Source: Candidatus Woesearchaeota archaeon
GTDB taxonomy: Archaea; Nanobdellota; Nanobdellia; Woesearchaeales; CG1-02-33-12
Length of the DNA stretch: 47,511 nucleotides
Direction of reading: 5' to 3'
Assembly: GCA_017609385.1 (NCBI GenBank)
Contig: JAFCEA010000005.1
Location: forward strand, 1 to 47,511
Below are positions 1-47,511 of the stretch, piece after piece. Position numbers and translations under genes: made by a program. A model generated the notes under the pieces. It was given only the letters and a program-made list of their open reading frames with translations. It was not told where the DNA came from and did no database searches. Every line of letters begins with the position of its first letter. Within the stretch, counting starts at the first letter, position 1.

Positions 1-139
1 CATAATCATTGTGAAGGTGCTTTTCTGTAAGCTTTTTACCTTCCTCAAATGTTCCAAAAACTTTGTGAAGTTCTAGCCAGAAATTAGGCTTTTTAAAGAT
101 TACGCCATCAAGGTCAAAGCATATCAGTTTGTATTTCAT
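1..139 (-). CDS. HAD-superfamily hydrolase, N-terminal fragment (gene continues past window start)
   Basis: Minus-strand ATG at 139-137. Translation MKYKLICFDLDGVIFKKPNFWLELHKVF... carries HAD motif I (DxDGV). Confidence 0.55.
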   Translation of the reverse strand, partial: MKYKLICFDLDGVIFKKPNFWLELHKVFGTFEEGKKLTEKHLHNDY

Positions 140-295
140 TCTCAATGCTAAGATTATAACAATCAATTTTATTAATAAAACTTTCTAATTGATTTTACTA
201 TTTCAGATTCCAATAACTTTTTATAATATCTTTATTTTAGCTTGATTATATTATCTTTTTTGGGATAATCATACTATAATATTAAAAAATAAAAG

Positions 296-790
296 GTGGT
301 TAAACTGGAAAACAGGATAAGGGTTGGTGTTTTAATCTTTGAAGATAACAAGATATTATTAGTTAAGCATGTTCACCCTGTAACAGGGTTTAGTTGGTGG
401 GTGCCGCCAGGCGGTGGATTAAAAGGAACTGAATCTGTCTTTGAGTGCGGGGAAAGAGAGGTAAAAGAAGAAACAAACCTCAAGGTAAAATTAGATAAAA
501 TTGCTTATATAAGGCAATTCATTTTTCATCAACAGAAAGAGAATAATATTGATTTATATGTAACTTCCTCAAAGCATAAAGGCAAAAAGTCTATTAAAGG
601 GATTATTGGAAAAGGGGAAGATGAGCACTATATTAAGCAATTAAAATTCTTTTCAAAAACTGAACTTAAGAACATAAGGGTTTTTCCCCCCGTTATAATG
701 GAAGAGATGTGGGAAGACTATAAAAAAGGTTTTCCTACTATTAAATTTCTAGGAGTAGAAGATGACTCAGAACATGGCATAATGGGATAA
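296..790 (+). CDS. Nudix hydrolase
   Basis: Nudix box GGGLKGTESVFECGEREVKEETNL (GX5EX7REUXEEXGU). GTG start preceded by aaaagg. Confidence 0.85.
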   Translation: MVKLENRIRVGVLIFEDNKILLVKHVHPVTGFSWWVPPGGGLKGTESVFECGEREVKEETNLKVKLDKIAYIRQFIFHQQKENNIDLYVTSSKHKGKKSIKGIIGKGEDEHYIKQLKFFSKTELKNIRVFPPVIMEEMWEDYKKGFPTIKFLGVEDDSEHGIMG

Positions 791-926
791 TCTTTTATTT
801 GAAAAAAAGTTAATTTAAATGTGTATTCTCCGAAAAATCTCCGAAGTTTTTTAAAAAGATTTATATATACCTGATAATAATCTCATTTTAGTTAATCTTA
901 TAATTAAAGCAAGCAGGTGGGTGATT

Positions 927-2771
927 ATGGCCAAAAAACAAAACAAAAAAAATAATGCTAAAAATATAAAATCAAAAGAAAATGACCAGTTCAAGGAGAT
1001 TGAGTCAAAGCTTCCAAAAGATGCCAAGAAAAAACTAAGGGCAATCAAGTCAAAGCTTGATAAATTTCAAAAAATAGTCTTAAAAAAGTTTGAACAATAC
1101 ATAATAGGCATTGCGCTCCTGCCCCCAAAAAAGCCAGAAAAAGATGAAAAACCTAGTGAGCAGATTAATATTCTTGTCTTGGTTGATGATTCTGACAGCA
1201 AGAGAATGTCTAAGGATGAACTAAAGACAAAACTTTCATCTATTATAGAAGAAATGGCAAAAGATATTGACAAAAATCTTGCACCACAAACAATTATTCT
1301 TTCTGAACTATGGCAGAGCTGTTATGACGGGAAATATGAGCTACTAGAGATGATAGCACTATCTGCTCCAGTTTATGATACAGGAATGCTGTCTGCTATC
1401 AAGATAGCTGAGATCCATAAGTCAATGGTCCTTAAAAAGTTTGAGAAATACATTGTAAGCTATGTTCTTGCAGGCTCTCTTGTTCAAGGCAAAGCAACAC
1501 CTGAATCAGACATTGATGTCTTTATTGTAGTGGATGATACAGACGTCAAAAAGATGACAAGAGCTGAGTTAAAAGATAAATTAAGGGCAATAATAATAAC
1601 AATGGGAATGGAAGCTGGAGAGGTTACAGGAATCAAAAACAAGCTGAATGTCCAGGTCTATATACTTACAGACTTCTGGGATAACATAAAAGAGGCCAAT
1701 CCAATAATATTCACCTTTTTGAGGGACGGAGTTCCATTCTATGACAGAGGAATATTCATGCCATGGAAGCAGCTATTGAAGATGGGCAAGATAAAACCAT
1801 CTGCAGAGGCGATTGATATGTATATGAACAGCGGAGAGCAGATGTTAAAGCATGTGAAGTTTAAGATAAGAGATTTAGGAATGGAAGATACATTCTGGGC
1901 CATCTTAACACCAAGCCAGGCAGCACTTATGCTTTATGGTGTTCCACCTCCAACTCCAAAGGAAACCCCTGAATTGATGAGGCAGCTGTTTGTAAAAAAA
2001 GAAAAAATGCTGGAGGAAAAGTATGTAAAGATACTTGAAAACAACATACAGGTCAGAAAGGATCTTGAGCATGGAAAAGAAAAGAAGCTTAGCGGCAAAG
2101 AAGTAGATGTATTATTAGAAAACGCTGAAAACTATCTGAAAAGAATAAAAAAATTATTCAGCCAGATAGAGAAGATAAAAGAAAAAGAGTCAATGCTCCA
2201 TGTTTATGACACTGTTGTTACAATAATAAGGGATATCCTACGGATTGAGGGAATAGAGAGTGCTAATGATTCAGAGATAGTTAATATATTTGAGAAAGAA
2301 ATAATAAGCAAAGGGAAAATACCTGCAAAGTTCCTAAGAATACTGCATGCTATAATGAAGGCAAAGAAAGATTATGATGAGAAAAAACTGACAAAGGTAG
2401 AGGTAGAGAAGGTTAAAAAGAACTCCCAGGAATTTATCAGATTTATGATTGAGCATATACAAAGAAAAAGGGGCATGGAGATTGAAAGGACAAAGGTAAG
2501 AGTAAAATATGGGGACAAATATGGAGAAGTCCTTTTGCTTGGAAAAAACGCTTACATTATACATGACATTGATCAGGAGGAAAAAAGAATTACTAAAGCA
2601 GAAATACTTCCAAATGGTGGCCTAGGAAAAATCACCAAGAGCTCTCTTGAAGAGCTTGAGAAAGAGCTCTCAAAGATAGAGATTCTATCCAAGGTCTTTA
2701 TAAAAGAGCCAATATTTGAGGACATGAAAAAAATCTTTGGTAAGAATGTAGAGATACTGATTAACTACTGA
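927..2771 (+). CDS. Protein with tandem nucleotidyltransferase-fold domains (first degenerate, second with GS..DxD) plus a helical C-terminal region
   Basis: Internal duplication: KFEQYIIGIALL...ILVLVDDSDSKRMSKDELKTKL versus KFEKYIVSYVLAGSLVQGKATPESDIDVFIVVDDTDVKKMTRAELKDKL. Only the second copy keeps the Pol-beta-type GS-x9-DxD signature. ATG at 927 follows aggtgg; the track start at 921 is GTG. Confidence 0.6.
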   Translation: MAKKQNKKNNAKNIKSKENDQFKEIESKLPKDAKKKLRAIKSKLDKFQKIVLKKFEQYIIGIALLPPKKPEKDEKPSEQINILVLVDDSDSKRMSKDELKTKLSSIIEEMAKDIDKNLAPQTIILSELWQSCYDGKYELLEMIALSAPVYDTGMLSAIKIAEIHKSMVLKKFEKYIVSYVLAGSLVQGKATPESDIDVFIVVDDTDVKKMTRAELKDKLRAIIITMGMEAGEVTGIKNKLNVQVYILTDFWDNIKEANPIIFTFLRDGVPFYDRGIFMPWKQLLKMGKIKPSAEAIDMYMNSGEQMLKHVKFKIRDLGMEDTFWAILTPSQAALMLYGVPPPTPKETPELMRQLFVKKEKMLEEKYVKILENNIQVRKDLEHGKEKKLSGKEVDVLLENAENYLKRIKKLFSQIEKIKEKESMLHVYDTVVTIIRDILRIEGIESANDSEIVNIFEKEIISKGKIPAKFLRILHAIMKAKKDYDEKKLTKVEVEKVKKNSQEFIRFMIEHIQRKRGMEIERTKVRVKYGDKYGEVLLLGKNAYIIHDIDQEEKRITKAEILPNGGLGKITKSSLEELEKELSKIEILSKVFIKEPIFEDMKKIFGKNVEILINY

Positions 2772-2865
2772 TTTAACCTTTTTTGATTATATTCTTTGTT
2801 ATATATTTTCTATTTTACTTAAGTTTATTAATCAGAAAGATATCTTATTATTATTAGGGGTTTAG

Positions 2866-3429
2866 ATGAGATTAAAATACAAGACAGGTTATAAAATATG
2901 TGATGCCATGACAAAAAAGCCTGTTTCTGTTTCACCAGAAACTTCTATTGAAGAATGTGCTTTGAAGATGAGGGACAATCACATAGGAAGCCTTGTTATA
3001 ACAAAGGAGTCTAAACTTCTTGGCATATTGTCTGACAGGGATATTGTAAGGAGGGTTATTGCAAAAGGACTAAACCCTAAAGAATTAAAGGCTGAAGAAG
3101 TAATGATAAAAAAAGTCATAACAATTGGTCCTGAAAAAGATATTTATGATGCTCTCAAAAAGATGAAGGACAACGATGTAAGGCACCTTCCTGTTATGAA
3201 TAAAAAAGAGATGATTGGCTTGCTTACATTAAAAGACATACTCAAAATACAGCCAGAGTTATTTGAGCTAATGGTTGAGAAGTTTGAGCTGAGAGAAGAA
3301 TCAAGAAAACCTATATTTGGCGGCCCAATATCAGAAGGCATATGCGAGGCTTGCGGTTTTCCATCCACAAACTTAAGGGAAATTGAGGGCTCATTTCTTT
3401 GCACACGGTGTGCATCCAAAAAGCTTTAG
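2866..3429 (+). CDS. CBS-domain pair protein with C-terminal CxxC...CxxC zinc ribbon
   Basis: Two CBS repeats (MTKKPVSVSPETSIEECALKMRDNHIGSLVIT...; VMIKKVITIGPEKDIYDALKKMKDNDVRHLPVM...). The tail has CEAC and CTRC. Confidence 0.8.
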   Translation: MRLKYKTGYKICDAMTKKPVSVSPETSIEECALKMRDNHIGSLVITKESKLLGILSDRDIVRRVIAKGLNPKELKAEEVMIKKVITIGPEKDIYDALKKMKDNDVRHLPVMNKKEMIGLLTLKDILKIQPELFELMVEKFELREESRKPIFGGPISEGICEACGFPSTNLREIEGSFLCTRCASKKL

Positions 3430-3434
3430 AAACC

Positions 3435-3442
3435 TTTAAATA
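3435..3442 (+). promoter_or_regulatory. Putative archaeal TATA box (TTTAAATA) for tRNA-Leu
   Basis: Octamer TTTAAATA lies 29-36 nt upstream of the tRNA 5' end. The identical octamer occupies the same position upstream of tRNA-Val and tRNA-Pro. Confidence 0.45.
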
Positions 3443-3470
3443 TATTCTATTTTTCTGTTCTATCTATCTT

Positions 3471-3580
3471 GCGGGGGTAGCAAAGTCTGGTCAAATGCGC
3501 AGGACTTAAGACTAAATATAATTACAAGGCAGAAATCCTGTCTCTTAGTGAGTCCATGGGTTCAAATCCCATCCCCCGCA
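3471..3580 (+). tRNA. tRNA-Leu(UAA) with an anticodon-loop intron of about 24 nt
   Basis: Acceptor GCGGGGG/CCCCCGC plus A. Anticodon stem CAGGA (3500-3504)/TCCTG (3536-3540), loop CTTAAG..A with TAA at 3507-3509. Long variable arm TCTCTTAGTGAGTC. T arm ATGGG-TTCAAAT-CCCAT. Intron is about 3511-3534; I could not draw a clean BHB, so exact boundaries are uncertain. Confidence 0.88.
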
Positions 3581-3621
3581 TAAATAGTTCTGAAGAATAT
3601 GTAATTAATGCAATATTCTGA

Positions 3622-5250
3622 TTAGTAAGAATTTCTAGGGTGCCCCCTTTTATAACCCATATAAAGAGCAGAAAGTAAAACAAAAATAAAAAATATTCCA
3701 ATCGGGATCATAAGTGAACGTATGGAAAAAGTATATTTTCTTGATTTAATCCACTCTTTTAAACTAATATTTAGTTTTGCAGGAGGATTATCTGCCTCTT
3801 CTTTTGTTATATTTGTTTCATTTATTATTGGGGGGACTACTTCTGTTCTTCCAACAACTGTAACAATTTTTTCTTGGTTTGCTTCTAATATTTGATTATA
3901 CTCAGATTCATATATAATTCTTAAATTTATTGAATAATTTTTTTTACCCACAACATCTGGAGCTGTGAAATATATATCATCGATTTTTTTATATTTTAAT
4001 GGTTTTAAATTACCTATTTTTTCTGTTATTTTTATAAAATTGGGCAGGTCACTTTCTATTATTACTTCTATATTTTTAAATGAATGTATTGGGCTTGGAT
4101 TCTTTATCTTTACTGAAATATTTGATTTTTCAGAACTTAACACCTCTTTATTAACTTTAGAGTCTATAGATAATGTCTTTCCATAAATATTTAGGCTTAT
4201 TGATTTCTCAACTTCTTTCCTAATATTATTAATTACAAATGAGGCTTTTGGCTTTAATGTATGATTTCCTATGTATTTACTTTTTAATTTTATATTGAAT
4301 AGTTTAGTCTCTCCTTTAGCTAGTTTACCTTCCCAGCTTAATTCCTTGTAATCTTGTATTAGGTATTTTGGTGGTGTTGATATGTCTAGTTCATTAGGTA
4401 TTGTTATTTTAAATGAGGTTATGGTAATGCTATTGTTATTATTTATATTTGTTAAGTTAATGTTTAGATTAGCCTCTTGACCCAACTTTACTTCATTCTT
4501 ATCCAGTGTTAAAATCATATTCAGTTGATAATCAGGGATAGTTATTGTTGAGGTATCAGAATGACTTTCTACTATTTTAACTCCATTGTTATAGCTTATA
4601 GATGCCCGCGATTTAAAGGTAGTGTTCTGCAATGCCTTGATTTTATAAGAGCATCTTTTTTCCATACCTCCCCTTAGGCTACCATGCCATTTAACAGTTC
4701 TGTGTGTACTGTTAGCATATGCAACACAATCTGATATTTGTGTAATCGCAAATGAAGAAGGGATAGGGTCTGAATAAACAATGTTAGTAGCTTCTACATT
4801 TCCTGTGTTTTTTAGGGTTACCTCTATTTTTGTCTGTTCATTAATCAAGAACTCTGTAGTTCCAACTGTTCTTGTTAATTCAATTTCTGTGGTTTCTAAA
4901 AGAAACGAGTATATTTTAATAGATGCCTTATATATATCATCATCTAATGTTGTGTTATGATACCAAAACTCTGAGTTAGTAACACATAACTCATAGTTTT
5001 CCGTGGTTTCACATGAGTCATTCTTTACAATAACATATGAATTAGTTGGTAAAGTAATAATTACCCTGTCATGGGCAGAGCTTAAACTAAAACTAAATAT
5101 TTCATTACTTATATTAATTGTATTTATTTGATTAGAATAAATAGTTCCAGAGTAGATTTCCTTTTCATCTACAGCATATGTAGATGGAATTATAATTAAT
5201 AACATAAGTGCTATATATATAAAAACCTCTTTTTGCATATCATAATACAT
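3622..5250 (-). CDS. Cell-surface protein: signal peptide, repeated beta-sandwich-like (DUF11/CARDB-like) modules, C-terminal TM anchor
   Basis: N-terminal hydrophobic segment FIYIALMLLIIIPSTYA. Repeated segments such as IEVTLKNTGNVEATNIVYSDPIPSSF and ANLNINLTNINNNNSITITSFKITIP. C-terminal TM MIPIGIFFIFVLLSALYMGY followed by basic residues. Confidence 0.55.
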   Translation of the reverse strand: MYYDMQKEVFIYIALMLLIIIPSTYAVDEKEIYSGTIYSNQINTINISNEIFSFSLSSAHDRVIITLPTNSYVIVKNDSCETTENYELCVTNSEFWYHNTTLDDDIYKASIKIYSFLLETTEIELTRTVGTTEFLINEQTKIEVTLKNTGNVEATNIVYSDPIPSSFAITQISDCVAYANSTHRTVKWHGSLRGGMEKRCSYKIKALQNTTFKSRASISYNNGVKIVESHSDTSTITIPDYQLNMILTLDKNEVKLGQEANLNINLTNINNNNSITITSFKITIPNELDISTPPKYLIQDYKELSWEGKLAKGETKLFNIKLKSKYIGNHTLKPKASFVINNIRKEVEKSISLNIYGKTLSIDSKVNKEVLSSEKSNISVKIKNPSPIHSFKNIEVIIESDLPNFIKITEKIGNLKPLKYKKIDDIYFTAPDVVGKKNYSINLRIIYESEYNQILEANQEKIVTVVGRTEVVPPIINETNITKEEADNPPAKLNISLKEWIKSRKYTFSIRSLMIPIGIFFIFVLLSALYMGYKRGHPRNSY

Positions 5251-5444
5251 AATATAAATAGTATAAAAAACCTTTTGTTATTTAGCTTTTTCTTCAGCTA
5301 TTAATTGCTGTTTAGTCTCTTCTTAAAAACAATTAGGAGATAACGGTCATTCGCTTTGGTTAATAGTACCATTTTTTAGTAATGTTTTTAAATAATGATA
5401 AAATTCCTTAATATTTATAGCGTGATGTGTATATGGTGATAAAA

Positions 5445-6557
5445 ATGATGAAAACAAAAACATTGAAAATTATTGTATTAATGTTTTTAATTAATACACT
5501 ATTTGTAACAGCATCAATAGACTCTAGCTATAAATGTAAGGAAAGAAATTGTATGGAAGGCACAGAAATAGATTTTACTGTAAACATATACAATAACATC
5601 AACAAAAGCATCAATGTAGGTGATGTATACATAAAAGATAGGGATTATGGTACTGTTCTTGGATTTGACATTAGTGAGGATGTAGTTTTAGGTCCAGATG
5701 AGGTTCATAGCTTTAACTTCACAAGTCTGGTTAAAGCTCCAACAAAGGGCTATACATTTTACTATGTTCCGTGTTTTAAGATGTCTTATGCTAATAAACC
5801 AGAAGAGGTTTTTAATATATGTGGTAAGACTGTGAAAAGTTTTACAGTTCTTCCATTGTCAAAGATTGAGTGCAAAGAGGATTCTGAGTGTGAAGAGGAT
5901 GAATACTGCAACACGTTCAGTATTTACAAATGCAGGAAACTGGAATGCAATCCTAATGAAACTGCAGTTAATCATTCATGTGTTTTATCAGAGCCAAAAA
6001 AAGTAGTTATCATTAACTGGAGAAATGTTATATTAACAGCAGGATTTATTGTTTTGGCTGTTATTTTATTGTTTTTGTTTATAGGAAGAAAACAAAAGTA
6101 TGGAAGTGAGGATTATGTGGATATGACTACTGAATTCACTGAAGAGAAAGAAACCACTAAAGAAGAGAAGTTAGATAAGGAGTATAAAAAGATTGAAGAA
6201 TCCTTTAGAGAATTAAAAGAAGATAAACCTAAAAAAGATGAAGAGAATAAAGAAATTAAGGAACTTACTCAAGAACCTAAACAAGAAAAAGCTGAAAAAG
6301 ATGAAGAAAAGGATCATAAAAAGGATGTTGGGAGGGATGAAGAAATTAAAAAAAAGAAAACTAAACCTAAAAAGAACAACAAAAAGAAATATAAGCGCGT
6401 AAAGCAAAATAAAACTTATGACGCAGTTCCAGACTATGTGGTAGATGAGCAAAAAGAGGAAACTAAAAAAACAGATCAGGAAATAGAAGACAAAGACATA
6501 GAAATTATGGATTACAGCGGTTATGAAGATGATGATGAAAGTAAAGATATATTATAA
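5445..6557 (+). CDS. Single-pass membrane protein: Cys-rich ectodomain and long Lys/Glu-rich cytoplasmic tail
   Basis: Signal/TM MMKTKTLKIIVLMFLINTLFVTA, Cys-rich region (CKEDSECEEDEYCNTFSIYKCRKLEC), TM ILTAGFIVLAVILLFLFIG, then a K/E/D low-complexity tail. No recognisable family. Confidence 0.45.
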   Translation: MMKTKTLKIIVLMFLINTLFVTASIDSSYKCKERNCMEGTEIDFTVNIYNNINKSINVGDVYIKDRDYGTVLGFDISEDVVLGPDEVHSFNFTSLVKAPTKGYTFYYVPCFKMSYANKPEEVFNICGKTVKSFTVLPLSKIECKEDSECEEDEYCNTFSIYKCRKLECNPNETAVNHSCVLSEPKKVVIINWRNVILTAGFIVLAVILLFLFIGRKQKYGSEDYVDMTTEFTEEKETTKEEKLDKEYKKIEESFRELKEDKPKKDEENKEIKELTQEPKQEKAEKDEEKDHKKDVGRDEEIKKKKTKPKKNNKKKYKRVKQNKTYDAVPDYVVDEQKEETKKTDQEIEDKDIEIMDYSGYEDDDESKDIL

Positions 6558-6576
6558 TTACATAAATTTTATTAAT

Positions 6577-6649
6577 GCCCCGGTGGCTTAGTGGCTATAG
6601 CGCCACCTTGGTAAGGTGGAGGTCGCGAGTTCAACTCTCGCTCGGGGCT
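6577..6649 (+). tRNA. tRNA-Thr(GGU), intron-less
   Basis: 73-nt cloverleaf. Acceptor GCCCCGG/TCGGGGC plus T. D arm GCTT-AGTGGCTA-TAGC. Anticodon stem CCACC/GGTGG with loop TTGGTAA. T arm GCGAG-TTCAACT-CTCGC. Confidence 0.9.
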
Positions 6650-6662
6650 TTTTTACACAACA

Positions 6663-6670
6663 TTTAAATA
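6663..6670 (+). promoter_or_regulatory. Putative archaeal TATA box (TTTAAATA) for tRNA-Val
   Basis: TTTAAATA lies 27-34 nt upstream of the tRNA-Val 5' end. Same octamer and spacing as at tRNA-Leu and tRNA-Pro. Confidence 0.45.
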
Positions 6671-6696
6671 TTAATTCTAATCTTATATTTTTAGTT

Positions 6697-6922
6697 GGGC
6701 CTGTGATCTAGTGGCTATGATGTCACCTTGACGATTTAAAAAAATCAAAATGGTGAATATCCCCGGTTCGAACAGCTTCTTGCTAAGCTGGCACGCAAAT
6801 GGTTACGCTCATTTGATACGCAAAGAGCGACATTCAATTGCTCTGCAATTGAAGTCCCTCACGCTCGCTAGCGCTCGCGAAAGTTAGAGCTCGCAAGTGC
6901 TTTGAAAGTCCGGGTGGGCCCA
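6697..6922 (+). tRNA. tRNA-Val(GAC) with two introns: 17 nt at 37/38 (6734-6750) and 136 nt at 59/60 in the T-loop (6773-6908)
   Basis: Removing both introns leaves a 73-nt cloverleaf. Acceptor GGGCCTG/TGGGCCC plus A. D arm ATCT-AGTGGCTA-TGAT. Anticodon stem TCACC/GGTGA with GAC at 6730-6732. T stem CCCGG (6762-6766)/CCGGG (6910-6914). Both introns are framed by 3-4-3 bulge-helix-bulge motifs (see findings). Confidence 0.85.
6796..6861 (+). repeat. 66-nt conserved intron module, copy 1 (inside the tRNA-Val T-loop intron)
   Basis: Identical at 65/66 positions to 43432-43497. Two predicted hairpins: cgctc/gagcg and ttcaattgc/gcaattgaa. Confidence 0.9.
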
Positions 6923-6925
6923 TGA

Positions 6926-6987
6926 CAGCTGCTTGCTCAGCTGGCACGCAGTCCAGCATAAAGCCGGACACGCTCGCTTTGCTCGCA
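6926..6987 (+). repeat. Partial paralogous copy of the tRNA-Val intron flanks, just 3' of the tRNA (GC-rich, non-coding)
   Basis: 6926-6950 cagctgcttgctcagctggcacgca versus intron 6773-6797 cagcttcttgctaagctggcacgca (23/25; the two differences are compensatory in a 6-bp hairpin). 6969-6987 cacgctcgctttgctcgca versus intron 6860-6880 cacgctcgctagcgctcgcga. Confidence 0.7.
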
Positions 6988-7032
6988 ACAAATGAAGAGG
7001 TAAATAACATCAGAAGAATAAAAGAGATTAAA

Positions 7033-8046
7033 ATGGAGATAGGTTTTTTTGAATTAAAACCTTGGGAAAAAGCCTACTTACAAAAGAAACTAAAGGGCTA
7101 TTCCTTAAAATTTTTTGAAGAACCTCTCAGCAACAATAATGTTTCTAAAGCAAAAAACTCTGATATAATCTCTGTTTTTATTTATTCAAAGATTAACAAA
7201 GATATCCTAAAAAAACTTCCGAAGCTCAAGATTATCACAACAAGGTCAACTGGCTTTGACCATATTGACCTAAAAGAGTGCAGTAAGAGGAAAATTATCA
7301 CCTGTAATATCCCTTATTACGGAGAAAACACAGTTGCAGAGCATACATTTGCCTTAATATTATCTTTATCAAGGAATATTCATAAATCATATGTAAGAAC
7401 CTTAAGGGATGATTTTTCTATTGAGGGTTTGACTGGTTTTGACCTGAAAGGAAAAACCATGGGCATTATCGGGGGAGGCCATATAGGACTGCATGTAGCA
7501 AAAATGGCTCGCGGTTTTGGAATGAATGTGCTTGTCTATGATATAAATAAGCAGAATTTCCTGGCAGAAGTAATTGGATTTAGTTATGCAAATCTTGACG
7601 AATTATTAAAGAAATCAGATATAATTTCATTGCATGTTCCATATAACAAGCACACTCACCACTTAATAAATAGGAACAATATAAAGAAGATAAAAAAAGG
7701 TGCAATCCTAATAAATACTTCTAGGGGAGGGGTGGTTGATACAAGTGCTTTACTGTATGCCCTAGAAAAGAAAATCCTAGGTGGAGCTGGTCTGGATGTA
7801 ATTGAGGGTGAAGAGCTAATAAAAGAGGAGCATGAGCTCCTTTATGAAACAGGAAATCCAGAGAAATGGAAAACCATTGTCAGGGATCACAAAATATTCC
7901 ATATGGATAATGTTGTTTTTACTCCGCATAATGCCTTCAATAGCAAAGAAGCATTAATCAGGATATTAGATACAACAATAGGGAATATAGAATCCTATTC
8001 TAATAAAAATCCTGTAAATGTTGTTAATTCACAAGAAAGGATCTAA
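7033..8046 (+). CDS. D-isomer-specific 2-hydroxyacid dehydrogenase (NAD-binding)
   Basis: Rossmann motif GIIGGGHIGLHVAKMARGFGMNVLVYD and the C-terminal FTPHNAF motif typical of the family. The track ORF starts at 6922, inside the tRNA-Val 3' end. The first plausible start is ATG 7033 (MEIGFFELKPW). Confidence 0.85.
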   Translation: MEIGFFELKPWEKAYLQKKLKGYSLKFFEEPLSNNNVSKAKNSDIISVFIYSKINKDILKKLPKLKIITTRSTGFDHIDLKECSKRKIITCNIPYYGENTVAEHTFALILSLSRNIHKSYVRTLRDDFSIEGLTGFDLKGKTMGIIGGGHIGLHVAKMARGFGMNVLVYDINKQNFLAEVIGFSYANLDELLKKSDIISLHVPYNKHTHHLINRNNIKKIKKGAILINTSRGGVVDTSALLYALEKKILGGAGLDVIEGEELIKEEHELLYETGNPEKWKTIVRDHKIFHMDNVVFTPHNAFNSKEALIRILDTTIGNIESYSNKNPVNVVNSQERI

Positions 8047-8105
8047 TTTGAAAAAATATTGGAAAAACAGAAAATCCTTATAAAAATACTGGAACCATTA
8101 AGGAG

Positions 8106-9164
8106 GTGAATAATATCAGAAAAATAAAAGAAGAATTTTCGAAATACTTTATCTTTTTATTTTTTATTATAGCTGCTTATATGGTTTTTTTGGTTGTCAA
8201 ACCATTTATAGTTGCAATATTAACTAGCATTATAATCTCATATATCTCCTACCCCTTATACAAATGGATTAATAAAAAAACCAAGAGAAAAAACCTTTCT
8301 GCTATTATAGTAACAATGCTTGTAATAATTTTAATAATCACCCCAATTTTATTTATCGTGAATTCGCTTACAAGAGAAGTAACAACTGTTTATACTGATT
8401 CAAAACAAAGGATCGCAGAGGGGAATATAATTGATACAGAACCTGGCTCTAATTTATGGAAATTAAACTCTTTCCTGGTTAATATAGCAGAGAAACCGCA
8501 AATTAGTTCTTCCCTCGACAATATCACAAACACTATAATAAGCTCATTATCAAATTTTATATTTACAATACCAAAAAGAATACTTAGTTTTTTTGTTATG
8601 ATATTTTTAATCTTTTTCATGTTAAGGGATGGGGAGTTAATGGTTAAAAAGATAAAATATCTTATACCATTAAAAAATCATTACCAAAATAAGATAGTAA
8701 AAAAATTTGGCAGTGTTACACGTGCTGTTATATATGGACACTTTATAACAGCATTAATCCAAGGCATGGTTGGTACATTAGGATTATATATATTTGGAAT
8801 TAAATCACCCCTTGTATGGGGGGGGATTATGATAGTTGCATGTATGATACCCTTTGTTGGCGCACCAATTGTATGGTTTCCCCTTGGAGTTTTTAAACTC
8901 ATTATTGGTCTGACATCTAGCAACAGTTCTGCAACCATTATGGGTATAGGTCTTCTTGCTTATGGCTTTATTATAGTCTCATCAATTGACAATTTAATAA
9001 AGCCTAAAATTATTGGTGATAAGGCAAGGATTCATCCTACAATCATACTGTTGGGGATATTGGGTGGATTAGCTATTTTTGGATTTATAGGAATTGTTGT
9101 AGGTCCCTTGATATTATCACTATTTTTGACATTTGCTGAAATCTATAAAACAGAGATTATCTAA
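8106..9164 (+). CDS. AI-2E family (PerM/UPF0118) membrane transporter
   Basis: Polytopic membrane protein with family-typical FMLRDGE and IPFVGAPIVWFP segments. GTG start directly after aaggagg. Confidence 0.78.
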   Translation: MNNIRKIKEEFSKYFIFLFFIIAAYMVFLVVKPFIVAILTSIIISYISYPLYKWINKKTKRKNLSAIIVTMLVIILIITPILFIVNSLTREVTTVYTDSKQRIAEGNIIDTEPGSNLWKLNSFLVNIAEKPQISSSLDNITNTIISSLSNFIFTIPKRILSFFVMIFLIFFMLRDGELMVKKIKYLIPLKNHYQNKIVKKFGSVTRAVIYGHFITALIQGMVGTLGLYIFGIKSPLVWGGIMIVACMIPFVGAPIVWFPLGVFKLIIGLTSSNSSATIMGIGLLAYGFIIVSSIDNLIKPKIIGDKARIHPTIILLGILGGLAIFGFIGIVVGPLILSLFLTFAEIYKTEII

Positions 9165-9167
9165 AAG

Positions 9168-10661
9168 ATGAAATTAAAAGTAAAGGATATTGATATTGCA
9201 ACAGGCTGGCCCTTAGTAGCAGTACTAAATGAGCTTGATGCACTAAAACTTGATCTTCATTATGAAGACAGGCTTAAAATTAAAAAAGGAAGGAAGAGTG
9301 TTATTGCAATAATAGATATTACTGAGTCCAAAAAAGTAGTTCCAACTGGCCAAATAGGATTGTATGAGGAGGTTTTAACCAAGCTAAATGCAAAATCAGG
9401 CAATTTTGTTGATGTATCTCTTGTTGAAAAGCCTGTTTCCATACAGTATATCAAGAGGAAATTAAAAGGAAAAAAGCTTGGTTATAAGGAGATTTATAAG
9501 ATTATTGATGATATAAACAATAACAGATTAAGTGAGATAGAGATAACTTATTTTGTTTCTGCCTGCTACACAAAAGGCCTTGATCTTGATGAAACTGTTT
9601 CATTGACAAAGGCAATGATCAATACAGGAGGAATATTAAAATTGAATAAATACCCTGTAATGGACATGCATTGTATTGGGGGGGTTGCTGGAAACAGGAC
9701 AACAATGGTTGTAGTGCCAATAGTTGCTGCTGCTGGCCTGACAATTCCAAAAACATCATCAAGGAGCATAACAAGCCCTTCTGGGACAGCTGATACAATG
9801 GAGGTTTTATGTAATGTATGTTTTTCAATCAAAGAAATAAAAAATATTATTAAGAAAACAAATGCCTGTCTTATATGGGGCGGCTCTGTTAACCTTGCGC
9901 CTGCAGATGATAAGATAATAAGAATAGAGCATCCTTTATCACTTGACCCAGAGGGCCAGCTTCTGGCCAGCATTTTGGCAAAGAAAAAATCTGTTTCTGC
10001 AACACACTTACTTATTGATATACCTGTTGGCAAAGGAGCTAAGATAGAAAGCAGGAAAAAAGCACTTTACTTAAAGAGGCTTTTTGAATCAATATCAAAA
10101 AAGCTTGGAATAAAAATTAGGGTTGTAATCATAGACGGCTCTCAGCCAATAGGAAATGGCATTGGACCAGAATTAGAGGCAAGGGATGTTATGTGGGTTT
10201 TGGAAAATGATTTAAGACAGCCTCTTGATTTAAAAGAAAAATCAATTAAAATGGCTGGACTGCTTCTTGAGATGGGGGGAAAGGCAAAAAAAGGGGCTGG
10301 CACTAAAAAGGCATTGAAAATACTTAACTCAGGAGCTGCTTACAGGAAAATGATGCAAATCATAAGAGCTCAGTGCGGTAAGAAGATAAAAGCTGATGAC
10401 ATAAAGATAGGGAAATTCAGATATAACTTTAGAGCTAAGAAATCTGGTGTTGTAACCCATATAGATAATGACTCAATCTCCAAGATAGCAAGGGCTGCAG
10501 GAGCTCCACTTGACAAAGGTGCAGGAATCTACCTTCATAAGCATGTTAAGGATTCTGTTAAGAAAGGAGATAAAATATTTACAGTTTATGCTAAAAATAA
10601 GCAAAAGCTAGGTTATGCTGTTAATGTTCTCAGAAAGATAGATGGTGTTGTTGTTAAGTAA
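9168..10661 (+). CDS. deoA: AMP phosphorylase (archaeal thymidine-phosphorylase-family enzyme)
   Basis: About 500 aa with the extra N-terminal domain (MKLKVKDIDIATG...DRLKI) ahead of the glycosyltransferase-family-3 core (HCIGGVAGNRTT, TSSRSITSPSGTADTME). Confidence 0.78.
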   Translation: MKLKVKDIDIATGWPLVAVLNELDALKLDLHYEDRLKIKKGRKSVIAIIDITESKKVVPTGQIGLYEEVLTKLNAKSGNFVDVSLVEKPVSIQYIKRKLKGKKLGYKEIYKIIDDINNNRLSEIEITYFVSACYTKGLDLDETVSLTKAMINTGGILKLNKYPVMDMHCIGGVAGNRTTMVVVPIVAAAGLTIPKTSSRSITSPSGTADTMEVLCNVCFSIKEIKNIIKKTNACLIWGGSVNLAPADDKIIRIEHPLSLDPEGQLLASILAKKKSVSATHLLIDIPVGKGAKIESRKKALYLKRLFESISKKLGIKIRVVIIDGSQPIGNGIGPELEARDVMWVLENDLRQPLDLKEKSIKMAGLLLEMGGKAKKGAGTKKALKILNSGAAYRKMMQIIRAQCGKKIKADDIKIGKFRYNFRAKKSGVVTHIDNDSISKIARAAGAPLDKGAGIYLHKHVKDSVKKGDKIFTVYAKNKQKLGYAVNVLRKIDGVVVK

Positions 10662-10746
10662 TTCTAAGGTCCATAAGTTATGTTTTCATAAAAACTTAAA
10701 CAAAATTTAGAAATGTTTATATATAACCAAATAAATAATTAACTTA

Positions 10747-11589
10747 ATGAAACCAAAAAGAGTGCTGATAGCAAGTTTTGTTCTTATTATAGCAGGCCTA
10801 TTCTTCATGCTAAACTTTGAGGCAAATATAACCGGAGCAGTAGCCGGGGCCCCTGCAACTGCCTTAAACCCAGCATCAAGCATATTGTTTGGATTTTTCC
10901 TCATATGGATTGCAGGGATTATGTTGGTTGGTGCAACAGAAAAAAAGAAAAAACCTTTTCCGGATTTAGAGGAAATTATGGAAAAAGCCCCCGTTGTTAC
11001 AGGAGAAAAATTCTTAGATGATCTAAAAAAAATTCCTGTTTCTGCGGATGATAGGGGATTTGAACTCGATGCAGCTTATGCAGATATAATCCGCAGTCTT
11101 GGTGCAAAGTATCCAAGCCAGTTAGACAAGAAAGGCAAGTATAAAGCCGGAAGCATGTTCATAAGTCAACTAAAATTAAAACATGTTGAAGATTTTTATG
11201 GCAAGAAAGGAGTAGAGAATTATATTGAAGCATTAGAAAAAGGGGATTACAAGGAAAAAGGGAAGGTTGATGAATCATTTGCCACATACGAAGGGGTCAC
11301 TAAAAAAGATGAGGCCATATTTAAAATAGACCCAAGTCGAAAGGGTAAATCTGGTCTGGTTGATAAAGTTACGCAAGCTAAAATTGAAAGAGAGGAAAGA
11401 TGGAGAAAAAATTTAAGGGAAAAAGATTTAAAAAGAATTTCTGAAGGTATTAGCGAGATGATAGGAGGAAATCTTGACCCAAATTATTTCATACAGCATC
11501 CTGAGTTGCTTGATGAACTTACAAGAGCGGCAGGGTATCAGGAAATGATAAATCAATTCAAAGAAGGTTACAAAAGAAGAAAAAAATAA
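10747..11589 (+). CDS. Hypothetical membrane-anchored protein (two N-terminal TM segments, charged soluble domain)
   Basis: Long ORF with normal codon usage for the window. No motif recognised. Confidence 0.4.
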   Translation: MKPKRVLIASFVLIIAGLFFMLNFEANITGAVAGAPATALNPASSILFGFFLIWIAGIMLVGATEKKKKPFPDLEEIMEKAPVVTGEKFLDDLKKIPVSADDRGFELDAAYADIIRSLGAKYPSQLDKKGKYKAGSMFISQLKLKHVEDFYGKKGVENYIEALEKGDYKEKGKVDESFATYEGVTKKDEAIFKIDPSRKGKSGLVDKVTQAKIEREERWRKNLREKDLKRISEGISEMIGGNLDPNYFIQHPELLDELTRAAGYQEMINQFKEGYKRRKK

Positions 11590-11619
11590 AATTTTAGAAA
11601 ATTACAAAAAGTAGCTTAA

Positions 11620-12690
11620 CTAAATATTCAACAATCTGCCGTTTACTGTTATTCTCGGGTTTTTAAAGACCTGGTCAAGATGGGTCATTGCAAATATTGA
11701 GCCGCCAAACCAGTTGTTTGAGCCAAGTGCAATATGTGCTGTTCCAAGGGCTTTTTCATCAATAATTGTTGAGCCGATTATTTTTGCTTTTGGATTTAGG
11801 CCTATTCCAAACTCGCAGACCTTTCTTATGCCCCAGGGGTATTTTGAATTTCTTTCAGCCCATGAAAGGCTTTCTTCCAGAAGCCTTGCTTCCTTGCCTC
11901 CCTCAATTCCAACAAGGTCACTGTTTTTAATTATAAGAGTTATTGGTTTGTTTATTACTGTTGTTCCATACCTGTTTCTTGAGCTTCCGTCAACAACAAT
12001 CTTTCCGTTAACTGTTTTTTTCCTTGGAGGAAAATAGACTTCACCAGCAGGCAGGTTGCCACCAGAACCATGTTTGCTGTAATTGCCATCTGCAGACTTG
12101 ACTTTTCCCCTGTCAAATTTCATATGCAGATCTGTTCCAGCTTTTGTCCTTACATGCAGATCTGTTCCCTTTTCAATAACTGCCTTAACTGTTTTATGCT
12201 TTCTTTGTATTTCTGGATAGTTTAGGTTAATTGCTTTTATTAAAGACCTGAAATTCCTTGTTTCTATTGGTCCAAGACTTGTTGTAGAGGCAAATCTCAT
12301 GTTTCTCTGTTTGCACAAGCGCCTATAGCTCTTGGTTATGCCCCTTAAAGAGCCAAGCCTGTTAGACAAAGCAAACAATAAAATGCTTTTCTCACCCAGA
12401 TAATTAATTGCATCAACAATGCTTTTATCTGCCAGATCTCCTCTTAATTTAGGTACCTGAAAAAAAAGTCTTGGATGCAACCCGAGTTTTTTTGCTGCAA
12501 AATAATAAGAGCCTGCAAGTAAAGCAGCAACATGCCTTCTTTCATAGCCAGTATCACCAACTATTAGAACACTTTCATTCTTGGCCTTAAGGCAGTCTTT
12601 GAAAACCCTCTTAAGATAAGTAGAATAAGTTTTGCAGGTGTTTAATAAGTTTTTTTTTCCAAGCCAATCAATGCAAGCCCTTGAATCCAA
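11620..12690 (-). CDS. Aminopeptidase, peptidase family M29 (AmpS/aminopeptidase T-like)
   Basis: GGNLPAGEVYFPP, VVDGS, EFGIGLNPKA, GTAHIALGSN segments typical of M29. TTG start preceded by gaggtg. Confidence 0.72.
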   Translation of the reverse strand: MDSRACIDWLGKKNLLNTCKTYSTYLKRVFKDCLKAKNESVLIVGDTGYERRHVAALLAGSYYFAAKKLGLHPRLFFQVPKLRGDLADKSIVDAINYLGEKSILLFALSNRLGSLRGITKSYRRLCKQRNMRFASTTSLGPIETRNFRSLIKAINLNYPEIQRKHKTVKAVIEKGTDLHVRTKAGTDLHMKFDRGKVKSADGNYSKHGSGGNLPAGEVYFPPRKKTVNGKIVVDGSSRNRYGTTVINKPITLIIKNSDLVGIEGGKEARLLEESLSWAERNSKYPWGIRKVCEFGIGLNPKAKIIGSTIIDEKALGTAHIALGSNNWFGGSIFAMTHLDQVFKNPRITVNGRLLNI

Positions 12691-12817
12691 TTTAACACCT
12701 CAAAGAATAATCTGTTAAGCTTGTTTTTAAATCTTTTGATTGGCAACTGCTTCCGTAAAATCAACGGAAATTTAAGGCAAAGCATAATAAATAATGTATT
12801 TCTATCTAGTATAGGCC

Positions 12818-13081
12818 ATGAAAACCAAAAACCTTAAATACTATAGTGGATTACAGTGCACTATGGTAACCACAATACAAATAAGCAATAAACTGCAGGG
12901 GGAATTGAGTAAAAGAAAGCTTTTCAACAGGGAGACCTATGAAGAGGTTATATGGGACTTAATGGAGGACACAATGGAGCTTAATGAGCAGACTAAAAAA
13001 GAGATTGAAGAGGCCCGCGCAGAAATAAGAAATAACAAATACGTTAAACTTGATGAAGCCAGGAAAAGGCTTGGTATATAA
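12818..13081 (+). CDS. Putative antitoxin partner of RelE (start could instead be ATG 12863)
   Basis: Small acidic protein whose stop overlaps the toxin start (TAATG at 13079-13083). A/T-rich TATA-like stretch ataataaata lies about 26-35 nt upstream of 12818. Confidence 0.55.
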   Translation: MKTKNLKYYSGLQCTMVTTIQISNKLQGELSKRKLFNRETYEEVIWDLMEDTMELNEQTKKEIEEARAEIRNNKYVKLDEARKRLGI

Positions 13082-13335
13082 TGTATGAGATAATTATTTC
13101 TGAAAGAGCTTTCAAACAGATAGGCAGGCTTGAAAAGCCAATGCAGAAAAGGATAATTAAGGCCCTAGAAAGAATAAGGTTCAGGCCTGAGGCTTATGTA
13201 ACAAAATTAGTTGGTGATCCTGGATACAGGCTAAGGGTAGGTGACTACAGGATTATAGTTGACATTAATAAGAGCAAACTTATTATTTTTGTGTTAAAGG
13301 TCGGCCACAGAAAAAACATATACAAAAATTCATGA
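13081..13335 (+). CDS. relE: Type II toxin, RelE/StbE (ParE superfamily) mRNA interferase
   Basis: 84 aa. ...PMQKRIIKALERIRFRPEAYVTKLVGDPGYRLRVGDYRIIVDINKSKLIIFVLKVGHRKNIY is a classic RelE/StbE pattern. Confidence 0.85.
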   Translation: MYEIIISERAFKQIGRLEKPMQKRIIKALERIRFRPEAYVTKLVGDPGYRLRVGDYRIIVDINKSKLIIFVLKVGHRKNIYKNS

Positions 13336-13415
13336 TAATTATTTTCTAAATATAAACTATAAAGTAGTTACAAATAGGAAAGATTTATAAATAAATAGTC
13401 AAATTGGTGTGGTTT

Positions 13416-13931
13416 ATGGACAAAGTAGAAAAACGTTTTAGGGAATTACTTGAAGGAAAGCATGAAAAATGGTCAAATGATATCTATATGTTATCAGATA
13501 TAACTATGCATGATATAGGCTACTTATCCTGTGTTGGTGTGATTATTCTAGGAAAAAAATATGCAGGAATTCTTCATTCAATCTTAGGTAATGATAAACA
13601 AATAGAACCTTTGGTTGAATTGATGTATACAGAGGAATCTAATCTAAAAGGGGTTATTATAGCAGGCGCAGATAATTATGCTAATAATCTGGAAAACAAA
13701 ATGAGGCAAATGGATATCCCAATTATAAATTCATATAAAGACCATTATATGACTAAAGCAGAATTTAACGAATGTTATTGTCAAATAATTGGAGATCATA
13801 GTGAAGAATTCAAAAAAAATCCAAGTAGGACCCCTTATTGGTCAAAGGAAGTTGTTGTTAACCCCTCAACTCAAGAAATTTTGATGTATTCAGGAAGGTC
13901 AGGTTTTTTACAATTAAGCCCCTTAAGATAA
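13416..13931 (+). CDS. Hypothetical protein
   Basis: ORF with window-typical composition. No recognisable motif. The ATG at 13416 is preferred over the TTG at 13404. Confidence 0.35.
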   Translation: MDKVEKRFRELLEGKHEKWSNDIYMLSDITMHDIGYLSCVGVIILGKKYAGILHSILGNDKQIEPLVELMYTEESNLKGVIIAGADNYANNLENKMRQMDIPIINSYKDHYMTKAEFNECYCQIIGDHSEEFKKNPSRTPYWSKEVVVNPSTQEILMYSGRSGFLQLSPLR

Positions 13932-14175
13932 GAAATAAATATTAGATTCTTAATATTTTCCAAACAAAATCTTTAAATAATTCAATTTAAAAATGGCCTA
14001 TAACATGAAAGAAATAAAGCTAACGGGAGATGTAAATGAGTTCCTTCTAGATATATTTCTTTTAACAACACGTTAGTTCTAGTGCATTTTTATAACAAAG
14101 CTTAAATACTATTTTGTTGTTTTATGGTTTTATTAAGGAATATTAAACCAAATAATGATTATGGAGGATGTTCAG

Positions 14176-16092
14176 ATGGCAAAAATAAAAATAAAATTTC
14201 CAGATGGCTCAGTTAAAGAGTATGAAAAGGGAATAAGCATAATTAAGGTAGCAGAAGGCCTAGGAAAAAGGCTTTCAGAGGATGCAATTGCAGCAAAGCT
14301 TAACAATGAATTAGTTGACCTTAACACAAAACTAAACAAAGACTCCAACCTAAAAATAATAACCTTCAAGGATGATGAAGGAAAAGAGGTTTTCAGGCAT
14401 TCAAGTGCTCACCTAATGGCCCAGGCAGTAAAAAACCTCTTTCCAAAAGCAAAATTTGCAATAGGCCCTGCAGTAGAGGAAGGCTTTTACTATGACATTG
14501 ATTATGAAAAGAGCTTCACACCAGAAGACTTTGTAAAAATTGAAAGAGAAATGGACAAGATAGTAAAAGAAAACCTAAGCATTGAAAGAACTGAACTGAC
14601 AAAGAAAGAAGCATTAAAGCTGTTCAAGGACAACCCATACAAGACAGAATTAATAAAAGAACTAAAAGATGAGAAAATAAGCATCTACAAGCAAGGCAAT
14701 TTCATAGATTTTTGCCGCGGTCCACATGTTCCTTCAACAGGAAAACTAAAGGCCTTTAAGCTGACAAAAATAGCAGGAGCATACTGGAAAGGTGATGCAA
14801 AAAACAAGCAGTTGCAGAGACTGTATGGAATCTCATTCCCAGACAAAAAACAGCTAAAAGATTATCTTAAGCTGTTGGAAGAGGCAGAGAAAAGAGACCA
14901 TCGAAAGCTTGGAAAAGAGCTTGACCTTTTCAGCGTCCACGACGAAGGACCTGGTTTTCCATTTTTTCATCCAAAGGGAACTGTTATAATAAATATTTTA
15001 AAAGATTTCTGGAGAAAAGAGCATGCAAAAGCAGGCTATACAGAGGTTATAACACCAATAATATTAAACAGAAATCTTTGGGAGCAGAGCGGCCACTGGG
15101 ATCATTACAAGGAAAACATGTACTTCACTAAAATAGATGACCAGGATTATGCTATAAAGCCAATGAACTGCCCTGGAGGAATATTAATCTACAAGACAAG
15201 ATTAAGATCCTATAGAGAGCTTCCAATGAGAATGGGTGAAATGGGAACTGTTCACAGGCATGAGCTATCTGGTGTTCTTGCAGGCTTATTTAGAGTAAGA
15301 TGCTTTACACAGGATGATGCACACATATACATGACAGAAGAACAGATAAAAAATGAGATTATTGGAGTACTTAACCTGACAGACCACTTCTATAAAACAT
15401 TTGGATTTGATTATAAGGTTGAATTAAGCACAAAGCCAGATAATGCAATGGGTTCTGATGAGTCATGGGAAAAAGCAACCTCTAGCTTAAAAGCTGCTTT
15501 GGATGCAAAAAAAATAAAATACAAGATTAATGAGGGTGAAGGTGCTTTCTATGGCCCAAAAATTGACTTTCATTTAAAGGACTGCCTTGGAAGGACATGG
15601 CAGTGCGGAACAATACAGCTTGATTTTGCAATGCCTGAAAAGTTTAACTTAACTTATGAGGGGAAGGATGGAAAAAAGCACAGGCCTATTATGATTCACC
15701 GTGTTATATATGGCTCAATAGAGAGATTTTTGGGCATACTTATAGAGCATTATGCCGGGAAATTTCCATTATGGCTAAGCCCGGTACAGGCAATTATCTT
15801 AAACATAAATGACAGCCATATTAACTATGGTGAAGAGCTAAAGAAAAAATTAGCTGAGAATAATATAAGGGTTGAAACTGATTTTAGGGCAGAGACAATG
15901 CCAAAAAAGGTTAGGGAAGCGCAGTTAAAGAAAATTCCATTAATCCTGACAGTTGGAGATAAAGAAATAAAAAACAAAACAGTAGCAGTGAGAACACTTG
16001 ACGGCAAGGTTTATTTCAATATAAAGCCAGAAGACTTAATCAAAAAGATGCAGGAGATTATAGACAGGAAATCATCTGAGATTAAGTTTTAA
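14176..16092 (+). CDS. thrS: Threonyl-tRNA synthetase, bacterial-type architecture (TGS + HxxxH/CxxxH editing domain + class II core + anticodon-binding domain)
   Basis: N-terminal TGS (MAKIKIKFPDGSVKEYEKG), editing motifs HSSAHLMAQA and CRGPHV, class II core (FRVRCFTQDDAHIY, GAFYGPKID). ATG 14176 lies 8 nt after ggagga. Confidence 0.92.
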   Translation: MAKIKIKFPDGSVKEYEKGISIIKVAEGLGKRLSEDAIAAKLNNELVDLNTKLNKDSNLKIITFKDDEGKEVFRHSSAHLMAQAVKNLFPKAKFAIGPAVEEGFYYDIDYEKSFTPEDFVKIEREMDKIVKENLSIERTELTKKEALKLFKDNPYKTELIKELKDEKISIYKQGNFIDFCRGPHVPSTGKLKAFKLTKIAGAYWKGDAKNKQLQRLYGISFPDKKQLKDYLKLLEEAEKRDHRKLGKELDLFSVHDEGPGFPFFHPKGTVIINILKDFWRKEHAKAGYTEVITPIILNRNLWEQSGHWDHYKENMYFTKIDDQDYAIKPMNCPGGILIYKTRLRSYRELPMRMGEMGTVHRHELSGVLAGLFRVRCFTQDDAHIYMTEEQIKNEIIGVLNLTDHFYKTFGFDYKVELSTKPDNAMGSDESWEKATSSLKAALDAKKIKYKINEGEGAFYGPKIDFHLKDCLGRTWQCGTIQLDFAMPEKFNLTYEGKDGKKHRPIMIHRVIYGSIERFLGILIEHYAGKFPLWLSPVQAIILNINDSHINYGEELKKKLAENNIRVETDFRAETMPKKVREAQLKKIPLILTVGDKEIKNKTVAVRTLDGKVYFNIKPEDLIKKMQEIIDRKSSEIKF

Positions 16093-16169
16093 TTTTCTTT
16101 TTCTTTAAATAAAACAAAAGATTTATAAAGAAGTTGTAACTAACTAATTACAATAGAACAAAGGTAAAA

Positions 16170-16469
16170 ATGACAGATGTTTACAAGACTCCAAAGTACC
16201 CTAATTCAAATGATTGTGGTTGCGGTTATGCTAACAAGGCTATAGCAGAATTAAAAAATAAAAGAGTATATCCTCTTGCTGAAGAATTAAGTCATATTGA
16301 ATTATTATTACCAAAAGACAAGATAGGAACTCAACCTTTGTCTGATGAAAGCCTGGATGAAATGATTAATTCAGGGGAATATGATTTCTTTGATATTCCT
16401 GAATTACCTTTTAGATTGTTGAATTATAAGTCAAAGATTATTAAGAGTCAAAGATTTTCTCATAAATAA
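16170..16469 (+). CDS. Hypothetical protein
   Basis: 99-aa ORF in an otherwise empty interval. No motif recognised. Confidence 0.3.
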   Translation: MTDVYKTPKYPNSNDCGCGYANKAIAELKNKRVYPLAEELSHIELLLPKDKIGTQPLSDESLDEMINSGEYDFFDIPELPFRLLNYKSKIIKSQRFSHK

Positions 16470-16551
16470 TTATATTTTCTTTTATGATTAAAAGATTAAT
16501 CTTATGTTTTTTCTAAAGTTTTATAAATGAAAACCTGTTTTCAGATGTAAA

Positions 16552-17913
16552 ATGGTGCTTGAGAAGCTTGGAAGCTCGCTAAAAAATACCCTAAGCAAGA
16601 TAGCTAAAGCTATATTTGTAGATGAGAAACTCATAAATGAGCTTGTCAAGGACATACAAAGGGCATTATTACAGTCAGATGTTAATGTTAAATTAGTCTT
16701 TGATTTAACTAATAAGATAAAAGAGCGCGCCTTAAAAGAGGAAACTCCAGCTGGCCTCACAAAAAAAGAATATCTTGTAAAAGTAGTTTATGAGGAATTA
16801 GTAAATTTTGTTGGAAAAGAAGAAGGCAAGATAGAGATAAAAAAGAAACCAACAAAAATAATGCTTGTTGGCTTGTTTGGCTCTGGAAAAACAACTCAGG
16901 CAGGAAAGCTTGCAAAATATTATACAAAAAGGGGCTATAAGGTTGCACTGGTTGGCCTTGATACTCACAGGCCTGCTGCAATGGAACAGATTGAGCAGAT
17001 AGCTAAAAAAGCAAAGGTTCCTGTTTTTCTTGACAAAAAGGAAAAAAATCCATTGAAGATATGGAAAGAGTTTGAAAAGGAATTCAATAAGTACAATATA
17101 ATAATCATAGACACTTCTGGAAGGGATGCATTATCAAAGGATTTAATTGAGGAAATAAAAAAGATAAATAATGCTGTAAAGCCAGAGGAAAATCTTCTGG
17201 TAATAAGCGCTGACATTGGTCAGGCAGCCCAGAAACAAGCACAAAAATTTCATGAATCATGCAAGGTAACAGGAATAATTGTTACAAAGATGGACGGTAC
17301 TGCAAAAGCAGGAGGAGCCTTAACATCATGTGCTGCAACAGATGCAAAAATAAAGCTTATTGGTATTGGTGAAAAACTAGATGATTTAGAGATTTTCAAA
17401 CCAGAAGGATTTATTTCAAGACTGCTTGGAATGGGTGATTTGGAAGCATTACTAGAGAAAGCAGAGCAAGCAATATCCAAAGAGGATGCAGAGGATTTAG
17501 GAAAAAGATTCCTAAAGGGAGAGTTTAACTTAATCGACTTATATGAGCAGATGCAGGCAATGAGCAAGATGGGGCCATTGAGTAAAATAACTGAGATGAT
17601 CCCAGGATTTTCCAAGTTAAAGATGCCAAAGGACTTGTTGAAAGTTCAGGAAGGCAAGCTGAAAAAGTGGCGCTTTATAATGGATTCAATGTCAAAGCAG
17701 GAGCTTGAAAATCCGGATGTTATAAGCATTACAAGAATTGACAGGATTGCAAAGGGCTCAGGAACATCCACAAGGGAAATCAGGGAATTATTAAAGCAGT
17801 ACAGGCAGAGCAAAAAAATGGTAAAGCTCTTTAAGGGCGGCAATCAAAAAAGCATGGAAAGAATGATGAAAAAGTTCAGCGGAAAAGGAATGCCAAATAT
17901 AAAGTTTAAGTAA
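16552..17913 (+). CDS. srp54: Signal recognition particle protein SRP54
   Basis: N domain, GTPase G domain (GLFGSGKTTQAGKLA, DTSGR, TKMDG) and Met-rich M domain. Confidence 0.95.
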   Translation: MVLEKLGSSLKNTLSKIAKAIFVDEKLINELVKDIQRALLQSDVNVKLVFDLTNKIKERALKEETPAGLTKKEYLVKVVYEELVNFVGKEEGKIEIKKKPTKIMLVGLFGSGKTTQAGKLAKYYTKRGYKVALVGLDTHRPAAMEQIEQIAKKAKVPVFLDKKEKNPLKIWKEFEKEFNKYNIIIIDTSGRDALSKDLIEEIKKINNAVKPEENLLVISADIGQAAQKQAQKFHESCKVTGIIVTKMDGTAKAGGALTSCAATDAKIKLIGIGEKLDDLEIFKPEGFISRLLGMGDLEALLEKAEQAISKEDAEDLGKRFLKGEFNLIDLYEQMQAMSKMGPLSKITEMIPGFSKLKMPKDLLKVQEGKLKKWRFIMDSMSKQELENPDVISITRIDRIAKGSGTSTREIRELLKQYRQSKKMVKLFKGGNQKSMERMMKKFSGKGMPNIKFK

Positions 17914-17931
17914 AAGTATTAATTCTTTTAA

Positions 17932-18363
17932 TTAGCTTAACCCAGCTCTTATTGCTGCAATTATCAATCCTAGTATTATTCCTATTACCAAGCCACAAAA
18001 AAACTCCCTGACACCACACCTTAACTGCTCTTTTGGGCAGTAACTTCTCTGAAGTTTGTCAAGCTCTTCAACCCTTTTTCTGACTGTTTTGAGTGCCTCT
18101 TCCCTTGTTTTTGCTTTCAATAAATCCCTGCTAAGGTCAATATCATAAATAATATCCCTCACCCAGTTGCTGAAATCATTTCTATCTTTTGTTACATGAT
18201 GTTTAAATGTATTTTCATCCATTATTTCCAAGGCATCAGCAAGTTCTTGCAGGTTTCTTACAGATGCCCCCATGTGCAGATTAAAGTAGTGCCTTGGAAC
18301 AACATCCATTAGGATTAATTTTGCATCTTCTGGAAACAAAATTTTTCTTACTATTTTAATCAT
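17932..18363 (-). CDS. Small conserved-motif protein, paralog A (FKHHV...RNDFSNW motif, C-terminal TM anchor)
   Basis: Shares HYF...FKHHV..x..RNDFSNW(V/I)(R/K)D...LLK with the adjacent ORF. C-terminal hydrophobic helix FFCGLVIGIILGLIIAAI. Last gene of the tightly packed minus-strand glycogen operon. Confidence 0.6.
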   Translation of the reverse strand: MIKIVRKILFPEDAKLILMDVVPRHYFNLHMGASVRNLQELADALEIMDENTFKHHVTKDRNDFSNWVRDIIYDIDLSRDLLKAKTREEALKTVRKRVEELDKLQRSYCPKEQLRCGVREFFCGLVIGIILGLIIAAIRAGLS

Positions 18364-18367
18364 CCCT

Positions 18368-18697
18368 TTAGCTGAATTTCTTTATTATATGTTTTAAGAT
18401 GATTATCTGTGTTTTATCTTTGCTAGTTGTTTTCAAAAGCTCTTTTGCTAGCTTTTCTTCCTTAAAAACATCTTTAATCCAATTACTGAAATCATTTCTC
18501 ATTTCATTAACATGATGTTTAAATATGTCATCAGTCATTTTATCAAGCTGTTTGGATAAATCCAACACATTTTTTAAAATTGTTCCATCTTGAACAAAAA
18601 AATAATGCTCTGGATTAGCATCTCTTAATATATCTCTCTTCTTCATTGATTTTTTCTTAACCCCCCCTTTCTTTACAACTTTTCTTTTTGTTTTCAT
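18368..18697 (-). CDS. Small conserved-motif protein, paralog B (polybasic N-terminus, FKHHV...RNDFSNW motif)
   Basis: N-terminus MKTKRKVVKKGGVKKKSMKKRD, then the same motif set as paralog A. Its ATG overlaps the GH57 stop (ATGA at 18694-18697). Confidence 0.6.
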   Translation of the reverse strand: MKTKRKVVKKGGVKKKSMKKRDILRDANPEHYFFVQDGTILKNVLDLSKQLDKMTDDIFKHHVNEMRNDFSNWIKDVFKEEKLAKELLKTTSKDKTQIIILKHIIKKFS

Positions 18698-19961
18698 ACT
18701 ACCACCTCTTTTTTTAAAGTATTATGCTCTTTTAGCCTGAAGTTTATATCATTTAATATATTCATAAAGGTTATAAATGCATCATAAGGATTGTCATAAG
18801 GATTAAAATATTTATGCACATCACCATCATTGAACCACTTTGTGCACATGTAATAAAAATGGTCGCTTGTCTGAAGATTTCTCCAGTCATTAATAAGTTT
18901 TTTATCATTTGATTTTTTTATTGCTTCTTCTATAAGATATATCTCATTTATTGCTGATTTTTGCATGTCATTCCCATCCCATGCACTTGTATCTCTCTCA
19001 ATATCTGCCCATGAAACAGGGCTGTGAATATCTAGTTCTGCAACAGGATTATATGTTTTTACTGCCTCACTTGGAGTTTTGAAATCATTGTCAGGGTGCT
19101 TCAATAGCTCCTGAGGCAAGTATCTCAAAAAATTAAATATCCCTGTATCTGCCCACTGGTGCTCACCAAATGTCTCATAATCCATAAAAAGATTTACTAG
19201 ATTGCCATTTCCATTAACAGCATTAATCCAACTAGCATATTTATCAACTGTCAGCGGCCATTCCTTCCAGCTTCTGTCTGAAAACCTGAATGCAACATCA
19301 TCAGATAACTTGTAGTTTTTAAGCAAAAGCTTTATCCTTGATGTTGTTTTTGGCCTGTAAATAAAGTTGGGTGATCTCCAACCAAGTATATGATCAGCAC
19401 CTTCTGCCAGTATTCCCTTATAACCCATTGATTCAACAAAATTTGCAAGCTCATTATTATAGACAAGCTCTGTATTCCTGAAAATAGATGGATTTTGCTT
19501 AAACAAGCTTCTTATCTTTTTGTTATGCAAAATAACCTGCTCCTTAAATTCCTGTTTTGAATGCAGGAATGCAAGTGAATGATAGTATGTTTCATCAAGT
19601 ATTTCAACCTTGCCAGTATCAACTAGAATGCAAGTGAATGATAGTATGTTTCATCAAGTATTTCAACCTTGCCAGTATCAACTAGATCCTTAAATGATTG
19701 TAAAACATCTGGCATAAGCTCCTCAAATTGTTCCAAGATAACACCTGAAAAAGAATAGCTTATCTTAAATTCTTCATGCTTGTTAAGCAAATCAAGCATT
19801 AGCTCATTGGTTGGGAGATAACATTTTTCTGCAACCTTTTTTAGTATACCCAGATTCTTCTTCTTATTAGTATAACTATGATTCTTCCCAATCTCAAAAA
19901 CATTATATTCTCTCAGCCTATAAGGCTGGTGAACCTGGAAATAAAAACAAATTGATACCAT
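18694..19961 (-). pseudogene. Glycoside hydrolase family 57 (alpha-amylase/alpha-glucanotransferase-like), frame broken by a 59-bp tandem duplication
   Basis: The N-terminal fragment (19623-19961) starts MVSICFYFQVHQPYRLREY, the GH57 signature, and ends ...ETYYHSLAF*. The C-terminal fragment (18694-19530) continues the family. Deleting one 59-nt copy gives ...YYHSLAFLHSKQEFKEQVILHNKKIRSLF..., a 1209-nt open frame. Confidence 0.8.
19568..19685. repeat. Perfect 2 x 59-bp tandem direct duplication
   Basis: aatgcaagtgaatgatagtatgtttcatcaagtatttcaaccttgccagtatcaactag occurs at 19568-19626 and again at 19627-19685. Confidence 0.95.
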
Positions 19962-19999
19962 TTTATTGCTTTTTATTTAATTTTTTGAACCCTCCTTTA

Positions 20000-21211
20000 T
20001 TACATAGTTAATGCTTTTTTATAAACATCAATGCATTTTTTGGCACTATCATCCCAGCTGAATTTTTTTATTTCTATCAAGCCGTGCTCTTTCAAGCAAT
20101 GATGTAATGCATTATATTTAAGTACTGCTATTATTTTGTTGGCTATTTCATCTATATCCCAAAAATCAGCCTTAAGACAGTTTTTTATAACCTCTGAAAC
20201 ACCTGACTGCTTTGATATAATAACGGGTGTTCCATTTCTCATTGCTTCCAAGGGCGTTATCCCAAATGGCTCTGAAACAGAGGGCATAACATATAAGTCC
20301 GCCATTTTATATGCCTTGTCAACATCATCACCCCTTAAAAAACCAGTAAACAAGACATGCTTTGCTATTCCAAGTTTGGCTGCTCTCTCAACCATATTTA
20401 TTTCCATATCACCAGAGCCTGCAACAATAAACTTAATATCTTTTTCCTTTTCAAGTACTTTTTTAGCAGCATCAAGGAAATAATCAGGGCCTTTTTGCAA
20501 TGTTATCCTTCCAAGGAACAAAACTATTTTATCCTGGCTTTTTATCTCAAAATATTCCCTATCAAGAAAATCCTTAAATTCAATAGCATTATATACAACA
20601 AATACCTTTTCAGGGCTTATTCCATAATGCTCTATTATTTTATTTTTTGTAAAATTAGACACAGCTATAATCAAATCTGCAGCATGCATTCCCTTTCTTT
20701 CAATATCATAAACAGCCTGGTTTGGGTGGCCGCCAGTGCGATCAAACTCTGTTGCATGCACTTGTACGATCAATGGCTTTTTTGATACTTTTTTTGCTTC
20801 AATTCCTGCCAAAAAAGTCATCCAGTCATGGCAATGTATTAAATCAAAGGATTCATTTATTGCTATTTCCCTCGCTTTCATGGCATACCTGTTTACTTCC
20901 TCAAAAAGATTTTGTCCATAAATATTTCCAAAGTTTTTGTTGAAATATCTGCTTTTATATGTTTTGGCGTATCCCTCAGATGAGATATAAGGAACTAACA
21001 AAGAGCTTACTCTCTTAATATTAAGAAAACTAGTGCAACTTGCAATTATAAGATTAACAAAATCTGATTTAATTGGCCTTGGTGCTGTTGGCAGTACAAA
21101 TGTTATATTAACGTCCTGTTTGCTTAGGGCTTTTGTAAGGCCATAGCAAGCAGTTCCTAAGCCGCCTGTGTTAAAAGGCGGAAACTCCCAGCCAAACATT
21201 AAAACTTTCAT
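20000..21211 (-). CDS. Glycogen/starch synthase-like GT-B glycosyltransferase (GT5/GT4-type)
   Basis: N-terminus MKVLMFGWEFPPFNTGGLGTACYGLTKAL (KxGGL-like), C-terminal EPFGITPLEAM (E-x7-E region). ATG 21211 is preferred over TTG 21214. Confidence 0.72.
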   Translation of the reverse strand: MKVLMFGWEFPPFNTGGLGTACYGLTKALSKQDVNITFVLPTAPRPIKSDFVNLIIASCTSFLNIKRVSSLLVPYISSEGYAKTYKSRYFNKNFGNIYGQNLFEEVNRYAMKAREIAINESFDLIHCHDWMTFLAGIEAKKVSKKPLIVQVHATEFDRTGGHPNQAVYDIERKGMHAADLIIAVSNFTKNKIIEHYGISPEKVFVVYNAIEFKDFLDREYFEIKSQDKIVLFLGRITLQKGPDYFLDAAKKVLEKEKDIKFIVAGSGDMEINMVERAAKLGIAKHVLFTGFLRGDDVDKAYKMADLYVMPSVSEPFGITPLEAMRNGTPVIISKQSGVSEVIKNCLKADFWDIDEIANKIIAVLKYNALHHCLKEHGLIEIKKFSWDDSAKKCIDVYKKALTM

Positions 21212-21282
21212 CAAAATCCTCTTTTTATAGCTCTATCTAACTAAGTTAAACAGAAACAGTTACTACTTAAATAAGTTCTCGA

Positions 21283-21296
21283 TTACTAGATAGTAA
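21283..21296. promoter_or_regulatory. Inverted repeat TTACTA-GA-TAGTAA in the divergent promoter region (candidate operator)
   Basis: 6-2-6 inverted repeat. Additional half-sites are TTACTA at 21260-21265 and TAGTAG at 21303-21308, within the 190-bp spacer between the divergent glycogen operons. Confidence 0.3.
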
Positions 21297-21403
21297 CATA
21301 AATAGTAGTTTGTTGACAAATTCACCCTTAAAGAGATAAAACAAAACATATTTATATTAGTCTTGCCTTGTATGTGACATAAAAACATTTCTTGGGGGAT
21401 AAA

Positions 21404-21976
21404 ATGAGGGAAATTGATAAACAAGAGGAAATTATAGTTAAAGAACTTATAAAAAATCCAAGAATTTCTGACAACCAGATAAGCAAAAACACTGGTGTTC
21501 CTGTAAAGACAGTTAACAGAAAAAGAAAAAAACTTGAAAAGGAAGGGCTTCTTTATTACTTTGCATACCTTAACAATGGACCGCATGGAACAGGCATTTT
21601 CACAGCAAGACAATTGTATATAGTTACATTCAAGCTAGGAATAACAAGAAAGCAAATAGAAGAAATGATGAAAAAAGAGGAGCCAACCAAAACAGAGTTA
21701 AAGCATATAGCTGAATCTTATCTTGGTGATAGAGATGGCAATGTTATAATTGTTATGATAATTGAATCAAGGCGTGAATCTGATATTATTGAGATATTTA
21801 ATGCAGAACTAGTTCCAAAATTCAAAAGATATTTTGGCAATGATGCAATTATTAAGACAGAAGCGCTAACACTCAATATTCCAACAGTAATGCTGCGTAA
21901 CTACATGCCTTTGGTTAATATAATGCATGGGAAGGTCAAGGAAGACTGGCCAGATGAGCTAATATTTGTCGATTAA
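21404..21976 (+). CDS. Winged-helix (Lrp/AsnC-type HTH) transcriptional regulator with an unrecognised C-terminal domain
   Basis: N-terminus EIIVKELIKNPRISDNQISKNTGVPVKTVNRKRKKLEKEGLL matches the Lrp/AsnC-type HTH pattern. First gene of the plus-strand glycogen operon. Confidence 0.6.
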   Translation: MREIDKQEEIIVKELIKNPRISDNQISKNTGVPVKTVNRKRKKLEKEGLLYYFAYLNNGPHGTGIFTARQLYIVTFKLGITRKQIEEMMKKEEPTKTELKHIAESYLGDRDGNVIIVMIIESRRESDIIEIFNAELVPKFKRYFGNDAIIKTEALTLNIPTVMLRNYMPLVNIMHGKVKEDWPDELIFVD

Positions 21977-21977
21977 A

Positions 21978-23765
21978 ATGGAAAAAGAAGCAGATTATTT
22001 ATTTGAGGTTTCATGGGAAGTCTGTAATAAGGTTGGAGGCATTTACACTGTTGTTAAATCAAAAGCTGCTGAAATAATAGAATATTATAAGGGAAATTAT
22101 TTTACAATAGGTCCTTTTTTTCCAGAAAAAGTGGCTGGGGAATTCCAGGAAAAAGTTCCTTCAGATAAATTAAGGCAGGTATTTGAAAAACTGCAAAAAC
22201 AGGGTATAAAGTGTCATTATGGCAACTGGCTTATCAAGGGCGAGCCTAACACAATCCTGGTTGATTTTAGCGGCTTTACATCTAAAAAAGACGAAATAAA
22301 AACAAGTTTGTGGCAGAATTTTAAAATAGATTCACTTAACACACAATACTTTGATTTTGATGAGCCTGTTATTTGGTCATATGCCGTTGGAAAGCTCTTA
22401 GAGGAAATAAAAAATGTTTTTAAAGATAAAAAAATTGTTGCGCAGTTTCATGAATGGATGTCTGGAGCTGGCCTGCTTTATCTAAAGCAGAATAATATCA
22501 AGGTTGCAACTGTTTTTACAACACATGCAACAATACTCGGAAGAACAATGTCTTTTGCAAATGAAGAGCTTTATGAAACATTTGACAAGATAAATCCAGT
22601 GGAAAAGGCCTATGACTATGGCATACAGGCAAAATATCTTACAGAAAAGCAAAGCACATTAAATGCAAATGTATTTACAACAGTAAGTGAGATTACAGCC
22701 CTAGAAGCAGGGCATCTCTTAGGAAAAAAGCCAGATGTTCTCTTGCCAAATGGCCTTGACCTTAGGAAATTCCCAACATTTGAGGAGGCATCCATAAAAC
22801 ATCGTTTATACAGGGAAAGAATAAAGGAATTCCTGATGTATTATTTTTTCCCATATTATTCATTTGACCTTGATAATACTCTTTTTTATTTCCTGTGCGG
22901 AAGATATGAATTCAGGGCAAAGGGCATTGATATATTTATCAAGGCATTGGCAAAATTAAATGAAAAACTTAAAAAAGAGAAACATAACAAAACCATTGTG
23001 GCCTTTTTCTGGGTTCCTGGAGATATTAGGGCAATAAAAACAGGATTACTAGAAAATAAAACCTTTTTTAAAGATATAAAGGACGCTATTGATGATGATA
23101 TGGGTGAAATTAAAAACAGGATAATTTATTCAATAGTTTCAAAAAAGAGCATTACAGAAAAAAATATTTTTGATGAGGATTTTCTGCATGAAAACAAAAA
23201 AAAGGTTCTGAAGCTAATGAAAAAAGGAGATCCAGAGCTAACAACGCATGATTTGCATGATGAACAGAATAATTCTATTATCAATTCCCTTAGTAAAGCT
23301 GGCTTATTAAACAAAAAAGAAGACAGGGTGAAAGTAGTTTTTTATCCAATCTATCTAACTGGAGCAGACAGGCTTCTTGATTTGGGTTATTATGAATGTA
23401 TGCAGGGCTCACATCTTGGTGTGTTTCCATCATATTATGAGCCATGGGGTTACACCCCTTTGGAAGCAGCTGCACTTGGTGTTTCATCTGTAACAACAGA
23501 CCTTGCTGGATTTGGAAGGTATGTTAATGAAAAATCAGTTCAAACTAAAAATCCAGGCATATTTGTTCTGAAAAGATTAGGCAAAAAAGATGATGAGGTT
23601 GTTGAAGAGCTTGCCAATGCACTTTATTATTTCAGTAGTTTATCAAAACAGGAAAGAATAAAAAACAAGATGGAAGCGCAAAGACTTGCTTCATTAGCTG
23701 ATTGGGAGGTTTTAATCAAAAATTATATTGAAGCACATAATCTCGCTGTAAAGAGGCTTGGTTAA
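21978..23765 (+). CDS. Glycogen synthase, eukaryote-like GT3 family
   Basis: N-terminus LFEVSWEVCNKVGGIYTVVKSKA is the hallmark of GT3 glycogen synthases. C-terminal YEPWGYTPLEAAALGVSSVTTDLAGFG. The ATG follows the regulator stop by 1 nt. Confidence 0.85.
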   Translation: MEKEADYLFEVSWEVCNKVGGIYTVVKSKAAEIIEYYKGNYFTIGPFFPEKVAGEFQEKVPSDKLRQVFEKLQKQGIKCHYGNWLIKGEPNTILVDFSGFTSKKDEIKTSLWQNFKIDSLNTQYFDFDEPVIWSYAVGKLLEEIKNVFKDKKIVAQFHEWMSGAGLLYLKQNNIKVATVFTTHATILGRTMSFANEELYETFDKINPVEKAYDYGIQAKYLTEKQSTLNANVFTTVSEITALEAGHLLGKKPDVLLPNGLDLRKFPTFEEASIKHRLYRERIKEFLMYYFFPYYSFDLDNTLFYFLCGRYEFRAKGIDIFIKALAKLNEKLKKEKHNKTIVAFFWVPGDIRAIKTGLLENKTFFKDIKDAIDDDMGEIKNRIIYSIVSKKSITEKNIFDEDFLHENKKKVLKLMKKGDPELTTHDLHDEQNNSIINSLSKAGLLNKKEDRVKVVFYPIYLTGADRLLDLGYYECMQGSHLGVFPSYYEPWGYTPLEAAALGVSSVTTDLAGFGRYVNEKSVQTKNPGIFVLKRLGKKDDEVVEELANALYYFSSLSKQERIKNKMEAQRLASLADWEVLIKNYIEAHNLAVKRLG

Positions 23766-24708
23766 AATAGAACTCAGAAAAGATTATATATTAAATAGAT
23801 GGGTTATTATAGCTTCTGAAAGAAAGAAAAGGCCAAAAGAATTTAAGAAAATTAAAACAAAAAAAGAGGGAATTTGCTATTTCTGTCCTGGCAATGAAAA
23901 CCTCACTCCAAAAGAGACTGGAAGGATTGAAAAAAACAACAAATGGATTATAAGGTGGTTTCCAAACAAGTTTCCTGCTGTAAGCCATGAGGGAAGCCCT
24001 GAAATAAGGTGTGCAAACAAGTATTTTACATATGCTGATGCATTTGGAATCCATGAGGTAATAGTTGAAACACCTAATCATAACAAGCAGTTAGCTGATT
24101 TAGCAGAAAATCACATAAAAGAAATCTTGAAAGTGTATGCCAATAGGATAACTGAATTAAGCAAAACAGCTGGCACAAAGTATGTTCTTATTTTTAGGAA
24201 TGAGGGAATGGAAGCAGGAACCTCACTAATACATTCACACACACAACTAATGACATATAACAAGATTCCTGCTTTGGTTGAGGATGAGATTAATGCATCT
24301 AAAGCTTATGGAACATGCCCATACTGTGAGATAATCAATATTGAGAAAAACAGTTACAGAAGAGTTTTTGAGAACAACTCTTTTGTGAGTTTTACGCCAT
24401 ATGCATCAAGATTTAATTATGAGGTTTGGATATTTCCAAAAGAGCATATAAGGAATATAATAGAGATGAATGAAAAAAAGCTATTGGATTTGGCTTCAAT
24501 GCTTAAAAAGATCTTGCTAAAACTAAAGGAAATAAATCTTCCATATAACTTCTTCCTGCATTATGCTCCTGAGGGAAAAGATTTACACTTTCATATTGAA
24601 GTCTGCCCAAGGCTTGCTACATGGGCTGGTTTTGAGCTAGCTACAAATGCAACAATAAATTCTGTAAGCCCAGAGGATGCTGCAAAATTTTACAGGGGAG
24701 AGGAATAA
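23758..24708 (+). CDS. galT: GalT-family (HIT superfamily) hexose-1-phosphate nucleotidyltransferase / NDP-sugar phosphorylase
   Basis: Zinc motif CYFCPGNE and catalytic HSHTQL (HxHxQ). TTG start overlaps the end of the GT3 gene by 8 nt. Confidence 0.78.
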   Translation: MVKIELRKDYILNRWVIIASERKKRPKEFKKIKTKKEGICYFCPGNENLTPKETGRIEKNNKWIIRWFPNKFPAVSHEGSPEIRCANKYFTYADAFGIHEVIVETPNHNKQLADLAENHIKEILKVYANRITELSKTAGTKYVLIFRNEGMEAGTSLIHSHTQLMTYNKIPALVEDEINASKAYGTCPYCEIINIEKNSYRRVFENNSFVSFTPYASRFNYEVWIFPKEHIRNIIEMNEKKLLDLASMLKKILLKLKEINLPYNFFLHYAPEGKDLHFHIEVCPRLATWAGFELATNATINSVSPEDAAKFYRGEE

Positions 24709-24754
24709 AAGATAAGAAATATATACTAGAATTTATTTTTATTTCGCTTAAAAA

Positions 24755-26569
24755 ATGGTAAACATAGTTCATTCATTAAATAATCATGAGATAGAAAAGA
24801 AATCAAATAAAGATAAGAGATTTCTAATTACAAATAGGAAAGGGGGATATTTCTGTCTTGCGAATGAAAATAAAAGCAGGTATGACGGACTTTTCTTTTT
24901 TGATGAAAAAATGTATAAGATTATTGAAAGCCTGCATATAGTTGGTTCTGCTAAGGCAGGCAAGATAATCAATAAATTTTATGAAATTAAAAGGGAATGC
25001 GGCAGTGCAACTGAAACATTTTTTATGCCTCATTATTATGATTCATTGGTTTATGAAATAACCAATCCAATTCCTATTGAAGTGGTTTTTGATGCAAGGG
25101 AGAGCTATGACCAAAGGCAGTGGGGCAGGTTTTACAGTATTTGGCAGGAAGGTGATAAGATAATAGTCAAGTTTGTCAAAAAAACAGATGCAAGGGAAGA
25201 CTACTCTGACGCCAAGGAAGAATATTCTTTATTCTTGGTGCTTAAGTTTGAGGGCATGTTCAAGAAGGTTGAAGAGTGGGAAAAAAGACATTATGAATTT
25301 GACAAAAAAAGAAATTCAATGCCTTATGAAAGATATGTTTTTTCTGCACTAACATTAAAGACAGATAGGGTTGTTTTTAGTTTTTCAAAAAACAAGGAAA
25401 AGGCAAAGAAAGAGGCAGACTATATTTTTAGGAATAGTAAGAGATTAAGAAAAAAGCAAAAAAGGTATTATGGTAGTTTATTAAAGTCAAAAGAAACTAT
25501 TAAAAATGATATTCTAATGGCATATTCTTGTGCACTAAGCTCTCTTGATTCATTGGTTGTTAATGATAAAGGGATATTTGCAGGTCTGCCATGGTTTTTC
25601 CAGTTCTGGACAAGGGATGAAGCTATCTCATTAAAAGCTTTAATTTTATATGGAAATTTTAGTTTAGCAAAAAATATCTTATTCAGGCATCTAAAATCTG
25701 TTTTGCATGATGGAAAACTGCCAATAAAGCCAGACTCTTTGTCAAAAAGTGCTGACTCTGCTGGCTGGGTCTCAAAAAGAGCAAAAGATTTTGTTTATAT
25801 TTTAAAAAAGAAAAAAATTCTTAAAAATAATCTGACAAAAAAAGAAATTAAAAAGATAGAAGAAAGGATTGAGCATTCGCTTGATTTTATGATAAAATAC
25901 CACACAAGAGAGCATCTTGTTTTTAATAATGCAAAGGAAACCTGGATGGATTCAATTGCTAGAGAAGGTTTTAGGATAGAGATTCAGGCAATGCAGCTAA
26001 GCATGTATAAGCTAATGCATGAGCTTACTAATAACAGGATTTATCAGGAACTTGAAAGTGATTTAAAGAAGGAGGTTAGAAAAAAATTCTGGAACAAAAA
26101 ATATCTTGCAGATGGCTTAGATGATTTTACAATAAGGCCAAACATTTTCATTGCTGCTTATATGTATCCTAAGCTTCTGGCGAAGAAAGAATGGGTTGCA
26201 TGTTTTGATAATATATTAAAGCATTTATGGAACAGCTGGGGTGGAATTTCAACAGTGGATAAGAAAAGTGAGTTCTTTGTTTCAGAGCATACAGGCGAGA
26301 ATAATGAAAGCTATCATAATGGGGATTCATGGTTTTGGATAAATAATCTTGCTGCAATTACTTTGTATAAGTTAGATAAAAAAAGATACAAAAAATACAT
26401 TGATAAAATAGTTGAGGCAAGCACAAAAGAGATTTTATGGCAAGGGGCAATAGGCCACCATGCAGAATTATCAAGCTCTAAAGAGCTAATATCAGAGGGC
26501 TGCCTGGCCCAGGCCTGGTCTGCTGCAATGTATATTGAAATGATTAATGAGATATTCTTAAAAAGATAA
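24755..26569 (+). CDS. Glycogen debranching enzyme, archaeal type (amylo-alpha-1,6-glucosidase, GDE_C domain)
   Basis: GLPWFFQFWTRDEAISL and YHNGDSWFWINN segments typical of the (alpha/alpha)6 GDE C-terminal domain. Confidence 0.8.
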   Translation: MVNIVHSLNNHEIEKKSNKDKRFLITNRKGGYFCLANENKSRYDGLFFFDEKMYKIIESLHIVGSAKAGKIINKFYEIKRECGSATETFFMPHYYDSLVYEITNPIPIEVVFDARESYDQRQWGRFYSIWQEGDKIIVKFVKKTDAREDYSDAKEEYSLFLVLKFEGMFKKVEEWEKRHYEFDKKRNSMPYERYVFSALTLKTDRVVFSFSKNKEKAKKEADYIFRNSKRLRKKQKRYYGSLLKSKETIKNDILMAYSCALSSLDSLVVNDKGIFAGLPWFFQFWTRDEAISLKALILYGNFSLAKNILFRHLKSVLHDGKLPIKPDSLSKSADSAGWVSKRAKDFVYILKKKKILKNNLTKKEIKKIEERIEHSLDFMIKYHTREHLVFNNAKETWMDSIAREGFRIEIQAMQLSMYKLMHELTNNRIYQELESDLKKEVRKKFWNKKYLADGLDDFTIRPNIFIAAYMYPKLLAKKEWVACFDNILKHLWNSWGGISTVDKKSEFFVSEHTGENNESYHNGDSWFWINNLAAITLYKLDKKRYKKYIDKIVEASTKEILWQGAIGHHAELSSSKELISEGCLAQAWSAAMYIEMINEIFLKR

Positions 26570-26620
26570 GGGGTAATGGTTATAGCAACTTTTTTATATA
26601 AATCTGTTTTATTAGGGCAA

Positions 26621-27901
26621 ATGAGGGTAATTGCTGATTTTCACATCCATTCTAAATATAGCAGGGCCACTTCTAAACAATTAAATATAAAAAACCTTGA
26701 GAAGTATGCACGGATAAAGGGCCTCAGTCTTCTTGGAACAGGCGACTTTACACATCCAATATGGATTAAAGAGCTTAAATCAGAGCTTACAGAGGATGGA
26801 ACTGGAATTTTAAAAACAAAAACAGGATTTAATTTTATACTGCAGACTGAAATCTCCTTAATGTACACACAGGATGGAAAAGGAAGAAAAATCCATAATG
26901 TTATTTTAGCAAATAATTTTGATATTGTTGAGCAGATAACAGAACAGCTAAAGAAAATTGGAAGAGTTGATTATGACGGCAGGCCAATATTCGGAATAAA
27001 ATGCCCTGATTTTGTTGAGATGATGAAAGAGATTGATAAGGATATAGAAATAATTCCTGCTCATGTATGGACTCCATGGTTTGGATTGTTTGGCTCAAAC
27101 TCTGGTTTTGACAGTGTGCAAGAATGCTTTAAAGACCAGACAAAGCATATACATGCATTGGAAACAGGCCTTAGCTCAGATCCTGCGATGAACTGGCGTT
27201 TAAGCTCATTGGATAAATACACATTAGTAAGCAACTCTGATCTGCATTCATTCTGGCCATGGCGCATTGGCCGTGAGTGCAATATCTTTGACTTAAAAGA
27301 ATTAAGTTATAACTCACTATTAAATGCAATAAAAACAAAAAAAGGGCTAAAAGAAACAATAGAGGTTGACCCAAGCTATGGAAAATATCACTTTGATGGC
27401 CATAGAAATTGCAATGTATGCATGAGCCCAAATGAATCTCTAAAAAATAAAGATATCTGCCCTGTATGCAGAAGAAAGCTAACTATAGGGGTTTTGCACA
27501 GGGTTGAAGAGCTTGCTGATAGGCCAGCTGGCTTTAAACCAAAAGATGCTGTTCCATTCAAATCACTGATTCCATTATCAGAAATTTTATCAAAGCTGTT
27601 GAATTCTGGTGTTGCATCTCAAAAGATATGGAAAGCATACTATAACCTGGTTAATGGCTCAAGGTCAGAGATGGACATATTGCTCAACTCATCTTTTGAC
27701 GAACTAAAGAAAATAACCAATGAAAAGATTGCAGAGGCAATAATTAATAATCGTAATAGAAAAATAAAAATCCAGCCAGGCTTTGACGGTGAGTATGGTT
27801 ACCCAATATTTTCAGATGATAATAAGAAATCAAAAGGGGGGTTTGTAGAAACAAATAAATCCTTACACAAAGGCCAGAAAGGTTTGGATGAATTTATGTA
27901 A
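26621..27901 (+). CDS. Endonuclease Q (PHP-domain deaminated/abasic-base endonuclease)
   Basis: MRVIADFHIHSKYSRATSK, GTGDFTHP, IPAHVWTPWFG, SNSDLHSFWPWRIGRE and the Zn finger CPVCRRKLTIGVLHRVEELA match the EndoQ pattern. ATG 26621 is preferred over the track start. Confidence 0.8.
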   Translation: MRVIADFHIHSKYSRATSKQLNIKNLEKYARIKGLSLLGTGDFTHPIWIKELKSELTEDGTGILKTKTGFNFILQTEISLMYTQDGKGRKIHNVILANNFDIVEQITEQLKKIGRVDYDGRPIFGIKCPDFVEMMKEIDKDIEIIPAHVWTPWFGLFGSNSGFDSVQECFKDQTKHIHALETGLSSDPAMNWRLSSLDKYTLVSNSDLHSFWPWRIGRECNIFDLKELSYNSLLNAIKTKKGLKETIEVDPSYGKYHFDGHRNCNVCMSPNESLKNKDICPVCRRKLTIGVLHRVEELADRPAGFKPKDAVPFKSLIPLSEILSKLLNSGVASQKIWKAYYNLVNGSRSEMDILLNSSFDELKKITNEKIAEAIINNRNRKIKIQPGFDGEYGYPIFSDDNKKSKGGFVETNKSLHKGQKGLDEFM

Positions 27902-27940
27902 ATTATTAAAGAAATATTAAAAAGTTAAAAAAATAAAAAT

Positions 27941-28369
27941 TTATTCTACTACTACCGTGCCTTTAAATCCAAATATTGCATCCATAACCTGGTATGTTCC
28001 TGCTTCCTCAAATTTGTACTCAAAGGTATCTCCTTCACTTAGTTTTGGGCTTCTTTCCCCACCCACTAAAACAACTATATGTACTCTGTCATCCATGTTT
28101 TTCCATGTAACTACTGTGCCAACACTTACTGTCAGTTCCTCAGGATCAAATCCCCCTCTAAGGACTCGGACATCTTCTGCTCCGCCAACAACTTCAGGTT
28201 CTTCTTCTACTAGTTCTTCAGCTGGTGTCTCAGGTTCTACTGGTGGCTGTTCTTCTACTGGTGGTGTTACTTCCGGAGTAACAGCTTCCCCTGGTTGTTC
28301 TGGAGCTTTTGCAGCACATCCGCTTAACATAAGAACAACCAATATTGCTAAAATATGTTTTATTTCCAT
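27941..28369 (-). CDS. Lipoprotein with Pro/Glu-rich linker and small cupredoxin-like beta domain (no Cu ligand set seen)
   Basis: Lipobox-like VVLMLSGC, linker PEQPGEAVTPEVTPPVEEQPPVEPETPAEE, C-terminus VTWKNMDDRVHIV...GTYQVMD. No Cys in the folded domain. Visibly more GC-rich than its neighbours. Confidence 0.5.
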   Translation of the reverse strand: MEIKHILAILVVLMLSGCAAKAPEQPGEAVTPEVTPPVEEQPPVEPETPAEELVEEEPEVVGGAEDVRVLRGGFDPEELTVSVGTVVTWKNMDDRVHIVVLVGGERSPKLSEGDTFEYKFEEAGTYQVMDAIFGFKGTVVVE

Positions 28370-28393
28370 TCTTTCACCTCAAAAAAGCATTTT

Positions 28394-29044
28394 TTATAAT
28401 CTTATTCTTTTATCTTTAAATACCTTTGGGTATTTTTTAAAATTACATAGTTTGCTTATAACACATTTATCACATTTTGGTTTGATTGGACTACAAATAG
28501 TCTGGCCATGTTTTACAAACAGCTCATTAATACTAATCCAGTATTTTCTTGGAATTTTTTTCATTAGTTCATGCTCTGTTTGCTCAGGTATTTTTGTTTT
28601 TACAATTCCAAGCCTGTTTGATATTCTATGAACATGTGTGTCAGCGGGTATTGCTGGAATATTAAACCCATAAACCAAAACACAGTTAGCTGTCTTTCTT
28701 CCAACTCCGGGTAGCTTCAAAAGTTTATTTAATTCATGGGGAACCTTACCATTATATTTTCCTAATAAAATTTTGCTAACCTCTTTTATTCTCTCTGCCT
28801 TTACATTATAGAAACCTGACTCTTTAATTAATCTCTTAATGTCAGAAAGATTCGCATTTGCAATTTTTCTTTCTGTTGGAAACTTTGAAAATAACTTTTT
28901 AGAGGCCTTTATTGTATTCTCATCTCTTGTTCTCTGGCTTAGTATTGTAGAAATTAAAACACGGAATGGTTTTTGTTTTGAAAAAAATGTTAAAGGATAA
29001 TCTTTCTTGAGTAATTCAATAATTGTTAGGATTTTATTCTGCAT
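28394..29044 (-). CDS. nth: Endonuclease III (HhH-GPD DNA glycosylase/AP lyase with 4Fe-4S cluster)
   Basis: HhH motif LLKLPGVGRKTANCVL, catalytic Asp region PADTHVHR, cluster CSPIKPKCDKCVISKLC (Cx6Cx2Cx5C). Confidence 0.9.
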   Translation of the reverse strand: MQNKILTIIELLKKDYPLTFFSKQKPFRVLISTILSQRTRDENTIKASKKLFSKFPTERKIANANLSDIKRLIKESGFYNVKAERIKEVSKILLGKYNGKVPHELNKLLKLPGVGRKTANCVLVYGFNIPAIPADTHVHRISNRLGIVKTKIPEQTEHELMKKIPRKYWISINELFVKHGQTICSPIKPKCDKCVISKLCNFKKYPKVFKDKRIRL

Positions 29045-29071
29045 TTAATAAAAGAATATTTGAAGTTTTAT

Positions 29072-29110
29072 AAAAAAATAAAAAACTGCCTACAAAAATA
29101 AAGAGGCAGG
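29072..29110 (-). terminator. Hairpin plus oligo-T tract downstream of the polybasic micro-ORF
   Basis: On the minus strand: CCTGCCT-ctttatttttgt-AGGCAG followed by TTTTTTATTTTTTT. Plus-strand stem arms are at 29086-29091 and 29104-29109. Confidence 0.35.
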
Positions 29111-29123
29111 TAAAAAAATAATC

Positions 29124-29249
29124 TTATCTTCTCCTTTTCTTCTTTGGTTTTTTCTTGACTTTTCTCTTGGCTTTCTTCTTAGCCTTTTTCTTAGGTTTTT
29201 TCTTGACTTTTCTCTTGGCTTTCTTCTTAGCCTTCTTCCTTGCTGCCAT
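29124..29249 (-). CDS. 41-aa polybasic protein (about 75% Lys/Arg) containing a 16-aa tandem repeat
   Basis: Hand translation: MAARKKAKKKAKRKVKKKPKKKAKKKAKRKVKKKPKKKRRR*. The ATG is preceded by gaggtga at a 7-nt spacing. Not in the ORF track (too short). The 48-bp repeat period runs 29146-29241. Confidence 0.5.
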   Translation of the reverse strand: MAARKKAKKKAKRKVKKKPKKKAKKKAKRKVKKKPKKKRRR

Positions 29250-29817
29250 TATTTTTTCACCTCTTGGTTTTTTGTGTTTTGAACAACACTAGTATTATTT
29301 TTTATTTTTATTGTTTAAATAGTTTTCGTTTTTTTCGAGAAAAAAATGTTCCTCGTCGATAATTTTTTGTTTTTTAAATTTAAAAAATAACTTTTTTGAA
29401 AATAAATTAAACTAAATTCTGAGGGAATAAAAGTAAAATTAATTGTCAAACTATAATAAATAGGTTTATAATCAAAAAAAATTAATTTTATCGTCGCTGT
29501 TAAAAAGATTAATGATCTAATTTAGGAAATATTTGATGAAAATTTTAAAAGTATATTAAATTTTTCAGAAAAAATAAAATATAGAGTTATTTGTCATAAA
29601 TAAAATTTTAAATACTTAGTTTGATTAGCAATTGAAATAAATTTTTCATAAAAAATTTTAATAAAAAAAGTTTTATGATTTTATTTTCAAAACCAGCAAA
29701 GAAATTATAAAAAATTAGTTAGTTCTGGAAAATGGTTACAAAGATTTATAAAGAATTAAAATAAAATAATAAAAAAGCTAAAGAATATAGCTATAATAAA
29801 AGAAGGAGGTGTAACTA

Positions 29818-30174
29818 ATGGAGAAAAAGGTAGGAGAAGTGTCCTTTGTTTTAGGCGTTGTTCTTGCAGTGATTCTGGGATTGATAGGCGGTTATTTAGG
29901 AACCTTGGGACCATGGCTAATATCCCTCTTGATAGTATTGGGATTAATAGTAGGACTTGTAAACATAAGTGGTAAGGAAACAAAGGAGTTTGTTTGGATG
30001 GCAGTAGCATTAGTGTTAGTTATATATGCAGGAGGAGCATCAGGTACATTAACAAATGTATTGTACATTGGTGAATACCTGTCTGGAGTATTAAATGCTG
30101 TAATGGCATTTGTCGTGCCAGCAACAGTTATAGTTGCTCTGAAAGAGATATATACACTTGCACAGATAAAATAA
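29818..30174 (+). CDS. Small integral membrane protein (3-4 TM), hypothetical
   Basis: Strong SD aaggaggtg 7 nt upstream of the ATG. Hydrophobic throughout. Followed by T-rich tracts. Confidence 0.5.
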   Translation: MEKKVGEVSFVLGVVLAVILGLIGGYLGTLGPWLISLLIVLGLIVGLVNISGKETKEFVWMAVALVLVIYAGGASGTLTNVLYIGEYLSGVLNAVMAFVVPATVIVALKEIYTLAQIK

Positions 30175-30295
30175 ACAATTTATTTTTTTATTTATTTTTT
30201 AATTTCTTCGCTATGATTCTTATAATTTCTAAATCATAATTTTAAATTTTAATCTGTTTTTCTCAGAAAAATATATAAACCCGAGGCTTTATTTA

Positions 30296-31285
30296 ATGAG
30301 TAGGATGTATGATATTATTACTGTAGGATCTGCAACTGTTGATGTTTTTGCCCACACAAAGTCTGAGCTTATAAAAATAAAAACATCCAGTTCTGAGGAA
30401 GATTTGATTGCTTATCCCTCTGGCTCTAAGATTCTGATTAAAGAACTCAGGTTTACTATAGGTGGTGGTGGAACAAATAGTGCTGTTTCTTTAGCTAGAT
30501 TGGGCCACAAGGTTGCTTACTTAGGCAGTTTAGGAAATGATGAGAATGGAAGAAGAATTCTTGATTTATTAAAAAAAGAAAAACTAGATTTTATTGGGGT
30601 GTTAAGCAAAGAAATCACTGGCTATTCCATAATCCTTGATTCAATAGAGCATGACAGGACTATCTTAACATACAAGGGTGCAAATGACAAATTGAAGTTT
30701 TCTGGTATTAACCTTAAAAAACTGAAAACAAGATGGTTTTATTTTTCTTCAATGATCTCTGAATCATTCAAGACATTAGAGAAACTGGCAGAATTTGCTG
30801 AAAAAAACAAGATTAAGATAGCCTTTAACCCAAGCACTTACCTTGCAGAAAAAGGCAAGAATTATTTAAAAAAGATTCTCATTAGAACAACAATTCTTAT
30901 ATTAAATAATGAGGAAGCATCATTATTAGTAGGAAAAAATAATATTAAAACTACGTTAAAGAAACTCTATGAACTAGGACCAAGGATAGTAGTAATTACC
31001 AATGGAAAAAAACCTATTCATGCTTATGATGGAAAAAATATCTATGCTCTGATGCCAAATAAGATAAAGGTTATTGAAAGTACAGGTGCAGGTGATGCAT
31101 TTGCCTCTTCATTTTTGTCAGGAATAATAAAGAAGAATGATGTCAAGTTTGCTTTGAAGATGGGCTTGGCAAACTCTGAATCAGTTATCACACATCCCGG
31201 CGCAAAAAACAGGTTGCTTAACTATAAGGAAATATTAAAAGTCATAAAAAAAAGACATGCTAAAATAAAAAAGTTTAAAAAATAA
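30296..31285 (+). CDS. PfkB-family carbohydrate/nucleoside kinase
   Basis: GGGGTNSAV (di-Gly region) and the C-terminal GAGDAFASSF signature. Start could be ATG 30305. Confidence 0.8.
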   Translation: MSRMYDIITVGSATVDVFAHTKSELIKIKTSSSEEDLIAYPSGSKILIKELRFTIGGGGTNSAVSLARLGHKVAYLGSLGNDENGRRILDLLKKEKLDFIGVLSKEITGYSIILDSIEHDRTILTYKGANDKLKFSGINLKKLKTRWFYFSSMISESFKTLEKLAEFAEKNKIKIAFNPSTYLAEKGKNYLKKILIRTTILILNNEEASLLVGKNNIKTTLKKLYELGPRIVVITNGKKPIHAYDGKNIYALMPNKIKVIESTGAGDAFASSFLSGIIKKNDVKFALKMGLANSESVITHPGAKNRLLNYKEILKVIKKRHAKIKKFKK

Positions 31286-31303
31286 AAGGTATTTTAGAAA
31301 AAA

Positions 31304-31864
31304 ATGAAGATTGTAGGCATAAGCGGTTCTCCGACTAAAAGCGGCAATAATGAGAGAATAATAGATTATGTGTTTGATATTGCCAAGCAAAAGGGTTTTA
31401 TGACAGTAAGAATATTTCTCTCTGAGTATAAGATAGCTGGATGCACTGATTGTGGCCTGTGCAAAGATAAAAAAGAATGCAGTATAAAGGATGATATGAA
31501 AAAACTACTGCCTTTATTAGAGGATGCTGATGCAATTGTTATAGCTAGCCCTGTTTATTTTGGCTCTGTCAGCTCGCAATTAAAGGCATTTTTTGACAGA
31601 ACACAGGTTTTGAGAAGAGCAGGCTTTTTACTAAAAAATAAGGTTGGAGCTGCTATTGCTGTTGGTGGATCAAGAAATGGTGGTCAGGAAAAAACAATTG
31701 AAGCAATACATGCCTGGATGAACATACATGGTATGATTATTGTTGGGGATGGAAGCCATTTTGGTGGCATTGTGCAAAAGCCGTTTGAAGAGGACAATAT
31801 AGGCATAAGAACTGTAAAAGACACAATTTATAAGGTCTGTGATGTCCTTGATATGATAAAATAG
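31304..31864 (+). CDS. Iron-sulfur flavoprotein / NADPH-dependent FMN reductase family
   Basis: MKIVGISGSPTKSGNNE flavodoxin-like start plus the compact Cys motif CTDCGLCKDKKEC (CX2CX2CX5C). Confidence 0.72.
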   Translation: MKIVGISGSPTKSGNNERIIDYVFDIAKQKGFMTVRIFLSEYKIAGCTDCGLCKDKKECSIKDDMKKLLPLLEDADAIVIASPVYFGSVSSQLKAFFDRTQVLRRAGFLLKNKVGAAIAVGGSRNGGQEKTIEAIHAWMNIHGMIIVGDGSHFGGIVQKPFEEDNIGIRTVKDTIYKVCDVLDMIK

Positions 31865-31897
31865 GAAAAAGAGGTGAATTTTTTGACAAAACTGCAG

Positions 31898-32671
31898 ATG
31901 CAGAAGATAATGCATAATAAAAAATCTTTATTTCTTGCATATGACCAGGGCCTTGAGCATGGACCAACAGATTTTAACCTCAATAATGTTAATCCAGATT
32001 ATATTCTTAAAATAGCAGAAAAGGGAAAATACAATGCTATTATACTGCATCATGGGATTGCTGAGAAATATTATGACAAGCATAATGCAGCTGTGCCATT
32101 AATAGTAAAGCTTAATGGAAAGACAAATCTTGTTAAGAAAGACCCAATCTCAAGCCAGGTTTGCTCTATTGGAAGAGCTGTAAAGCTTGGAGCAGAGGCT
32201 GTTGGCTACACAATATATCCAGGCTCTGAGTTTGAGCATAAGATGTTTAAGGATTTCAGCAAGCTTGTTGAAACAGCCCATATTTATGGAATTCCTGTTA
32301 TTGCCTGGGTTTATCCTAGAGGAAAATTTATCAAGGATGAGCTTTCAACTGAAACAATTGCTTATGCTGCACGCATAGGTCTTGAGCTTGGAGCTGATTT
32401 TGTAAAAATAAACTATAACAATGATTTTGAGGGCTTTAAATGGGTTGTAAAAGCAGCTGGAAAAGCAAAGGTTTTGGTTGCTGGCGGCCAAAAATTATCT
32501 AACAAAGAAGTACTGCAAAGAACTTACGAGGTTATGAAAGCAGGAGCTTCAGGCCTTGCCGTGGGCCGAAATGTCTGGCAGCATGACCATCCTTTAAAGA
32601 TGACAAAGGCCCTGAAGAAGATAATATTTGACAACAAGAGCGTTAATGAAGCATTGAAAATATTAAAATAA
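31898..32671 (+). CDS. fba: Class I (archaeal type, DhnA/FbaB-like) fructose-bisphosphate aldolase or related Schiff-base aldolase
   Basis: LAYDQGLEHGP, GADFVKINY (candidate Schiff-base Lys), GASGLAVGRNVWQ. Cannot be distinguished from the AroA'-type paralog by eye. Confidence 0.7.
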   Translation: MQKIMHNKKSLFLAYDQGLEHGPTDFNLNNVNPDYILKIAEKGKYNAIILHHGIAEKYYDKHNAAVPLIVKLNGKTNLVKKDPISSQVCSIGRAVKLGAEAVGYTIYPGSEFEHKMFKDFSKLVETAHIYGIPVIAWVYPRGKFIKDELSTETIAYAARIGLELGADFVKINYNNDFEGFKWVVKAAGKAKVLVAGGQKLSNKEVLQRTYEVMKAGASGLAVGRNVWQHDHPLKMTKALKKIIFDNKSVNEALKILK

Positions 32672-32674
32672 TTT

Positions 32675-33298
32675 TTAATATCCATACTTTCCCTTTAATG
32701 GCACAAACACAAAATTACCAAGTGATTCTGTTTTTAAGTCTTTGCCTTTTTTTATGCCTTTTATCATGTTTTGGCCCAAAAAGTATGAAACAGGAGCAAC
32801 TATTATTCCTCCTTCCTTAAGTTGCTCTATTAAAGGTGGAGGTATTTTAGGGCATGCAGCAGTGACCATTATTTTGTCATAAGGTGCTTGTTTTTCATAT
32901 CCCTGTGAGCCATCATAGTTTATTACTTCTACATTTTTTATTCCAGTCCTTTTTATATTGTTAGCTGCAAACTCTGCAAGCTCTGGGATTATTTCTGTTG
33001 TGTAAACAAATTTAACCATCTTGGACATTATTGCAGCACAATATCCAGAGCCAGCACCAACCTCCAAAACCTTGTCTGTTTTTTTAAGTTCCAGGGCATT
33101 GATCATAATCATAACAGTTGTTGGCTGTGATATTGTCTGGCCCTTCAAAATAGGCAATGGATAGTCGCCATAGGCCTCATTTAATGATTCACCTAAGATA
33201 AATTCCTCTCTTGGAATTGCTTTAAAGGCCTCTATCAGTCTTTTATCTGTGATTATTTTGCTGTTGGTCCAGTATTTTATTAATTCTTGTTTTCCCAT
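32675..33298 (-). CDS. pcm: Protein-L-isoaspartate O-methyltransferase
   Basis: ISQPTTVMIM, SAM motif VLEVGAGSGY, GGIIVAPV. Confidence 0.9.
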   Translation of the reverse strand: MGKQELIKYWTNSKIITDKRLIEAFKAIPREEFILGESLNEAYGDYPLPILKGQTISQPTTVMIMINALELKKTDKVLEVGAGSGYCAAIMSKMVKFVYTTEIIPELAEFAANNIKRTGIKNVEVINYDGSQGYEKQAPYDKIMVTAACPKIPPPLIEQLKEGGIIVAPVSYFLGQNMIKGIKKGKDLKTESLGNFVFVPLKGKYGY

Positions 33299-33401
33299 AT
33301 TAAATGTTTGATAGTTCCTAAATATAAATAGTTTTTCAATTTTTTGTCAGATGAAACAACTTTTGCTTAATAGCAGAGAATCTAATGATGGCAAGAAATT
33401 C

Positions 33402-34298
33402 TCAATATAAGATAATGATTCCAGAACCCAGAATAATTAAAATAATAGCAATTAATTTTTGAAATAATATTTTTTTATTAATTTCTTCTTTTAAAAGTTG
33501 CGGGAATTTAACTGACAATATCGATGCTGAGAACAAAACAAAAATTGACTGGATTCCTGCTGAAGCACTAACTAATGAAACAGAAGCAATAGACACAGCA
33601 AAATTAAAGAAAGCTAATCCAATAAGATTAAGAATCCCATAAATAATTATTGTTCCTCTTACTTTGTTGCTAATTGAAGAAAATGTTTCTATTAATCCAA
33701 TCCTATATTTTTTAATCAATAAAATAGATAATGCACCAAAAAAAGAGCCAAGTCTGATTAAGATAAAGCCATCATAGTAAGGTTGATTTAAATAAACAAA
33801 TTTTGTTAGAGTATGGTAAATTCCAAAAAGAAAGCTTGAAAAAAGCATGAAGTAAAATGCCTTGCTTATTTTAAAAGAGTCTTTAATCTTCTTAACTGAA
33901 ATTAAAAATCCGCCAAACAAAAGAAGGAAGAAAACAATTATCTCATAAAAACATAATCTTTCTCCAATAAAAATAAAAGAAAAGATTAAAACAAATAAAG
34001 GCTTAAATCTCCATAATGGAATAACCCTTGAGACCTCTTCAATAGAAAGTGCTTTAAAATAAGGCATTAGTGCATAAATATAAAGCATCCCAGTTACAAG
34101 AGATAGTATTAGTAACCAAATATTTGGAATTAATAAACCCTTAAATGGAATTAATAATAGGGGTAACAAACCAATAAATCCCATAAATATTGCATAAACA
34201 AAAATATTCTTAATGTGTTTTGTAAGAAGTACTTTGCTAATCAAATTACAAGATGTCCAAAACAGATAAGCTAAAATTGCAAAAATTAACCATTCCAT
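33402..34298 (-). CDS. EamA/DMT-superfamily transporter
   Basis: About 10 TM segments in two halves, typical DMT size. Family assignment rests on topology and size only. Confidence 0.6.
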   Translation of the reverse strand: MEWLIFAILAYLFWTSCNLISKVLLTKHIKNIFVYAIFMGFIGLLPLLLIPFKGLLIPNIWLLILSLVTGMLYIYALMPYFKALSIEEVSRVIPLWRFKPLFVLIFSFIFIGERLCFYEIIVFFLLLFGGFLISVKKIKDSFKISKAFYFMLFSSFLFGIYHTLTKFVYLNQPYYDGFILIRLGSFFGALSILLIKKYRIGLIETFSSISNKVRGTIIIYGILNLIGLAFFNFAVSIASVSLVSASAGIQSIFVLFSASILSVKFPQLLKEEINKKILFQKLIAIILIILGSGIIILY

Positions 34299-34405
34299 AA
34301 TGTCTGTATTTATTAGTTAATATAAAAATTTATGTTATTTTAAACAGAAAGATTTATATAAATCCTTGATTAAGTTTTTGACAACAGAATATTAAAATAA
34401 GAGGT

Positions 34406-36784
34406 GTGTTTAAGGAAATATCAAAAGATAGTATTTCTATTGTTGGAGGGAAAGGAGCTAATCTTGGTGAGATGTATAATCTTGAAATGCCTGTTCCGCC
34501 GGGGTTTATAGTAAATGCAGAGGCATATAAGGAATTTATAGAGGTAACTAACATAAAAGAAAAAATAACAGAAATTCTTTCTGACCTAAATGTTGAAAAC
34601 AATGATGAGTTACAGAATAAAGCAAATAAAGTGCAAAAGCTGATTATTGCAACAGAGATTCCTGATGACATAAAAGAAGATATCATAGATGCTTATGAGA
34701 GCATGGGCATAAGTGATGAACAGGCAAATGCTGCTGAGCTCGTAAAAAAAGGAGAAGATGAGTTTGTTGCAGTTAGGAGCAGTGCAACTGCAGAGGACCT
34801 TCCAGAGGCTTCTTTTGCAGGTCAGCAGGCAACATTTCTCAACATAAAGGGAAGTGAGGATGTTGTCAAGGCAGTAAGGGCATGCTGGGCATCACTTTTT
34901 ACAGCAAGGGCAATATACTATAGAGTAAAAAATAATTTTGAGCATATGAAGGTATTGATAGCTGTTGTTGTGCAGAAGATGGTTAATTCAGACAAGGCAG
35001 GTGTAACTTTTGGTGTAACTTTTTCTGTAAATCCATCAACGAATAATGAAAATGAGATTGTGGTAGAGGCATGCTTTGGTCTGGGAGAAGCAATTGTTTC
35101 TGGCTCTGTAAATCCTGATTCCTACATTGTTGATAAAAACACAATGGAAATAAAAAGCAAGGACATAAAGGAGCAGGAATGGGCATATGTTAGGGATGAA
35201 ACAGGTAAAACAGTAAAGAAAACAATAGTTGAAGATCAGAGGTCAAGGCAGATAGTAGATGATGAGGAGATTATAGAGCTTGCAAAGATTGCAAAAAAAT
35301 TAGAAGAGCATTATAACAAGCCGCAGGATATTGAGTGGGCCATTGAAAAAGATAAAATTTATGTTGTGCAGACAAGGGCCATAACAACACTAAAAAAAGT
35401 TGAAGAAAAAGAGGCAGAGGAAATAACGATAGAAGAGGAAAAAACAACTGTAGAGGAAACTGAAAAAACACCTGTTGAAGAAAGCTCTGATATTTCTAAT
35501 GCTGAAGTTTTGGTTACAGGAAACACAGCCAGTCCTGGAATTGCATCTGGAATTGTTAAGATTGTCCATGATGTAAATGAGCTTTCAAAAGTCCAAAAAG
35601 GAGATGTTCTTGTTACAAAGATGACAAATCCAGATATGGTGCCAACTATGAAAAGAGCATCAGCCATTGTAACTGATATGGGTGGAACAACATGCCATGC
35701 AGCAATTGTAAGCCGTGAGATGGGAATACCATGCATTGTTGGAACAGGAAATGCAACCTCTGTTTTAAAAGAAAACAGAATGATTACAGTAGATGCAACA
35801 CATGGCAAGGTTTATGAGGGCAAGATAGCAATAAAAAAGCCAAAGCAAACAGAGGAAATCAGAAAAGAATATGGTGAATTAATCACAGCAACACAAATAA
35901 AGGTGGTTATGGACTTTCCAGAATATGCTGAAAAAGCAGTTGCAACAGGAGCAGATGGTGTTGGTTTGTTAAGGGCAGAGCATATGATTTTAGGAACAAA
36001 AATTCATCCAGCCTATTTAGTAAAGCAGGGCAGAAAACAAGAGCTTATAGATATTTTAGTTAAAGGGATATCAACTGTTGCAAGGGCATTTGATGGCAAG
36101 CCAGTCTGGTACAGAACACTAGATGCACCAACAGATGAGTTTAAAACCCTTGAAGGTGGCTCTGATGAGCCTGAAGAGGAAAACCCAATGCTTGGCTGGA
36201 GAGGCATAAGGCGTTCATTGGACCAGCCTGGATTTTTAAGAGCAGAGTTTGAGGCAATAAAAAAAGTCCATGAAATGGGGCTAAAGAATGTTGGAGTTAT
36301 GATTCCGCTTGTTACAAGAGTTGATGAGGTTAGGAAAGCAAAGGAAATTTTAGATGATGTTTTTGATGATGAATATGTTGAGTTTGGAGTAATGGTAGAA
36401 ACACCTGCTGCTGTATGGGTAATAGAGGATATATGCAAGCTTGGAATTGATTTTGTGAGTTTTGGAACAAATGACCTGACACAATACACACTTGCTCTTG
36501 ATAGGAACAATGATTTAGTGCAAAAGCATTATGATGAATTGCATCCGGCAATACTTGCAGAGATCTCAAGGGTTATAAAGATATGCAAAAGATATCATGT
36601 ACAGACTTCAATATGCGGCCAGGCTGGCTCAAAGCCAAAGATGGCTGCTTTCCTTGTAAGGCAGGGCATTGACAGCATAAGCGCAAACCCAGATGCTGTT
36701 GGCCAAATAAGGGAAACAGTTGCAATAACAGAAAAAAGGCTTTTATTAGATGCAGAGAGAAGGAATTTGAGGCCGCAGCAGTAG
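34406..36784 (+). CDS. ppsA: Phosphoenolpyruvate synthase (pyruvate, water dikinase)
   Basis: VGGKGANLGEM, phosphohistidine swivel motif GGTTCHAAIVSREMGIPCIVG, PEP-utilising C-terminal TIM barrel (FVSFGTNDLTQYTLA). Confidence 0.92.
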   Translation: MFKEISKDSISIVGGKGANLGEMYNLEMPVPPGFIVNAEAYKEFIEVTNIKEKITEILSDLNVENNDELQNKANKVQKLIIATEIPDDIKEDIIDAYESMGISDEQANAAELVKKGEDEFVAVRSSATAEDLPEASFAGQQATFLNIKGSEDVVKAVRACWASLFTARAIYYRVKNNFEHMKVLIAVVVQKMVNSDKAGVTFGVTFSVNPSTNNENEIVVEACFGLGEAIVSGSVNPDSYIVDKNTMEIKSKDIKEQEWAYVRDETGKTVKKTIVEDQRSRQIVDDEEIIELAKIAKKLEEHYNKPQDIEWAIEKDKIYVVQTRAITTLKKVEEKEAEEITIEEEKTTVEETEKTPVEESSDISNAEVLVTGNTASPGIASGIVKIVHDVNELSKVQKGDVLVTKMTNPDMVPTMKRASAIVTDMGGTTCHAAIVSREMGIPCIVGTGNATSVLKENRMITVDATHGKVYEGKIAIKKPKQTEEIRKEYGELITATQIKVVMDFPEYAEKAVATGADGVGLLRAEHMILGTKIHPAYLVKQGRKQELIDILVKGISTVARAFDGKPVWYRTLDAPTDEFKTLEGGSDEPEEENPMLGWRGIRRSLDQPGFLRAEFEAIKKVHEMGLKNVGVMIPLVTRVDEVRKAKEILDDVFDDEYVEFGVMVETPAAVWVIEDICKLGIDFVSFGTNDLTQYTLALDRNNDLVQKHYDELHPAILAEISRVIKICKRYHVQTSICGQAGSKPKMAAFLVRQGIDSISANPDAVGQIRETVAITEKRLLLDAERRNLRPQQ

Positions 36785-36785
36785 A

Positions 36786-37046
36786 ATGAAAAAACAAAAA
36801 ATATTAGTATTAACAGGAGCAGTATCCACATTATTAGGAGGTATTGGTGCTGCTATCTCTGGGCTTGGTTTATGTGCCTGTGTTTGGGCTCCATTGTTTT
36901 CATTGGCTGGCCTGGTATCTTTGATAGTTGGTCTCTTGTCTAACAACAAAATATTTTTTCTAACAACAGGAATTATATTATTACTAATAAGCTTAATGCT
37001 CCATAAAAAAAAGAAAGTATGTAAGATACATCATAAAAAAATTTAA
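36786..37046 (+). CDS. Small membrane protein with intramembrane CAC motif, hypothetical
   Basis: The ATG is 1 nt after the ppsA stop. Two TM helices (GLGLCACVWAPLFSLAGL...) and a basic tail. Confidence 0.4.
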   Translation: MKKQKILVLTGAVSTLLGGIGAAISGLGLCACVWAPLFSLAGLVSLIVGLLSNNKIFFLTTGIILLLISLMLHKKKKVCKIHHKKI

Positions 37047-37083
37047 AAGCAAAGGAAAAGGAATCTGAAACCCTAGCAATAAA

Positions 37084-37689
37084 TCAAATCTCAACATTTA
37101 ATTTTTTTAATTCTTTAATTAAATTTTCATAAGAGGTATAATGTATTCCATGTATGCCTAGTTTTAATGCAGCATCAGAATATTCTTTTATGTCATCTAT
37201 GAAAACACATTCTTTTGGCTTAAGATTTAATTTCTTTAATGCATCAAGGTATATTTCTTTTTCAGGCTTTTTATGCTCTACTTCAAAAGAAAGTGTAACA
37301 GCATCAAACAAAGGAAAAACCTCAGATTTTTTCAATACATATTCAAAATTTATCTTATTTGTGGTTGAAAGCAATGCAACCTTGTAGTATTTCTTTAATT
37401 TCTTTATCAGACTTATTGTTGTCCCAATCTCTTGGAATAATTTACTATTATATGCCCTAAAAAACTCATCCTGAGACAGTTTAAGATTTAGTCCTTTTTT
37501 TATTGTGCTAAAAAATTCTGCTGGCTGTATTTTTCCTAATTCAAACTTATCATGTAATCCTAAACCAAAGATAAAATTAACAATATAATTATAATTTTTA
37601 TCAGATTTCTTTACAATCTTATTTAAGAAAATATCATTATCCCATTTGTGGATTACATTTCCATAATCAAATATAATTGCTTTTATCAT
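37084..37689 (-). CDS. HAD-superfamily hydrolase (subfamily IA-like)
   Basis: MIKAIIFDYGNVI (motif I variant), LSTTNK (motif II), CVFIDDIKEYSDAA (motif IV). Confidence 0.68.
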   Translation of the reverse strand: MIKAIIFDYGNVIHKWDNDIFLNKIVKKSDKNYNYIVNFIFGLGLHDKFELGKIQPAEFFSTIKKGLNLKLSQDEFFRAYNSKLFQEIGTTISLIKKLKKYYKVALLSTTNKINFEYVLKKSEVFPLFDAVTLSFEVEHKKPEKEIYLDALKKLNLKPKECVFIDDIKEYSDAALKLGIHGIHYTSYENLIKELKKLNVEI

Positions 37690-37784
37690 AAACAAAGAAG
37701 ATTAACAGGTTACATAAAAAGCTTTTGGAAAAAATTAATTTCAATATAGAAAATTATTTAAAATAGGGGAAATAAAATAATGCT

Positions 37785-38114
37785 ATGAACAGAGGAAGGC
37801 CAATCCAGAGCAAGATAAGGCAGAACATTGTTGAGATACTCTATTTTATGAAATCTGCATACGGATATGATATATACAAAAAGTATATTGATATTTTTCC
37901 TGCAGTAACAATGAGATCAATTTACTATCATCTTAAGAAAGGCCTTGCATTAAAGGAATTCAAAATAAGCAAAATCAAAAGTGAAAAAGGCAACTATTCA
38001 TGGGGCCCAGAGGCAGAAAAGATTTACTATTGTCTTGATGTAAACGCAAGACCTCAAATAAATAAAAGGGTTAAAAAATACTTTGAAAAAAGAAGTTCTA
38101 AAAAAATTAAGTAA
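37785..38114 (+). CDS. Small winged-helix (PadR-like) DNA-binding protein
   Basis: IVEILYFMKSAYGYDIYKKYIDIFPAVTMRSIYYHLKKGLALKEF resembles PadR-type wHTH. Low certainty. Confidence 0.45.
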   Translation: MNRGRPIQSKIRQNIVEILYFMKSAYGYDIYKKYIDIFPAVTMRSIYYHLKKGLALKEFKISKIKSEKGNYSWGPEAEKIYYCLDVNARPQINKRVKKYFEKRSSKKIK

Positions 38115-39299
38115 TTACATAAAGAAAGCAAATAAAATATTAATTACAATAAGACTTAGAAATATAAAGCTGATTGCCTTCCAGATCTTGTCGCCTTTCT
38201 TTTTCTTAAAGAGCTTGTGCATCAATAGCTGAAGCATCCTTCCTCCATCAATTGGGCCTAAAGGAACTAGGTTAAACAAACCAATTCCAAGATTTAAAAC
38301 ATAAAGCCAGTAAAACAATCCAACAAACCAAATAAAAATATCTGGAATAATTTTTCCGTATTTTTGCAATATATTCTCTTTTATTTCTTGATTTTGGGTT
38401 AAATAAATTCCAAGATAACCCATGCTTTTATTATCAGGGCTTTCAGTCAAGGTAATATTATAATCTGTCACATTTGTTGTAATAACAATAGATTCACCAG
38501 GTGTTTTAGTTTGCATGATTTCTGTGAAATTCTCTACAGTGCTGATAGGCACATTATCTACGCCAATTATTAGCTCATTTTCTGTTATTCCTGCGTTTTC
38601 TGCAGGAAAGGTCTCGTTGCCTGGAGTAAAACCTGTTACTAAAATACCATTATAATCAAAAACAGCGTTAGAGATTGGTGCCATAACAAGTCCCATTATA
38701 GCTAAAACAACAAAGGCAAATATAATATTAGAGAAAGGTCCTGCTGCAAAAATAGATAGTTGCTGTATCTTTGGTCTTTTTCTGAGCTCTTTCTCATCTG
38801 GCTCAACAAATGCTGCTGGGATTACAGGAACAAAAATATTAAGGAATGCCAGCCCGCTTGACTTTATCTTAATTTTGTATAACCTTGCTATAACTCCATG
38901 AGAAAACTCATGAACTAATGCAAGCAAAAATATTGATATAATCCAGTAAAAGAAAGGAACATAAAAAGCACCTTTAACCTGAAATGGAAGCACAACACCT
39001 ACACCTGAAACTGCTGCAGGCTTTGTAATTAAATTGTAAAAGTTATTCACAAGCATAACAGACATTGCAGCCATACCTAAAAATCCAATTGCAATGCCAA
39101 CATATGCCAAATATCTTAAGAATTTTGGATGTTTTTTGGCCATATTGTCCATTGATTTTAATCCAAGCTTAGTCTTATACATAGAGAAATAAAGAAATGG
39201 AAATAAAATCTTCTGAATGACTATTTTCTTTCTCTTTGAATAAAGAAATAGCAACATACAACCTATGAATACAAAAGTGCATATTGTCTGAAAATCCAT
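38115..39299 (-). CDS. Site-2 protease, peptidase family M50, with PDZ domain
   Basis: HEFSHG (HExxH) in a TM helix, PDZ-like segment GITENELIIGVDNVPIS, distal NLVPLGPIDGG motif. Confidence 0.85.
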   Translation of the reverse strand: MDFQTICTFVFIGCMLLFLYSKRKKIVIQKILFPFLYFSMYKTKLGLKSMDNMAKKHPKFLRYLAYVGIAIGFLGMAAMSVMLVNNFYNLITKPAAVSGVGVVLPFQVKGAFYVPFFYWIISIFLLALVHEFSHGVIARLYKIKIKSSGLAFLNIFVPVIPAAFVEPDEKELRKRPKIQQLSIFAAGPFSNIIFAFVVLAIMGLVMAPISNAVFDYNGILVTGFTPGNETFPAENAGITENELIIGVDNVPISTVENFTEIMQTKTPGESIVITTNVTDYNITLTESPDNKSMGYLGIYLTQNQEIKENILQKYGKIIPDIFIWFVGLFYWLYVLNLGIGLFNLVPLGPIDGGRMLQLLMHKLFKKKKGDKIWKAISFIFLSLIVINILFAFFM

Positions 39300-39300
39300 T

Positions 39301-39462
39301 TTATTTCTTTCTAAGGGGCCTTAATGCCTTGCTATTGCACTTCCTGCACTTGATTTTGCCCTGGAGAACCTTCATTATATTGGCCCTTATCTTTGTCTTG
39401 CAGTTTTTGCATACAAATATGTTATGTATTATTCTTGCCTCTGCCTCTGGAAATCTTACCAT
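39301..39462 (-). CDS. rpl40e: Ribosomal protein eL40 (L40e)
   Basis: Hand translation: MVRFPEAEARIIHNIFVCKNCKTKIRANIMKVLQGKIKCRKCNSKALRPLRKK*. It has the eL40 N-terminus and a C4 zinc ribbon. Not in the ORF track. Confidence 0.85.
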   Translation of the reverse strand: MVRFPEAEARIIHNIFVCKNCKTKIRANIMKVLQGKIKCRKCNSKALRPLRKK

Positions 39463-39469
39463 CTTACAC

Positions 39470-39865
39470 CTACTCTGATTTAACCTGCTTCATAACCCTA
39501 CTGTTCATGATTGACCAATAAAGCACATTAGAGCCAGGAACACAGTCTGCTCTTAACTCTTCAGGAATTTCAAGGTCAAATGTTTCATATGTTTCTGCAT
39601 CCATCACATTAGCAACATTGCCATGCACTGATAAAACTTGTGCTGTTTTTTTATCTATTACAGGTGTTTGTAGCATATCGTGACCAGGCGTTACAGTTTC
39701 CCTTTTCTTATTATCAATAAGACCTATTGCTGTTATTCTGACCTTTGCGTGACCATGCTTTCCTGGCCATGATGTCTGGATACTAGTGACTTTGCATGGA
39801 GCATTATCAAGTATAATATACCTGCCCGCTTGTATTGAAGTAGCTTTAATAAGTTTTGTAGCCAT
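39470..39865 (-). CDS. eif5a: Translation initiation factor 5A (aIF5A)
   Basis: Hypusination loop SWPGKHGHAKVRI and an OB-fold C-terminal domain. Confidence 0.95.
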   Translation of the reverse strand: MATKLIKATSIQAGRYIILDNAPCKVTSIQTSWPGKHGHAKVRITAIGLIDNKKRETVTPGHDMLQTPVIDKKTAQVLSVHGNVANVMDAETYETFDLEIPEELRADCVPGSNVLYWSIMNSRVMKQVKSE

Positions 39866-39922
39866 GATATTTACCTCGTTATAATAAAAAGGGAAAACCA
39901 GCTATATTTATAGTTTTTGATT

Positions 39923-40591
39923 TTACCAGTTGAAAGGCCTTAGAAAGCTTTTGTATTTTGACTTTTTGATTAAATCCTTTATTTTTTTCTCCATCTCTTT
40001 ATGGCCTTCAAATTCTTTTTCCTTTAACCTGAATTCTTTTGTATGGTGATAGCTTCTATTATCTTTGTTGTTGAACTTCAGCTTTTTATGAAGCATCTCA
40101 TGATACATCAGATAATCAAGAAGCTCTTGTTCAGCATCTAAAAATATCCTGCTTATGATTATTGTGTCTGTATGATAATCATAAGAGCCGAGCTTTCTTT
40201 TTGAGTTGCTTCCCCACTCAAGATTAGAAATCTCAATAAAGTTGTAGAAATATTTTTTATTTATCCTGTTGAAAGAGCTTTCCAGTATTGGGTCTGACTT
40301 TTGTTTGGGGATTGATATATGAAGATTCCTTATAAAAGAATTATATAAATCAATGTTTATTGTCTGTTTTTTGTCATTAAACACCTTTAGAAGAAGGCTT
40401 TGTATTAATCCAATAACAATGTCCTTGCTTATATGTTTCCACTGCCTGCTCAGGCTGAACTCAAGATTATTTTTATAATGCCTTACATTAGCATTATATG
40501 GCTTGAACCTTGCAGTATATTTGAGTTTTACAGAATAATTAAATTCCTTATTAGGATAAAGCTTCTCAAAAGCTTCTTTAATTAGTTGCAT
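39923..40591 (-). CDS. YgjP/DUF45-like (SprT/WLM-like) zinc metallohydrolase
   Basis: KLGSYDYHTDTIIISRIFLDAEQELLDYLMYHEMLHKK matches the (R)WGSC...I.LN..L...P....DYV..HEL.H pattern of DUF45. Confidence 0.6.
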   Translation of the reverse strand: MQLIKEAFEKLYPNKEFNYSVKLKYTARFKPYNANVRHYKNNLEFSLSRQWKHISKDIVIGLIQSLLLKVFNDKKQTINIDLYNSFIRNLHISIPKQKSDPILESSFNRINKKYFYNFIEISNLEWGSNSKRKLGSYDYHTDTIIISRIFLDAEQELLDYLMYHEMLHKKLKFNNKDNRSYHHTKEFRLKEKEFEGHKEMEKKIKDLIKKSKYKSFLRPFNW

Positions 40592-40626
40592 TTTATAAAA
40601 GAAATATAACAGCTATAATAATCTTT

Positions 40627-43245
40627 TCAAACCTCATACCTTAGGATAGCAGCTATCTTGCCAAACTCCCTTAGCTGGATGCCCTCTCTTGTTTCTGTTG
40701 ATATTATCTTAACTGTAGTGCCAACTGTTTTTGCCAGCTTTTCCATTTCATCTATTGTATTGTCATCAAGGCTTTCTGAAAGCAATAAAGTATCTACGAC
40801 TCCAATCTCAAGGTTTTTCTTTACTTCATCAAGGCCATAGCTGACCATTCCTGGCTTTGTTGACAATAAATTAAAGAATTTTCCCATTATCTCTTTTTCA
40901 GCTGCTACCTCTTCTTTTGCCAGTACATCCTGGGATCTGTCTAATAATTCCTGCAGGCCAAATTCTTCGGTATAAGATAAATCCTTTATTGCAATTATCT
41001 TGTTTTTCACTTCTGTGGTTATATAACCCCCATCAATAAAATCATATTTTGTGGGGCCAGGGCCACCAACAATTATTCCCTTAAGATCTTTTAGTGTTAG
41101 AAACTGGTTTTTCATATATTCTGCAACCTTTTTATAGTGGTCTTTTGCAGCGCCCTCTCTTATTCTTGCAAAACGAGCTGCTGAATTATGGACAATTATT
41201 CCATTTGCTATGAAGTTTTTGTTTTTGACTGATATATCAATCATTTTTACTTTCTTATTGATTTTTTCTATCTTGTTTATCTTAATTGGAAGAATTGGAT
41301 AATTGTAAATAATCTCTAGTTGATTATACAGTTTTTTATCTTTAATATTAGATAAAATTGAATTTTTGAAAGTTTGTTTGCTCATCATTCTTTCATTTCT
41401 AAAAAAGTTATTAACTTTGGGAAACAATTCAAGATTATAGCCTGATTTTTCTATCAATTTCCTTATTTTTCTTCCTGAAACTATTATTTGTCTGGAATAG
41501 CTTGAATCTGATTTTTTATTAAGGAGAGCACTTAATTTATTAGTTTTTTCATGAAAGCTGAAACCAATGTGTTTTTTGAACAATTGAATTGATTTTTTTT
41601 CAGTTATATCAACTGTAAATCTTGGATTATTGCTATATTTATTTGCTTTATTGTCATATTCCAACAATGAACTTAAAATAGAAAACCTTAACAGTGCAAG
41701 TTGGGTATGTTGAGCCAATTTCTTATTATTTACCCCCAAGGCAATTCCTCTTTTGATATTAACATATCCATCTGCGTCAAATAATCCTCTTAAGAAAGCT
41801 GCAACAATCCCATTATCAGATTGGAGTATTTTTTTAGGGATTTCAGAATTTGAGGCTTTCCTTATTTCCAGGAATTCTTCTTTGATTAATCTAACCAATG
41901 GTCTGCTAGTAAATCTTATTTGATGGTAGTTTTTGCTTTCTCTAAATCTATAGCTGGAATTTATTTTGAAGAATTGATTGAATTTTCTCTGGTAAGTTAA
42001 CGCTAATTGTTTATTTTGCTCAAAGAAAGTAACCCTATCAGTTTCTATGCAACCATCATCTCCTATGAGATATCCTAGAAATTGAGCAAACTCTTCATTT
42101 AAACTATTTGGCAAATTTATATTTTTATACATATAAGGCTGGGTATAATCTTTTAAAAATTTATCAAAATTAATATTTAAGCTATTACACACCATTTTTA
42201 ATGGCATCCTGCATGCAGTTGATTTACCAACTTCATAACGGGAGATTGTTGTTTGTGCTAAACCTGCTTCTTCTGCTAATTGCCTTTGAAGCAATCCCTT
42301 TTTTAATCTTCTTTTCTTTAGAAATTCCTGGCCTTCTCTGGTTATGATAAAAGAATTATAATATTTTTTTGAATTTATTTCTTGTATTTTTCCTTTGATG
42401 TATATTTTTTCAGGCATTATTAGATAATCTCCCTGTTTTAATTCCTCAGCAGATTTTTCAATGATTCTTTCAGAAGTTGCTACAAAAAACAAATGATCTT
42501 TAGATGATTGAATTTCTAAACGTGGATTTTTAGTAATAATCTTGTAAATTTTGTTCTTCTTTACATTCCATTTGTCTATGATATTTGAATCAAAAATTGC
42601 AAAATTGTTCTTAATCGTAACAGACTTAATTATGTTTGGATTATGAATAGTTTCAATTTTTGGAAGAGAACCATCAGATAATTGGATTAAGGACTCATTT
42701 ACAAGACATTGTCCTCCTGCCCTTTGTTTTCCAGGCACTTGTGAATGAGTTTTAACCAAAGGGATTATTGTTTTTCCCTTTAAAAGAGCAATGTTTGCAT
42801 CTCTCCTGTCTAGTACAACAAGACCATAAACCTCTTTTGTGTCAAGCATATCTCTCAACAAATCAAGAACAAACTGCTTGTCACACCTGTATATTCGGGT
42901 ATTTAAAGGCACTGGCGGCTCTATGCTCCATACTTCCAAATCAATCTGACCTTCTCTTTCAGCAACATTTCCAGAGAAAACAGCCAAGCCATTTTTTGGT
43001 GTCTGCTTAAATAAGCGCAAGTGCTGAATCATTCTTTCAAGGCCATCTATAACATTCTTCCTTGTTGTGGCTGATTTTATGTTAGCAGCAGTCCCCTGCT
43101 CCTGTTTCAGATGGTTTATTATTTTGTTTAAGTCATATCCTGTAGGCATATACACTGTAATAAGCTCTGTGTGCGGCCTTCTGAATACCTCGAGCTTCTT
43201 GATAAATTTCTTTAGTTCATACCTTTGTTTTTCAGTTAGTGCCAT
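40627..43245 (-). CDS. prf1: Peptide chain release factor aRF1, interrupted by an intein after the GGQ motif
   Basis: NIKS motif at residues 55-58. ...VPGKQRAGGQ (res 171-179) | intein (res 180-687) | SAARFARIREGAAKDHYKKV... The C-terminus ends GKIAAILRYEV. Exteins total 364 aa. Confidence 0.92.
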   Translation of the reverse strand: MALTEKQRYELKKFIKKLEVFRRPHTELITVYMPTGYDLNKIINHLKQEQGTAANIKSATTRKNVIDGLERMIQHLRLFKQTPKNGLAVFSGNVAEREGQIDLEVWSIEPPVPLNTRIYRCDKQFVLDLLRDMLDTKEVYGLVVLDRRDANIALLKGKTIIPLVKTHSQVPGKQRAGGQCLVNESLIQLSDGSLPKIETIHNPNIIKSVTIKNNFAIFDSNIIDKWNVKKNKIYKIITKNPRLEIQSSKDHLFFVATSERIIEKSAEELKQGDYLIMPEKIYIKGKIQEINSKKYYNSFIITREGQEFLKKRRLKKGLLQRQLAEEAGLAQTTISRYEVGKSTACRMPLKMVCNSLNINFDKFLKDYTQPYMYKNINLPNSLNEEFAQFLGYLIGDDGCIETDRVTFFEQNKQLALTYQRKFNQFFKINSSYRFRESKNYHQIRFTSRPLVRLIKEEFLEIRKASNSEIPKKILQSDNGIVAAFLRGLFDADGYVNIKRGIALGVNNKKLAQHTQLALLRFSILSSLLEYDNKANKYSNNPRFTVDITEKKSIQLFKKHIGFSFHEKTNKLSALLNKKSDSSYSRQIIVSGRKIRKLIEKSGYNLELFPKVNNFFRNERMMSKQTFKNSILSNIKDKKLYNQLEIIYNYPILPIKINKIEKINKKVKMIDISVKNKNFIANGIIVHNSAARFARIREGAAKDHYKKVAEYMKNQFLTLKDLKGIIVGGPGPTKYDFIDGGYITTEVKNKIIAIKDLSYTEEFGLQELLDRSQDVLAKEEVAAEKEIMGKFFNLLSTKPGMVSYGLDEVKKNLEIGVVDTLLLSESLDDNTIDEMEKLAKTVGTTVKIISTETREGIQLREFGKIAAILRYEV
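41185..42708 (-). mobile_element. Intein (508 aa): Hint splicing domain + XRE-type HTH + LAGLIDADG homing endonuclease
   Basis: Block A CLVNESLIQLSDGS (Cys1), block B SSKDHLFF (SxxH), LAGLIDADG motifs FLGYLIGDDGC and FLRGLFDADGYV, terminal IIVHN followed by the +1 Ser. HTH LLQRQLAEEAGLAQTTISRYEVGKS (nt about 42160-42333). Confidence 0.88.
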
Positions 43246-43316
43246 AGCTATAAAGAATTAGAGGCCATATATAAAATTTTGGTAAAAGTTGGTTATCTAA
43301 AATCTAAAACAAAAGA

Positions 43317-43324
43317 TTTAAATA
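43317..43324 (+). promoter_or_regulatory. Putative archaeal TATA box (TTTAAATA) for tRNA-Pro
   Basis: TTTAAATA lies 29-36 nt upstream of the tRNA-Pro 5' end. Confidence 0.45.
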
Positions 43325-43352
43325 ATGCCCCAATCCCCCAAAATAAATAGTT

Positions 43353-43539
43353 GGGGCTGTAGGGTAGCTTGGTTCATCCTTTCTGGTTTGGGTTGTTAAA
43401 ACACAAGAAACCAGACGACCCCGGTTCAAACCAAATGGTTACGCTCATTTGATACGCAAAGAGCGACATTCAATTGCTTTGCAATTGAAGTCCCTCAAGT
43501 TCATTACGCTCACCAGTTGTGAAAGTCCGGGCAGCCCCA
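43353..43539 (+). tRNA. tRNA-Pro(UGG) with two introns: 17 nt at 37/38 (43393-43409) and 95 nt at 59/60 in the T-loop (43431-43525)
   Basis: The spliced product is a 75-nt cloverleaf. Acceptor GGGGCTG/CAGCCCC plus A. Anticodon stem TCTGG/CCAGA with TGG at 43389-43391 and G37. T stem CCCGG (43420-43424)/CCGGG (43527-43531). Both introns are framed by 3-4-3 BHB motifs. Confidence 0.85.
43432..43497 (+). repeat. 66-nt conserved intron module, copy 2 (inside the tRNA-Pro T-loop intron)
   Basis: 65/66 identical to 6796-6861. The single difference is t43479 versus c6843, in a hairpin loop. Confidence 0.9.
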
Positions 43540-43563
43540 GTTTATGGTAATATAAGAAACAAA

Positions 43564-43800
43564 ATGGCAAAAGTCAAGGGTTTAGGGTCCATTAAAAGAT
43601 TTGGATCAAGGTATGGAAGAACAGTCAAGCTAAAACTTGCTAAGATTGAAAAGGAGCAGAGAAAAAAGCATAAGTGCCCGTACTGCAATAGCTTGCAGGT
43701 CAAAAGGGTGGCTGTTGGAATATGGTTCTGCAAGAAATGCAAGACTAAGTTCACTGGAAAGGCCTATACTCTTGCAAAAGAAGAGAAGAAGGTGCTCTAA
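43564..43800 (+). CDS. rpl37ae: Ribosomal protein eL43 (L37Ae)
   Basis: MAKVKGLGSIKRFGSRYGRTVK...CPYCNSLQVKRVAVGIWFCKKCKTKFTGKAY. The track ORF start (43519) lies inside the tRNA-Pro 3' exon; ATG 43564 is the real start. Confidence 0.9.
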   Translation: MAKVKGLGSIKRFGSRYGRTVKLKLAKIEKEQRKKHKCPYCNSLQVKRVAVGIWFCKKCKTKFTGKAYTLAKEEKKVL

Positions 43801-43938
43801 ATGGTAGAATACAGATGTTTTGATTGTAATAAAAAGGTGTCCATAGATTACCTGAAAAAAAAGATTAGATGCCCTTACTGCGGCTCTAAAATACTTTTCA
43901 AGCCAAGAACAACAATAACAAAGGTCAAAGCCAGATGA
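43801..43938 (+). CDS. rpoP: DNA-directed RNA polymerase subunit P (Rpo12/RPABC4)
   Basis: Hand translation: MVEYRCFDCNKKVSIDYLKKKIRCPYCGSKILFKPRTTITKVKAR*. It has a C4 zinc ribbon with IRCPYCG.RIL.K.R. It starts immediately after the eL43 stop. Not in the ORF track. Confidence 0.85.
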   Translation: MVEYRCFDCNKKVSIDYLKKKIRCPYCGSKILFKPRTTITKVKAR

Positions 43939-44168
43939 TTTATTCAGCTAGAATAAGGGTCTATAAAAATCCAGACATTATTTACAAATGCTTTTGTTCA
44001 GAATCAAAAAGTTTAAAAACAGACAGGTCAGATTACACTATCAAAAAATACAAGGATTACATTGAATTCAATATCAAGGCAAAAGACTCTGTTGCATTAA
44101 GGGCAACCCTTAATTCAATCACAAAACTGCTTACTGTTTATGAAAAAATAGGGGGATTAAAAAAATGA
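43935..44168 (+). CDS. pcc1: KEOPS complex subunit Pcc1-like protein
   Basis: 77 aa with the pattern A.I.V....IY......I.F.I.A.D..ALRATLNS...LL.V.E.I. It sits in the conserved archaeal eL43-RpoP-Pcc1-prefoldin-beta neighbourhood. ATGA overlap with rpoP. Confidence 0.62.
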   Translation: MIYSARIRVYKNPDIIYKCFCSESKSLKTDRSDYTIKKYKDYIEFNIKAKDSVALRATLNSITKLLTVYEKIGGLKK

Positions 44169-44494
44169 ATGTTTCAAAGGAAACCGAGCAAAAAATCCAG
44201 CAGCTGCAGCTTATTGAACAAAGCATGCAACAGTTTTTAATGCAAAAACAAAGCTTTCAAACACAGCTAGTGGAAATAGAATCAGCATTAAAAGAGCTGG
44301 ATAATTCTGAAACTGCATATAAGATTGTGGGCAACATAATGGTTTCCTCAAAAAAAGAGGAACTAGAGAAAGACCTAAAATCAAAAAAAGAAACAGTTGA
44401 GCTAAGGATAAAGATGCTTGAAAAACAAGAGGAAAAAATCAAGGAAAAGGCAGATAAAATTCAAAAAGAAGTTCTCAAAGAAATAAAGGAGTAA
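44165..44494 (+). CDS. pfdB: Prefoldin beta subunit
   Basis: Coiled coil - beta hairpin - coiled coil: QQLQLIEQSMQQFLMQKQSFQTQLVEIESALKELD...AYKIVGNIMV... Confidence 0.85.
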   Translation: MNVSKETEQKIQQLQLIEQSMQQFLMQKQSFQTQLVEIESALKELDNSETAYKIVGNIMVSSKKEELEKDLKSKKETVELRIKMLEKQEEKIKEKADKIQKEVLKEIKE

Positions 44495-44505
44495 TAACCC
44501 TAAAG

Positions 44506-44760
44506 ATGACAGAAGAAAAAATAAAAGAGATTATTGATGCCCTTTCAGAACTTGGCAATGATTTAGCAGTTCCTAAGAACATAAAGAACAGAATAAACCA
44601 TATGATTGATATTTTAAAAGATGATTCAGAACTATCGATAAGAGTTAACAAGGTCTTGAATGATCTTGATGAGATAGCAGATGACACAAACATGCAGGCT
44701 TACACAAGAATACAGATATTGAATATTGTATCTTTATTAGAAACAACTCAAACTAGCTGA
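44506..44760 (+). CDS. UPF0147-family small helical protein
   Basis: ...DLAVPKNIKNRINHMIDILKDD...DDTNMQAYTRIQILNIVSLLE matches the archaeal UPF0147 pattern (VPRNIRR...DPNMP.HTR..IW). Confidence 0.75.
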   Translation: MTEEKIKEIIDALSELGNDLAVPKNIKNRINHMIDILKDDSELSIRVNKVLNDLDEIADDTNMQAYTRIQILNIVSLLETTQTS

Positions 44761-45340
44761 ACTTTTTCCTTTTAAGCTTCACAACTGTTTTCTTTGTTAA
44801 TAAAGAATTTGGAATATAAATTATATCCCCTTGTTTTGTCTCTATCTTTGTTTCAATAAGGTTTATATGAACAACTTTCCCCTCAGTGCTATCAACCTTG
44901 AGGATATCACCCTCTTTAATAAATCTTTTCTGATGAATAAATAACCCTGCGAACATATTGGGCATAAAGTCTTTTATTGAAAGTAAAACTGAGATTATTA
45001 TTATGATTAGTACGGCTCCTGATATCATATGCAGAACAACTGTTGTAAGGCCAAGCTGGTTTAAGGCCATAACAATAAATATAAAATAAATAAAGTAGGT
45101 AATAAAAGTGGAGATTATCTCCTCTACAGAAACCTTGATTCCAGCTGCTTTTTTTATAATTCTATTGAGTTCAACCTCATGAAGTGCTTTCTGGATAAGC
45201 TTGCCAAGGATCTTCCCCAATACAAGACCTATGAGCACAATTATTACTGCAACAACCAGTTTAGTAAAAATACCAGATAATAGTTTGGGCAAAATATTTA
45301 TTGAGTTAGTAATCACAGATGCATTATTTACAGGATCCAT
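44753..45340 (-). CDS. Small MscS-family mechanosensitive channel
   Basis: Three TM helices followed by the beta domain GDILKVDSTEGKVVHINLIETKIETKQGDIIYIPNS. Confidence 0.75.
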   Translation of the reverse strand: MDPVNNASVITNSINILPKLLSGIFTKLVVAVIIVLIGLVLGKILGKLIQKALHEVELNRIIKKAAGIKVSVEEIISTFITYFIYFIFIVMALNQLGLTTVVLHMISGAVLIIIIISVLLSIKDFMPNMFAGLFIHQKRFIKEGDILKVDSTEGKVVHINLIETKIETKQGDIIYIPNSLLTKKTVVKLKRKKFS

Positions 45341-45438
45341 AGCAAACCTTGGTGTTTATTCATTTAAAAAACTTATGCTTTTCTATGAAAAAAATTAGTT
45401 AGAAAAGAATATAAAGAGAGTTTACTTTTTATTAAAAT

Positions 45439-46596
45439 ATGGCACAGAAAAAGAAAACAAAGCATGTTAAACTAGATGAAAGGCTAAAGAAAAGACCTGA
45501 AAAGAAAACCAATTATGATAAAATAAAAGAGCTTGAGCAGGAGCTTTCAACCACAAAATACAACAAAAGAACCCAGCACCATATTGGCTTGGTAAAGGCA
45601 AGGATAGCTAATTTAAAGAAAAAAGAGCTTGCACGTTCAGCATCAAAAGGAAAAAAAGATGGCTATTCTGTAAGAAAAACAGGCGATGGAACAGTTATTA
45701 TATTAGGATTTCCATCAGTAGGAAAATCAACCCTGCTAAACAGCATTACAAACGCTAATTCACAAATAGGCACATATGATTTTACAACGCTTAAGGTAAT
45801 ACCTGGAATCATAAAATACAAACATGCAAAGATTCAGATTCTTGATGTCCCAGGGGTTGTATCTGGTGCTGCATCTGGCCGAGGTCGTGGAAAAGAGGTG
45901 CTTGCAGTAATACGCAACTGTGATTTGGTTATTATTCTATTAGATATAAATCAGCTTAAGGCATATAATGTTTTATGCAAAGAGCTTTATGAAGCAGGAA
46001 TACGTCTAAATCAGGAAGAGCCTGATGTAAGGATAAAAAAGAAAGCCCGCGGAGGAATACAGATAGGCAAGACTGTTCATTTGCCAGATTTAGATGACAA
46101 GACAATAAAAAGCATACTAAAGGAGTTCTCAATATCAAATGCAGAGGTTCTCATAAGAACTCCAATAAATGCAGACCAGTTTATTGATTGCATTGAGGGA
46201 AACAGGAAATATCTTCCAGGCATTGTTATTGTAAATAAGATTGACCTGGCTACTCCTGAACAGATTGCTGGTGCTAAGAAAATATTTCCTGATGCCTTAT
46301 TTATATGTGCCAATAAAGAGGGTTATACTAATGAACTCAAAGAAAAGATATACAACGGGCTTGAACTTATCAATATATACCTAAAAGAAGTAGGGAAAAA
46401 AGCAGATTTAAAAATTCCCCTGATAATGAATAAGGGTTGTACAATAAGGGATGTATGCAGCAAATTACACCAGGATTTTATAACAAAATTCAAATATGCT
46501 AGGGTTTGGGGAAAATCTGCAAAGTTTGACGGCCAGATGCTTAGATTAAAACACAAACTTTTAGATGGAGATGTTGTTGAGCTTCATTTAAGATAA
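45439..46596 (+). CDS. DRG/Rbg-type OBG-family GTPase with C-terminal TGS domain
   Basis: G1 GFPSVGKSTLLN, G3 DVPGVV, G4 NKID, and a C-terminal TGS-like segment (KGCTIRDVCSKLHQDF...VWG). Confidence 0.9.
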   Translation: MAQKKKTKHVKLDERLKKRPEKKTNYDKIKELEQELSTTKYNKRTQHHIGLVKARIANLKKKELARSASKGKKDGYSVRKTGDGTVIILGFPSVGKSTLLNSITNANSQIGTYDFTTLKVIPGIIKYKHAKIQILDVPGVVSGAASGRGRGKEVLAVIRNCDLVIILLDINQLKAYNVLCKELYEAGIRLNQEEPDVRIKKKARGGIQIGKTVHLPDLDDKTIKSILKEFSISNAEVLIRTPINADQFIDCIEGNRKYLPGIVIVNKIDLATPEQIAGAKKIFPDALFICANKEGYTNELKEKIYNGLELINIYLKEVGKKADLKIPLIMNKGCTIRDVCSKLHQDFITKFKYARVWGKSAKFDGQMLRLKHKLLDGDVVELHLR

Positions 46597-47469
46597 GCTC
46601 TTTAAGTAATCTTTTTTGTATTTAAAGCCATTCTTCTTTGTTAATTTTGATATTGCCTTATCAATCCCAGAGCCATATTGTGCAGCTGTTTTCTTCCTGA
46701 ATGCCAACTCTTTTGGCAGTCCTAAATCAAGTGCAATTTCACGTAGTATGTATTTTCTTATATTATTTTTTATTTTGTATTCTGATGGAATTTGCATGGC
46801 TAATTTTATTATATTTTCATCAAGAAATGGTGTGACTAATTTTGCATTCAGGTTTTTGGCTATAAGAAAGTCCCTTTCAATGTCATTATAGATGTTTTTG
46901 ATGCTTGACCAGCACTCTTTATTTATGTTTTTTATATTTTCAAACCTGCTGTATCCTGCAAACATTTCATCAGAACCAGTACCAGTAAATAAAGTGTTTA
47001 TTGAATCTTCTTTTGCAAGCCTTATTCCTGCATAAAGCACAGAGCCAACTCCCACATCAACAATATCTGTTTGTTTTAGTATCTTAATTGTTTTTTTTAT
47101 TATTTTTTCTGTTTTATCTAATTCAAGGGTTACTGTTTTTAGCTTTAGGTTAAGAGCCAAAGCTGTTCTTTCTGCCCATTCAATGTCTTTAGAGTTCTTG
47201 AGGCCAATGCAATAACAAGTGAGGTTGAGATTTAGTTTTTTGCATATCAATGCAATTATTGAGGAGTCTATACCTCCTGAGAAAAGAATCCCAAATTTCT
47301 TTAAGTTAATAGTTCTTTTTTTTATTGATTTTACAAGTTTCTCTTTAACTAACTCCCTGCACCTTTCTTTATTTGTTTCTATCTTGTTTGTCTTCAGGCC
47401 ATTAATATATTTATCCCATTCATCCTGGCTAATCAGTTTTTTATTTTTAATTATGCCTTGCATTTCCAT
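46588..47469 (-). CDS. Asparagine-synthase-C-terminal-like PP-loop ATP pyrophosphatase (no glutaminase domain)
   Basis: PP-loop FSGGIDSSIIAL and a downstream TGTGSDEMFAGY segment typical of the AsnB C-terminal domain. Confidence 0.68.
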   Translation of the reverse strand: MEMQGIIKNKKLISQDEWDKYINGLKTNKIETNKERCRELVKEKLVKSIKKRTINLKKFGILFSGGIDSSIIALICKKLNLNLTCYCIGLKNSKDIEWAERTALALNLKLKTVTLELDKTEKIIKKTIKILKQTDIVDVGVGSVLYAGIRLAKEDSINTLFTGTGSDEMFAGYSRFENIKNINKECWSSIKNIYNDIERDFLIAKNLNAKLVTPFLDENIIKLAMQIPSEYKIKNNIRKYILREIALDLGLPKELAFRKKTAAQYGSGIDKAISKLTKKNGFKYKKDYLKSLS

Positions 47470-47511
47470 ATTTTTATCAAAAATTCAGAAGTTTAAAAAT
47501 ATGCCTTTTTT

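What the first reader, a model, noticed from the sequence alone, without database searches (positions are those of the whole stretch)
6796..6861. Near-identical 66-nt module shared by the T-loop introns of two unrelated tRNA genes 36.6 kb apart
6796-6861 (tRNA-Val intron) and 43432-43497 (tRNA-Pro intron) both read caaatggttacgctcatttgatacgcaaagagcgacattcaattgctYtgcaattgaagtccctca. Base-by-base comparison gives 65/66 identity. The only difference (c6843 / t43479) is the middle base of a hairpin loop. On paper the module folds into two hairpins: cgctc-14 nt loop-gagcg, and a 9-bp stem ttcaattgc-tYt-gcaattgaa. The exons, the anticodon-loop introns and the remaining parts of the T-loop introns are not related, so this is not a duplicated tRNA gene. 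It looks like a discrete RNA module occupying the same structural site (59/60) in two hosts. Families of similar introns in unrelated tRNAs have been described in Thermoproteales and interpreted as intron transposition. A long, structured module in T-loop introns of an AT-rich DPANN-like genome would extend that. It also raises the question of whether the excised intron has its own function, as a stable circular or linear sRNA. A short motif ACGCTC recurs in both introns (6805, 6861; 43441, 43506), with a single GAGCG partner, which allows alternative pairings.
Basis: seen in the sequence. Interest (0 to 1): 0.88.

Follow-up and report, generated by a model that had tools for sequence, protein, structure and literature searches.

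The report
Repeat-element introns in archaeal tRNA T-loops
The shared 66-base stretch is real, and it is one copy of a widespread three-hairpin repeat that fills an intron in the T-loop of many tRNA genes in a group of tiny Woesearchaeota-type archaea; the repeat also occurs outside tRNA genes, so it links tRNA introns to an interspersed repeat family.

Summary
Positions 6796-6861 and 43432-43497 are 65/66 identical. They lie in introns at T-loop position 59/60 of tRNA-Val(GAC) and tRNA-Pro(UGG).

The 66 nt are not a private link between these two genes. They are hairpin 1, a 7-nt linker and hairpin 2 of a GC-rich unit of about 83 nt: hp1, RYAYGCA, hp2, then hp3 (GCUCGC-loop-GCUCGC). Two pattern scans of public data found this unit many times:
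- In-silico removal of the insert restores 125 distinct tRNA genes of at least 10 amino-acid families.
- It sits directly behind tRNA 3' ends, and in tandem arrays.
- About 1 in 6 copies lie in intergenic DNA with no tRNA nearby.

Other findings:
- The hairpins covary.
- hp1 and hp2 come as interchangeable cassettes, and orthologous introns in close relatives carry different combinations.
- Where the module is retained, it is far more conserved than synonymous sites.
- Inside introns all copies have the tRNA's orientation (124:0).

Best reading: a mosaic interspersed repeat (REP/BIME-like) lives mainly as a spliceable bulge-helix-bulge intron, is reshuffled by DNA recombination, and is removed by the splicing endonuclease. 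A function for the released RNA is not excluded. I class this as a new variant of a known kind (tRNA intron families).

The parts
6697..6922 (+). tRNA-Val(GAC) gene with two introns. Exons are 6697-6733, 6751-6772 and 6909-6922. The AT-rich 37/38 intron is 6734-6750. The T-loop 59/60 intron is 6773-6908.
   Evidence: ARAGORN calls tRNA-Val(GAC) with a 17-nt 37/38 intron once 6773-6908 is removed. It is not detected in the raw sequence.
6773..6908 (+). T-loop (59/60) bulge-helix-bulge intron of tRNA-Val, 136 nt, 49% GC in a 33% GC window. Composition: hp1(B) + linker + [hp1(A) + linker + hp2(T1)] + hp3 + extra GCTCGC box + tail.
   Evidence: Sequence. Module parsing (1B-L-1A-L-..-3-3h). GC content. 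BHB geometry.
6773..6797 (+). hp1 of B type (CAGCUU-CUUGCU-AAGCUG) plus linker GCACGCA. It overlaps the first 2 nt of the reported module.
   Evidence: The same 25-mer occurs in more than 100 related units. The closing pair covaries U-A / G-C.
6796..6861 (+). The reported 66-nt module, Val copy. hp1 of A type is 6796-6815 (CAAAUG / GUUACGCU / CAUUUG). The linker ATACGCA is 6816-6822. hp2 of T1 type is 6825-6860 (GAG.GAC.A.UUCAAUUGC-UCU-GCAAUUGAA.GUC.CUC).
   Evidence: CM R1 hit at 6796-6878, 105.7 bits.
6863..6878 (+). hp3 box GCUCGC-UAGC-GCUCGC: 2+2 G-C pairs around a 2x2 pyrimidine mismatch, with a variable loop.
   Evidence: 100% paired in relatives. The inner pair covaries G-C / A-U.
6879..6908 (+). 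Extra half unit (third GCTCGC box at 6889-6894) and the intron tail GUGCUUUGAAAG. The UGAA of the tail pairs with T-loop U54-G57. AG|U is the 3' splice bulge.
   Evidence: Sequence. The same tail AAGTGCTTTGAAAG is seen in many related introns. Central helix statistics.
6926..6986 (+). Complete unit of the same family, hp1(B) + GCACGCA + hp2(T2, GUCCAGC-AUAAA-GCCGGAC) + hp3. It lies 3 nt behind the 3' end of tRNA-Val, outside the tRNA and upstream of the dehydrogenase gene. 62% GC.
   Evidence: CM R1 hit, 32.9 bits, E 1.6e-6. Trailer copies are common in relatives.
43353..43539 (+). tRNA-Pro(UGG) gene with two introns. Exons are 43353-43392, 43410-43430 and 43526-43539. The 37/38 intron is 43393-43409 by manual parse. 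The T-loop 59/60 intron is 43431-43525.
   Evidence: Cloverleaf found after in-silico removal of 43431-43525 (ARAGORN misplaces the anticodon intron, and the anticodon is assigned by hand). Orthologous tRNA-Pro genes upstream of L37Ae in relatives.
43432..43497 (+). The reported 66-nt module, Pro copy. hp1(A) is 43432-43451. The linker ATACGCA is 43452-43458. hp2(T1) is 43461-43496, with triloop UUU.
   Evidence: CM R1 hit at 43432-43513, 101.8 bits.
43499..43525 (+). Decayed hp3 box (GUUCAUUACGCUCAC) and the intron tail CAGUUGUGAAAG. UGAA pairs with U54-A57. CCAGUUG can pair with the intron's 5' CAAAUGG.
   Evidence: Sequence. The ortholog in L032 keeps a better box, AGTTCGCTATGCTCAC.

Best explanation
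The 66 nt are hairpin 1 (A variant), a 7-nt linker and hairpin 2 (T1 variant) of an ~83-nt, GC-rich, three-hairpin repeat unit: hp1, RYAYGCA, hp2, NN, then hp3 (GCUCGC-loop-GCUCGC). This unit is the standard content of a bulge-helix-bulge intron at position 59/60 of the T-loop in many tRNA genes of one clade of Woesearchaeota-type DPANN archaea. It also lies directly behind tRNA 3' ends, in tandem arrays and, less often, in other intergenic DNA. It is therefore an interspersed mosaic repeat, comparable to bacterial REP/BIME elements, and its main niche is a spliceable tRNA intron.

How it works, in steps:
1. Shown from sequence. In the pre-tRNA the T-stem, a 4-bp helix between U54-R57 and the YGAA at the intron's 3' end, and the AA|N and AG|U bulges form the recognition motif of the archaeal splicing endonuclease.
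2. Inferred. The endonuclease and the RNA ligase remove the insert and restore a normal T-loop (UUCRAAU). These appear to be the only copies of the tRNAs at these loci, so splicing must work.
3. Shown. hp1 and hp2 exist as a few discrete, interchangeable cassettes that occur in all combinations. Orthologous introns of close relatives carry different combinations. Unit-3'exon-unit-3'exon duplications, tandem arrays, internal deletions and an inverted copy all exist.
4. Inferred. Copies are therefore exchanged and homogenised at the DNA level, by gene conversion and unequal crossing-over between units. This preserves orientation within tRNA genes.

The 65/66 identity of the Val and Pro copies follows from steps 3 and 4. 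Both carry the same cassette combination of a family that is kept nearly invariant outside its loops. It does not reflect a private event or a Val/Pro-specific function. Whether the family persists only as selfish DNA or also benefits the host is not settled.
For: **Family membership and spread**
- The genome scan with the hp2 stem found the hairpin in the same architecture in about 21 archaeal stretches. These include at least 10 T-loop-intron tRNA genes in one MAG, CAYOHL01. Bacterial chance hits give no CM match.
- A census of 166 distinct units gave 88 at the 5' splice site, 21 deeper inside T-loop introns, about 22 in trailers and about 27 with no tRNA nearby (with two trailer copies reassigned by eye).
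- Removing the insert in silico lets ARAGORN distinct tRNA genes (Ser, Glu, Val, Pro, Ala, Arg, Gly, Lys, Phe). Of these, 122 carry family modules. The commonest intron is one unit plus the tail AAGTGCTTTGAAAG, 87-90 nt in all.

**Structure**
- hp1 stems are CAGCUU/AAGCUG (102), CAGCUG/CAGCUG (16), CAAAUG/CAUUUG (32) and CAACUG/CAGUUG (1).
- Pair counts: 99.0% paired in A1, 98.7% in A2 with 5 doubly changed pairs, and 99.0% in A3. In each case 0/500 shuffles reach the observed value, and slid controls give 24-55%.

**Splice motif**
- The central helix is complete in 100/125 introns.
- R57 covaries with its partner: A-U 51, G-C 35, G.U 22.
- The 3' bulge is AG|U in 105/125.
- A 59/60 intron of another DPANN archaeon was cleaved in vitro by its endonuclease (PMC3239211).

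**Mosaic structure and turnover**
- All hp1 x hp2 combinations occur.
- Orthologous tRNA-Pro and tRNA-Val introns differ in cassette content between close relatives.
- L154, L062 and L040 show unit-3'exon-unit-3'exon-unit remnants. L164 and L043 hold tandem arrays with an 83-nt period. L042 has an inverted copy. L157 has an intron-less tRNA-Val(CAC) with a unit in its trailer.
- Short 34-45-nt introns look like internal deletions.
- A more distant relative has an unrelated 31-nt intron at the same site in tRNA-Pro.

**Constraint**
- The module is 63/66 identical to orthologs whose L37Ae third-codon identity is only 70-84%.
- Variation is concentrated in the loops.
- GC is 42-62% against 33% for the window and 6-24% for the 37/38 introns (the tRNA-Pro 37/38 value is recomputed by hand for the corrected coordinates 43393-43409).
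Against: - No expression or splicing data exist for these organisms. Splicing is inferred.
- No transposase, recombinase or other cognate protein was identified.
- No target-site duplication or clear target motif was seen.
- The inner helix of the splice motif is weak in a strict register in many introns, so a broad-specificity endonuclease has to be assumed.
- Several features are also what a functional RNA would show, and a purely selfish repeat does not predict them as directly:
  - conservation well above synonymous sites;
  - invariant unpaired features: the bulged A, the 1x1 mismatch and the U.C/C.U mismatches of hp3;
  - the high GC content;
  - the 124:0 orientation bias inside introns.
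- Both public scans used exact patterns. This inflates the apparent sequence conservation of the pattern-covered parts and limits the detected range to one clade.
Confidence: 0.6

Rival explanations
1. Functional small RNA. The three-hairpin unit is a host-beneficial RNA, such as a protein-binding scaffold or decoy. tRNA processing produces it: the splicing endonuclease frees it from T-loop introns, probably as a circle, and RNase Z defines its 5' end in trailers. tRNA genes then serve as expression and processing platforms, and the many copies raise dosage.
For: - Units start exactly at a processing site in both tRNA contexts: 88 at the 5' splice site, and trailer copies 0-4 nt after the discriminator base.
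- Orientation is strict inside introns, 124:0.
- GC is 42-62% in a 33% GC genome, as for structural RNAs.
- The module is conserved far above synonymous sites.
- Loops vary while stems, the bulged A, the 1x1 mismatch and the linkers stay fixed.
- Non-tRNA copies are not more degenerate than intron copies.
Against: - Orthologous introns swap cassettes freely between close relatives, and some introns are reduced to 34-45 nt remnants without visible harm.
- hp2 occurs as four quite different cassettes, one of them a plain 7-bp hairpin.
- One trailer copy is inverted relative to both neighbouring genes.
- Some copies truncate neighbouring ORFs.
- There is no Rfam match and no C/D, H/ACA or K-turn signature (manual inspection).
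- There are no expression data.
Confidence: 0.22
2. Enzyme-driven transposition of single-stranded DNA hairpins. The unit is a non-autonomous element mobilised in trans by a HUH/tyrosine transposase, as REP elements are by RAYTs and IS200/IS605-derived elements by TnpA. The enzyme would recognise the imperfect hairpins. T-loops, trailers and gene ends would be the tolerated or preferred targets.
For: - The unit has no terminal inverted repeats, and no target duplication is visible where a filled site (L127/L140) can be compared with an empty site (L137/L146).
- Its hairpins are imperfect, with a conserved bulge and mismatch.
- Cassette junctions all follow a ...YNCGCA motif (GCACGCA, ATACGCA, GCTCGCA, GTTACGCA), and left flanks almost always end in A.
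- Copies outside tRNA genes occur in either orientation relative to neighbours.
Against: - No transposase gene was found or searched for systematically.
- The left-flank 'target' is only a loose consensus.
- The 124:0 orientation inside introns is not expected from orientation-free insertion.
- The intron always carries its own tRNA-complementary YGAAAG tail. That fits the spread of whole introns better than insertion of bare units.
Confidence: 0.1
3. Private recent event. The module was copied once, recently, between the tRNA-Val and tRNA-Pro introns of this genome by gene conversion or intron transposition. That alone would explain the 65/66 identity.
For: - The identity is very high and has sharp ends.
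- Some relatives carry other cassettes in the tRNA-Pro intron (L003-L007).
Against: - The same sequence, apart from loop bases, is present in tRNA-Pro of L016 and L032, in tRNA-Val of L025, L031 and L035, and in other tRNAs of several genomes.
- Identity to copies in other species (63-65 of 66) is as high as between the two window copies. The identity therefore carries no signal of a recent within-genome event.
Confidence: 0.04
4. RNA-mediated spread. Excised intron RNA is reverse-transcribed and re-integrated. This would explain the strict sense orientation and the copies outside tRNA genes.
For: - Orientation bias inside introns.
- Reverse transcriptases exist in these lineages. A diversity-generating retroelement (RT + bAvd + FGE-type target) lies next to four units in L104.
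Against: - From general knowledge, DGR reverse transcriptases are specific for their own template RNA.
- Copies outside tRNA genes do not carry the intron tail or a circular junction.
- The tandem arrays and 3'-exon duplications are DNA-level products.
- The only RT seen is in one locus.
Confidence: 0.03

Closest known systems
Non-canonical bulge-helix-bulge tRNA introns at position 59/60, e.g. the ARMAN-2 pre-tRNA-Cys(GCA) 13-nt intron cleaved in vitro by the epsilon2 endonuclease (PMC3239211)
   Same: Same insertion site in the T-loop. Same kind of organism (DPANN). Same exon-intron motif logic, and the motif is partly relaxed.
   Different: The known examples are short (13 nt), unstructured and unique to their gene. 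Here the intron is 87-136 nt or more, GC-rich, built of three conserved hairpins, and repeated in many tRNAs and outside tRNAs.
Intron families of Thermoproteales interpreted as large-scale tRNA intron transposition (Fujishima et al. 2010, as summarised in PMC4090602)
   Same: Near-identical introns occur in tRNAs of different identity, implying gain after speciation. The mechanism is unknown and is thought to act at the DNA level.
   Different: A different phylum. Only one site (59/60) instead of many positions. The units are much longer and modular. The same unit also occurs in tRNA trailers, tandem arrays and non-tRNA intergenic DNA. Intermediates are visible (3'-exon duplications, deletions, presence/absence).
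Bacterial REP / BIME elements (repetitive extragenic palindromes in mosaic arrangements; from general knowledge)
   Same: Short imperfect palindromes with conserved mismatches. Mosaic combinations of a few hairpin types with conserved linkers. Intergenic position next to gene ends. Tandem clusters. The consensus is conserved between related species.
   Different: REPs are bacterial, are not known as tRNA introns, and are tied to RAYT transposases. No such enzyme is known here. About 80% of the present copies are attached to tRNA genes, and within them orientation is strict.
Functional RNAs carried in archaeal tRNA introns or linked to tRNAs: the C/D box guide in the tRNA-Trp intron, and tRNA-C/D sRNA co-transcripts in Nanoarchaeum (from general knowledge)
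   Same: A structured RNA embedded in or attached to a tRNA precursor and released by tRNA processing enzymes.
   Different: No C/D or H/ACA boxes and no K-turn. No Rfam match. Many copies with interchangeable cassettes, rather than one conserved guide.
tRNA gene disruption by integrating mobile elements (Caldiarchaeum tRNA-Thr model, PMC3293823)
   Same: Links the gain of tRNA introns or fragments to mobile DNA and recombination. Duplicated tRNA 3' parts are seen next to the insert.
   Different: In that case the element is 1.8 kb and encodes a recombinase. Here the unit is 83 nt and non-coding, and no integrase is nearby.

Membership tests
Archaeal endonuclease-spliced (BHB) tRNA intron at a non-canonical site | Removal of the insert restores a canonical cloverleaf tRNA | tested here: met
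   ARAGORN calls tRNA-Val(GAC) after removal of 6773-6908, and finds a cloverleaf for the Pro gene after removal of 43431-43525. The same procedure gives 125 distinct tRNA genes in related loci.
Archaeal endonuclease-spliced (BHB) tRNA intron at a non-canonical site | Bulge-helix-bulge motif at the exon-intron junctions: a 4-bp central helix flanked by about 3-nt bulges that hold the splice sites | tested here: met
   The outer helix is the T-stem. The central helix U54-R57/YGAA is complete in 100/125 introns and covaries. The bulges are AA|N and AG|U. The inner helix is weak in a strict register, so the motif is relaxed in many copies.
Archaeal endonuclease-spliced (BHB) tRNA intron at a non-canonical site | Cleavage by the splicing endonuclease and ligation of exons | not testable with these tools
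   No transcriptome or enzyme assay is available. The only precedent is ARMAN-2 59/60 cleavage in vitro (PMC3239211).
Archaeal endonuclease-spliced (BHB) tRNA intron at a non-canonical site | Genome encodes an endonuclease with broad substrate range | not tested
   No endonuclease gene was looked for in the window or loci. DPANN enzymes with the L3 loop are reported to accompany disrupted tRNAs (PMC5829648).
Transposed tRNA intron families (Thermoproteales type) | Closely similar introns in tRNAs of different isoacceptor identity | tested here: met
   The same unit occurs in Val, Pro, Ser, Glu, Ala, Arg, Gly, Lys and Phe genes.
Transposed tRNA intron families (Thermoproteales type) | Similar introns found at several different positions of the tRNA (canonical and non-canonical) | tested here: not met
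   All intron copies found are at 59/60. The 37/38 introns of the same genes are unrelated and AT-rich. The method searched for 59/60 inserts, so other sites were not surveyed exhaustively.
REP/BIME-type interspersed palindromic repeats | Short imperfect palindromes repeated many times in non-coding DNA, in mosaic combinations with conserved linkers | tested here: met
   There are four hp2 and two hp1 cassette types in all combinations, conserved linkers, tandem arrays and intergenic copies.
REP/BIME-type interspersed palindromic repeats | Associated RAYT/HUH transposase in the genome | not tested
   Only a few neighbouring ORFs were scanned. Whole genomes were not available to the tools.
MITE (miniature inverted-repeat transposable element) | Terminal inverted repeats and target-site duplication | tested here: not met
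   The unit ends (CAGCT... / ...GCTCGCA) are not inverted repeats. The filled site (L127/L140) compared with the empty site (L137/L146) shows no duplication beyond possibly 1 nt. This rests on a single comparison.
C/D box or H/ACA guide RNA hosted in a tRNA intron | C (RUGAUGA) and D (CUGA) boxes, or an ACA box with a pseudouridylation pocket and a K-turn | tested here: not met
   No boxes on inspection of the unit. No Rfam hit at E<=5 at either locus.
Any curated Rfam family | Match to a covariance model | tested here: not met
   Only two tRNA hits elsewhere in the window reach gathering scores. Nothing at 6773-6990 or 43431-43525 appears even at E<=5.

The most novel reading that the evidence does not exclude
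The three-hairpin unit is a previously undescribed archaeal mobile RNA/DNA element that creates and remodels tRNA introns. It would be a non-autonomous repeat recognised through its imperfect hairpins by an unknown trans-acting protein. It could land in or be copied into T-loops because it carries its own YGAAAG tail, which builds the splice motif. Its excised, probably circular, RNA may itself accumulate and act. If so, this lineage preserves the intermediates of tRNA intron gain (trailer copies, 3'-exon duplications, presence/absence alleles) and would give a concrete mechanism for 'intron transposition'.
Probability: 0.25. Interest if true: 0.85.

Novelty: new variant of a known kind. Interest (0 to 1): 0.68.

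Why it matters
How archaeal tRNA genes gain introns at non-canonical sites is an open question. The Thermoproteales 'intron transposition' families showed that it happens, but not how (PMC4090602).

This lineage offers a much richer system:
- One long, easily recognised unit occupies a single site in many tRNAs.
- The same unit sits behind tRNAs and elsewhere in the genome.
- Tandem arrays, exon duplications, deletions, an inversion and intron-less alleles are all visible in public data.

That makes recombination-based and enzyme-based models of intron gain directly testable by comparative genomics and metatranscriptomics.

There is also a practical point. ARAGORN and the Rfam tRNA model miss these genes. 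The non-canonical intron models of tRNAscan-SE 2.0 were trained on Crenarchaeota, Euryarchaeota and Thaumarchaeota (PMC8450103). tRNA sets, and completeness estimates that rely on them, may therefore be understated in Woesearchaeota-type genomes. Incomplete tRNA sets in DPANN have already been suspected (PMC5829648).

Tried and rejected
- **Known RNA classes.** Rfam at gathering and at E<=5 gave nothing at either locus. By eye I looked for C/D boxes, an H/ACA pocket plus ACA, K-turns and a hammerhead core (the GAAAGUC at the 3' splice site is simply the splice motif). None fits.
It has no covariation and is broken in 7/21 sequences. I rejected it in favour of CAAAUG/CAUUUG.
- **Chance palindromes.** The bacterial hits of the hp2 pattern (L017-L021, L028, L029, L037, L044) have no family context and no CM match.
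- **Viral carriers.** Two IMG/VR scans, with hp1B+linker and hp1A+linker, found nothing.
- **mRNA-intron idea.** Some non-tRNA copies abut or run into ORFs: a LamG-type gene end in L127, L069 and L053, and the 'KLSSTGYIHSGG...' gene end. The antisense strand of the unit is an open reading frame. I checked whether excision would restore ORFs. The copies sit at or just past gene ends and in a few cases truncate them. I found no case where removal rebuilds a conserved frame, so I dropped the idea.
- **MITE reading.** There are no terminal inverted repeats or target duplication.
- **Own-genome census.** The window's own genome was not among the genome-contig hits, and the window's L37Ae is on record only with a different start. 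Copy number per genome could therefore only be bounded from a related MAG.
- **Literature.** Five full-text searches on DPANN/Woesearchaeota tRNA introns timed out, and Fujishima 2010 is not held. The novelty check rests on five papers read and on general knowledge.
Full report
**1. The observation**

The degenerate 66-mer occurs exactly twice in the window, at 6796-6861 and 43432-43497 on the + strand. Shuffled sequence gives no expected match. The repeat finder extends the pair to 71 nt at 96%. The single difference (c6843 / t43479) is the middle base of a triloop.

Both copies lie in long inserts in the T-loops of two tRNA genes that ARAGORN and Rfam do not see in the raw sequence.
- With 6773-6908 removed, ARAGORN calls tRNA-Val(GAC) with a 17-nt intron at 37/38.
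- With 43431-43525 removed, a cloverleaf is found. ARAGORN misplaces the anticodon-loop intron and calls Leu(AAG). My hand parse gives stem UCUGG/CCAGA, loop UUUGGG|17 nt|A and a short variable loop, which is tRNA-Pro(UGG).

The host is an archaeon. The surroundings encode aRF1, L37Ae, RNA polymerase subunit P and prefoldin. The closest L37Ae relatives and matching contigs are labelled Woesearchaeota, Nanoarchaeota or Nanoarchaeia.

**2. Orthologous loci**

I fetched contigs through the neighbouring proteins, L37Ae next to tRNA-Pro and a 2-hydroxyacid dehydrogenase next to tRNA-Val.
- Two NCBI MAG contigs carry the same tRNA-Pro intron as the window (L001, L002).
- In slightly more distant genomes the exons are the same and an intron sits at the same site, but its content differs.
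- These other introns share a hairpin CAGCUKCUUGCUMAGCUG, a linker GCAYGCA, a second hairpin of variable sequence and a box GCUCGC-NNN-GCUCGC.
- The same pieces flank the 66-mer inside the window's tRNA-Val intron.
- A complete copy lies 3 nt behind the 3' end of tRNA-Val, at 6926-6986, outside the tRNA.

The 66-mer is therefore part of something larger.

**3. Public scans**

An exact-pattern scan of one genome per species with the long stem (TTCAATTGCNNNGCAATTGAAG) returned 30 stretches.
- About 21 are from Woesearchaeota/Nanoarchaeota-type MAGs, some mislabelled Methanosarcinales.
- All 21 show the hairpin in the same architecture. Most are inside T-loop inserts of various tRNAs and some are just behind a tRNA.
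- The bacterial hits are unrelated palindromes and give no covariance-model match.

Two scans of IMG/VR found nothing.

**4. Anatomy of the unit**

The unit is about 83 nt long and has four parts.
- **hp1.** A 6-bp stem with either loop CUUGCU (B type) or loop GUUACGCN (A type).
- **Linker.** RYAYGCA.
- **hp2.** Four cassette types occur.
  - T1: GAG.GAC.A.UUCAAUUGC-NNN-..., the one in the window.
  - T2: GUCCAGC-AUAAA-GCUGGAC.
  - T3: GG.GGGC.A.UUGAAUU-AAAA-...
  - T4: AG.GGGUUU.GCU-UAAA-...
  - T1, T3 and T4 share a 2-3-bp base, a 1x1 mismatch and a 3-4-bp (T1, T3) or 6-bp (T4) segment below the upper stem. T1 and T3 then carry a bulged A. T4 instead has a second 1x1 mismatch higher up.
- **hp3.** After two variable bases comes GCUCGC-loop-GCUCGC: two G-C pairs, a 2x2 pyrimidine mismatch, two G-C pairs, and a variable loop of 3-4 nt.

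The reported 66 nt are hp1(A), the linker and hp2(T1).

Support for the hairpins:
- With only the loop and linker used as anchors, hp1 stems are CAGCUU/AAGCUG (102), CAGCUG/CAGCUG (16), CAAAUG/CAUUUG (32) and CAACUG/CAGUUG (1). They almost never mix.
- On three alignments the proposed pairs are 99.0%, 98.7% and 99.0% paired. Between 3 and 5 pairs are changed on both sides. 0/500 shuffles reach the observed pairing or covariation score. Slid controls give 24-55%.

A covariance model of the A/T1 unit finds only three full units in the window: the two reported copies at 106 and 102 bits and the trailer copy at 33 bits.

**5. Where the units are**

I found 166 distinct hp1+linker units in 165 fetched loci plus the window (with two trailer copies reassigned by eye):

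| Position | Units |
|---|---|
| At the 5' splice site of a T-loop insert | 88 |
| Deeper inside such inserts | 21 |
| Directly behind a tRNA 3' end | about 22 |
| No tRNA nearby | about 27 |

- Pre-splicing every candidate 59/60 insert lets ARAGORN distinct tRNA genes: Ser GGA/GCU/UGA, Glu, Val GAC/UAC/CAC, Pro, Ala, Arg, Gly, Lys and Phe.
- Insert length has a median of 110 nt and a range of 34-310 nt.
- 122 of the 125 carry recognisable family pieces.
- The commonest intron is exactly one unit plus the tail AAGUGCUUUGAAAG, 87-90 nt in all.
- One related MAG has at least 10 such tRNA genes in the stretches retrieved.
- Inside introns every unit has the orientation of the tRNA, 124 to 0.

The copies without a tRNA lie in intergenic DNA next to stop codons or ribosome-binding sites, in either orientation. 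The regions are rich in surface-protein genes (LamG), a diversity-generating retroelement and its typical target genes, toxin-antitoxin genes and AAA ATPases. A few copies truncate the neighbouring ORF. They are not more degenerate than the intron copies.

**6. Splice motif**

The junctions fit the archaeal bulge-helix-bulge logic.
- The T-stem is the outer helix.
- U54-R57 pairs with the YGAA that precedes the last two intron bases. All four pairs form in 100 of 125 introns. R57 covaries with its partner: A-U 51, G-C 35, G.U 22.
- The bulges are AA|N and AG|U.

This places the cuts at 59/60 and gives a mature T-loop UUCRAAU. The inner helix is short or irregular in many copies, so the motif is relaxed. 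Position 59/60 is a known non-canonical intron site. A 13-nt 59/60 intron with a relaxed motif from ARMAN-2, another DPANN archaeon, was cleaved in vitro by its endonuclease (PMC3239211). Splicing here is inferred, not shown.

**7. Dynamics**

- hp1 and hp2 types occur in all combinations.
- Orthologous introns differ in cassette content between genomes whose neighbouring genes are 86-95% identical.
- Units occur nested in each other's loops (L008, L069) and as tandem arrays with an 83-nt period inside an intron (L164, L043).
- L154, L062 and L040 show 5'exon-unit-3'exon-unit-3'exon-unit remnant, the expected product of unequal crossing-over between an intron unit and a trailer unit.
- One copy is inverted, behind tRNA-Val in a relative that also lacks the dehydrogenase gene (L042).
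- Introns of 34-45 nt keep only the two ends of the unit.
- L157 has an intron-less tRNA-Val(CAC) with a unit in its trailer.
- A more distant Woesearchaeota relative (L37Ae 76% identical) has an unrelated 31-nt intron at the same 59/60 site of tRNA-Pro and no model match. Based on this single comparison, the site looks older than the repeat family.

**8. Constraint**

- Where orthologs keep the A/T1 combination, the 66 nt are 63/66 identical, while third codon positions of the adjacent L37Ae gene are only 70-84% identical.
- The copy in the 85%-identical relative L042 differs only in the triloop.
- Among copies ascertained through hp1 only, diversity is concentrated in the hp2 triloop, the two bases before hp3 and the hp3 loop. 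Stems, the bulged A, the mismatches and the linker are almost invariant.
- The units are 42-62% GC in a 33% GC window, whereas the 37/38 introns of the same genes are 6-24% GC (the tRNA-Pro 37/38 value is recomputed by hand for the corrected coordinates 43393-43409).

The 65/66 identity of the two window copies is thus no higher than identity to copies in other species. It reflects family-wide constraint, not a recent private event. Neutral concerted evolution would not slow divergence between species. Some selection must therefore act, either among elements (only intact units keep spreading, with fast turnover) or on the host (a function of the RNA, or the need for an intron that folds on itself and does not disturb an essential pre-tRNA).

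**9. Interpretation**

I commit to the following.
- The module is part of a mosaic interspersed repeat, REP/BIME-like in anatomy and behaviour.
- Its main niche is a spliceable intron at 59/60.
- It is exchanged between copies by DNA recombination that keeps orientation inside tRNA genes.
- It is removed from the tRNA by the splicing endonuclease and ligase.

My confidence is about 0.6. The chief rival, at about 0.2, is that the released three-hairpin RNA has a host function and that tRNA processing serves as its maturation pathway. The strict orientation, the start of units exactly at processing sites, the GC content and the invariant unpaired features favour it. The free cassette swapping, the deletion remnants, the inverted copy and the ORF truncations speak against a strict requirement. 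Enzyme-driven hairpin transposition and RNA-mediated spread are possible mechanisms for which I have only hints. The two main readings are not mutually exclusive.

**10. Comparison and novelty**

- 59/60 introns are known in DPANN (PMC3239211).
- Families of similar introns in unrelated tRNAs are known from Thermoproteales, with an unknown DNA-level mechanism (PMC4090602).
- Mobile DNA has been linked to tRNA disruption in Caldiarchaeum (PMC3293823).
- Undetected disrupted tRNA genes have been suspected in DPANN, Woesearchaeota included (PMC5829648).

I did not find the following described in these sources:
- a long, GC-rich, three-hairpin modular unit;
- its restriction to one tRNA site;
- its occurrence in trailers, arrays and non-tRNA DNA;
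- the visible intermediates.

Five literature searches failed technically, so this check is incomplete. I class the finding as a new variant of a known kind.

Noticed in passing
window 40627-43245 (- strand): The aRF1 gene is 872 aa instead of the ~364 aa of relatives. It carries an intein with a LAGLIDADG homing-endonuclease domain and an HTH domain. The intein is inserted right after the catalytic GGQ motif (...RAGGQ|CLVNE...IVHN|SAARFARIR...).
   Followed up: partly
window 6991-7027 and 8097-8133; L042 7580-7620: A ~37-nt direct repeat (AAGAGGTRAATAAYATCAGAARAATAAAAGA, which includes the ribosome-binding site) precedes both the dehydrogenase gene and the next gene (AI-2E transporter family). 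The 85%-identical relative L042 has one copy and lacks the dehydrogenase gene. The gene therefore looks gained or lost by recombination between these repeats, and at the same spot L042 carries the inverted repeat unit.
   Followed up: partly
L009 1-300; L008 ~9440-9640; also inside T-loop introns of L046, L059, L144: A second repeat (TTTCAGGGGATTCCGGTCGAAGACTAGGAATCGCC...ACCAGATTTTT...) follows tRNA-Thr in relatives, together with tandem duplicated copies of the tRNA-Thr 3' end. Its reverse complement occurs as an insert in place of hp2 in some T-loop introns. It is absent from the window.
   Followed up: no
L104 1076-6636 (- strand): A diversity-generating retroelement next to four repeat units: reverse transcriptase, bAvd, and an FGE-sulfatase/C-type-lectin target gene followed by a GC-rich hairpin. 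L053 has an Lcl_C (DUF1566) type target gene end with a similar GC-rich hairpin and a repeat unit downstream.
   Followed up: partly
L167/L168 2820-2990: The tRNA-Pro of a more distant Woesearchaeota relative appears to carry three introns: one in the D-arm region, one at 37/38, and a 31-nt one at 59/60. None is related to the repeat family.
   Followed up: no
window 19567-19684: A perfect tandem duplication of a 59-nt segment (2 copies, 100% identical). It may be inside a coding region.
   Followed up: no
window 29125-29244: A 12-nt periodic repeat (7 or more units, 63-96% identity). It probably encodes a low-complexity Lys/Glu-rich protein segment on the - strand.
   Followed up: no
L034 3680-3760; L106 (- strand) ~6180-6240; L069, L152 gene starts: A conserved stretch (GCTAGGYTGAGCATTAAAATCAGGRCTGRARGGAATATTTTTAC) lies next to several non-tRNA repeat units. 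On the other strand it encodes the N-terminal signal region (..WKESKDKxKNGLCNNKSVKIFxPALILML..) of a paralogous family of secreted proteins. The units therefore often sit just upstream of these genes.
   Followed up: no
window 3471-3580 and 6577-6649: The two other tRNA genes of the window have no T-loop intron. One is a long-variable-arm tRNA, probably Leu(UAA), with a 37/38 intron. The other is tRNA-Thr(GGU). So 2 of 4 tRNA genes in the window are occupied.
   Followed up: partly

What the first reader, a model, noticed from the sequence alone, without database searches (positions are those of the whole stretch)
6773..6908. 136-nt intron at T-loop position 59/60 of tRNA-Val, framed by a canonical bulge-helix-bulge
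The T stem is cccgg 6762-6766 / ccggg 6910-6914. Immediately inside it, ttcg (6767-6770) pairs with tgaa (6903-6906), giving three Watson-Crick pairs and one G-U. This 4-bp helix is flanked by two 3-nt bulges, aac (6771-6773) and agt (6907-6909). Cleavage after the second bulge nucleotide gives exactly the junction needed for a 7-nt T-loop TTCGAAT. The first intron (6734-6750) has an equally clean BHB: ttga 6728-6731 pairs with tcaa 6745-6748, with bulges cga and aat. Non-canonical 59/60 introns are known in some archaea but are usually short. Here the intron is nearly twice the length of the mature tRNA and much more GC-rich than its surroundings.
Basis: partly seen in the sequence, partly recalled or inferred. 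Interest (0 to 1): 0.72.

Follow-up and report, generated by a model that had tools for sequence, protein, structure and literature searches.

The report
Long T-loop intron in archaeal tRNA-Val
A tRNA-Val gene of an ultra-small (DPANN, Woesearchaeota-like) archaeon is interrupted in its T-loop by a real 136-base intron, most of which is a two-hairpin sequence module that has spread among tRNA genes, hides them from standard tRNA finders, and offers a way to study how archaeal tRNA introns move.

Summary
Window 6697-6922 is a tRNA-Val(GAC) gene with a 17-nt anticodon-loop intron and a 136-nt insert between positions 59 and 60. Removing both in silico gives a 73-nt tRNA that ARAGORN calls Val(gac). 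The "canonical BHB" claim is only half right. The T stem, the 4-bp helix UUCG/UGAA and the 3' bulge AGU are canonical, but the 5' bulge is not closed by a stable inner helix.

A pattern scan found the same 59/60 junction in at least 120 metagenome contigs, with introns of 8-233 nt. T-loop base 57 covaries with its intron partner. Nine Val(GAC) orthologues with near-identical exons carry nine different introns.

- A second gene of this kind in the window, tRNA-Pro(UGG) at 43353-43539, shares 66 nt (one mismatch) with the Val intron.
- The GC-rich 3' trailer of tRNA-Val (6923-6999) is another copy of the same sequence.
- This ~75-90-nt two-hairpin module is tRNA-associated only, with 38 copies in 1.34 Mb. 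It lies in T-loop introns, one 37/38 intron, trailers, inverted copies, and one nested insertion with a matching empty site.

Best reading: a spliced BHB-type intron carrying a mobile or recombining module. No RNA data were available.

The parts
6663..6670 (+). TTTAAATA box, a TATA-like archaeal promoter element, 27-34 nt upstream of tRNA-Val
   Evidence: Read. The same octamer sits at the same distance upstream of tRNA-Leu (3435-3442) and tRNA-Pro (43317-43324). Promoter function is inferred.
6697..6922 (+). tRNA-Val(GAC) gene with two introns. The 3' CCA end is not encoded.
   Evidence: The in-silico spliced 73-mer is called tRNA-Val(gac) by ARAGORN. Nine orthologues have near-identical exons.
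6697..6733 (+). Exon 1: acceptor 5' strand, D arm, anticodon stem 5' strand, loop through G37
6734..6750 (+). Intron 1: 17 nt at the canonical position 37/38, with a canonical BHB
   Evidence: Helix ttga 6728-6731 / tcaa 6745-6748, bulges cga and aat, inner helix UUU/AAA. ARAGORN reports i(38,17) once the T-loop insert is removed.
6751..6772 (+). Exon 2: nt 38 to 59, including T stem 5' strand 6762-6766 and T-loop nt 54-59 (TTCGAA)
6773..6908 (+). Intron 2: 136 nt at position 59/60 in the T-loop. This is the finding.
6773..6797 (+). Hairpin A (CAGCTT-CTTGCT-AAGCTG) followed by GCACGCA. It is an extra 5' sub-module, 92% identical to 6925-6950 in the trailer.
   Evidence: Direct repeat D2. Compensatory U-A to G-C change between the two copies.
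6796..6887 (+). Core module: P1 hairpin CAAATG..CATTTG (6796-6815), linker ATACGCA, long irregular P2 hairpin (about 6820-6864), and GCTCGC repeats (6863-6869, 6873-6879; a third at 6889-6896)
   Evidence: Covariance model R1 scores 86.4 bits, E 8e-18. P1 and P2 are supported by covariation.
6903..6908 (+). Intron 3' end TGAAAG. TGAA pairs with T54-G57 to form the central helix. AG plus U60 forms the 3' bulge that holds the 3' splice site.
   Evidence: YGAAAG was the pattern searched for in the scan. In the looser scan, 96 of 106 bulges read AGT, but most of those loci came from the scan, so that count is not independent evidence of conservation.
6909..6922 (+). Exon 3: U60, T stem 3' strand, acceptor 3' strand, discriminator A73
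6923..6999 (+). GC-rich 3' trailer, a third copy of the module lying outside the tRNA. It has hairpin CAGCTG-CTTGCT-CAGCTG (6926-6943), GCACGCA, P2-like hairpin 6951-6969, GCTCGCT-TT-GCTCGCAA (6972-6988), and ends ..AAATGAAGAG.
   Evidence: R1 scores 53.4 bits, E 2e-10 at 6926-6995. GC is 56-59%. Homologous trailers occur in L001, L002, L052, L092, L108, L149 and L166. The copy is inverted in L146.
43353..43539 (+). tRNA-Pro(UGG) gene with the same architecture. Exons are 43353-43392, 43410-43430 and 43526-43539. The 17-nt intron is 43393-43409 (37/38). The 95-nt T-loop intron is 43431-43525 (59/60).
   Evidence: The spliced 75-mer is called tRNA-Pro(tgg) by ARAGORN. The central helix here is TTCA/TGAA.
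43432..43522 (+). Module copy inside the tRNA-Pro T-loop intron. 66 nt match 6796-6861 with one mismatch.
   Evidence: Pairwise alignment. R1 scores 82.6 bits.

Best explanation
The 136-nt insert is a genuine archaeal protein-spliced (BHB-type) tRNA intron at T-loop position 59/60 of a functional tRNA-Val(GAC) gene. The organism is a Woesearchaeota/Nanoarchaeota (DPANN) archaeon.

How it works, shown by sequence and comparison:
- The tRNA's own T stem serves as the outer helix.
- The near-universal T-loop bases T54-T55-C56-R57 pair with the intron's YGAA to form the 4-bp central helix.
- AG plus U60 form the 3-nt 3' bulge.
- The 5' cut falls two bases after the helix, between A59 and the first intron base.
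- Only the last six intron bases (YGAAAG) are needed to dock on any tRNA, so the intron works as a portable cassette. The same intron family sits at 59/60 of Val, Pro, Ile, Glu and Ala tRNAs.

Inferred steps:
- The splicing endonuclease EndA cuts both sites. It must be a form that tolerates relaxed motifs, because the 5' bulge is poorly closed.
- RtcB joins the exons, restoring TTCGAAU, and circularises the intron.

The intron body is not needed for docking. It is one copy of a ~75-90-nt GC-rich two-hairpin module (P1, linker ACGCA, long irregular P2, GCTCGC repeats) that behaves as a DNA-level mobile or recombining element tied to tRNA genes. It is exchanged between the introns of different tRNAs, and copies also lie in 3' trailers (as at 6923-6999), in either orientation and nested inside each other. 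I take the module to be selfish or neutral cargo. Its compact fold also keeps the two distant splice sites together.
For: Splicing and gene function:
- In-silico splicing gives canonical tRNAs for Val and Pro.
- A TTTAAATA box lies at the same distance upstream of the Val, Pro and Leu tRNA genes.
- The intron contains no T5 run, no ORF and no C/D boxes.
- At least 120 contigs share the junction. Of 125 matches, 116 have CCCGGTTCRAN upstream, with introns of 8-233 nt.
- Base 57 covaries with its partner: 53 A-T, 35 G-C, 14 G-T, 4 A-C.
- Nine Val(GAC) orthologues have identical exons except for 66-67 TG versus CA. Both versions pair with G7 and T6. They carry nine different introns of 88-136 nt.
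- The same intron family occurs in Ile, Glu, Ala and Val(UAC/CAC) genes.

The module:
- The Val and Pro introns share 66 nt with one mismatch.
- The P1/P2 fold forms standard pairs in 95.7% of cells, against 85.6% in shuffles and 18-54% with slid partners. The covariation score is 0.287 against 0.130, exceeded by 0 of 500 shuffles.
- Model R1 finds exactly 3 copies in the window and 35 in 200 loci. These are 25 in T-loop introns, 9 in direct trailers, 3 inverted or extragenic, and 1 in a 37/38 intron. All lie next to tRNA genes.
- L108 holds two otherwise identical tandem segments, one with and one without a complete 75-nt module.

Literature:
- DPANN EndAs with an L3 loop are associated with more disrupted tRNA genes, and unidentified disrupted tRNA genes are expected in DPANN (PMC5829648).
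- Near-identical introns in different tRNAs are taken as intron transposition in Thermoproteales (PMC4090602).
- Excised archaeal tRNA introns are circularised (PMC12558985).
Against: - There is no RNA evidence of any kind. Splicing, circularisation and expression are all inferred.
- No EndA or RtcB gene lies in the window. The enzyme type of this organism was not determined.
- The 5' half of the motif is non-canonical here. The MFE fold pairs A58 and A59, and the two-bulge form makes up about 4% of the ensemble.
- The metagenome pattern required the intron's 3' end, so the survey cannot show intron-less alleles or measure how common the intron is.
- Compensatory changes in P1 and P2, including those in trailer copies, and conserved single-stranded motifs could mean the module RNA has a function. 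That would argue against 'selfish cargo'.
- The insertion mechanism is unknown. No target-site duplication or transposase was seen.
Confidence: 0.8

Rival explanations
1. The module is a functional small non-coding RNA that piggybacks on tRNA transcription and processing. EndA plus ligase would release it from introns as a stable circle, and RNase Z cleavage at the tRNA 3' end would release it from trailers. The intron would then be an expression vehicle, like the box C/D RNA in the euryarchaeal tRNA-Trp intron.
For: - The module is GC-rich (49-59%) in a 33% GC genome.
- It has a conserved two-hairpin fold with compensatory changes, also in trailer copies.
- It has conserved unpaired motifs (ACGCA, GCTCGCT-N2-3-GCTCGCAA).
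- Both locations lie inside a tRNA transcription unit, with no T5 terminator before the trailer.
- Archaeal tRNA introns are known to persist as circles, and some are C/D RNAs (PMC12558985).
Against: - It has no C/D or H/ACA boxes and no Rfam match even at relaxed thresholds.
- Orthologous tRNAs in relatives carry short introns without the module. The Val trailer copy is absent from L181, reduced to a remnant in L107, and inverted in L146. L186 (tRNA-Pro) also has an inverted copy.
- Module composition is reshuffled among near-identical genomes. That fits weak constraint better than a fixed function.
Confidence: 0.2
2. The modules are footprints of site-specific integration into the T-arm/3' end of tRNA genes, the classical attachment site of archaeal integrative elements. 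In this view the T-loop introns and trailers are domesticated remnants of such events, not a self-standing miniature element. This concerns origin, so it is compatible with the intron being spliced today.
For: - Complete tRNAs are followed by an inverted module and then a second partial copy of the tRNA 3' end plus its T-run. This is seen in L186 for Pro, and in L052 and L108 for Thr. A similar arrangement occurs in L178, and L106 has a partial 3'-end copy 584 nt downstream.
- L002 has a 790-bp insertion, apparently encoding a HIT-like protein by eye and not tested, immediately after tRNA-Thr.
- Sugahara et al. [quoted passage not shown]
Against: - No integrase or recombinase gene was seen next to any copy.
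- The window's own trailer has no duplicated tRNA fragment.
- The 75-nt insertion in L108 sits inside a module hairpin loop, not at a tRNA end.
- Most copies (25 of 38) are clean introns.
Confidence: 0.25
3. The locus is a dead tRNA-Val gene disrupted by an insertion and is not spliced.
For: - Standard finders do not call the gene.
- The 5' half of the BHB is imperfect.
- The insert is a repeated element.
Against: - The exons are intact and identical across nine orthologues while the insert changes. Acceptor-stem changes are structure-preserving.
- The helix between T-loop and intron covaries.
- The gene keeps a promoter box like the neighbouring tRNA genes.
- The same design occurs in at least 5 tRNA types and at least 120 contigs.
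- No other Val gene lies in the window.
Confidence: 0.03
4. The insert is retained in the mature tRNA as an expansion at the elbow. Nucleotides 59 and 60 are flipped out of the T-loop fold, so an insertion there might be tolerated structurally.
For: The position coincides with the one gap in the T-loop motif where other RNAs accommodate insertions. This is established structural knowledge, not tested here.
Against: The conserved, covarying pairing of T54-R57 with the intron's YGAA would destroy the T-loop fold. It makes sense only as a transient endonuclease substrate. Insert lengths of 8-233 nt, with free replacement among orthologues, do not fit a structural domain.
Confidence: 0.02

Closest known systems
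Non-canonical BHB/hBH tRNA introns at position 59/60 and other sites in Crenarchaeota, especially Thermoproteales (Marck & Grosjean 2003; Sugahara et al. 2008; recalled from memory, summarised in PMC4033280 and PMC8450103)
   Same: Protein-spliced introns lying outside the anticodon loop. Several introns can occur per tRNA. The motifs are relaxed and need a broad-specificity endonuclease. The genes are missed by standard tRNA finders.
   Different: The lineage is DPANN (Woesearchaeota/Nanoarchaeota), not TACK. The introns reach 88-233 nt, although how typical that is was not checked against published length ranges. Most of the length is a conserved two-hairpin module. One site (59/60) dominates the sampled tRNA types, but that sampling was biased towards this site.
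Intron 'transposition' families of Thermoproteales (Fujishima et al. 2010, Mol Biol Evol; described in PMC4090602)
   Same: Near-identical intron sequences occur in tRNA genes of different identity within one genome, at both canonical and non-canonical positions. Here these are Val/Pro in the window, Ile/Glu/Ala/Val in L118, and positions 37/38 plus 59/60 in L190. DNA-level spread is inferred and the mechanism is unknown.
   Different: Here the repeated unit also occurs outside introns. It is found in 3' trailers, in inverted copies, and nested inside another copy with a matching empty site. It therefore behaves as an element in its own right and not only as an intron.
tRNA-Trp intron carrying a box C/D guide RNA in Euryarchaeota (Haloferax, Pyrococcus, Halobacterium; PMC12558985)
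   Same: A long (~100 nt), structured tRNA intron flanked by a BHB, excised and circularised, whose body is a distinct RNA module.
   Different: That intron lies at 37/38 and has C, D, C' and D' boxes with known methylation targets. The module here has no such boxes and no Rfam match.
[quoted passage not shown] 2012, PMC3293823)
   Same: A single tRNA locus varies at population level in its intron content. tRNA fragments are duplicated next to the gene.
   Different: In that case a 1.8-kb element with a recombinase gene was present. Here only 75-130-nt non-coding modules were seen, with no recombinase.
Split and permuted tRNA genes of Nanoarchaeum equitans and others
   Same: The phylum-level group is the same in GTDB terms. 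Processing depends on a BHB. tRNA genes are discontinuous.
   Different: Here all exons are colinear in one transcription unit, so splicing is in cis. The intron contains no internal promoter or terminator signals.

Membership tests
Archaeal protein-spliced (BHB-type) tRNA intron | Removing the insert at the predicted sites restores a canonical tRNA | tested here: met
   ARAGORN calls the 73-nt product tRNA-Val(gac) and the 75-nt product tRNA-Pro(tgg).
Archaeal protein-spliced (BHB-type) tRNA intron | A 4-bp central helix spans the two splice sites and is maintained by covariation | tested here: met
   UUCG/UGAA in the window. Across 106 distinct loci, base 57 and its partner read A-T 53, G-C 35, G-T 14, A-C 4.
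Archaeal protein-spliced (BHB-type) tRNA intron | A 3-nt 3' bulge lies between the central helix and an outer helix, with the cut after its second base | tested here: met
   The AGU bulge is flanked by the T stem. In the looser scan, 96 of 106 bulges read AGT, but most of those loci were selected by a pattern that fixed AGT, so the count is not independent. The cut position is inferred from the BHB rule.
Archaeal protein-spliced (BHB-type) tRNA intron | A 3-nt 5' bulge is closed by an inner helix (the strict hBHBh' form) | tested here: inconclusive
   The window's Val intron has only A-U and G.U before a mismatch. The MFE fold pairs A58 and A59, and the two-bulge form costs 1.2-2 kcal/mol. Of 103 family members, 55 have 0 bp in the canonical register, while a few (L110, L118-Ile, L156) are strictly canonical. 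The motif is therefore a relaxed hBH/BHL type.
Archaeal protein-spliced (BHB-type) tRNA intron | The genome encodes a splicing endonuclease able to cut relaxed motifs, plus an RtcB-type ligase | not testable with these tools
   Neither gene is in the window (Pfam). A tblastn with a recalled EndA sequence gave only a spurious hit. The literature reports alpha4 EndA with an L3 loop in DPANN, in a survey that included a Woesearchaeota genome (PMC5829648).
Archaeal protein-spliced (BHB-type) tRNA intron | The spliced product and the excised (circular) intron are detected as RNA | not testable with these tools
   No transcriptome data were available.
Box C/D sRNA-containing tRNA intron | C box RUGAUGA and D box CUGA, with C' and D' boxes and a K-turn | tested here: not met
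   Neither motif occurs in the Val intron, the Pro intron or the trailer. The only snoRNA-type Rfam matches have E>0.7.
Group I self-splicing intron in a tRNA gene | A catalytic core (P3-P9) recognisable by the Rfam model, with size usually above 200 nt | tested here: not met
   No match at E<=10 on the window locus or at E<=1 on five related loci, including the 233-nt intron.
MITE (miniature inverted-repeat transposable element) | Terminal inverted repeats, a target-site duplication, and dispersed genomic copies | tested here: not met
   The filled/empty pair in L108 shows no target-site duplication. The end complementarity within introns is the BHB inner helix. All 38 copies lie next to tRNA genes and are not dispersed.
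Transposed intron families (Thermoproteales type) | Near-identical introns in tRNA genes of different identity within one genome | tested here: met
   The Val and Pro introns in the window match at 65 of 66 nt. L118 carries the module in its Val, Ile and Glu genes, with a related intron in Ala. L190 has it at both 37/38 and 59/60.

The most novel reading that the evidence does not exclude
The ~75-90-nt two-hairpin module is a new kind of miniature mobile element specialised for tRNA genes. It would spread by cassette exchange or insertion using the universally conserved T-loop sequence (GGTTCRAA) and the complementary YGAAAG as portable flanks. It would be tolerated because the host endonuclease removes it as an intron, and it would leave extragenic, inverted and nested copies. 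It would then be the long-sought agent of archaeal tRNA intron gain, possibly with an RNA-level life as a stable circle.
Probability: 0.3. Interest if true: 0.8.

Novelty: new variant of a known kind. Interest (0 to 1): 0.62.

Why it matters
There are three reasons.

1. **Annotation.** ARAGORN and the Rfam tRNA model see only 2 of the 4 tRNA genes in this window. They miss essentially all of the 100 or more T-loop-intron genes collected here. Kaneta et al. 2018 pointed out that incomplete tRNA sets in DPANN genomes imply undiscovered disrupted genes. This intron class is a concrete explanation, and the YGAAAG/T-stem rule is an easy way to find such genes.

2. **Mechanism of intron gain.** How archaeal tRNA introns are gained and move is still stated to be unknown (PMC4090602). 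This lineage offers natural experiments:
   - nine different introns in one otherwise identical gene;
   - near-identical cargo in different tRNAs;
   - a filled site with a matching empty site;
   - inverted and nested copies;
   - duplicated tRNA 3' ends.

3. **Enzymology.** Most of these introns have a relaxed 5' half. The DPANN endonuclease must therefore cut bulge-helix-loop substrates with up to 233 nt between the two sites. This can be tested in vitro.

Tried and rejected
- **Rfam.** Searched at gathering and relaxed thresholds on the Val locus, the Pro locus and five related loci. Only ordinary tRNAs and noise were found, so the module is not a described RNA family.
- **Motifs and coding.** The intron has no box C/D or H/ACA motifs, no T5 terminators and no ORFs.
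- **Viral-contig scans.** Scans for exon 2 and for the 3' junction gave 0 hits.
- **Strict BHB across the family.** Rejected. The inner helix in the canonical register is absent in more than half. The fraction with at least 3 bp is 0.14, against 0.074 for shuffled partners, which is barely above chance.
- **EndA search.** A tblastn with a recalled M. jannaschii EndA sequence was run over all fetched DNA. The one hit (L002/L113) is a low-complexity membrane protein and was discarded.
- **Other copies of GCTCGCT-N-GCTCGC.** In the window and the first 80 loci this motif occurs only at tRNA-Val loci.
- **Trailer excision.** I looked for a BHB between leader and trailer that would let EndA excise the trailer copy. 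By eye I found no convincing pairing between the AT-rich leader and the GC-rich trailer (no computed test).
- **Module origin.** I considered that the module derives from decayed T-arm or junction duplicates (for example GAGTTCGCAA|CCAAT versus CGGTTCGAA|CCAAAT in L002, and TTGAAGTCC versus TTGAAAGTCC). The similarity is too short to test, so this is left as speculation.
- **Pseudoknot or alternative closing helix.** Pairing between the P1 loop (CUUGC) and the tail (GCAAG) is plausible in A-type copies. It is not alignable across types and was not established.
- **Partial tRNA 3'-end duplicates downstream of T-loop-intron genes.** A systematic search found only a few (L106, L178, plus L186 and L052-Thr by eye), so this pattern is not general.
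- **Intron-less Val/Pro genes.** ARAGORN's Val/Pro calls in the archaeal loci are mis-parses of T-loop-intron genes. No presence/absence information was obtained.
Full report
**1. The observation**

Reading 6500-7200 confirms every coordinate in the finding.
- 6697-6922 (+) has a 7-bp acceptor stem, GGGCCUG/UGGGCCC (two G.U pairs), and a D arm like that of the neighbouring tRNA-Thr.
- The anticodon stem is UCACC/GGUGA and the anticodon is GAC.
- The T stem is CCCGG 6762-6766 / CCGGG 6910-6914.
- Two inserts interrupt the gene, at 6734-6750 (17 nt, after G37) and 6773-6908 (136 nt, after A59).
- Joining the three exons gives a 73-nt sequence that ARAGORN calls tRNA-Val(gac) with a TTCGAAT T-loop. 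With only the T-loop insert removed, ARAGORN reports the 17-nt intron at position 38.
- The unspliced gene is invisible to ARAGORN and to the Rfam tRNA model, even at E<=10.
- The insert is 49% GC against 33% for the window.

**2. How canonical is the BHB?**

The 37/38 intron is a textbook hBHBh' motif.

At 59/60 the 3' half is also textbook. It consists of the T stem, the 3-nt bulge A6907-G6908-U6909, and the 4-bp helix U6767-U-C-G6770 / U6903-G-A-A6906.

The 5' half is not.
- After the putative bulge A6771-A6772-C6773, the canonical register gives A-U, G.U and then a mismatch.
- Continuing in that register gives an imperfect helix, AGCUUCUUGC/GCAAGUGCUU (8 of 10 positions pair, read). It competes with the local hairpin CAGCUU-CUUGCU-AAGCUG.
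- RNAfold's MFE extends the central helix to UUCGAA/UUUGAA.
- Forcing both bulges open costs 1.2 kcal/mol (MFE) or about 2 kcal/mol (ensemble), which is about 4% occupancy.

The motif is therefore a relaxed hBH/BHL type. In the literature that type needs an endonuclease with broadened specificity (PMC5829648).

**3. Organism**

The neighbouring genes are archaeal. They include aRF1 with an intein, aIF5A, SRP54, ThrRS, L37Ae and an AMP-phosphorylase-like gene.

The mechanical ORF 6922-8046 really starts at ATG 7033 and encodes a D-2-hydroxyacid dehydrogenase. Its closest relatives in GTDB genomes (94-95% amino-acid identity) are MAGs labelled Nanoarchaeota and Candidatus Woesearchaeota.

**4. 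Relatives keep the site but not the insert**

Three close relatives (L001, L002, L052) have tRNA-Val upstream of the same dehydrogenase gene. Where exons 1 and 2 are on the contig (L002, L052) they are identical to the window's, and L001, cut within the intron, shows a near-identical exon 3. All three are interrupted at the same 59/60 position, but the intron content differs.

I spent the single metagenome scan on the intron 3' end plus exon 3 (YGAAAGTCCGGGYRGSCCCA).
- Of 125 matches in all held DNA, 116 have CCCGGTTCRAN upstream. Intron lengths run from 8 to 233 nt, with a median near 44.
- ARAGORN types the in-silico T-loop-spliced genes mainly as Pro(UGG), often just upstream of an L37Ae gene, and as Val(GAC/UAC/CAC).
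- A looser scan also finds the same design in tRNA-Ile(UAU), Glu(UUC), Ala(UGC) and others. In contig L118, four of five clustered tRNA genes have it.

The pattern left base Y free, so the pairing of T-loop base 57 with Y is an unbiased test. The counts are A-T 53, G-C 35, G-T 14 and A-C 4 (Fisher p = 2e-12; the loci are not independent). In the scan the 3' bulge reads AGU in 96 of 106, but most of those loci came from the scan, whose pattern fixed AGT, so that count does not show conservation. By contrast, the inner helix is absent in the canonical register in 55 of 103 loci.

Nine Val(GAC) orthologues have identical exons except for 66-67 UG versus CA. Both versions pair with G7 and U6. They carry nine different T-loop introns of 136, 122, 120, 119, 107, 94, 90, 88 and 88 nt. 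This is the signature of a functional gene with a freely replaceable, spliced insert. It is not the signature of a pseudogene.

**5. A second gene and a third copy in the window**

A GC-island scan led to 43353-43539, a tRNA-Pro(UGG) gene.
- It has a 17-nt canonical intron (43393-43409) and a 95-nt intron at 59/60 (43431-43525).
- The spliced 75-mer is called tRNA-Pro(tgg).
- Its central helix is UUCA/UGAA, a compensated variant of the Val helix.
- Its intron shares 66 nt with the Val intron (6796-6861) with one mismatch.

The GC-rich tract also does not stop at the tRNA-Val 3' end. Positions 6923-6999 repeat the intron's first 26 nt at 92% identity. The two changes are compensatory within a hairpin. 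The tract then continues with a second hairpin and GCTCGCT-TT-GCTCGCAA.

**6. The module**

Aligning 20 intron and trailer copies gives a common plan:
- P1, a 5-6-bp hairpin in several sequence versions that all preserve pairing;
- a linker ACGCA;
- P2, a long irregular hairpin with a conserved C.C or C.A mismatch and a bulged A;
- GCTCGC-type repeats.

For P1 plus the alignable part of P2, 95.7% of cells form standard pairs. The figure is 85.6% in column shuffles and 18-54% with slid partners. The covariation score is 0.287 against 0.130, exceeded by 0 of 500 shuffles (RNAalifold agrees). The structure was derived from these same sequences and the copies are related, so this shows a maintained fold and not independent events.

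A covariance model built from the alignment gives these results.
- It finds exactly three copies in the window: 6796-6887, 43432-43522 and 6926-6995. The next hit has E>2.
- It finds 35 more in the 200 fetched loci.
- By context (my classification), the 38 copies are 25 in T-loop introns, 9 in direct-orientation 3' trailers of tRNA-Val, 3 inverted or extragenic (L146, L186, L108), and 1 in the canonical 37/38 intron of a tRNA-Pro whose 59/60 intron holds another copy (L190).
- No copy lies away from a tRNA gene. None occurs in the other 77 genome loci, which include many other Woesearchaeota. The module is therefore clade-restricted, while T-loop introns as such are broader.

**7. Evidence for DNA-level mobility**
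- (a) Near-identical cargo sits in different tRNAs of one genome.
- (b) Module order is mosaic among orthologues (A-B-C, B-C, A-C, B5'-A-C and so on).
- (c) In L108, two tandem segments are identical except that one contains a complete 75-nt module, inserted in a hairpin loop after GGTCGAAG. This is a filled site with a matching empty site, and it has no target-site duplication.
- (d) Inverted copies lie downstream of tRNA genes, in L146 for Val and L186 for Pro.
- (e) Some complete tRNAs are followed by an inverted module and then a partial duplicate of the tRNA 3' end with its T-run. This is seen in L186, and for tRNA-Thr in L052 and L108. It resembles integration-site scars.
- (f) Orthologous tRNA-Ile genes carry either a 20-nt hairpin intron or a 98-nt module intron between the same flanks. 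This looks like whole-cassette replacement.

**8. Mechanism proposed**

Shown:
- The intron docks through only six of its own bases. YGAA pairs with the nearly universal T54-T55-C56-R57, and AG plus U60 forms the bulge.
- The T stem of any tRNA supplies the outer helix.
- This explains why one cassette fits Val, Pro, Ile, Glu and Ala.

Inferred:
- The shared flanks GGTTCRAA and YGAAAGTCC could support cassette exchange by recombination or gene conversion.
- An EndA with relaxed specificity cuts at 59/i1 and iN/60. RtcB then ligates the exons and circularises the intron. Circular tRNA introns are general in archaea (PMC12558985).
- Archaeal tRNA promoters are external. TTTAAATA lies about 28-36 nt upstream of the Leu, Val and Pro genes. 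An insertion in the T-loop therefore costs nothing for transcription.
- The module's compact fold may serve only to bring the two sites together.
- The trailer copy (6923-6999) is most simply an ectopic copy of the same element, lying within the tRNA transcription unit. Whether it does anything is open.

**9. Comparison with what is known**

Non-canonical BHB introns, multi-intron tRNAs and near-identical introns in different tRNAs ('intron transposition') are established for Thermoproteales (PMC4090602, PMC4033280, PMC8450103). For DPANN, Kaneta et al. 2018 report EndAs with an L3 loop associated with more disrupted genes. They also state that incomplete tRNA sets point to unidentified disrupted genes. 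In the library I could search, that was the only paper pairing 'disrupted tRNA' with DPANN, and I found none describing a T-loop intron class there.

tRNAscan-SE 2.0's BHB models were trained on Crenarchaeota/Euryarchaeota and on Thaumarchaeota. I could not run it.

What appears new is the following:
- the lineage;
- the predominance of one site (59/60) in the sampled genes, although that sampling was biased;
- the intron size, up to 233 nt;
- a discrete structured module that also lives outside introns.

I file it as a new variant of a known kind.

**10. Limits**
- There is no RNA evidence.
- The endonuclease of this organism is unidentified.
- The survey was biased towards intron-containing alleles.
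- The metagenome contigs have no taxonomy.
- The copies are not independent.
- The module's function and its mechanism of movement are both unresolved.

Noticed in passing
window 43353-43539: A second tRNA gene, Pro(UGG), has both a 17-nt 37/38 intron and a 95-nt 59/60 intron. ARAGORN and Rfam both miss it. It lies directly upstream of an L37Ae gene (ATG at about 43564), and this synteny recurs in dozens of metagenome contigs.
   Followed up: yes
window 3471-3580: tRNA-Leu(UAA), class II, has an intron at the canonical position only: 27 nt by the Rfam alignment, 24 nt by ARAGORN. Rfam finds it, but ARAGORN's default run does not. So 3 of the window's 4 tRNA genes contain introns.
   Followed up: partly
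window 7004-7026 and 8110-8132: The 23-nt motif ATAAYATCAGAARAATAAAAGAR is repeated just upstream of two consecutive genes, the dehydrogenase and an AI-2E-family transporter. None is expected by chance. It is also conserved behind the tRNA-Val trailers of relatives, whatever gene follows. It may be a promoter or 5'-UTR element.
   Followed up: partly
window 6922-7032: The mechanical ORF 6922-8046 begins at the tRNA discriminator base and reads through the GC-rich trailer. The real dehydrogenase start is ATG 7033. Gene callers could mis-annotate the trailer as coding sequence.
   Followed up: yes
window 40627-43245 (-): The peptide chain release factor aRF1 is interrupted by an intein with LAGLIDADG and HTH domains. 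This is another selfish insertion in a translation gene, right next to tRNA-Pro.
   Followed up: no
window 18694-19530 and 19623-19961 (-): A glycoside hydrolase family 57 gene is split into two adjacent ORFs that cover the N- and C-terminal parts of the domain. This could be a frameshift, a pseudogene or an assembly error. It lies inside a glycogen-metabolism cluster.
   Followed up: no
window 12818-13335 (+): A ParE-family toxin ORF (13081-13335) directly follows an 87-aa ORF with no Pfam match. This is probably a toxin-antitoxin pair.
   Followed up: no
L108 7960-8250: Two tandem copies of the tRNA-Thr 3' end are each followed by an inverted hairpin module. The second copy carries a complete 75-nt module inserted in a hairpin loop. 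This gives a filled site with a matching empty site, and no target-site duplication.
   Followed up: yes
L186 4930-5050; L052 2373-2490; L178 (about 87 nt downstream of tRNA-Pro); L106 (584 nt downstream): Complete tRNA genes are followed by a partial direct repeat of the tRNA 3' end and its T-run. In L186 and L052 a short insert holding an inverted module lies between the gene and the repeat; L178 looks similar. In L106 the repeat lies 584 nt downstream and the sequence in between was not examined. These resemble integration-site (att) scars.
   Followed up: partly
L190 1790-2027: One tRNA-Pro carries homologous module copies in both its 37/38 intron (about 69 nt) and its 59/60 intron (94 nt).
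   Followed up: partly
L100 about 3568-3760 and L141 about 2600-2800 (-): Here the sequence upstream of a short 12-nt T-loop intron contains a second copy of the T-arm 5' half (CCCGGTTCGAA). This could be a duplicated pseudo-exon or a more complex split arrangement. It was not resolved.
   Followed up: no
L144 (- strand), tRNA-Val(GAC) at about 4390: This Val(GAC) gene appears to carry a third insertion in the D-loop region, in addition to its 37/38 and 59/60 introns.
   Followed up: no
L002 2846-3633: A 790-bp insertion lies between tRNA-Thr and the tRNA-Val promoter, relative to the window. By eye it carries a HIT-family-like ORF on the minus strand, which I did not test. The tRNA-Thr 3' flank looks like an insertion hot spot.
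   Followed up: no

What the first reader, a model, noticed from the sequence alone, without database searches (positions are those of the whole stretch)
6926..6987. Ghost copy of the tRNA-Val intron flanks just downstream of the tRNA, with a compensatory base-pair change
Three nt after the tRNA-Val 3' end, 6926-6950 (cagctgcttgctcagctggcacgca) repeats the first 25 nt of the T-loop intron (6773-6797, cagcttcttgctaagctggcacgca). The two differences (t to g, a to c) are the two partners of one base pair in a 6-bp hairpin: CAGCTT/AAGCTG becomes CAGCTG/CAGCTG. This compensatory change argues for selection on RNA structure. Further on, 6969-6987 (cacgctcgctttgctcgca) repeats the intron segment just 3' of the 66-nt module (6860-6880). 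Between them, in place of the 66-nt module, sits a 20-nt hairpin-forming stretch (gtccagc-ataaa-gccggac). The tRNA-Val intron therefore looks composite, with an outer element that also exists in an 'empty' form and the 66-nt module nested inside it. The region is GC-rich and is wrongly absorbed into the N-terminal extension of the 6922-8046 track ORF.
Basis: seen in the sequence. Interest (0 to 1): 0.7.

Follow-up and report, generated by a model that had tools for sequence, protein, structure and literature searches.

The report
Intron-derived hairpin repeat behind tRNA-Val
The "ghost" after tRNA-Val is a complete copy of a GC-rich, hairpin-built repeat that makes up the T-loop introns of many tRNA genes in Woesearchaeota-type archaea and sometimes sits just behind the gene, so it offers a handle on how archaeal tRNA introns arise and move.

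Summary
6926-6950 repeats 6773-6797 (23/25), and the two differences convert one T-A pair of a 6-bp hairpin into G-C. 6969-6986 repeats the intron's GCTCGC-N-GCTCGC tail.

The "empty outer element" reading is only partly right. 6925-6988 is a full-length member of a multicopy modular family: head hairpin + RYACGCA, an exchangeable central hairpin, and the tail. It matches a family profile built without the window at E=2e-13. I found more than 100 copies in low-GC Woesearchaeota/Nanoarchaeota MAGs and metagenomes.

- Most copies form bulge-helix-bulge (BHB) introns at tRNA position 59/60.
- 23 of 83 such genes, all tRNA-Val or tRNA-Pro(CGG/GGG), also carry a copy directly behind the 3' end.
- Every tRNA-Val(GAC) ortholog has one, with swapped head and hairpin cassettes, and once inverted.
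- Five loci keep a second 3' exon behind the copy, which points to duplication of intron plus 3' exon as the origin.

The ghost has no BHB context and no second exon, and it is not coding; the dehydrogenase starts at 7033.

I read it as a DNA-level, recombination-homogenised intron-derived repeat with no shown function of its own. One point is unexplained: the units fold better on the antisense strand. I found no prior description.

The parts
6697..6922 (+). tRNA-Val(GAC) gene with two introns: the canonical 37/38 intron at 6734-6750 and the T-loop 59/60 intron at 6773-6908. The 3' exon is 6909-6922 (TCCGGGTGGGCCCA).
   Evidence: ARAGORN calls tRNA-Val(gac) i(38,17) after 6773-6908 is removed. 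It is missed on the raw sequence.
6773..6908 (+). BHB-type T-loop intron (136 nt). It is built from head H1, head H2, the D hairpin, the tail, a closing arm GCTCGCAAGTGCTT (6889-6902) and TGAAAG (6903-6908). TGAA pairs with T54-G57 (TTCG, 6767-6770), and AG+T60 forms the 3' bulge.
   Evidence: Sequence. The centroid fold shows the T-stem, the TTCGA/UUGAA helix and a 3-nt bulge. In 99 family introns the 4-bp helix is fully paired in about 88 and covaries: A57:T 41, G57:C 32, G57:T 18, A57:C 2.
6773..6797 (+). Head H1, T-A allele: CAGCTT-CTTGCT-AAGCTG-GCACGCA.
6796..6822 (+). Head-type hairpin H2: CAAATG-GTTACGCT-CATTTG-ATACGCA. It is flanked by the direct repeat ACGCAAA.
6825..6860 (+). D-type central hairpin: GAGCGAC-A-TTCAATTGC-TCT-GCAATTGAA-GTCCCTC.
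   Evidence: The copy at 43461-43496 differs only in the loop.
6863..6878 (+). Tail motif of the intron unit: GCTCGC-TAGC-GCTCGC.
6925..6988 (+). The "ghost": a complete trailer unit. It consists of head H1 in the G-C allele (6925-6950), an A-type hairpin GTCCAGC-ATAAA-GCCGGAC with one A x C mismatch (6951-6969), and the tail GCTCGC-TTT-GCTCGCAA (6972-6988).
   Evidence: nhmmer with a profile built only from units outside the window matches 6925-6988 over model positions 1-76, E=1.9e-13.
6989..7032 (+). Conserved spacer CAAATGAAGAGGTAAATAACATCAGAAGAATAAAAGAGATTAAA. It is probably the promoter / 5' region of the downstream gene and not part of the repeat.
   Evidence: It is conserved in all tRNA-Val(GAC) orthologs, including those that lack the dehydrogenase gene. 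The promoter reading is an inference.
7033..8046 (+). D-2-hydroxyacid dehydrogenase CDS with its true start. The ORF and gene call starting at 6922 is an over-extension across the ghost.
43353..43539 (+). tRNA-Pro(UGG) (hand-parsed) with a T-loop intron at 43431-43525 (95 nt). The intron is H2 + D hairpin + a decayed tail + CCAGTTG TGAAAG. This gene has no trailer unit.
   Evidence: ARAGORN mis-parses the de-introned gene as Leu(aag).

Best explanation
6925-6988 is one complete copy of a non-coding, GC-rich, modular hairpin repeat. The unit is a head hairpin + RYACGCA, an exchangeable central hairpin, and a GCTCGC-N3-4-GCTCGCAA tail.

Where the family sits. In Woesearchaeota-type DPANN archaea this repeat is the building material of BHB introns at position 59/60 of many tRNAs. 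Inside the T-loop the unit carries a closing arm and ...TGAAAG. These pair with the head and with T54-57, form the BHB, and allow removal by the tRNA splicing endonuclease. The structure and its covariation are shown; the splicing itself is inferred.

Origin of the trailer copy. The copy behind tRNA-Val belongs to a lineage of "trailer units" that most likely began as a tandem duplication of intron plus 3' exon, after which the distal exon was lost. This origin is inferred for the window. Intermediates with an intact or decaying second exon are shown in other loci.

Turnover. Head and hairpin cassettes of trailer and intron copies are then repeatedly overwritten by recombination or gene conversion among the many copies. 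The outcome is shown; the mechanism is inferred.

Fate and function. The ghost has no T-loop partner, no closing arm and no second exon. It cannot be spliced. It is simply transcribed as tRNA trailer or spacer in front of the promoter of the next gene (inferred). I assign it no independent function.
For: Family membership:
- The genome scan with CTTGCTNAGCTGGCACGC gave 118+ loci, about 70 of them low-GC Woesearchaeota/Nanoarchaeota contigs, often several per MAG.
- A profile built without the window matches the ghost end to end, E=1.9e-13.
- The unit catalogue shows 4 head types and about 4 central cassettes in free combination, in tandem, after 3' ends and in intergenic DNA.

Intron role:
- 99 unique family introns, median 103 nt, have a covarying 4-bp helix with T54-57.
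- The tRNA is recovered after excision of the intron.

Trailer lineage:
- 23 of 83 intron-bearing genes have a trailer unit. All are tRNA-Val or tRNA-Pro(CGG/GGG); none of the 49 other genes has one.
- All 9 tRNA-Val(GAC) loci compared (the window and 8 orthologs) have one.

Duplication intermediates:
- 5 of 27 trailer units are followed 92-139 nt later by ...GAAAG plus a 0-2-mismatch copy of the gene's own 3' exon (L035, L086, L096, L081, L101).
- L035 is an intron-less tRNA-Val(CAC) followed by unit + CGAAAG + an intact 3' exon.

Turnover:
- Window and L128 are 92% identical in the CDS and 91% in the 45 nt before the ATG. Yet they carry H1+A versus H2+D in the trailer and different intron cassettes, with the same tail GCTCGCTTTGCTCGCAA.
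- L047 has H3+D at the same site.
- L157 has the unit inverted, 95% identical to window 6796-6881.
- The closest relatives of the ghost's cassette set are the trailers of tRNA-Val(UAC) genes (L150, L178, L179).

Not coding. No Rfam family, even at E<=10.
Against: - The 25-nt head is identical in about 85 of 104 unique copies, and the ghost's head and tail are undecayed. Terminal partial heads in other loci are visibly decayed (L010, L086, L096). This could mean purifying selection for a function rather than recent conversion.
- A trailer unit is present in every tRNA-Val(GAC) ortholog, which is unexpected for junk.
- No second 3' exon or GAAAG remnant is recognisable behind the window's ghost (best 7/14 mismatches), so the duplication origin is by analogy only.
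- No enzyme, transcript data or complete genome census was available.
- The stronger antisense-strand structure is not explained by this model.
Confidence: 0.6

Rival explanations
1. The units are an actively mobile, non-autonomous DNA element, REPIN/PATE/MITE-like. It is moved as single-stranded hairpin DNA by a trans-acting enzyme (HUH/Y1-type or unknown). A landing in the T-loop makes a spliceable intron, and a landing behind the tRNA makes the ghost.
For: - Near-identical heads occur across many genomes together with rapid cassette turnover at orthologous sites.
- There is an inverted copy at an orthologous site.
- Copies lie in intergenic, variable regions away from tRNAs.
- Trailers of tRNA-Val(UAC) and tRNA-Val(CAC) are present in some genomes and absent in others.
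- Structure is strand-asymmetric, with G.T/G.A pairs and a GCGAAGC-type mini-hairpin on one strand.
- The same 26-mer sits next to tRNA genes of true Methanosarcinales in the opposite orientation.
Against: - I saw no target-site duplication and no consistent target tetranucleotide; only a preceding A is shared.
- No transposase or integrase was found next to any copy, and introns up to 318 nt carry no ORF.
- Head and tail are only about 60% complementary as terminal inverted repeats.
- Trailer copies are confined to two tRNA families. That fits inheritance plus conversion better than free transposition.
Confidence: 0.2
2. The ghost is a functional cis-acting RNA element of the tRNA-Val transcript or of the downstream mRNA. 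Possible roles are a protein-binding or processing signal, or a structured 5' end.
For: - A unit is present behind every tRNA-Val(GAC) ortholog.
- Head and tail are intact.
- The head hairpin is kept by compensatory changes, and so is the tail pair: G-C 94 versus A-T 20 with few intermediates.
- There is no oligo-T terminator between the tRNA 3' end and ATG 7033, so the unit is probably transcribed.
Against: - The head and hairpin sequence at the same site differs completely between close relatives, and in one it is inverted.
- The sense-strand fold of the ghost is no better than shuffles, z +0.29.
- The central hairpin carries an uncompensated A x C mismatch.
- About two thirds of related tRNA genes have no trailer unit.
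- There is no Rfam match.
Confidence: 0.13
3. An outer element (25-mer ... tail) exists "empty" downstream of the tRNA and "filled" in the intron, where a 66-nt module is nested inside it.
For: - Head and tail flank both copies.
- The H2 part of the module is flanked by the direct repeat ACGCAAA.
- H1+H2+central arrangements recur: L046, L099, L117.
Against: - The ghost is not empty. It holds the standard A-type cassette.
- The 66 nt are two separate modules, H2 and D. H1+D+tail units without H2 are common, and H2+D+tail is a unit in its own right.
Confidence: 0.05
4. 6922-7032 is the translated N-terminus of the dehydrogenase, as in the public gene call.
For: The open frame runs from ATG 6922, and the JGI/NCBI gene call uses it.
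Against: - The ATG overlaps the tRNA 3' end.
- The Pfam domain begins at M38.
- There is an in-frame stop in L047, a different cassette in L128 and an inverted unit in L157.
Confidence: 0.02

Closest known systems
Transposed BHB tRNA introns of Thermoproteales (Fujishima et al. 2010 Mol Biol Evol 27:2233, as summarised in PMC4090602 and PMC4033280)
   Same: Near-identical intron sequences occur in different tRNA genes, here Val and Pro at 96% over 71 nt. The positions are non-canonical, the junctions are BHB, and gain is inferred at the DNA level by an unknown mechanism.
   Different: - The lineage is different (DPANN/Woesearchaeota).
- The introns are long (median 103 nt) and assembled from a small vocabulary of exchangeable hairpin cassettes.
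- Almost all sit at one site, 59/60.
- Copies also exist outside exons: in 3' trailers, in intergenic DNA, and inverted.
tRNA gene disruption by integration/recombination of a mobile element (Caldiarchaeum tRNA-Thr, Sugahara et al. 2012, PMC3293823)
   Same: Duplicated tRNA fragments flank inserted DNA, and intron gain is linked to recombination. Loci such as L035, L086 and L096 show complete tRNA - insert - second 3' exon.
   Different: The insert here is only about 90-140 nt, non-coding and with no recombinase gene. The window's ghost has no second exon.
Bacterial REP/REPIN and IS200/IS605-derived PATE elements
   Same: These are short, GC-rich, extragenic, multicopy hairpin-forming units, often in tandem. 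Their structure is strand-specific, and they are homogenised within genomes.
   Different: No RAYT/TnpA partner is shown, there is no GTAG-type flank and no defined target tetranucleotide. Most copies lie inside tRNA genes as spliceable introns, and the hosts are archaeal.
MITEs
   Same: They are non-autonomous, short and multicopy, and insertion is present or absent between relatives.
   Different: There are no clear terminal inverted repeats (head versus tail about 60% complementary) and no target-site duplication.

Membership tests
Archaeal BHB tRNA intron (non-canonical 59/60) | Lies inside a tRNA gene, and its removal restores a canonical cloverleaf. | tested here: not met
   For the ghost 6925-6988: it starts after discriminator A6922, and no exon follows it (best match to the 3' exon has 7/14 mismatches). 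For comparison, the feature is met by 6773-6908.
Archaeal BHB tRNA intron (non-canonical 59/60) | Bulge-helix-bulge at the junctions: a 4-bp helix flanked by 3-nt bulges. | tested here: not met
   The ghost has no ...TGAAAG end, no T-loop partner and no closing arm. The intron 6773-6908 and 88 of 99 family introns meet the feature, with covariation.
Transposed/shared tRNA intron family (Fujishima-type) | Highly similar intron sequence in tRNA genes of different identity. | tested here: met
   Window Val versus Pro are 96% identical over 71 nt. The same cassettes occur in at least 15 3'-exon classes across MAGs. The ghost is a paralogue of this material.
MITE | Terminal inverted repeats and a target-site duplication. 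| tested here: not met
   Head and tail pair only imperfectly. No duplication is visible when filled and empty trailers are compared.
REP/REPIN or IS200/IS605 PATE | Hairpin units with a cognate Y1/HUH transposase (RAYT/TnpA) in the genome and a defined flanking or target tetranucleotide. | not testable with these tools
No such gene lies next to any copy inspected. Only a preceding A is conserved.
Integrative-element att duplication at a tRNA gene | Direct repeat of the tRNA 3' part flanking the inserted DNA. | tested here: not met
   Not met for the window. Met in 5 of 27 other trailer loci, but there is no integrase or cargo between the repeats.
Known RNA families (Rfam 15) | Match to a curated covariance model. 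| tested here: not met
   Nothing relevant in 6600-7100 at E<=10, on either strand.
Protein-coding N-terminal extension | Codon-level conservation in orthologs. | tested here: not met
   In-frame stop in L047, cassette replaced in L128, unit inverted in L157, and the Pfam domain starts at M38.

The most novel reading that the evidence does not exclude
The cassettes are a hairpin-based mobile element that acts at the single-stranded-DNA level; its better-structured strand is antisense to the tRNA. It creates a spliceable BHB intron whenever it lands in the conserved TTCRA of a T-loop, and it leaves "ghosts" when it lands or is duplicated behind the gene. That would make it the first identifiable vehicle of archaeal tRNA-intron gain. 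It may also be exchanged between Woesearchaeota and Methanosarcinales, where the same 26-mer abuts tRNA 5' ends in the opposite orientation.
Probability: 0.2. Interest if true: 0.85.

Novelty: new variant of a known kind. Interest (0 to 1): 0.6.

Why it matters
How archaeal tRNA introns at non-canonical positions are gained and spread has been an open question since the Thermoproteales "intron transposition" work; the reviews state that the mechanism is unknown (PMC4090602).

This family may make the question tractable. The same sequence occurs in four states:
- as a spliceable intron;
- as a tandem intron + 3'-exon duplicate;
- as an exon-less trailer copy, sometimes inverted;
- as an intergenic copy.

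Cassette swaps between genomes that are 92% identical in the neighbouring CDS suggest the process is recent or ongoing. It could therefore be followed in metagenomic time series and tested with metatranscriptomes.

There are also practical consequences. These introns hide tRNA-Val and tRNA-Pro from ARAGORN and Rfam, which probably contributes to the "missing tRNAs" reported for DPANN genomes (PMC5829648). They also cause N-terminal over-extension of the neighbouring gene call.

Tried and rejected
- Rfam at gathering threshold and at E<=10: no family.
- Box C/D motifs, hammerhead-like cores and k-turns, checked by eye in the sense strand: none convincing.
- Viral contig scan with the 18-mer: 2 hits, both in 55-62% GC phage contigs and unrelated.
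- Search for an ORF in long introns, as would fit a homing endonuclease or transposase: none.
- Search for a second 3' exon behind the window's ghost: none. I considered that 6995-7013 might be a decayed exon. I rejected that in favour of a promoter, because this stretch is conserved even where the downstream gene differs.
- Target-site duplication and a target tetranucleotide: not found.
- Head-tail "rod" pairing as the conserved structure. It is the MFE for simple units. However, the dimorphic head positions and the tail dimorphism fit the local hairpins, not the rod.
- The apparent in-frame insertion of a unit in a LamG-like ORF (L044): the long ORF is spurious, and the unit is intergenic next to a gene fragment.
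- Exact-protein look-up of the 337-aa dehydrogenase failed; only the over-extended 374-aa call is on record.
- Literature searches (the 18-mer sequence string; Woesearchaeota / DPANN / Nanoarchaeota with tRNA introns): no description of this family. Only the open-access library was searched.

Full report
**1. What is at the coordinates.**
The window is about 30% GC and archaeal. A tRNA-Val(GAC) gene occupies 6697-6922. It has a 17-nt canonical intron (6734-6750) and a 136-nt GC-rich intron in the T-loop between positions 59 and 60 (6773-6908).

ARAGORN and Rfam miss the gene on the raw sequence. Once 6773-6908 is deleted, ARAGORN returns tRNA-Val(gac) i(38,17).

Two to three nucleotides after discriminator A6922, 6925/6926-6950 repeats the first 25-26 nt of that intron at 92%. 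The pattern has exactly two matches in the window, with none expected. 6969-6986 repeats the GCTCGC-N-GCTCGC motif of 6860-6878.

The two substitutions in the 25-mer are the partners of the last pair of the hairpin CAGCTK-CTTGCT-MAGCTG.

**2. The segment is not coding.**
- The ORF from ATG 6922 overlaps the tRNA 3' end. Only the over-extended 374-aa product is on public record.
- Pfam's catalytic domain aligns from profile position 7 at residue 45, which puts the start at M38 = nt 7033.
- Ortholog L047 has an in-frame stop 13 codons upstream of its ATG.
- L128 has a different sequence there, and L157 has the segment inverted.

**3. It belongs to a large family.**
About 70 are low-GC contigs of Woesearchaeota/Nanoarchaeota MAGs, often several per MAG. 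Some are labelled "Methanosarcinales" but have 31-39% GC and Woesearchaeota-type tRNA loci. The rest are chance hits in high-GC bacteria.

Reading the matches gives a unit of about 65-85 nt in three parts:
- **Head:** a 6-7-bp hairpin followed by RYACGCA. The types are H1 (CAGCTK-CTTGCT-MAGCTG-GCACGCA), H2 (CAAATG-GTTACGCT-CATTTG-ATACGCA), H3 (CCAATGG-TTTCGT-CCATTGG-CACCGATGTG) and H4, with intermediates between them.
- **Central hairpin:** one of about four types.
  - A: GTCCAGC-ATAAA-GCTGGAC
  - B: GGCGGGC-A-TTGAA..TTCAA-GCCCACC
  - C: GAGGATTTTGC..GCCAAATCCCC
  - D: GAGCGAC-A-TTCAATTGC-TTY-GCAATTGAA-GTCCCTC
- **Tail:** GCTCGC-N3-4-GCTCGCAA.

A profile HMM built only from units outside the window matches 6772-6878 (E=9e-16). 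It matches the ghost 6925-6988 over its whole length (E=1.9e-13) and 43447-43513 (E=1e-4), and nothing else in the window.

The ghost is therefore a complete unit: H1 (G-C allele) + A + tail.

**4. Most copies are BHB introns at 59/60.**
I collected 99 unique family introns (45-318 nt, median 103). In about 88 of them, the four nucleotides before the terminal AG pair 4/4 with T54-57. The pairing covaries: A57:T 41, G57:C 32, G57:T 18, A57:C 2; TCCG pairs with CGGA.

The first head's 5' arm pairs with a matching 3' closing arm. In the window this is AGCttCTTGC with GCAAGtGCT, and H2-first introns end in CCAATA or CAGTTG instead. The centroid fold of the window's pre-tRNA shows the T-stem, the TTCGA/UUGAA helix, the 3-nt bulge AG+T60, and local H1, H2 and D hairpins.

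These are the expected substrates of the archaeal splicing endonuclease. The splicing itself is inferred from established knowledge of BHB recognition.

**5. Trailer copies are a recurrent, restricted phenomenon.**
A metagenome scan with GAAAGTCCGGGTGGGCCCA gave 67 loci. Of 83 unique tRNA genes with a family intron, 23 have a unit directly behind the 3' end:

| 3' exon class | tRNA | genes with trailer unit |
|---|---|---|
| TCCGGGTGGGCCCA | Val GAC/UAC/CAC | 15/26 |
| TCTCAGCAGCCCCA | Pro CGG | 4/4 |
| TCTCGGCGGCCCCA | Pro CGG/GGG | 3/4 |
| TCCGGGCAGGCCCA | Val (L011) | 1/1 |
| all other classes | various | 0/49 |

All nine tRNA-Val(GAC) loci compared (the window and eight orthologs) have a trailer unit. 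The composition differs from locus to locus:

| Locus | Trailer unit |
|---|---|
| window | H1 + A + tail |
| L128 | H2 + D + same tail |
| L047 | H3 + D + same tail |
| L126, L151 | H1 + C + variant tail |
| L168, L136 | H1 + D' |
| L176 | H3 + D |
| L157 | H2 + D + tail, inverted; 95% identical to window 6796-6881 |

Window and L128 are 92% identical over 900 nt of CDS and 91% in the 45 nt before the ATG. Cassette replacement is therefore fast relative to point substitution.

The ghost's nearest cassette set (an H1 variant + GTCCGGC..GCCGGAC + GCTCGCTTTGCTCGCA) sits behind tRNA-Val(UAC) genes in L150, L178 and L179. That fits exchange between Val paralogues that share the 3' exon. For tRNA-Val(UAC) and tRNA-Val(CAC) there are both filled and empty trailers.

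**6. Origin of trailer copies.**
In 5 of 27 unique trailer loci the unit ends in ...GAAAG-like sequence. It is followed 92-139 nt downstream of the first exon by a 0-2-mismatch second copy of the gene's own 3' exon: L035, L086, L096, L081, L101. After the last exon copy there are AT-decayed partial heads.

L035 is an intron-less tRNA-Val(CAC) followed by unit + CGAAAG + an intact 3' exon. The simplest explanation is precise intron loss in a gene that already carried the duplication.

These are the intermediates expected if trailer units arise by tandem duplication of intron + 3' exon. Such a duplication is easy between repeated units.

The window's ghost has no such exon (best 7/14 mismatches), so for it this origin rests on analogy. 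The stretch after it (6989-7032) is conserved in all orthologs, even where the dehydrogenase gene is absent. I read it as the downstream promoter / 5' region (inference).

**7. Structure and the compensatory change.**
- Among 104 unique H1 copies, the dimorphic pair is T-A in 90 and G-C in 11. The 3 remaining copies show other combinations (T-C, T-T, C-T) and are diverged or spurious matches. 85 copies are identical to the consensus.
- Across head types the stem is CAGCTT/AAGCTG, CAGCTG/CAGCTG, CAAATG/CATTTG or CAACTG/CAGTTG. On the arms, 95.8% of cells pair and 3 of 6 pairs change on both sides. The covariation score is 0.419 against 0.168+/-0.045 in shuffles (0/500), and slid registers collapse.
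- The tail shows a similar linked dimorphism: GCTCGC..GCTCGC 94, GCTCAC..GTTCGC 20, 3 intermediates. This fits a local G-C to A-T pair.

So the hairpins are real nucleic-acid structures. Because alleles are copied between loci, the counts are not independent events. The strand and molecule under selection are also not settled:
- The ghost's sense fold is not better than shuffles (z +0.13 and +0.29).
- In 65 of 67 units the antisense strand is more stable: -31.6 versus -25.9 kcal/mol; z -3.04 versus -2.19, lower in 58 of 67.
- Sense A.C/C.A mismatches (28, against 1 in the antisense) become G.U on the antisense strand.
- The antisense tail reads GCGAGC-GAA-GCGAGC, with tandem G.A pairs and a GAA loop.

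I cannot explain this asymmetry.

**8. Other contexts.**
- A few units lie away from tRNAs, in variable regions: toxin-antitoxin genes, AAA_14-DUF4143, Schlafen/AlbA_2, a PD-(D/E)XK protein. They sit next to LamG C-terminal fragments and C/A-rich repeats, often antisense to the neighbouring gene.
- Four contigs of true Methanosarcinales (43-51% GC) carry CAGCTGGTCTTGCTCAGCTGGCACGC. In L014 its antisense abuts the 5' end of tRNA-Leu(CAG); L108 carries the same arrangement by eye, though ARAGORN did not call that tRNA there.
- Viral contigs gave only chance hits.

**9. Interpretation.**
The best-supported reading is that the ghost is a trailer copy of an intron-derived, non-coding modular repeat. 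It is propagated and homogenised at the DNA level by recombination among copies. It has no BHB context, so it is not spliced, and no independent function is shown (confidence 0.6).

The main rival is an actively mobile hairpin element with an unknown enzyme (0.2). That reading would also accommodate the strand asymmetry, the inversion and the intergenic copies. A cis-acting RNA function of the trailer unit is less likely (0.13), given cassette replacement and inversion at the same site.

**10. Comparison with the known.**
The closest described phenomenon is the large-scale transposition of BHB introns among tRNA genes of Thermoproteales, whose mechanism is unknown (PMC4090602, PMC4033280). Next is the recombination/integration model of tRNA gene disruption in Caldiarchaeum (PMC3293823). 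Increased, partly undetected tRNA disruption in DPANN has also been noted (PMC5829648).

I found no description of this modular family, nor of intron paralogues outside exons. The search covered open-access text only.

I therefore rate it a new variant of a known kind, of moderate-to-high interest, because it supplies evolutionary intermediates for tRNA-intron gain.

Noticed in passing
window 43353-43539: tRNA-Pro(UGG) with two introns: an anticodon intron of about 17 nt and a T-loop intron at 43431-43525. ARAGORN and Rfam both miss it. After the T-loop intron is removed, ARAGORN mis-parses it as Leu(aag).
   Followed up: partly
window 3471-3580: An intron-containing tRNA, Leu(UAA) by eye, with a canonical intron and no T-loop intron. 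Rfam finds it and ARAGORN does not.
   Followed up: no
window 6989-7032, compared with L151, L157, L168 and L176: The spacer after the ghost is conserved in all tRNA-Val(GAC) loci. In several relatives the dehydrogenase gene is absent and the AI-2E-type permease gene follows this spacer directly. The dehydrogenase is therefore a presence/absence polymorphism behind a shared promoter-like region (TAAATAAC about 25 nt before ATG 7033).
   Followed up: partly
window 19567-19684: A perfect tandem duplication of 59 nt (two 100%-identical copies). It is either a recent duplication or an assembly artefact.
   Followed up: no
window 29125-29244: A 12-nt-period repeat array (7 overlapping 48-nt copies). 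It is probably a Lys-rich repeat coded on the minus strand.
   Followed up: no
L014 5187-5296, L108, L040, L055: True Methanosarcinales contigs (43-51% GC) carry CAGCTGGTCTTGCTCAGCTGGCACGC followed by GCCATCC + a hairpin. In L014, and by eye in L108, its antisense abuts the 5' end of tRNA-Leu(CAG). L014 also has an H2-like hairpin (CAAATG..CATTTG) next to a tRNA 3' fragment.
   Followed up: partly
L157 (minus strand, trailer of tRNA-Val): A complete unit (H2 + D hairpin + tail) lies in inverted orientation at the site orthologous to the ghost. Its reverse complement is about 95% identical to window 6796-6881.
   Followed up: yes
L035 (minus strand 774-1010): An intron-less tRNA-Val(CAC) is followed by TTACAGC + H2 + H1 + B + tail + CGAAAG + an intact second copy of the 3' exon TCCGGGTGGGCCCA.
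   Followed up: partly
L057 (minus strand 2957-3330), L087 1-230, L114, L092, L044: Units and arrays of units lie outside tRNA genes. They are mixed with further hairpins and C/A-rich "ccaaaaccaccc" sequence, in regions with toxin-antitoxin, AAA_14/DUF4143, Schlafen-AlbA_2 and PD-(D/E)XK genes and LamG C-terminal fragments.
   Followed up: partly
loci from CAYMFI01, CAYOHL01, CAYWLA01, CAZXME01, JAFCBX01: MAGs labelled "uncultured Methanosarcinales archaeon" have 31-39% GC and Woesearchaeota-type tRNA loci with these introns. They are probably mislabelled or mis-binned.
   Followed up: no

What the first reader, a model, noticed from the sequence alone, without database searches (positions are those of the whole stretch)
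41185..42708. Intein inserted exactly after the catalytic GGQ motif of release factor aRF1
The aRF1 reading frame runs ...HSQVPGKQRAGGQ then CLVNESL...(508 aa)...GIIVHN then SAARFARIREGA.... All intein hallmarks are present: Cys1, an SxxH block B, two LAGLIDADG motifs, a terminal HN and a +1 Ser. The insertion point is the universally conserved GGQ loop that triggers peptidyl-tRNA hydrolysis. Unspliced protein should therefore be inactive, and termination at all stop codons in this organism depends on protein splicing. Inteins favour such conserved active-site positions. I do not recall aRF1/eRF1 among the classical intein host proteins (polymerases, RFC, RNR, VMA, MCM, helicases, aIF5B and others), but I cannot verify that from memory.
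Basis: partly seen in the sequence, partly recalled or inferred. Interest (0 to 1): 0.72.

Follow-up and report, generated by a model that had tools for sequence, protein, structure and literature searches.

The report
Mobile intein splitting archaeal release factor
The gene for the archaeal translation-termination factor aRF1 in this Woesearchaeota-like genome is interrupted, exactly at its catalytic GGQ loop, by a genuine and recently mobile self-splicing intein with a homing endonuclease; this is a textbook kind of element in a host protein and site that I could not find described in the literature, although hundreds of copies already sit, mostly mislabelled, in public databases.

Summary
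Confirmed. The ORF at 40627-43245 (-) encodes an 872-aa aRF1 precursor. Residues 180-687 (window 41185-42708) form a 508-aa class-1 intein inserted between Gln179 of GGQ and Ser688. Removing it in silico gives a 364-aa aRF1 (TIGR03676, 427 bits, cut-off 234.7).

All splicing residues (Cys1, SxxH, block-F Asp, His-Asn, Ser+1) are invariant in 121 homologues. The AlphaFold model (pLDDT 93) matches solved intein-endonucleases (TliVMA, PI-PfuI, PI-PkoII).

Syntenic relatives carry intein-free alleles that differ by exactly this 1524-bp indel. Intein dS (0.12-0.20) is 2-4.6 times lower than extein dS (0.33-0.58). Intein and extein phylogenies disagree. The endonuclease domain is under purifying selection. 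So this is a homing intein that moved recently, not a fixed relic.

The same site is occupied in Woese-/Nano-, Aenigmat- and Micrarchaeota. NCBI labels most copies "helix-turn-helix domain-containing protein". Four literature searches found no description.

Verdict: a new member of a known kind, moderate interest. It has an extra HTH_3 module, and this allele has a unique codon duplication in LAGLIDADG motif 1.

In passing, Aenigmatarchaeota aRF1 genes, with or without the intein, read GG[W/M/F]SQ instead of GGQ. That may be the more novel lead.

The parts
40627..43245 (-). aRF1 precursor gene (872 codons plus TAA stop): N-extein, intein, C-extein in one frame
   Evidence: TIGR03676 398 bits unspliced
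42709..43245 (-). N-extein, aa 1-179: aRF1 domain 1 (NIKS at aa 55-58, YxCxxxF at aa 119-125) and the first part of domain 2, ending in GGQ
   Evidence: eRF1_1 57.5 bits
41185..42708 (-). 508-aa class-1 intein (Hint splicing domain + HTH_3 module + double-motif LAGLIDADG endonuclease)
   Evidence: exact 1524-bp indel relative to intein-free alleles; GC 27.6% against 38-39% in the exteins
40630..41184 (-). C-extein, aa 688-872, starting with Ser+1 (SAARFARIRE): rest of aRF1 domain 2 and domain 3
   Evidence: eRF1_2 and eRF1_3 matches
42667..42708 (-). Intein block A (CLVNESLIQLSDGS); Cys1 is the first nucleophile
   Evidence: Cys1 121/121 and Gly13 121/121
42481..42507 (-). Intein block B (SSKDHLFFV); S69-x-x-H72 is the TxxH motif
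   Evidence: S69 121/121, H72 121/121
42145..42339 (-). Five-helix HTH_3 (XRE/Cro-C1-like) module, intein aa ~124-188, between the N-terminal Hint lobe and the endonuclease
   Evidence: Pfam HTH_3 37 bits; sequence hit to controller protein C.BclI 2b5a; AF2 helices 124-188; cleanly deleted in homologue P0043
42043..42090 (-). LAGLIDADG motif 1 (FAQFLGYLIGDDGCIE) with catalytic Asp218
   Evidence: G212, G216, G219 and E222 invariant; D218 120/121
42055..42060 (-). GAT-GAT: a one-codon duplication (extra Asp217) immediately before the catalytic Asp of motif 1, unique to this allele among 121 sequences
41761..41805 (-). LAGLIDADG motif 2 (VAAFLRGLFDADGYV) with catalytic Asp/Glu313
   Evidence: D311, A312 and G314 invariant; position 313 is E in 111 and D in 10
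41185..41244 (-). Intein blocks F and G (MIDISVKNKNFIANGIIVHN): block-F Asp491, penultimate His507, terminal Asn508
   Evidence: D491, F499, H507 and N508 are 121/121; TIGR01443 intein_Cterm 21.9 bits, cut-off 15.6

Best explanation
This is a splicing-competent, recently mobile class-1 intein. It carries a double-motif LAGLIDADG homing endonuclease and an accessory HTH_3 DNA-binding module. It sits in the orthologous, probably only, aRF1 gene of a Woesearchaeota-type DPANN archaeon, between Gln179 of the GGQ loop and Ser688.

Proposed mechanism. Steps 1-4 are inferred from invariant residues and established intein chemistry, not observed.
1. The 872-aa precursor folds and the Hint domain drives an N-S acyl shift at Gln179-Cys180.
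2. Ser688 attacks the thioester.
3. Asn687 cyclises and frees the intein.
4. An O-N shift leaves a native ...GGQ-SAARF... peptide bond, giving a 364-aa aRF1.
5. Until then the 508-residue insert at the tip of domain 2 should keep the GGQ loop out of the peptidyl-transferase centre. Termination at TAA, TAG and TGA, all used in the window, therefore requires splicing.
6. The excised intein acts as a site-specific endonuclease on intein-free aRF1 alleles at the GGQ-coding sequence and is copied in by recombinational repair (homing).

The comparative data show that such spread has happened recently among related lineages.
For: Anatomy:
- The boundaries are exact and the spliced aRF1 scores better than the precursor.
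- All catalytic splicing residues and both LAGLIDADG acidic residues are invariant or near-invariant in 121 homologues.
- The AF2 model has pLDDT 93.3 and pTM 0.91. The best Foldseek hits are the TliVMA intein 7qss (E 8e-22, TM 0.66/0.77), PI-PfuI 1dq3, PI-PkoII 2cw7 and PI-SceI. The endonuclease core matches I-DmoI.

Empty sites:
- Thirteen clusters of intein-free aRF1 are 89-94% identical to the spliced extein.
- Five such loci are syntenic (L37ae - aRF1 - 222-aa ORF - aIF5A - M50 peptidase - HAD - PPDK). They align to the window at 79-86% nucleotide identity, with the break exactly at 42708/41184.

Mobility:
- Intein-bearing and intein-free alleles interleave on the extein tree (at least 33 state changes).
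- In all six pairs among four close intein-bearing alleles, dS of the intein is 0.12-0.20 against 0.33-0.58 for the exteins.
- BLASTP shows pairs with 58.6% identical exteins but 91.1% identical inteins, and the reverse (91.2% against 62.5%).
- Intein GC is 27.6% against 38-39% for the exteins.

Selection:
- Intein dN/dS is 0.14-0.20, and 0.11 for the LAGLIDADG domain.

Only copy seen:
- No other aRF1 or related intein lies in the window.
Against: - Nothing here shows splicing or DNA cleavage directly.
- This allele alone has an extra Asp codon (GAT duplication) right before the catalytic Asp of LAGLIDADG motif 1. That could impair the endonuclease, so the element may be immobile in this particular genome.
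- Only 47.5 kb of the genome is visible, so a second aRF1 cannot be excluded.
- The lower dS of the intein could be partly compositional, since the insert is AT-rich, although a 2-4.6-fold gap in all six pairs is large.
- The homologue sets are 'best 120' lists and not random samples, so counts of gains and losses are rough.
- The HTH segment shows dN/dS of about 1.4 in one pair, based on few sites. Its role is unproven.
Confidence: 0.82

Rival explanations
1. The intein is splicing-competent but its endonuclease is already dead in this genome. The unique Asp217 insertion distorts the end of the first LAGLIDADG helix. The element is then a stranded passenger in the decay phase of the homing cycle, inherited vertically from now on.
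For: The GAT duplication is present in 1 of 121 sequences and lies directly before the catalytic Asp218. The homing-cycle model (established knowledge) predicts such decay once a population is saturated.
Against: The rest of the endonuclease domain is intact and under purifying selection relative to its closest relatives (dN/dS 0.11). One-residue changes at helix ends are sometimes tolerated. About three quarters of the closest allele clusters are still intein-free (13 against 4), so targets remain.
Confidence: 0.25
2. The intein has been co-opted as a post-translational switch. Splicing is conditional (on redox state of Cys1, temperature or metals), so the cell gates the supply of active aRF1, and hence global termination, under stress. 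Alternatively, the freed HTH-bearing intein doubles as a transcription regulator.
For: The position at the catalytic loop of an essential factor makes splicing obligatory for activity. The intein is about as conserved as its host across the 55-94% identity range (60% against 64-70%). An XRE-type HTH resembling controller proteins is present. Conditional splicing is documented for other archaeal inteins such as RadA; that work is cited in the text retrieved.
Against: The presence/absence polymorphism among near-identical hosts and the recent horizontal spread show the host does well without the intein. The HTH module is dispensable (P0043) and evolves fast. No regulatory evidence of any kind was obtained.
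Confidence: 0.08
3. The insertion is a non-splicing relic that inactivates this aRF1 copy, and a second intact aRF1 elsewhere does the work.
For: Only 47.5 kb of the genome is visible, and no experiment was done.
Against: The 2.6-kb frame is uninterrupted. Every splicing residue is invariant. Exteins are under strong purifying selection (dN/dS 0.06-0.09). The gene lies in the same syntenic slot as the aRF1 of intein-free relatives. None of the 80 GTDB genomes retrieved showed two aRF1 loci, though that scan was truncated.
Confidence: 0.03

Closest known systems
Archaeal intein-homing endonucleases with solved structures: TliVMA/PhoVMA inteins (7qss, 7qsu, 7qst), PI-PfuI (RIR1 intein, 1dq3), PI-PkoII (Pol intein, 2cw7)
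   Same: Same overall architecture: a Hint splicing domain split by a double-motif LAGLIDADG endonuclease. Foldseek E 8e-22 to 1e-14 with TM up to 0.77; sequence hits at E 1e-13 to 5e-6. The class-1 residues are the same (Cys1, TxxH, HN, +1 nucleophile). Like them it is inserted in a conserved active-site loop of an essential protein.
   Different: Only 12-18% sequence identity. The host is aRF1 at the GGQ loop instead of V-ATPase, RNR or DNA polymerase. In place of the stirrup or DRR-type accessory DNA-binding region it carries an XRE-type HTH_3 module. It is mesophile-style and AT-rich rather than from Thermococcales.
Inteins in other archaeal translation and RNA-processing factors (aIF2/IF5B-type IF-2 intein; FttA/aCPSF1 intein P0312)
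   Same: NCBIfam PRK14845 (intein-containing IF-2) matches the intein region at 84.5 bits. P0312 (FttA host) and P0317 (metallo-beta-lactamase host) carry inteins 27-31% identical to this one, with the same HTH_3 + LAGLIDADG_3 layout.
   Different: Different host proteins and insertion sites. Relatives outside aRF1 are at most about 31% identical, whereas aRF1-borne relatives range from 28% to 94%.
aRF1/eRF1 (TIGR03676; classical aeRF-1 of Burroughs & Aravind 2019, PMC6514570)
   Same: The spliced product is a full three-domain aRF1 with NIKS, YxCxxxF and GGQ-S-x-x-R-F motifs.
   Different: The gene is interrupted by 1524 nt at GGQ|S. That paper, the broadest survey of the superfamily I could read, does not mention inteins (0 occurrences).

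Membership tests
Class-1 intein (Hint splicing domain) | Cys/Ser/Thr as first intein residue | tested here: met
   Cys180 of the precursor; Cys in 121/121 homologues
Class-1 intein (Hint splicing domain) | Block B TxxH motif | tested here: met
   S69-K-D-H72; Ser and His are 121/121. Ser replaces Thr, a conservative variant (my inference; not looked up)
Class-1 intein (Hint splicing domain) | Blocks F/G: conserved Asp, penultimate His, C-terminal Asn | tested here: met
   D491, H507 and N508 all 121/121; TIGR01443 21.9 bits against cut-off 15.6
Class-1 intein (Hint splicing domain) | Ser/Thr/Cys at +1 of the C-extein | tested here: met
   Ser688, 121/121
Class-1 intein (Hint splicing domain) | In-frame insertion whose removal restores a contiguous host protein; intein-free alleles exist | tested here: met
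   Spliced product scores 427.5 bits on TIGR03676. There is an exact 1524-bp indel against five syntenic intein-free loci
Class-1 intein (Hint splicing domain) | Hint fold | tested here: met
   Pfam Intein_splicing 73.5 bits against cut-off 35.8. AF2 pLDDT 93 with top Foldseek hits to solved inteins
Class-1 intein (Hint splicing domain) | Autocatalytic protein splicing actually occurs | not testable with these tools
   Needs expression of the precursor and SDS-PAGE or mass spectrometry
LAGLIDADG homing endonuclease (single-chain, two motifs) | Two LAGLIDADG helices, each ending in a catalytic Asp/Glu | tested here: met
   LGYLIGDDG (D218 120/121) and LRGLFDADG (E/D313 121/121); LAGLIDADG_3 60.6 bits
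LAGLIDADG homing endonuclease (single-chain, two motifs) | Pseudo-symmetric alpha-beta-beta-alpha-beta-beta-alpha core fold | tested here: met
   Foldseek hits to I-DmoI, I-Tsp061I and I-WcaI with TM(target) 0.55-0.71
LAGLIDADG homing endonuclease (single-chain, two motifs) | Active site intact in this particular allele | tested here: inconclusive
   A unique one-codon insertion (Asp217) lies next to the catalytic Asp218; its effect is unknown
LAGLIDADG homing endonuclease (single-chain, two motifs) | Evidence of homing (horizontal spread into empty alleles) | tested here: met
   Presence/absence polymorphism; dS of intein 2-4.6 times lower than of extein; intein/extein discordance
LAGLIDADG homing endonuclease (single-chain, two motifs) | Site-specific cleavage of the intein-free target DNA | not testable with these tools
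   Needs purified protein and target DNA
aRF1/eRF1 class-I release factor (TIGR03676) | Full-length match above the equivalog cut-off, with three eRF1 domains | tested here: met
   427.5 bits against 234.7; eRF1_1, eRF1_2 and eRF1_3 all above their Pfam cut-offs
aRF1/eRF1 class-I release factor (TIGR03676) | NIKS, YxCxxxF and GGQ motifs | tested here: met
   NIKS at aa 55, YRCDKQF at aa 119, GGQ at aa 177-179
aRF1/eRF1 class-I release factor (TIGR03676) | Sole class-I release factor of the genome | tested here: inconclusive
   No second copy in the 47.5-kb window and an orthologous syntenic position; the rest of the genome is not available

The most novel reading that the evidence does not exclude
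The aRF1 intein is not purely selfish. Because it plugs the GGQ loop, the rate or conditionality of its splicing (for example, reversible oxidation of Cys1, or binding of the XRE-type HTH module to DNA or RNA) would set the cellular level of active release factor. That would give these reduced DPANN cells a post-translational throttle on all translation termination. The persistence of the same-site intein across four DPANN phyla, at conservation equal to that of the host protein, would reflect this benefit.
Probability: 0.07. Interest if true: 0.8.

Novelty: new member of a known kind. Interest (0 to 1): 0.42.

Why it matters
1. It adds the class-I release factor, at its catalytic loop, to the list of intein hosts. 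The main survey I could read says translation core components 'contain few inteins' and never mentions release factors (PMC4760082).

2. It is a clean natural example of a currently cycling homing intein. Empty and filled alleles occur in near-identical, syntenic backgrounds, which is useful for population-level studies of homing in uncultured DPANN archaea.

3. It has a practical consequence. NCBI names most of these precursors 'helix-turn-helix domain-containing protein' or 'LAGLIDADG family homing endonuclease'. aRF1 therefore looks absent from many MAG annotations. As far as I recall, TIGR03676 is also used as an archaeal marker gene, so marker-based completeness or phylogeny pipelines may mishandle it.

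4. A compact, well-folded Cys1/Ser+1 intein with Gln at -1 and a modular HTH may interest protein engineers.

5. Following its relatives exposed aRF1 proteins with GGxSQ in place of GGQ. This touches a motif usually described as universal.

Tried and rejected
- **Literature.** Eight paper runs failed with time-outs, as did three paper-reading runs. Four later searches worked and gave only unrelated hits: ARF1 GTPase or auxin factors, intein purification tags, spider silk. The supplementary tables of Novikova 2016 are not held, so its full host list could not be checked.
- **Viral vectors.** A scan of viral contigs with the intein alignment found no relative.
- **Was the Q-to-W/F/M change at the -1 position caused by, or linked to, the intein?** I considered a shifted splice junction, recoding, or a dead paralogue. 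All were rejected. The codon is a plain TGG. Intein-free orthologues in 23 GTDB species have the same GGW/GGM. They score 443-462 bits on TIGR03676.
- **Whether those genomes have a second GGQ-type aRF1** could not be settled.
- **An oddity in the extein search.** The search with the spliced extein listed only intein-free proteins, although intein-bearing ones are equally similar. The reason is unknown, so I did not use that list to estimate allele frequencies beyond counting clusters.
- **Co-conversion tracts.** The C-extein is 92% identical to L004/L005 against about 83-88% for the N-extein and flanks. This is suggestive but not seen with L001, so I make no claim.
- **Other features.** Rfam found no RNA family in or near the gene. 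The 80-aa antisense ORF at 42768-43010 (+) was treated as spurious.
Full report
**Observation**

The window holds one long minus-strand ORF at 40627-43245 (872 aa). Its translation reads ...HSQVPGKQRAGGQ|CLVNESL...NGIIVHN|SAARFARIREGA. The segment from Cys180 to Asn687 maps to window 41185-42708.

Pfam finds eRF1_1, a split eRF1_2 and eRF1_3 outside this segment. Inside it are Intein_splicing (73.5 bits), LAGLIDADG_3 (60.6 bits) and HTH_3 (37 bits). Removing the segment in silico gives a 364-aa protein. It scores 427.5 bits on the NCBIfam equivalog TIGR03676 aRF1_eRF1 (cut-off 234.7), against 398 bits for the precursor. The eRF1_2 domain becomes one contiguous match.

**Anatomy**

I aligned 121 full-length homologues. 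The following positions are invariant:
- the GGQ residues before the intein
- Cys1
- block B Ser69 and His72
- block F Asp491
- His507-Asn508
- Ser+1

The two LAGLIDADG motifs are LGYLIGDDG and LRGLFDADG. They keep their catalytic acidic residues: Asp218 in 120/121 and Glu/Asp313 in 121/121.

The window allele alone has a GAT-GAT codon duplication (extra Asp217, window 42055-42060) immediately before the catalytic Asp of motif 1.

An AlphaFold2 model built on 70 sequences is confident (mean pLDDT 93.3, pTM 0.91). Its best Foldseek matches in the PDB are intein-endonucleases: TliVMA 7qss (E 8e-22), PI-PfuI 1dq3, PI-PkoII 2cw7, PhoVMA 7qst and PI-SceI. The endonuclease core matches I-DmoI. The sequence search of the PDB agrees.

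Five helices lie between the N-terminal Hint lobe and the endonuclease, at intein aa ~124-188. They form an XRE/Cro-type HTH_3 module whose nearest solved relative by sequence is the controller protein C.BclI. One homologue, P0043, lacks exactly this module through a clean 72-aa deletion. Several more distant aRF1 inteins are 412-435 aa long. The module is therefore an optional add-on.

**Context**

The neighbours are aIF5A, a 222-aa ORF, ribosomal protein L37ae, a prefoldin-like ORF, an M50 peptidase and PPDK. The window contains no second aRF1 and no related intein; profile HMMs were run against all six-frame ORFs. All three stop codons are in use: TAA 28, TAG 7, TGA 5.

The spliced extein is 89.8% identical to the intein-free aRF1 of 'Candidatus Woesearchaeota archaeon CG10_big_fil_rev_8_21_14_0_10_33_12' (L082). 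The organism is thus a Woesearchaeota-type DPANN archaeon.

**Is it fixed or mobile?**

A search with the whole precursor returned 717 hits. The 120 listed all have the same architecture at 55-94% identity, and those carrying a source name are from Woesearchaeota or Nanoarchaeota MAGs. A search with the spliced extein returned intein-free 364-aa aRF1 proteins up to 94% identical, with 13 clusters at 89% or more.

Five such genes were fetched with their flanks. They are syntenic with the window and align to it over about 13 kb at 79-86% nucleotide identity. The alignment breaks exactly at window positions 42708 and 41184. The gene alignment shows a single 1524-nt gap between the Gln codon CAA and the Ser codon TCA.

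Filled and empty alleles interleave on an extein distance tree. Among the closest relatives they alternate at 94.2%, 94.0% and 92.3% identity. Fitch parsimony needs at least 33 changes, against 63-77 for shuffled labels.

For the four closest intein-bearing alleles I had DNA: the window, L088, L090 and L091. In all six pairs the synonymous divergence of the intein (0.12-0.20) is 2 to 4.6 times lower than that of the exteins (0.33-0.58). dN/dS is 0.14-0.20 for the intein, 0.11 for the LAGLIDADG domain and 0.06-0.09 for the exteins.

At greater distances there are gross discordances, confirmed by BLASTP:
- P0083 against P0100: exteins 58.6% identical, inteins 91.1%
- P0100 against P0101: exteins 46%, inteins 83%
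- P0052 against P0083: exteins 91.2%, inteins 62.5%

The intein is also compositionally foreign, at 27.6% GC against 38-39% in the exteins. That places it in the lowest 2.4% of equal-sized windows.

Together these results show an element that has moved between lineages after they diverged and whose endonuclease is kept by selection. That is the signature of an active homing cycle, not of an ancient fixed insertion.

**Mechanism**

What is shown: the boundaries, the conserved catalytic residues, the fold, the empty sites and the horizontal spread.

What is inferred from established intein chemistry:
1. An N-S acyl shift at Gln179-Cys180.
2. Transesterification to Ser688.
3. Cyclisation of Asn687.
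4. An O-N shift, giving a native GGQ-S bond.

Two further points are also inferred. First, a 508-residue insert at the tip of domain 2 should keep the GGQ loop out of the peptidyl-transferase centre, so the precursor is inactive. Second, the freed intein cuts the GGQ-coding region of empty alleles.

Whether this allele's endonuclease still works is open because of the extra Asp217. Whether this is the only aRF1 of the genome cannot be seen from 47.5 kb. The orthologous syntenic position and strong purifying selection on the exteins argue that it is the working copy.

**Breadth**

An exhaustive profile-free search of 1.84 billion cluster representatives with the intein alone gave 583 hits at E <= 1e-10. 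Of the best 149, 63 are aRF1 proteins with the intein at the same position, down to 28% intein identity.

Named examples come from Aenigmatarchaeota and Micrarchaeota. One is 72% identical in its extein to a Nanohaloarchaea aRF1.

Two proteins, P0294 and P0311, carry a second intein immediately before the Cys of the YxCxxxF stop-codon-recognition motif (YLYM|C...VHN|CDDHYH). aRF1 therefore has at least two intein sites, both in functional motifs.

The nearest inteins outside aRF1 are 27-31% identical. They sit in MCM, RadA, a terminase-like ATPase, a RecJ/GAN-like DHH protein, FttA/aCPSF1 and a metallo-beta-lactamase. The last two have the same HTH_3 module. No relative was found on viral contigs.

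**Comparison with what is known**

In kind this is an ordinary class-1 intein with a LAGLIDADG homing endonuclease. All sequence- and fold-level membership criteria are met, and only the biochemical ones are untestable here.

What is new is the host protein and site, and to a lesser degree the XRE-type HTH accessory module.

- Novikova et al. 2016 (PMC4760082) list the top archaeal intein hosts without aRF1. They state that translation components contain few inteins, and they never use the words 'release factor'.
- Burroughs and Aravind 2019 (PMC6514570), on release-factor evolution, never mention inteins.
- Full-text searches for intein with aRF1, GGQ or eRF1, and for DPANN with intein or GGQ, gave nothing relevant.

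The sequences themselves are plentiful in public databases. JGI's pipeline labels some 'peptide subunit release factor 1 (eRF1)/intein/homing endonuclease', while NCBI calls most 'helix-turn-helix domain-containing protein'.

I therefore rate it a new member of a known kind, of moderate interest.

**A side lead that may matter more**

Fourteen of the 63 aRF1 hosts do not have Gln before the intein. They have Trp, Phe, Met or Ser instead, for example KGGW|C...HN|SQQRY. The Trp codon is a plain TGG.

A scan of GTDB species genomes showed that this has nothing to do with the intein. Intein-free aRF1 genes of 14 Aenigmatarchaeota species read GGW and 9 read GGM. These include the complete 742-kb chromosome CP070804.1 and a 791-kb contig. 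Other Aenigmatarchaeota and all other archaea retrieved read GGQ.

These proteins are full-length classical aRF1. They score 462 and 443 bits on TIGR03676, against 473 for a GGQ sibling. They keep NIKS and YxCxxxF.

In 22 of the 23 variant species the motif is GG[W/M]SQ, whereas only 4 of 57 GGQ genes have GGQSQ. [quoted passage not shown] The simplest reading is that the catalytic Gln has shifted by two residues in these lineages, via a GGQSQ intermediate.

No genome appeared twice among the 80 loci, but the scan was truncated. A second GGQ-type factor per genome is therefore not excluded. I could not find this described. It lies outside the window and is reported as noticed in passing.

Noticed in passing
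Related loci L008-L019, L021, L022 (GGW) and L023, L026, L028, L030, L033, L044, L051, L057, L083 (GGM); also proteins P0253, P0267, P0269, P0273, P0274, P0282, P0286, P0295, P0297, P0300-P0302, P0313, P0325: Classical aRF1 genes of two Aenigmatarchaeota clades, with or without the intein, have GG[W/M/F]SQ instead of the supposedly universal GGQ. They are full-length TIGR03676 matches (443-462 bits) and keep NIKS and YxCxxxF. The motif equals the GGxSQ of the aVLRF-1/acVLRF-1 families, which suggests a catalytic Gln shifted by two residues. A second GGQ-type factor in those genomes is not excluded.
   Followed up: partly
Proteins P0294 (aa ~124-367) and P0311 (aa ~130-638): A second intein insertion site in aRF1, directly before the Cys of the YxCxxxF stop-codon-recognition motif (YLYM|C...VHN|CDDHYH). 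It co-occurs with the GGQ-site intein in the same protein. One is a mini-intein and the other carries a LAGLIDADG domain.
   Followed up: partly
window 42055-42060 (-): A GAT-GAT codon duplication adds an Asp immediately before the catalytic Asp of LAGLIDADG motif 1. It is unique among 121 homologues and may impair this allele's endonuclease.
   Followed up: partly
Proteins P0001, P0011, P0013, P0015 and others (table): NCBI annotation names the intein-containing aRF1 precursors 'helix-turn-helix domain-containing protein' or 'LAGLIDADG family homing endonuclease'. aRF1 therefore looks absent from many DPANN MAG annotations. NCBIfam has intein-specific 'exception' models for GyrA, RtcB, Tes and others, but none for aRF1 appeared among the hits to this precursor.
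   Followed up: no
Protein P0043 (802 aa) against window intein aa ~115-186: A clean 72-aa deletion removes exactly the HTH_3 module from an otherwise intact aRF1 intein, showing the module is a separable add-on. The HTH segment also shows dN/dS of about 1.4 between the window and L088, based on few sites.
   Followed up: partly
window 3471-3580 (+): Rfam calls a 110-nt tRNA (50.2 bits) that ARAGORN did not report, probably an intron-containing (and/or long-variable-arm) archaeal tRNA.
   Followed up: no
window 29125-29244, within the AT-rich (24% GC) ORF-poor stretch 29045-29817: A 12-nt periodic repeat which, on the minus strand, encodes a tiny extremely basic peptide (MAARKKAKKKAKRKVKKKPKKKAKKKAKRKVKKKPKKKRRR). 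The surrounding ~770 bp has many short A/T-rich inverted repeats.
   Followed up: no
window 40629-41184 against L004/L005: The C-extein is about 92% identical in DNA to the intein-free alleles of L004/L005, while the N-extein and flanks are about 83-88% identical (dS 0.27 against 0.6). This may be a recombination or co-conversion tract next to the insertion site. It is not seen with L001.
   Followed up: partly
result list: The protein search with the spliced extein listed only intein-free aRF1 proteins, although intein-containing ones (for example P0001, 94% identical exteins) should score similarly. This looks like a property of the search tool, not of the biology.
   Followed up: no
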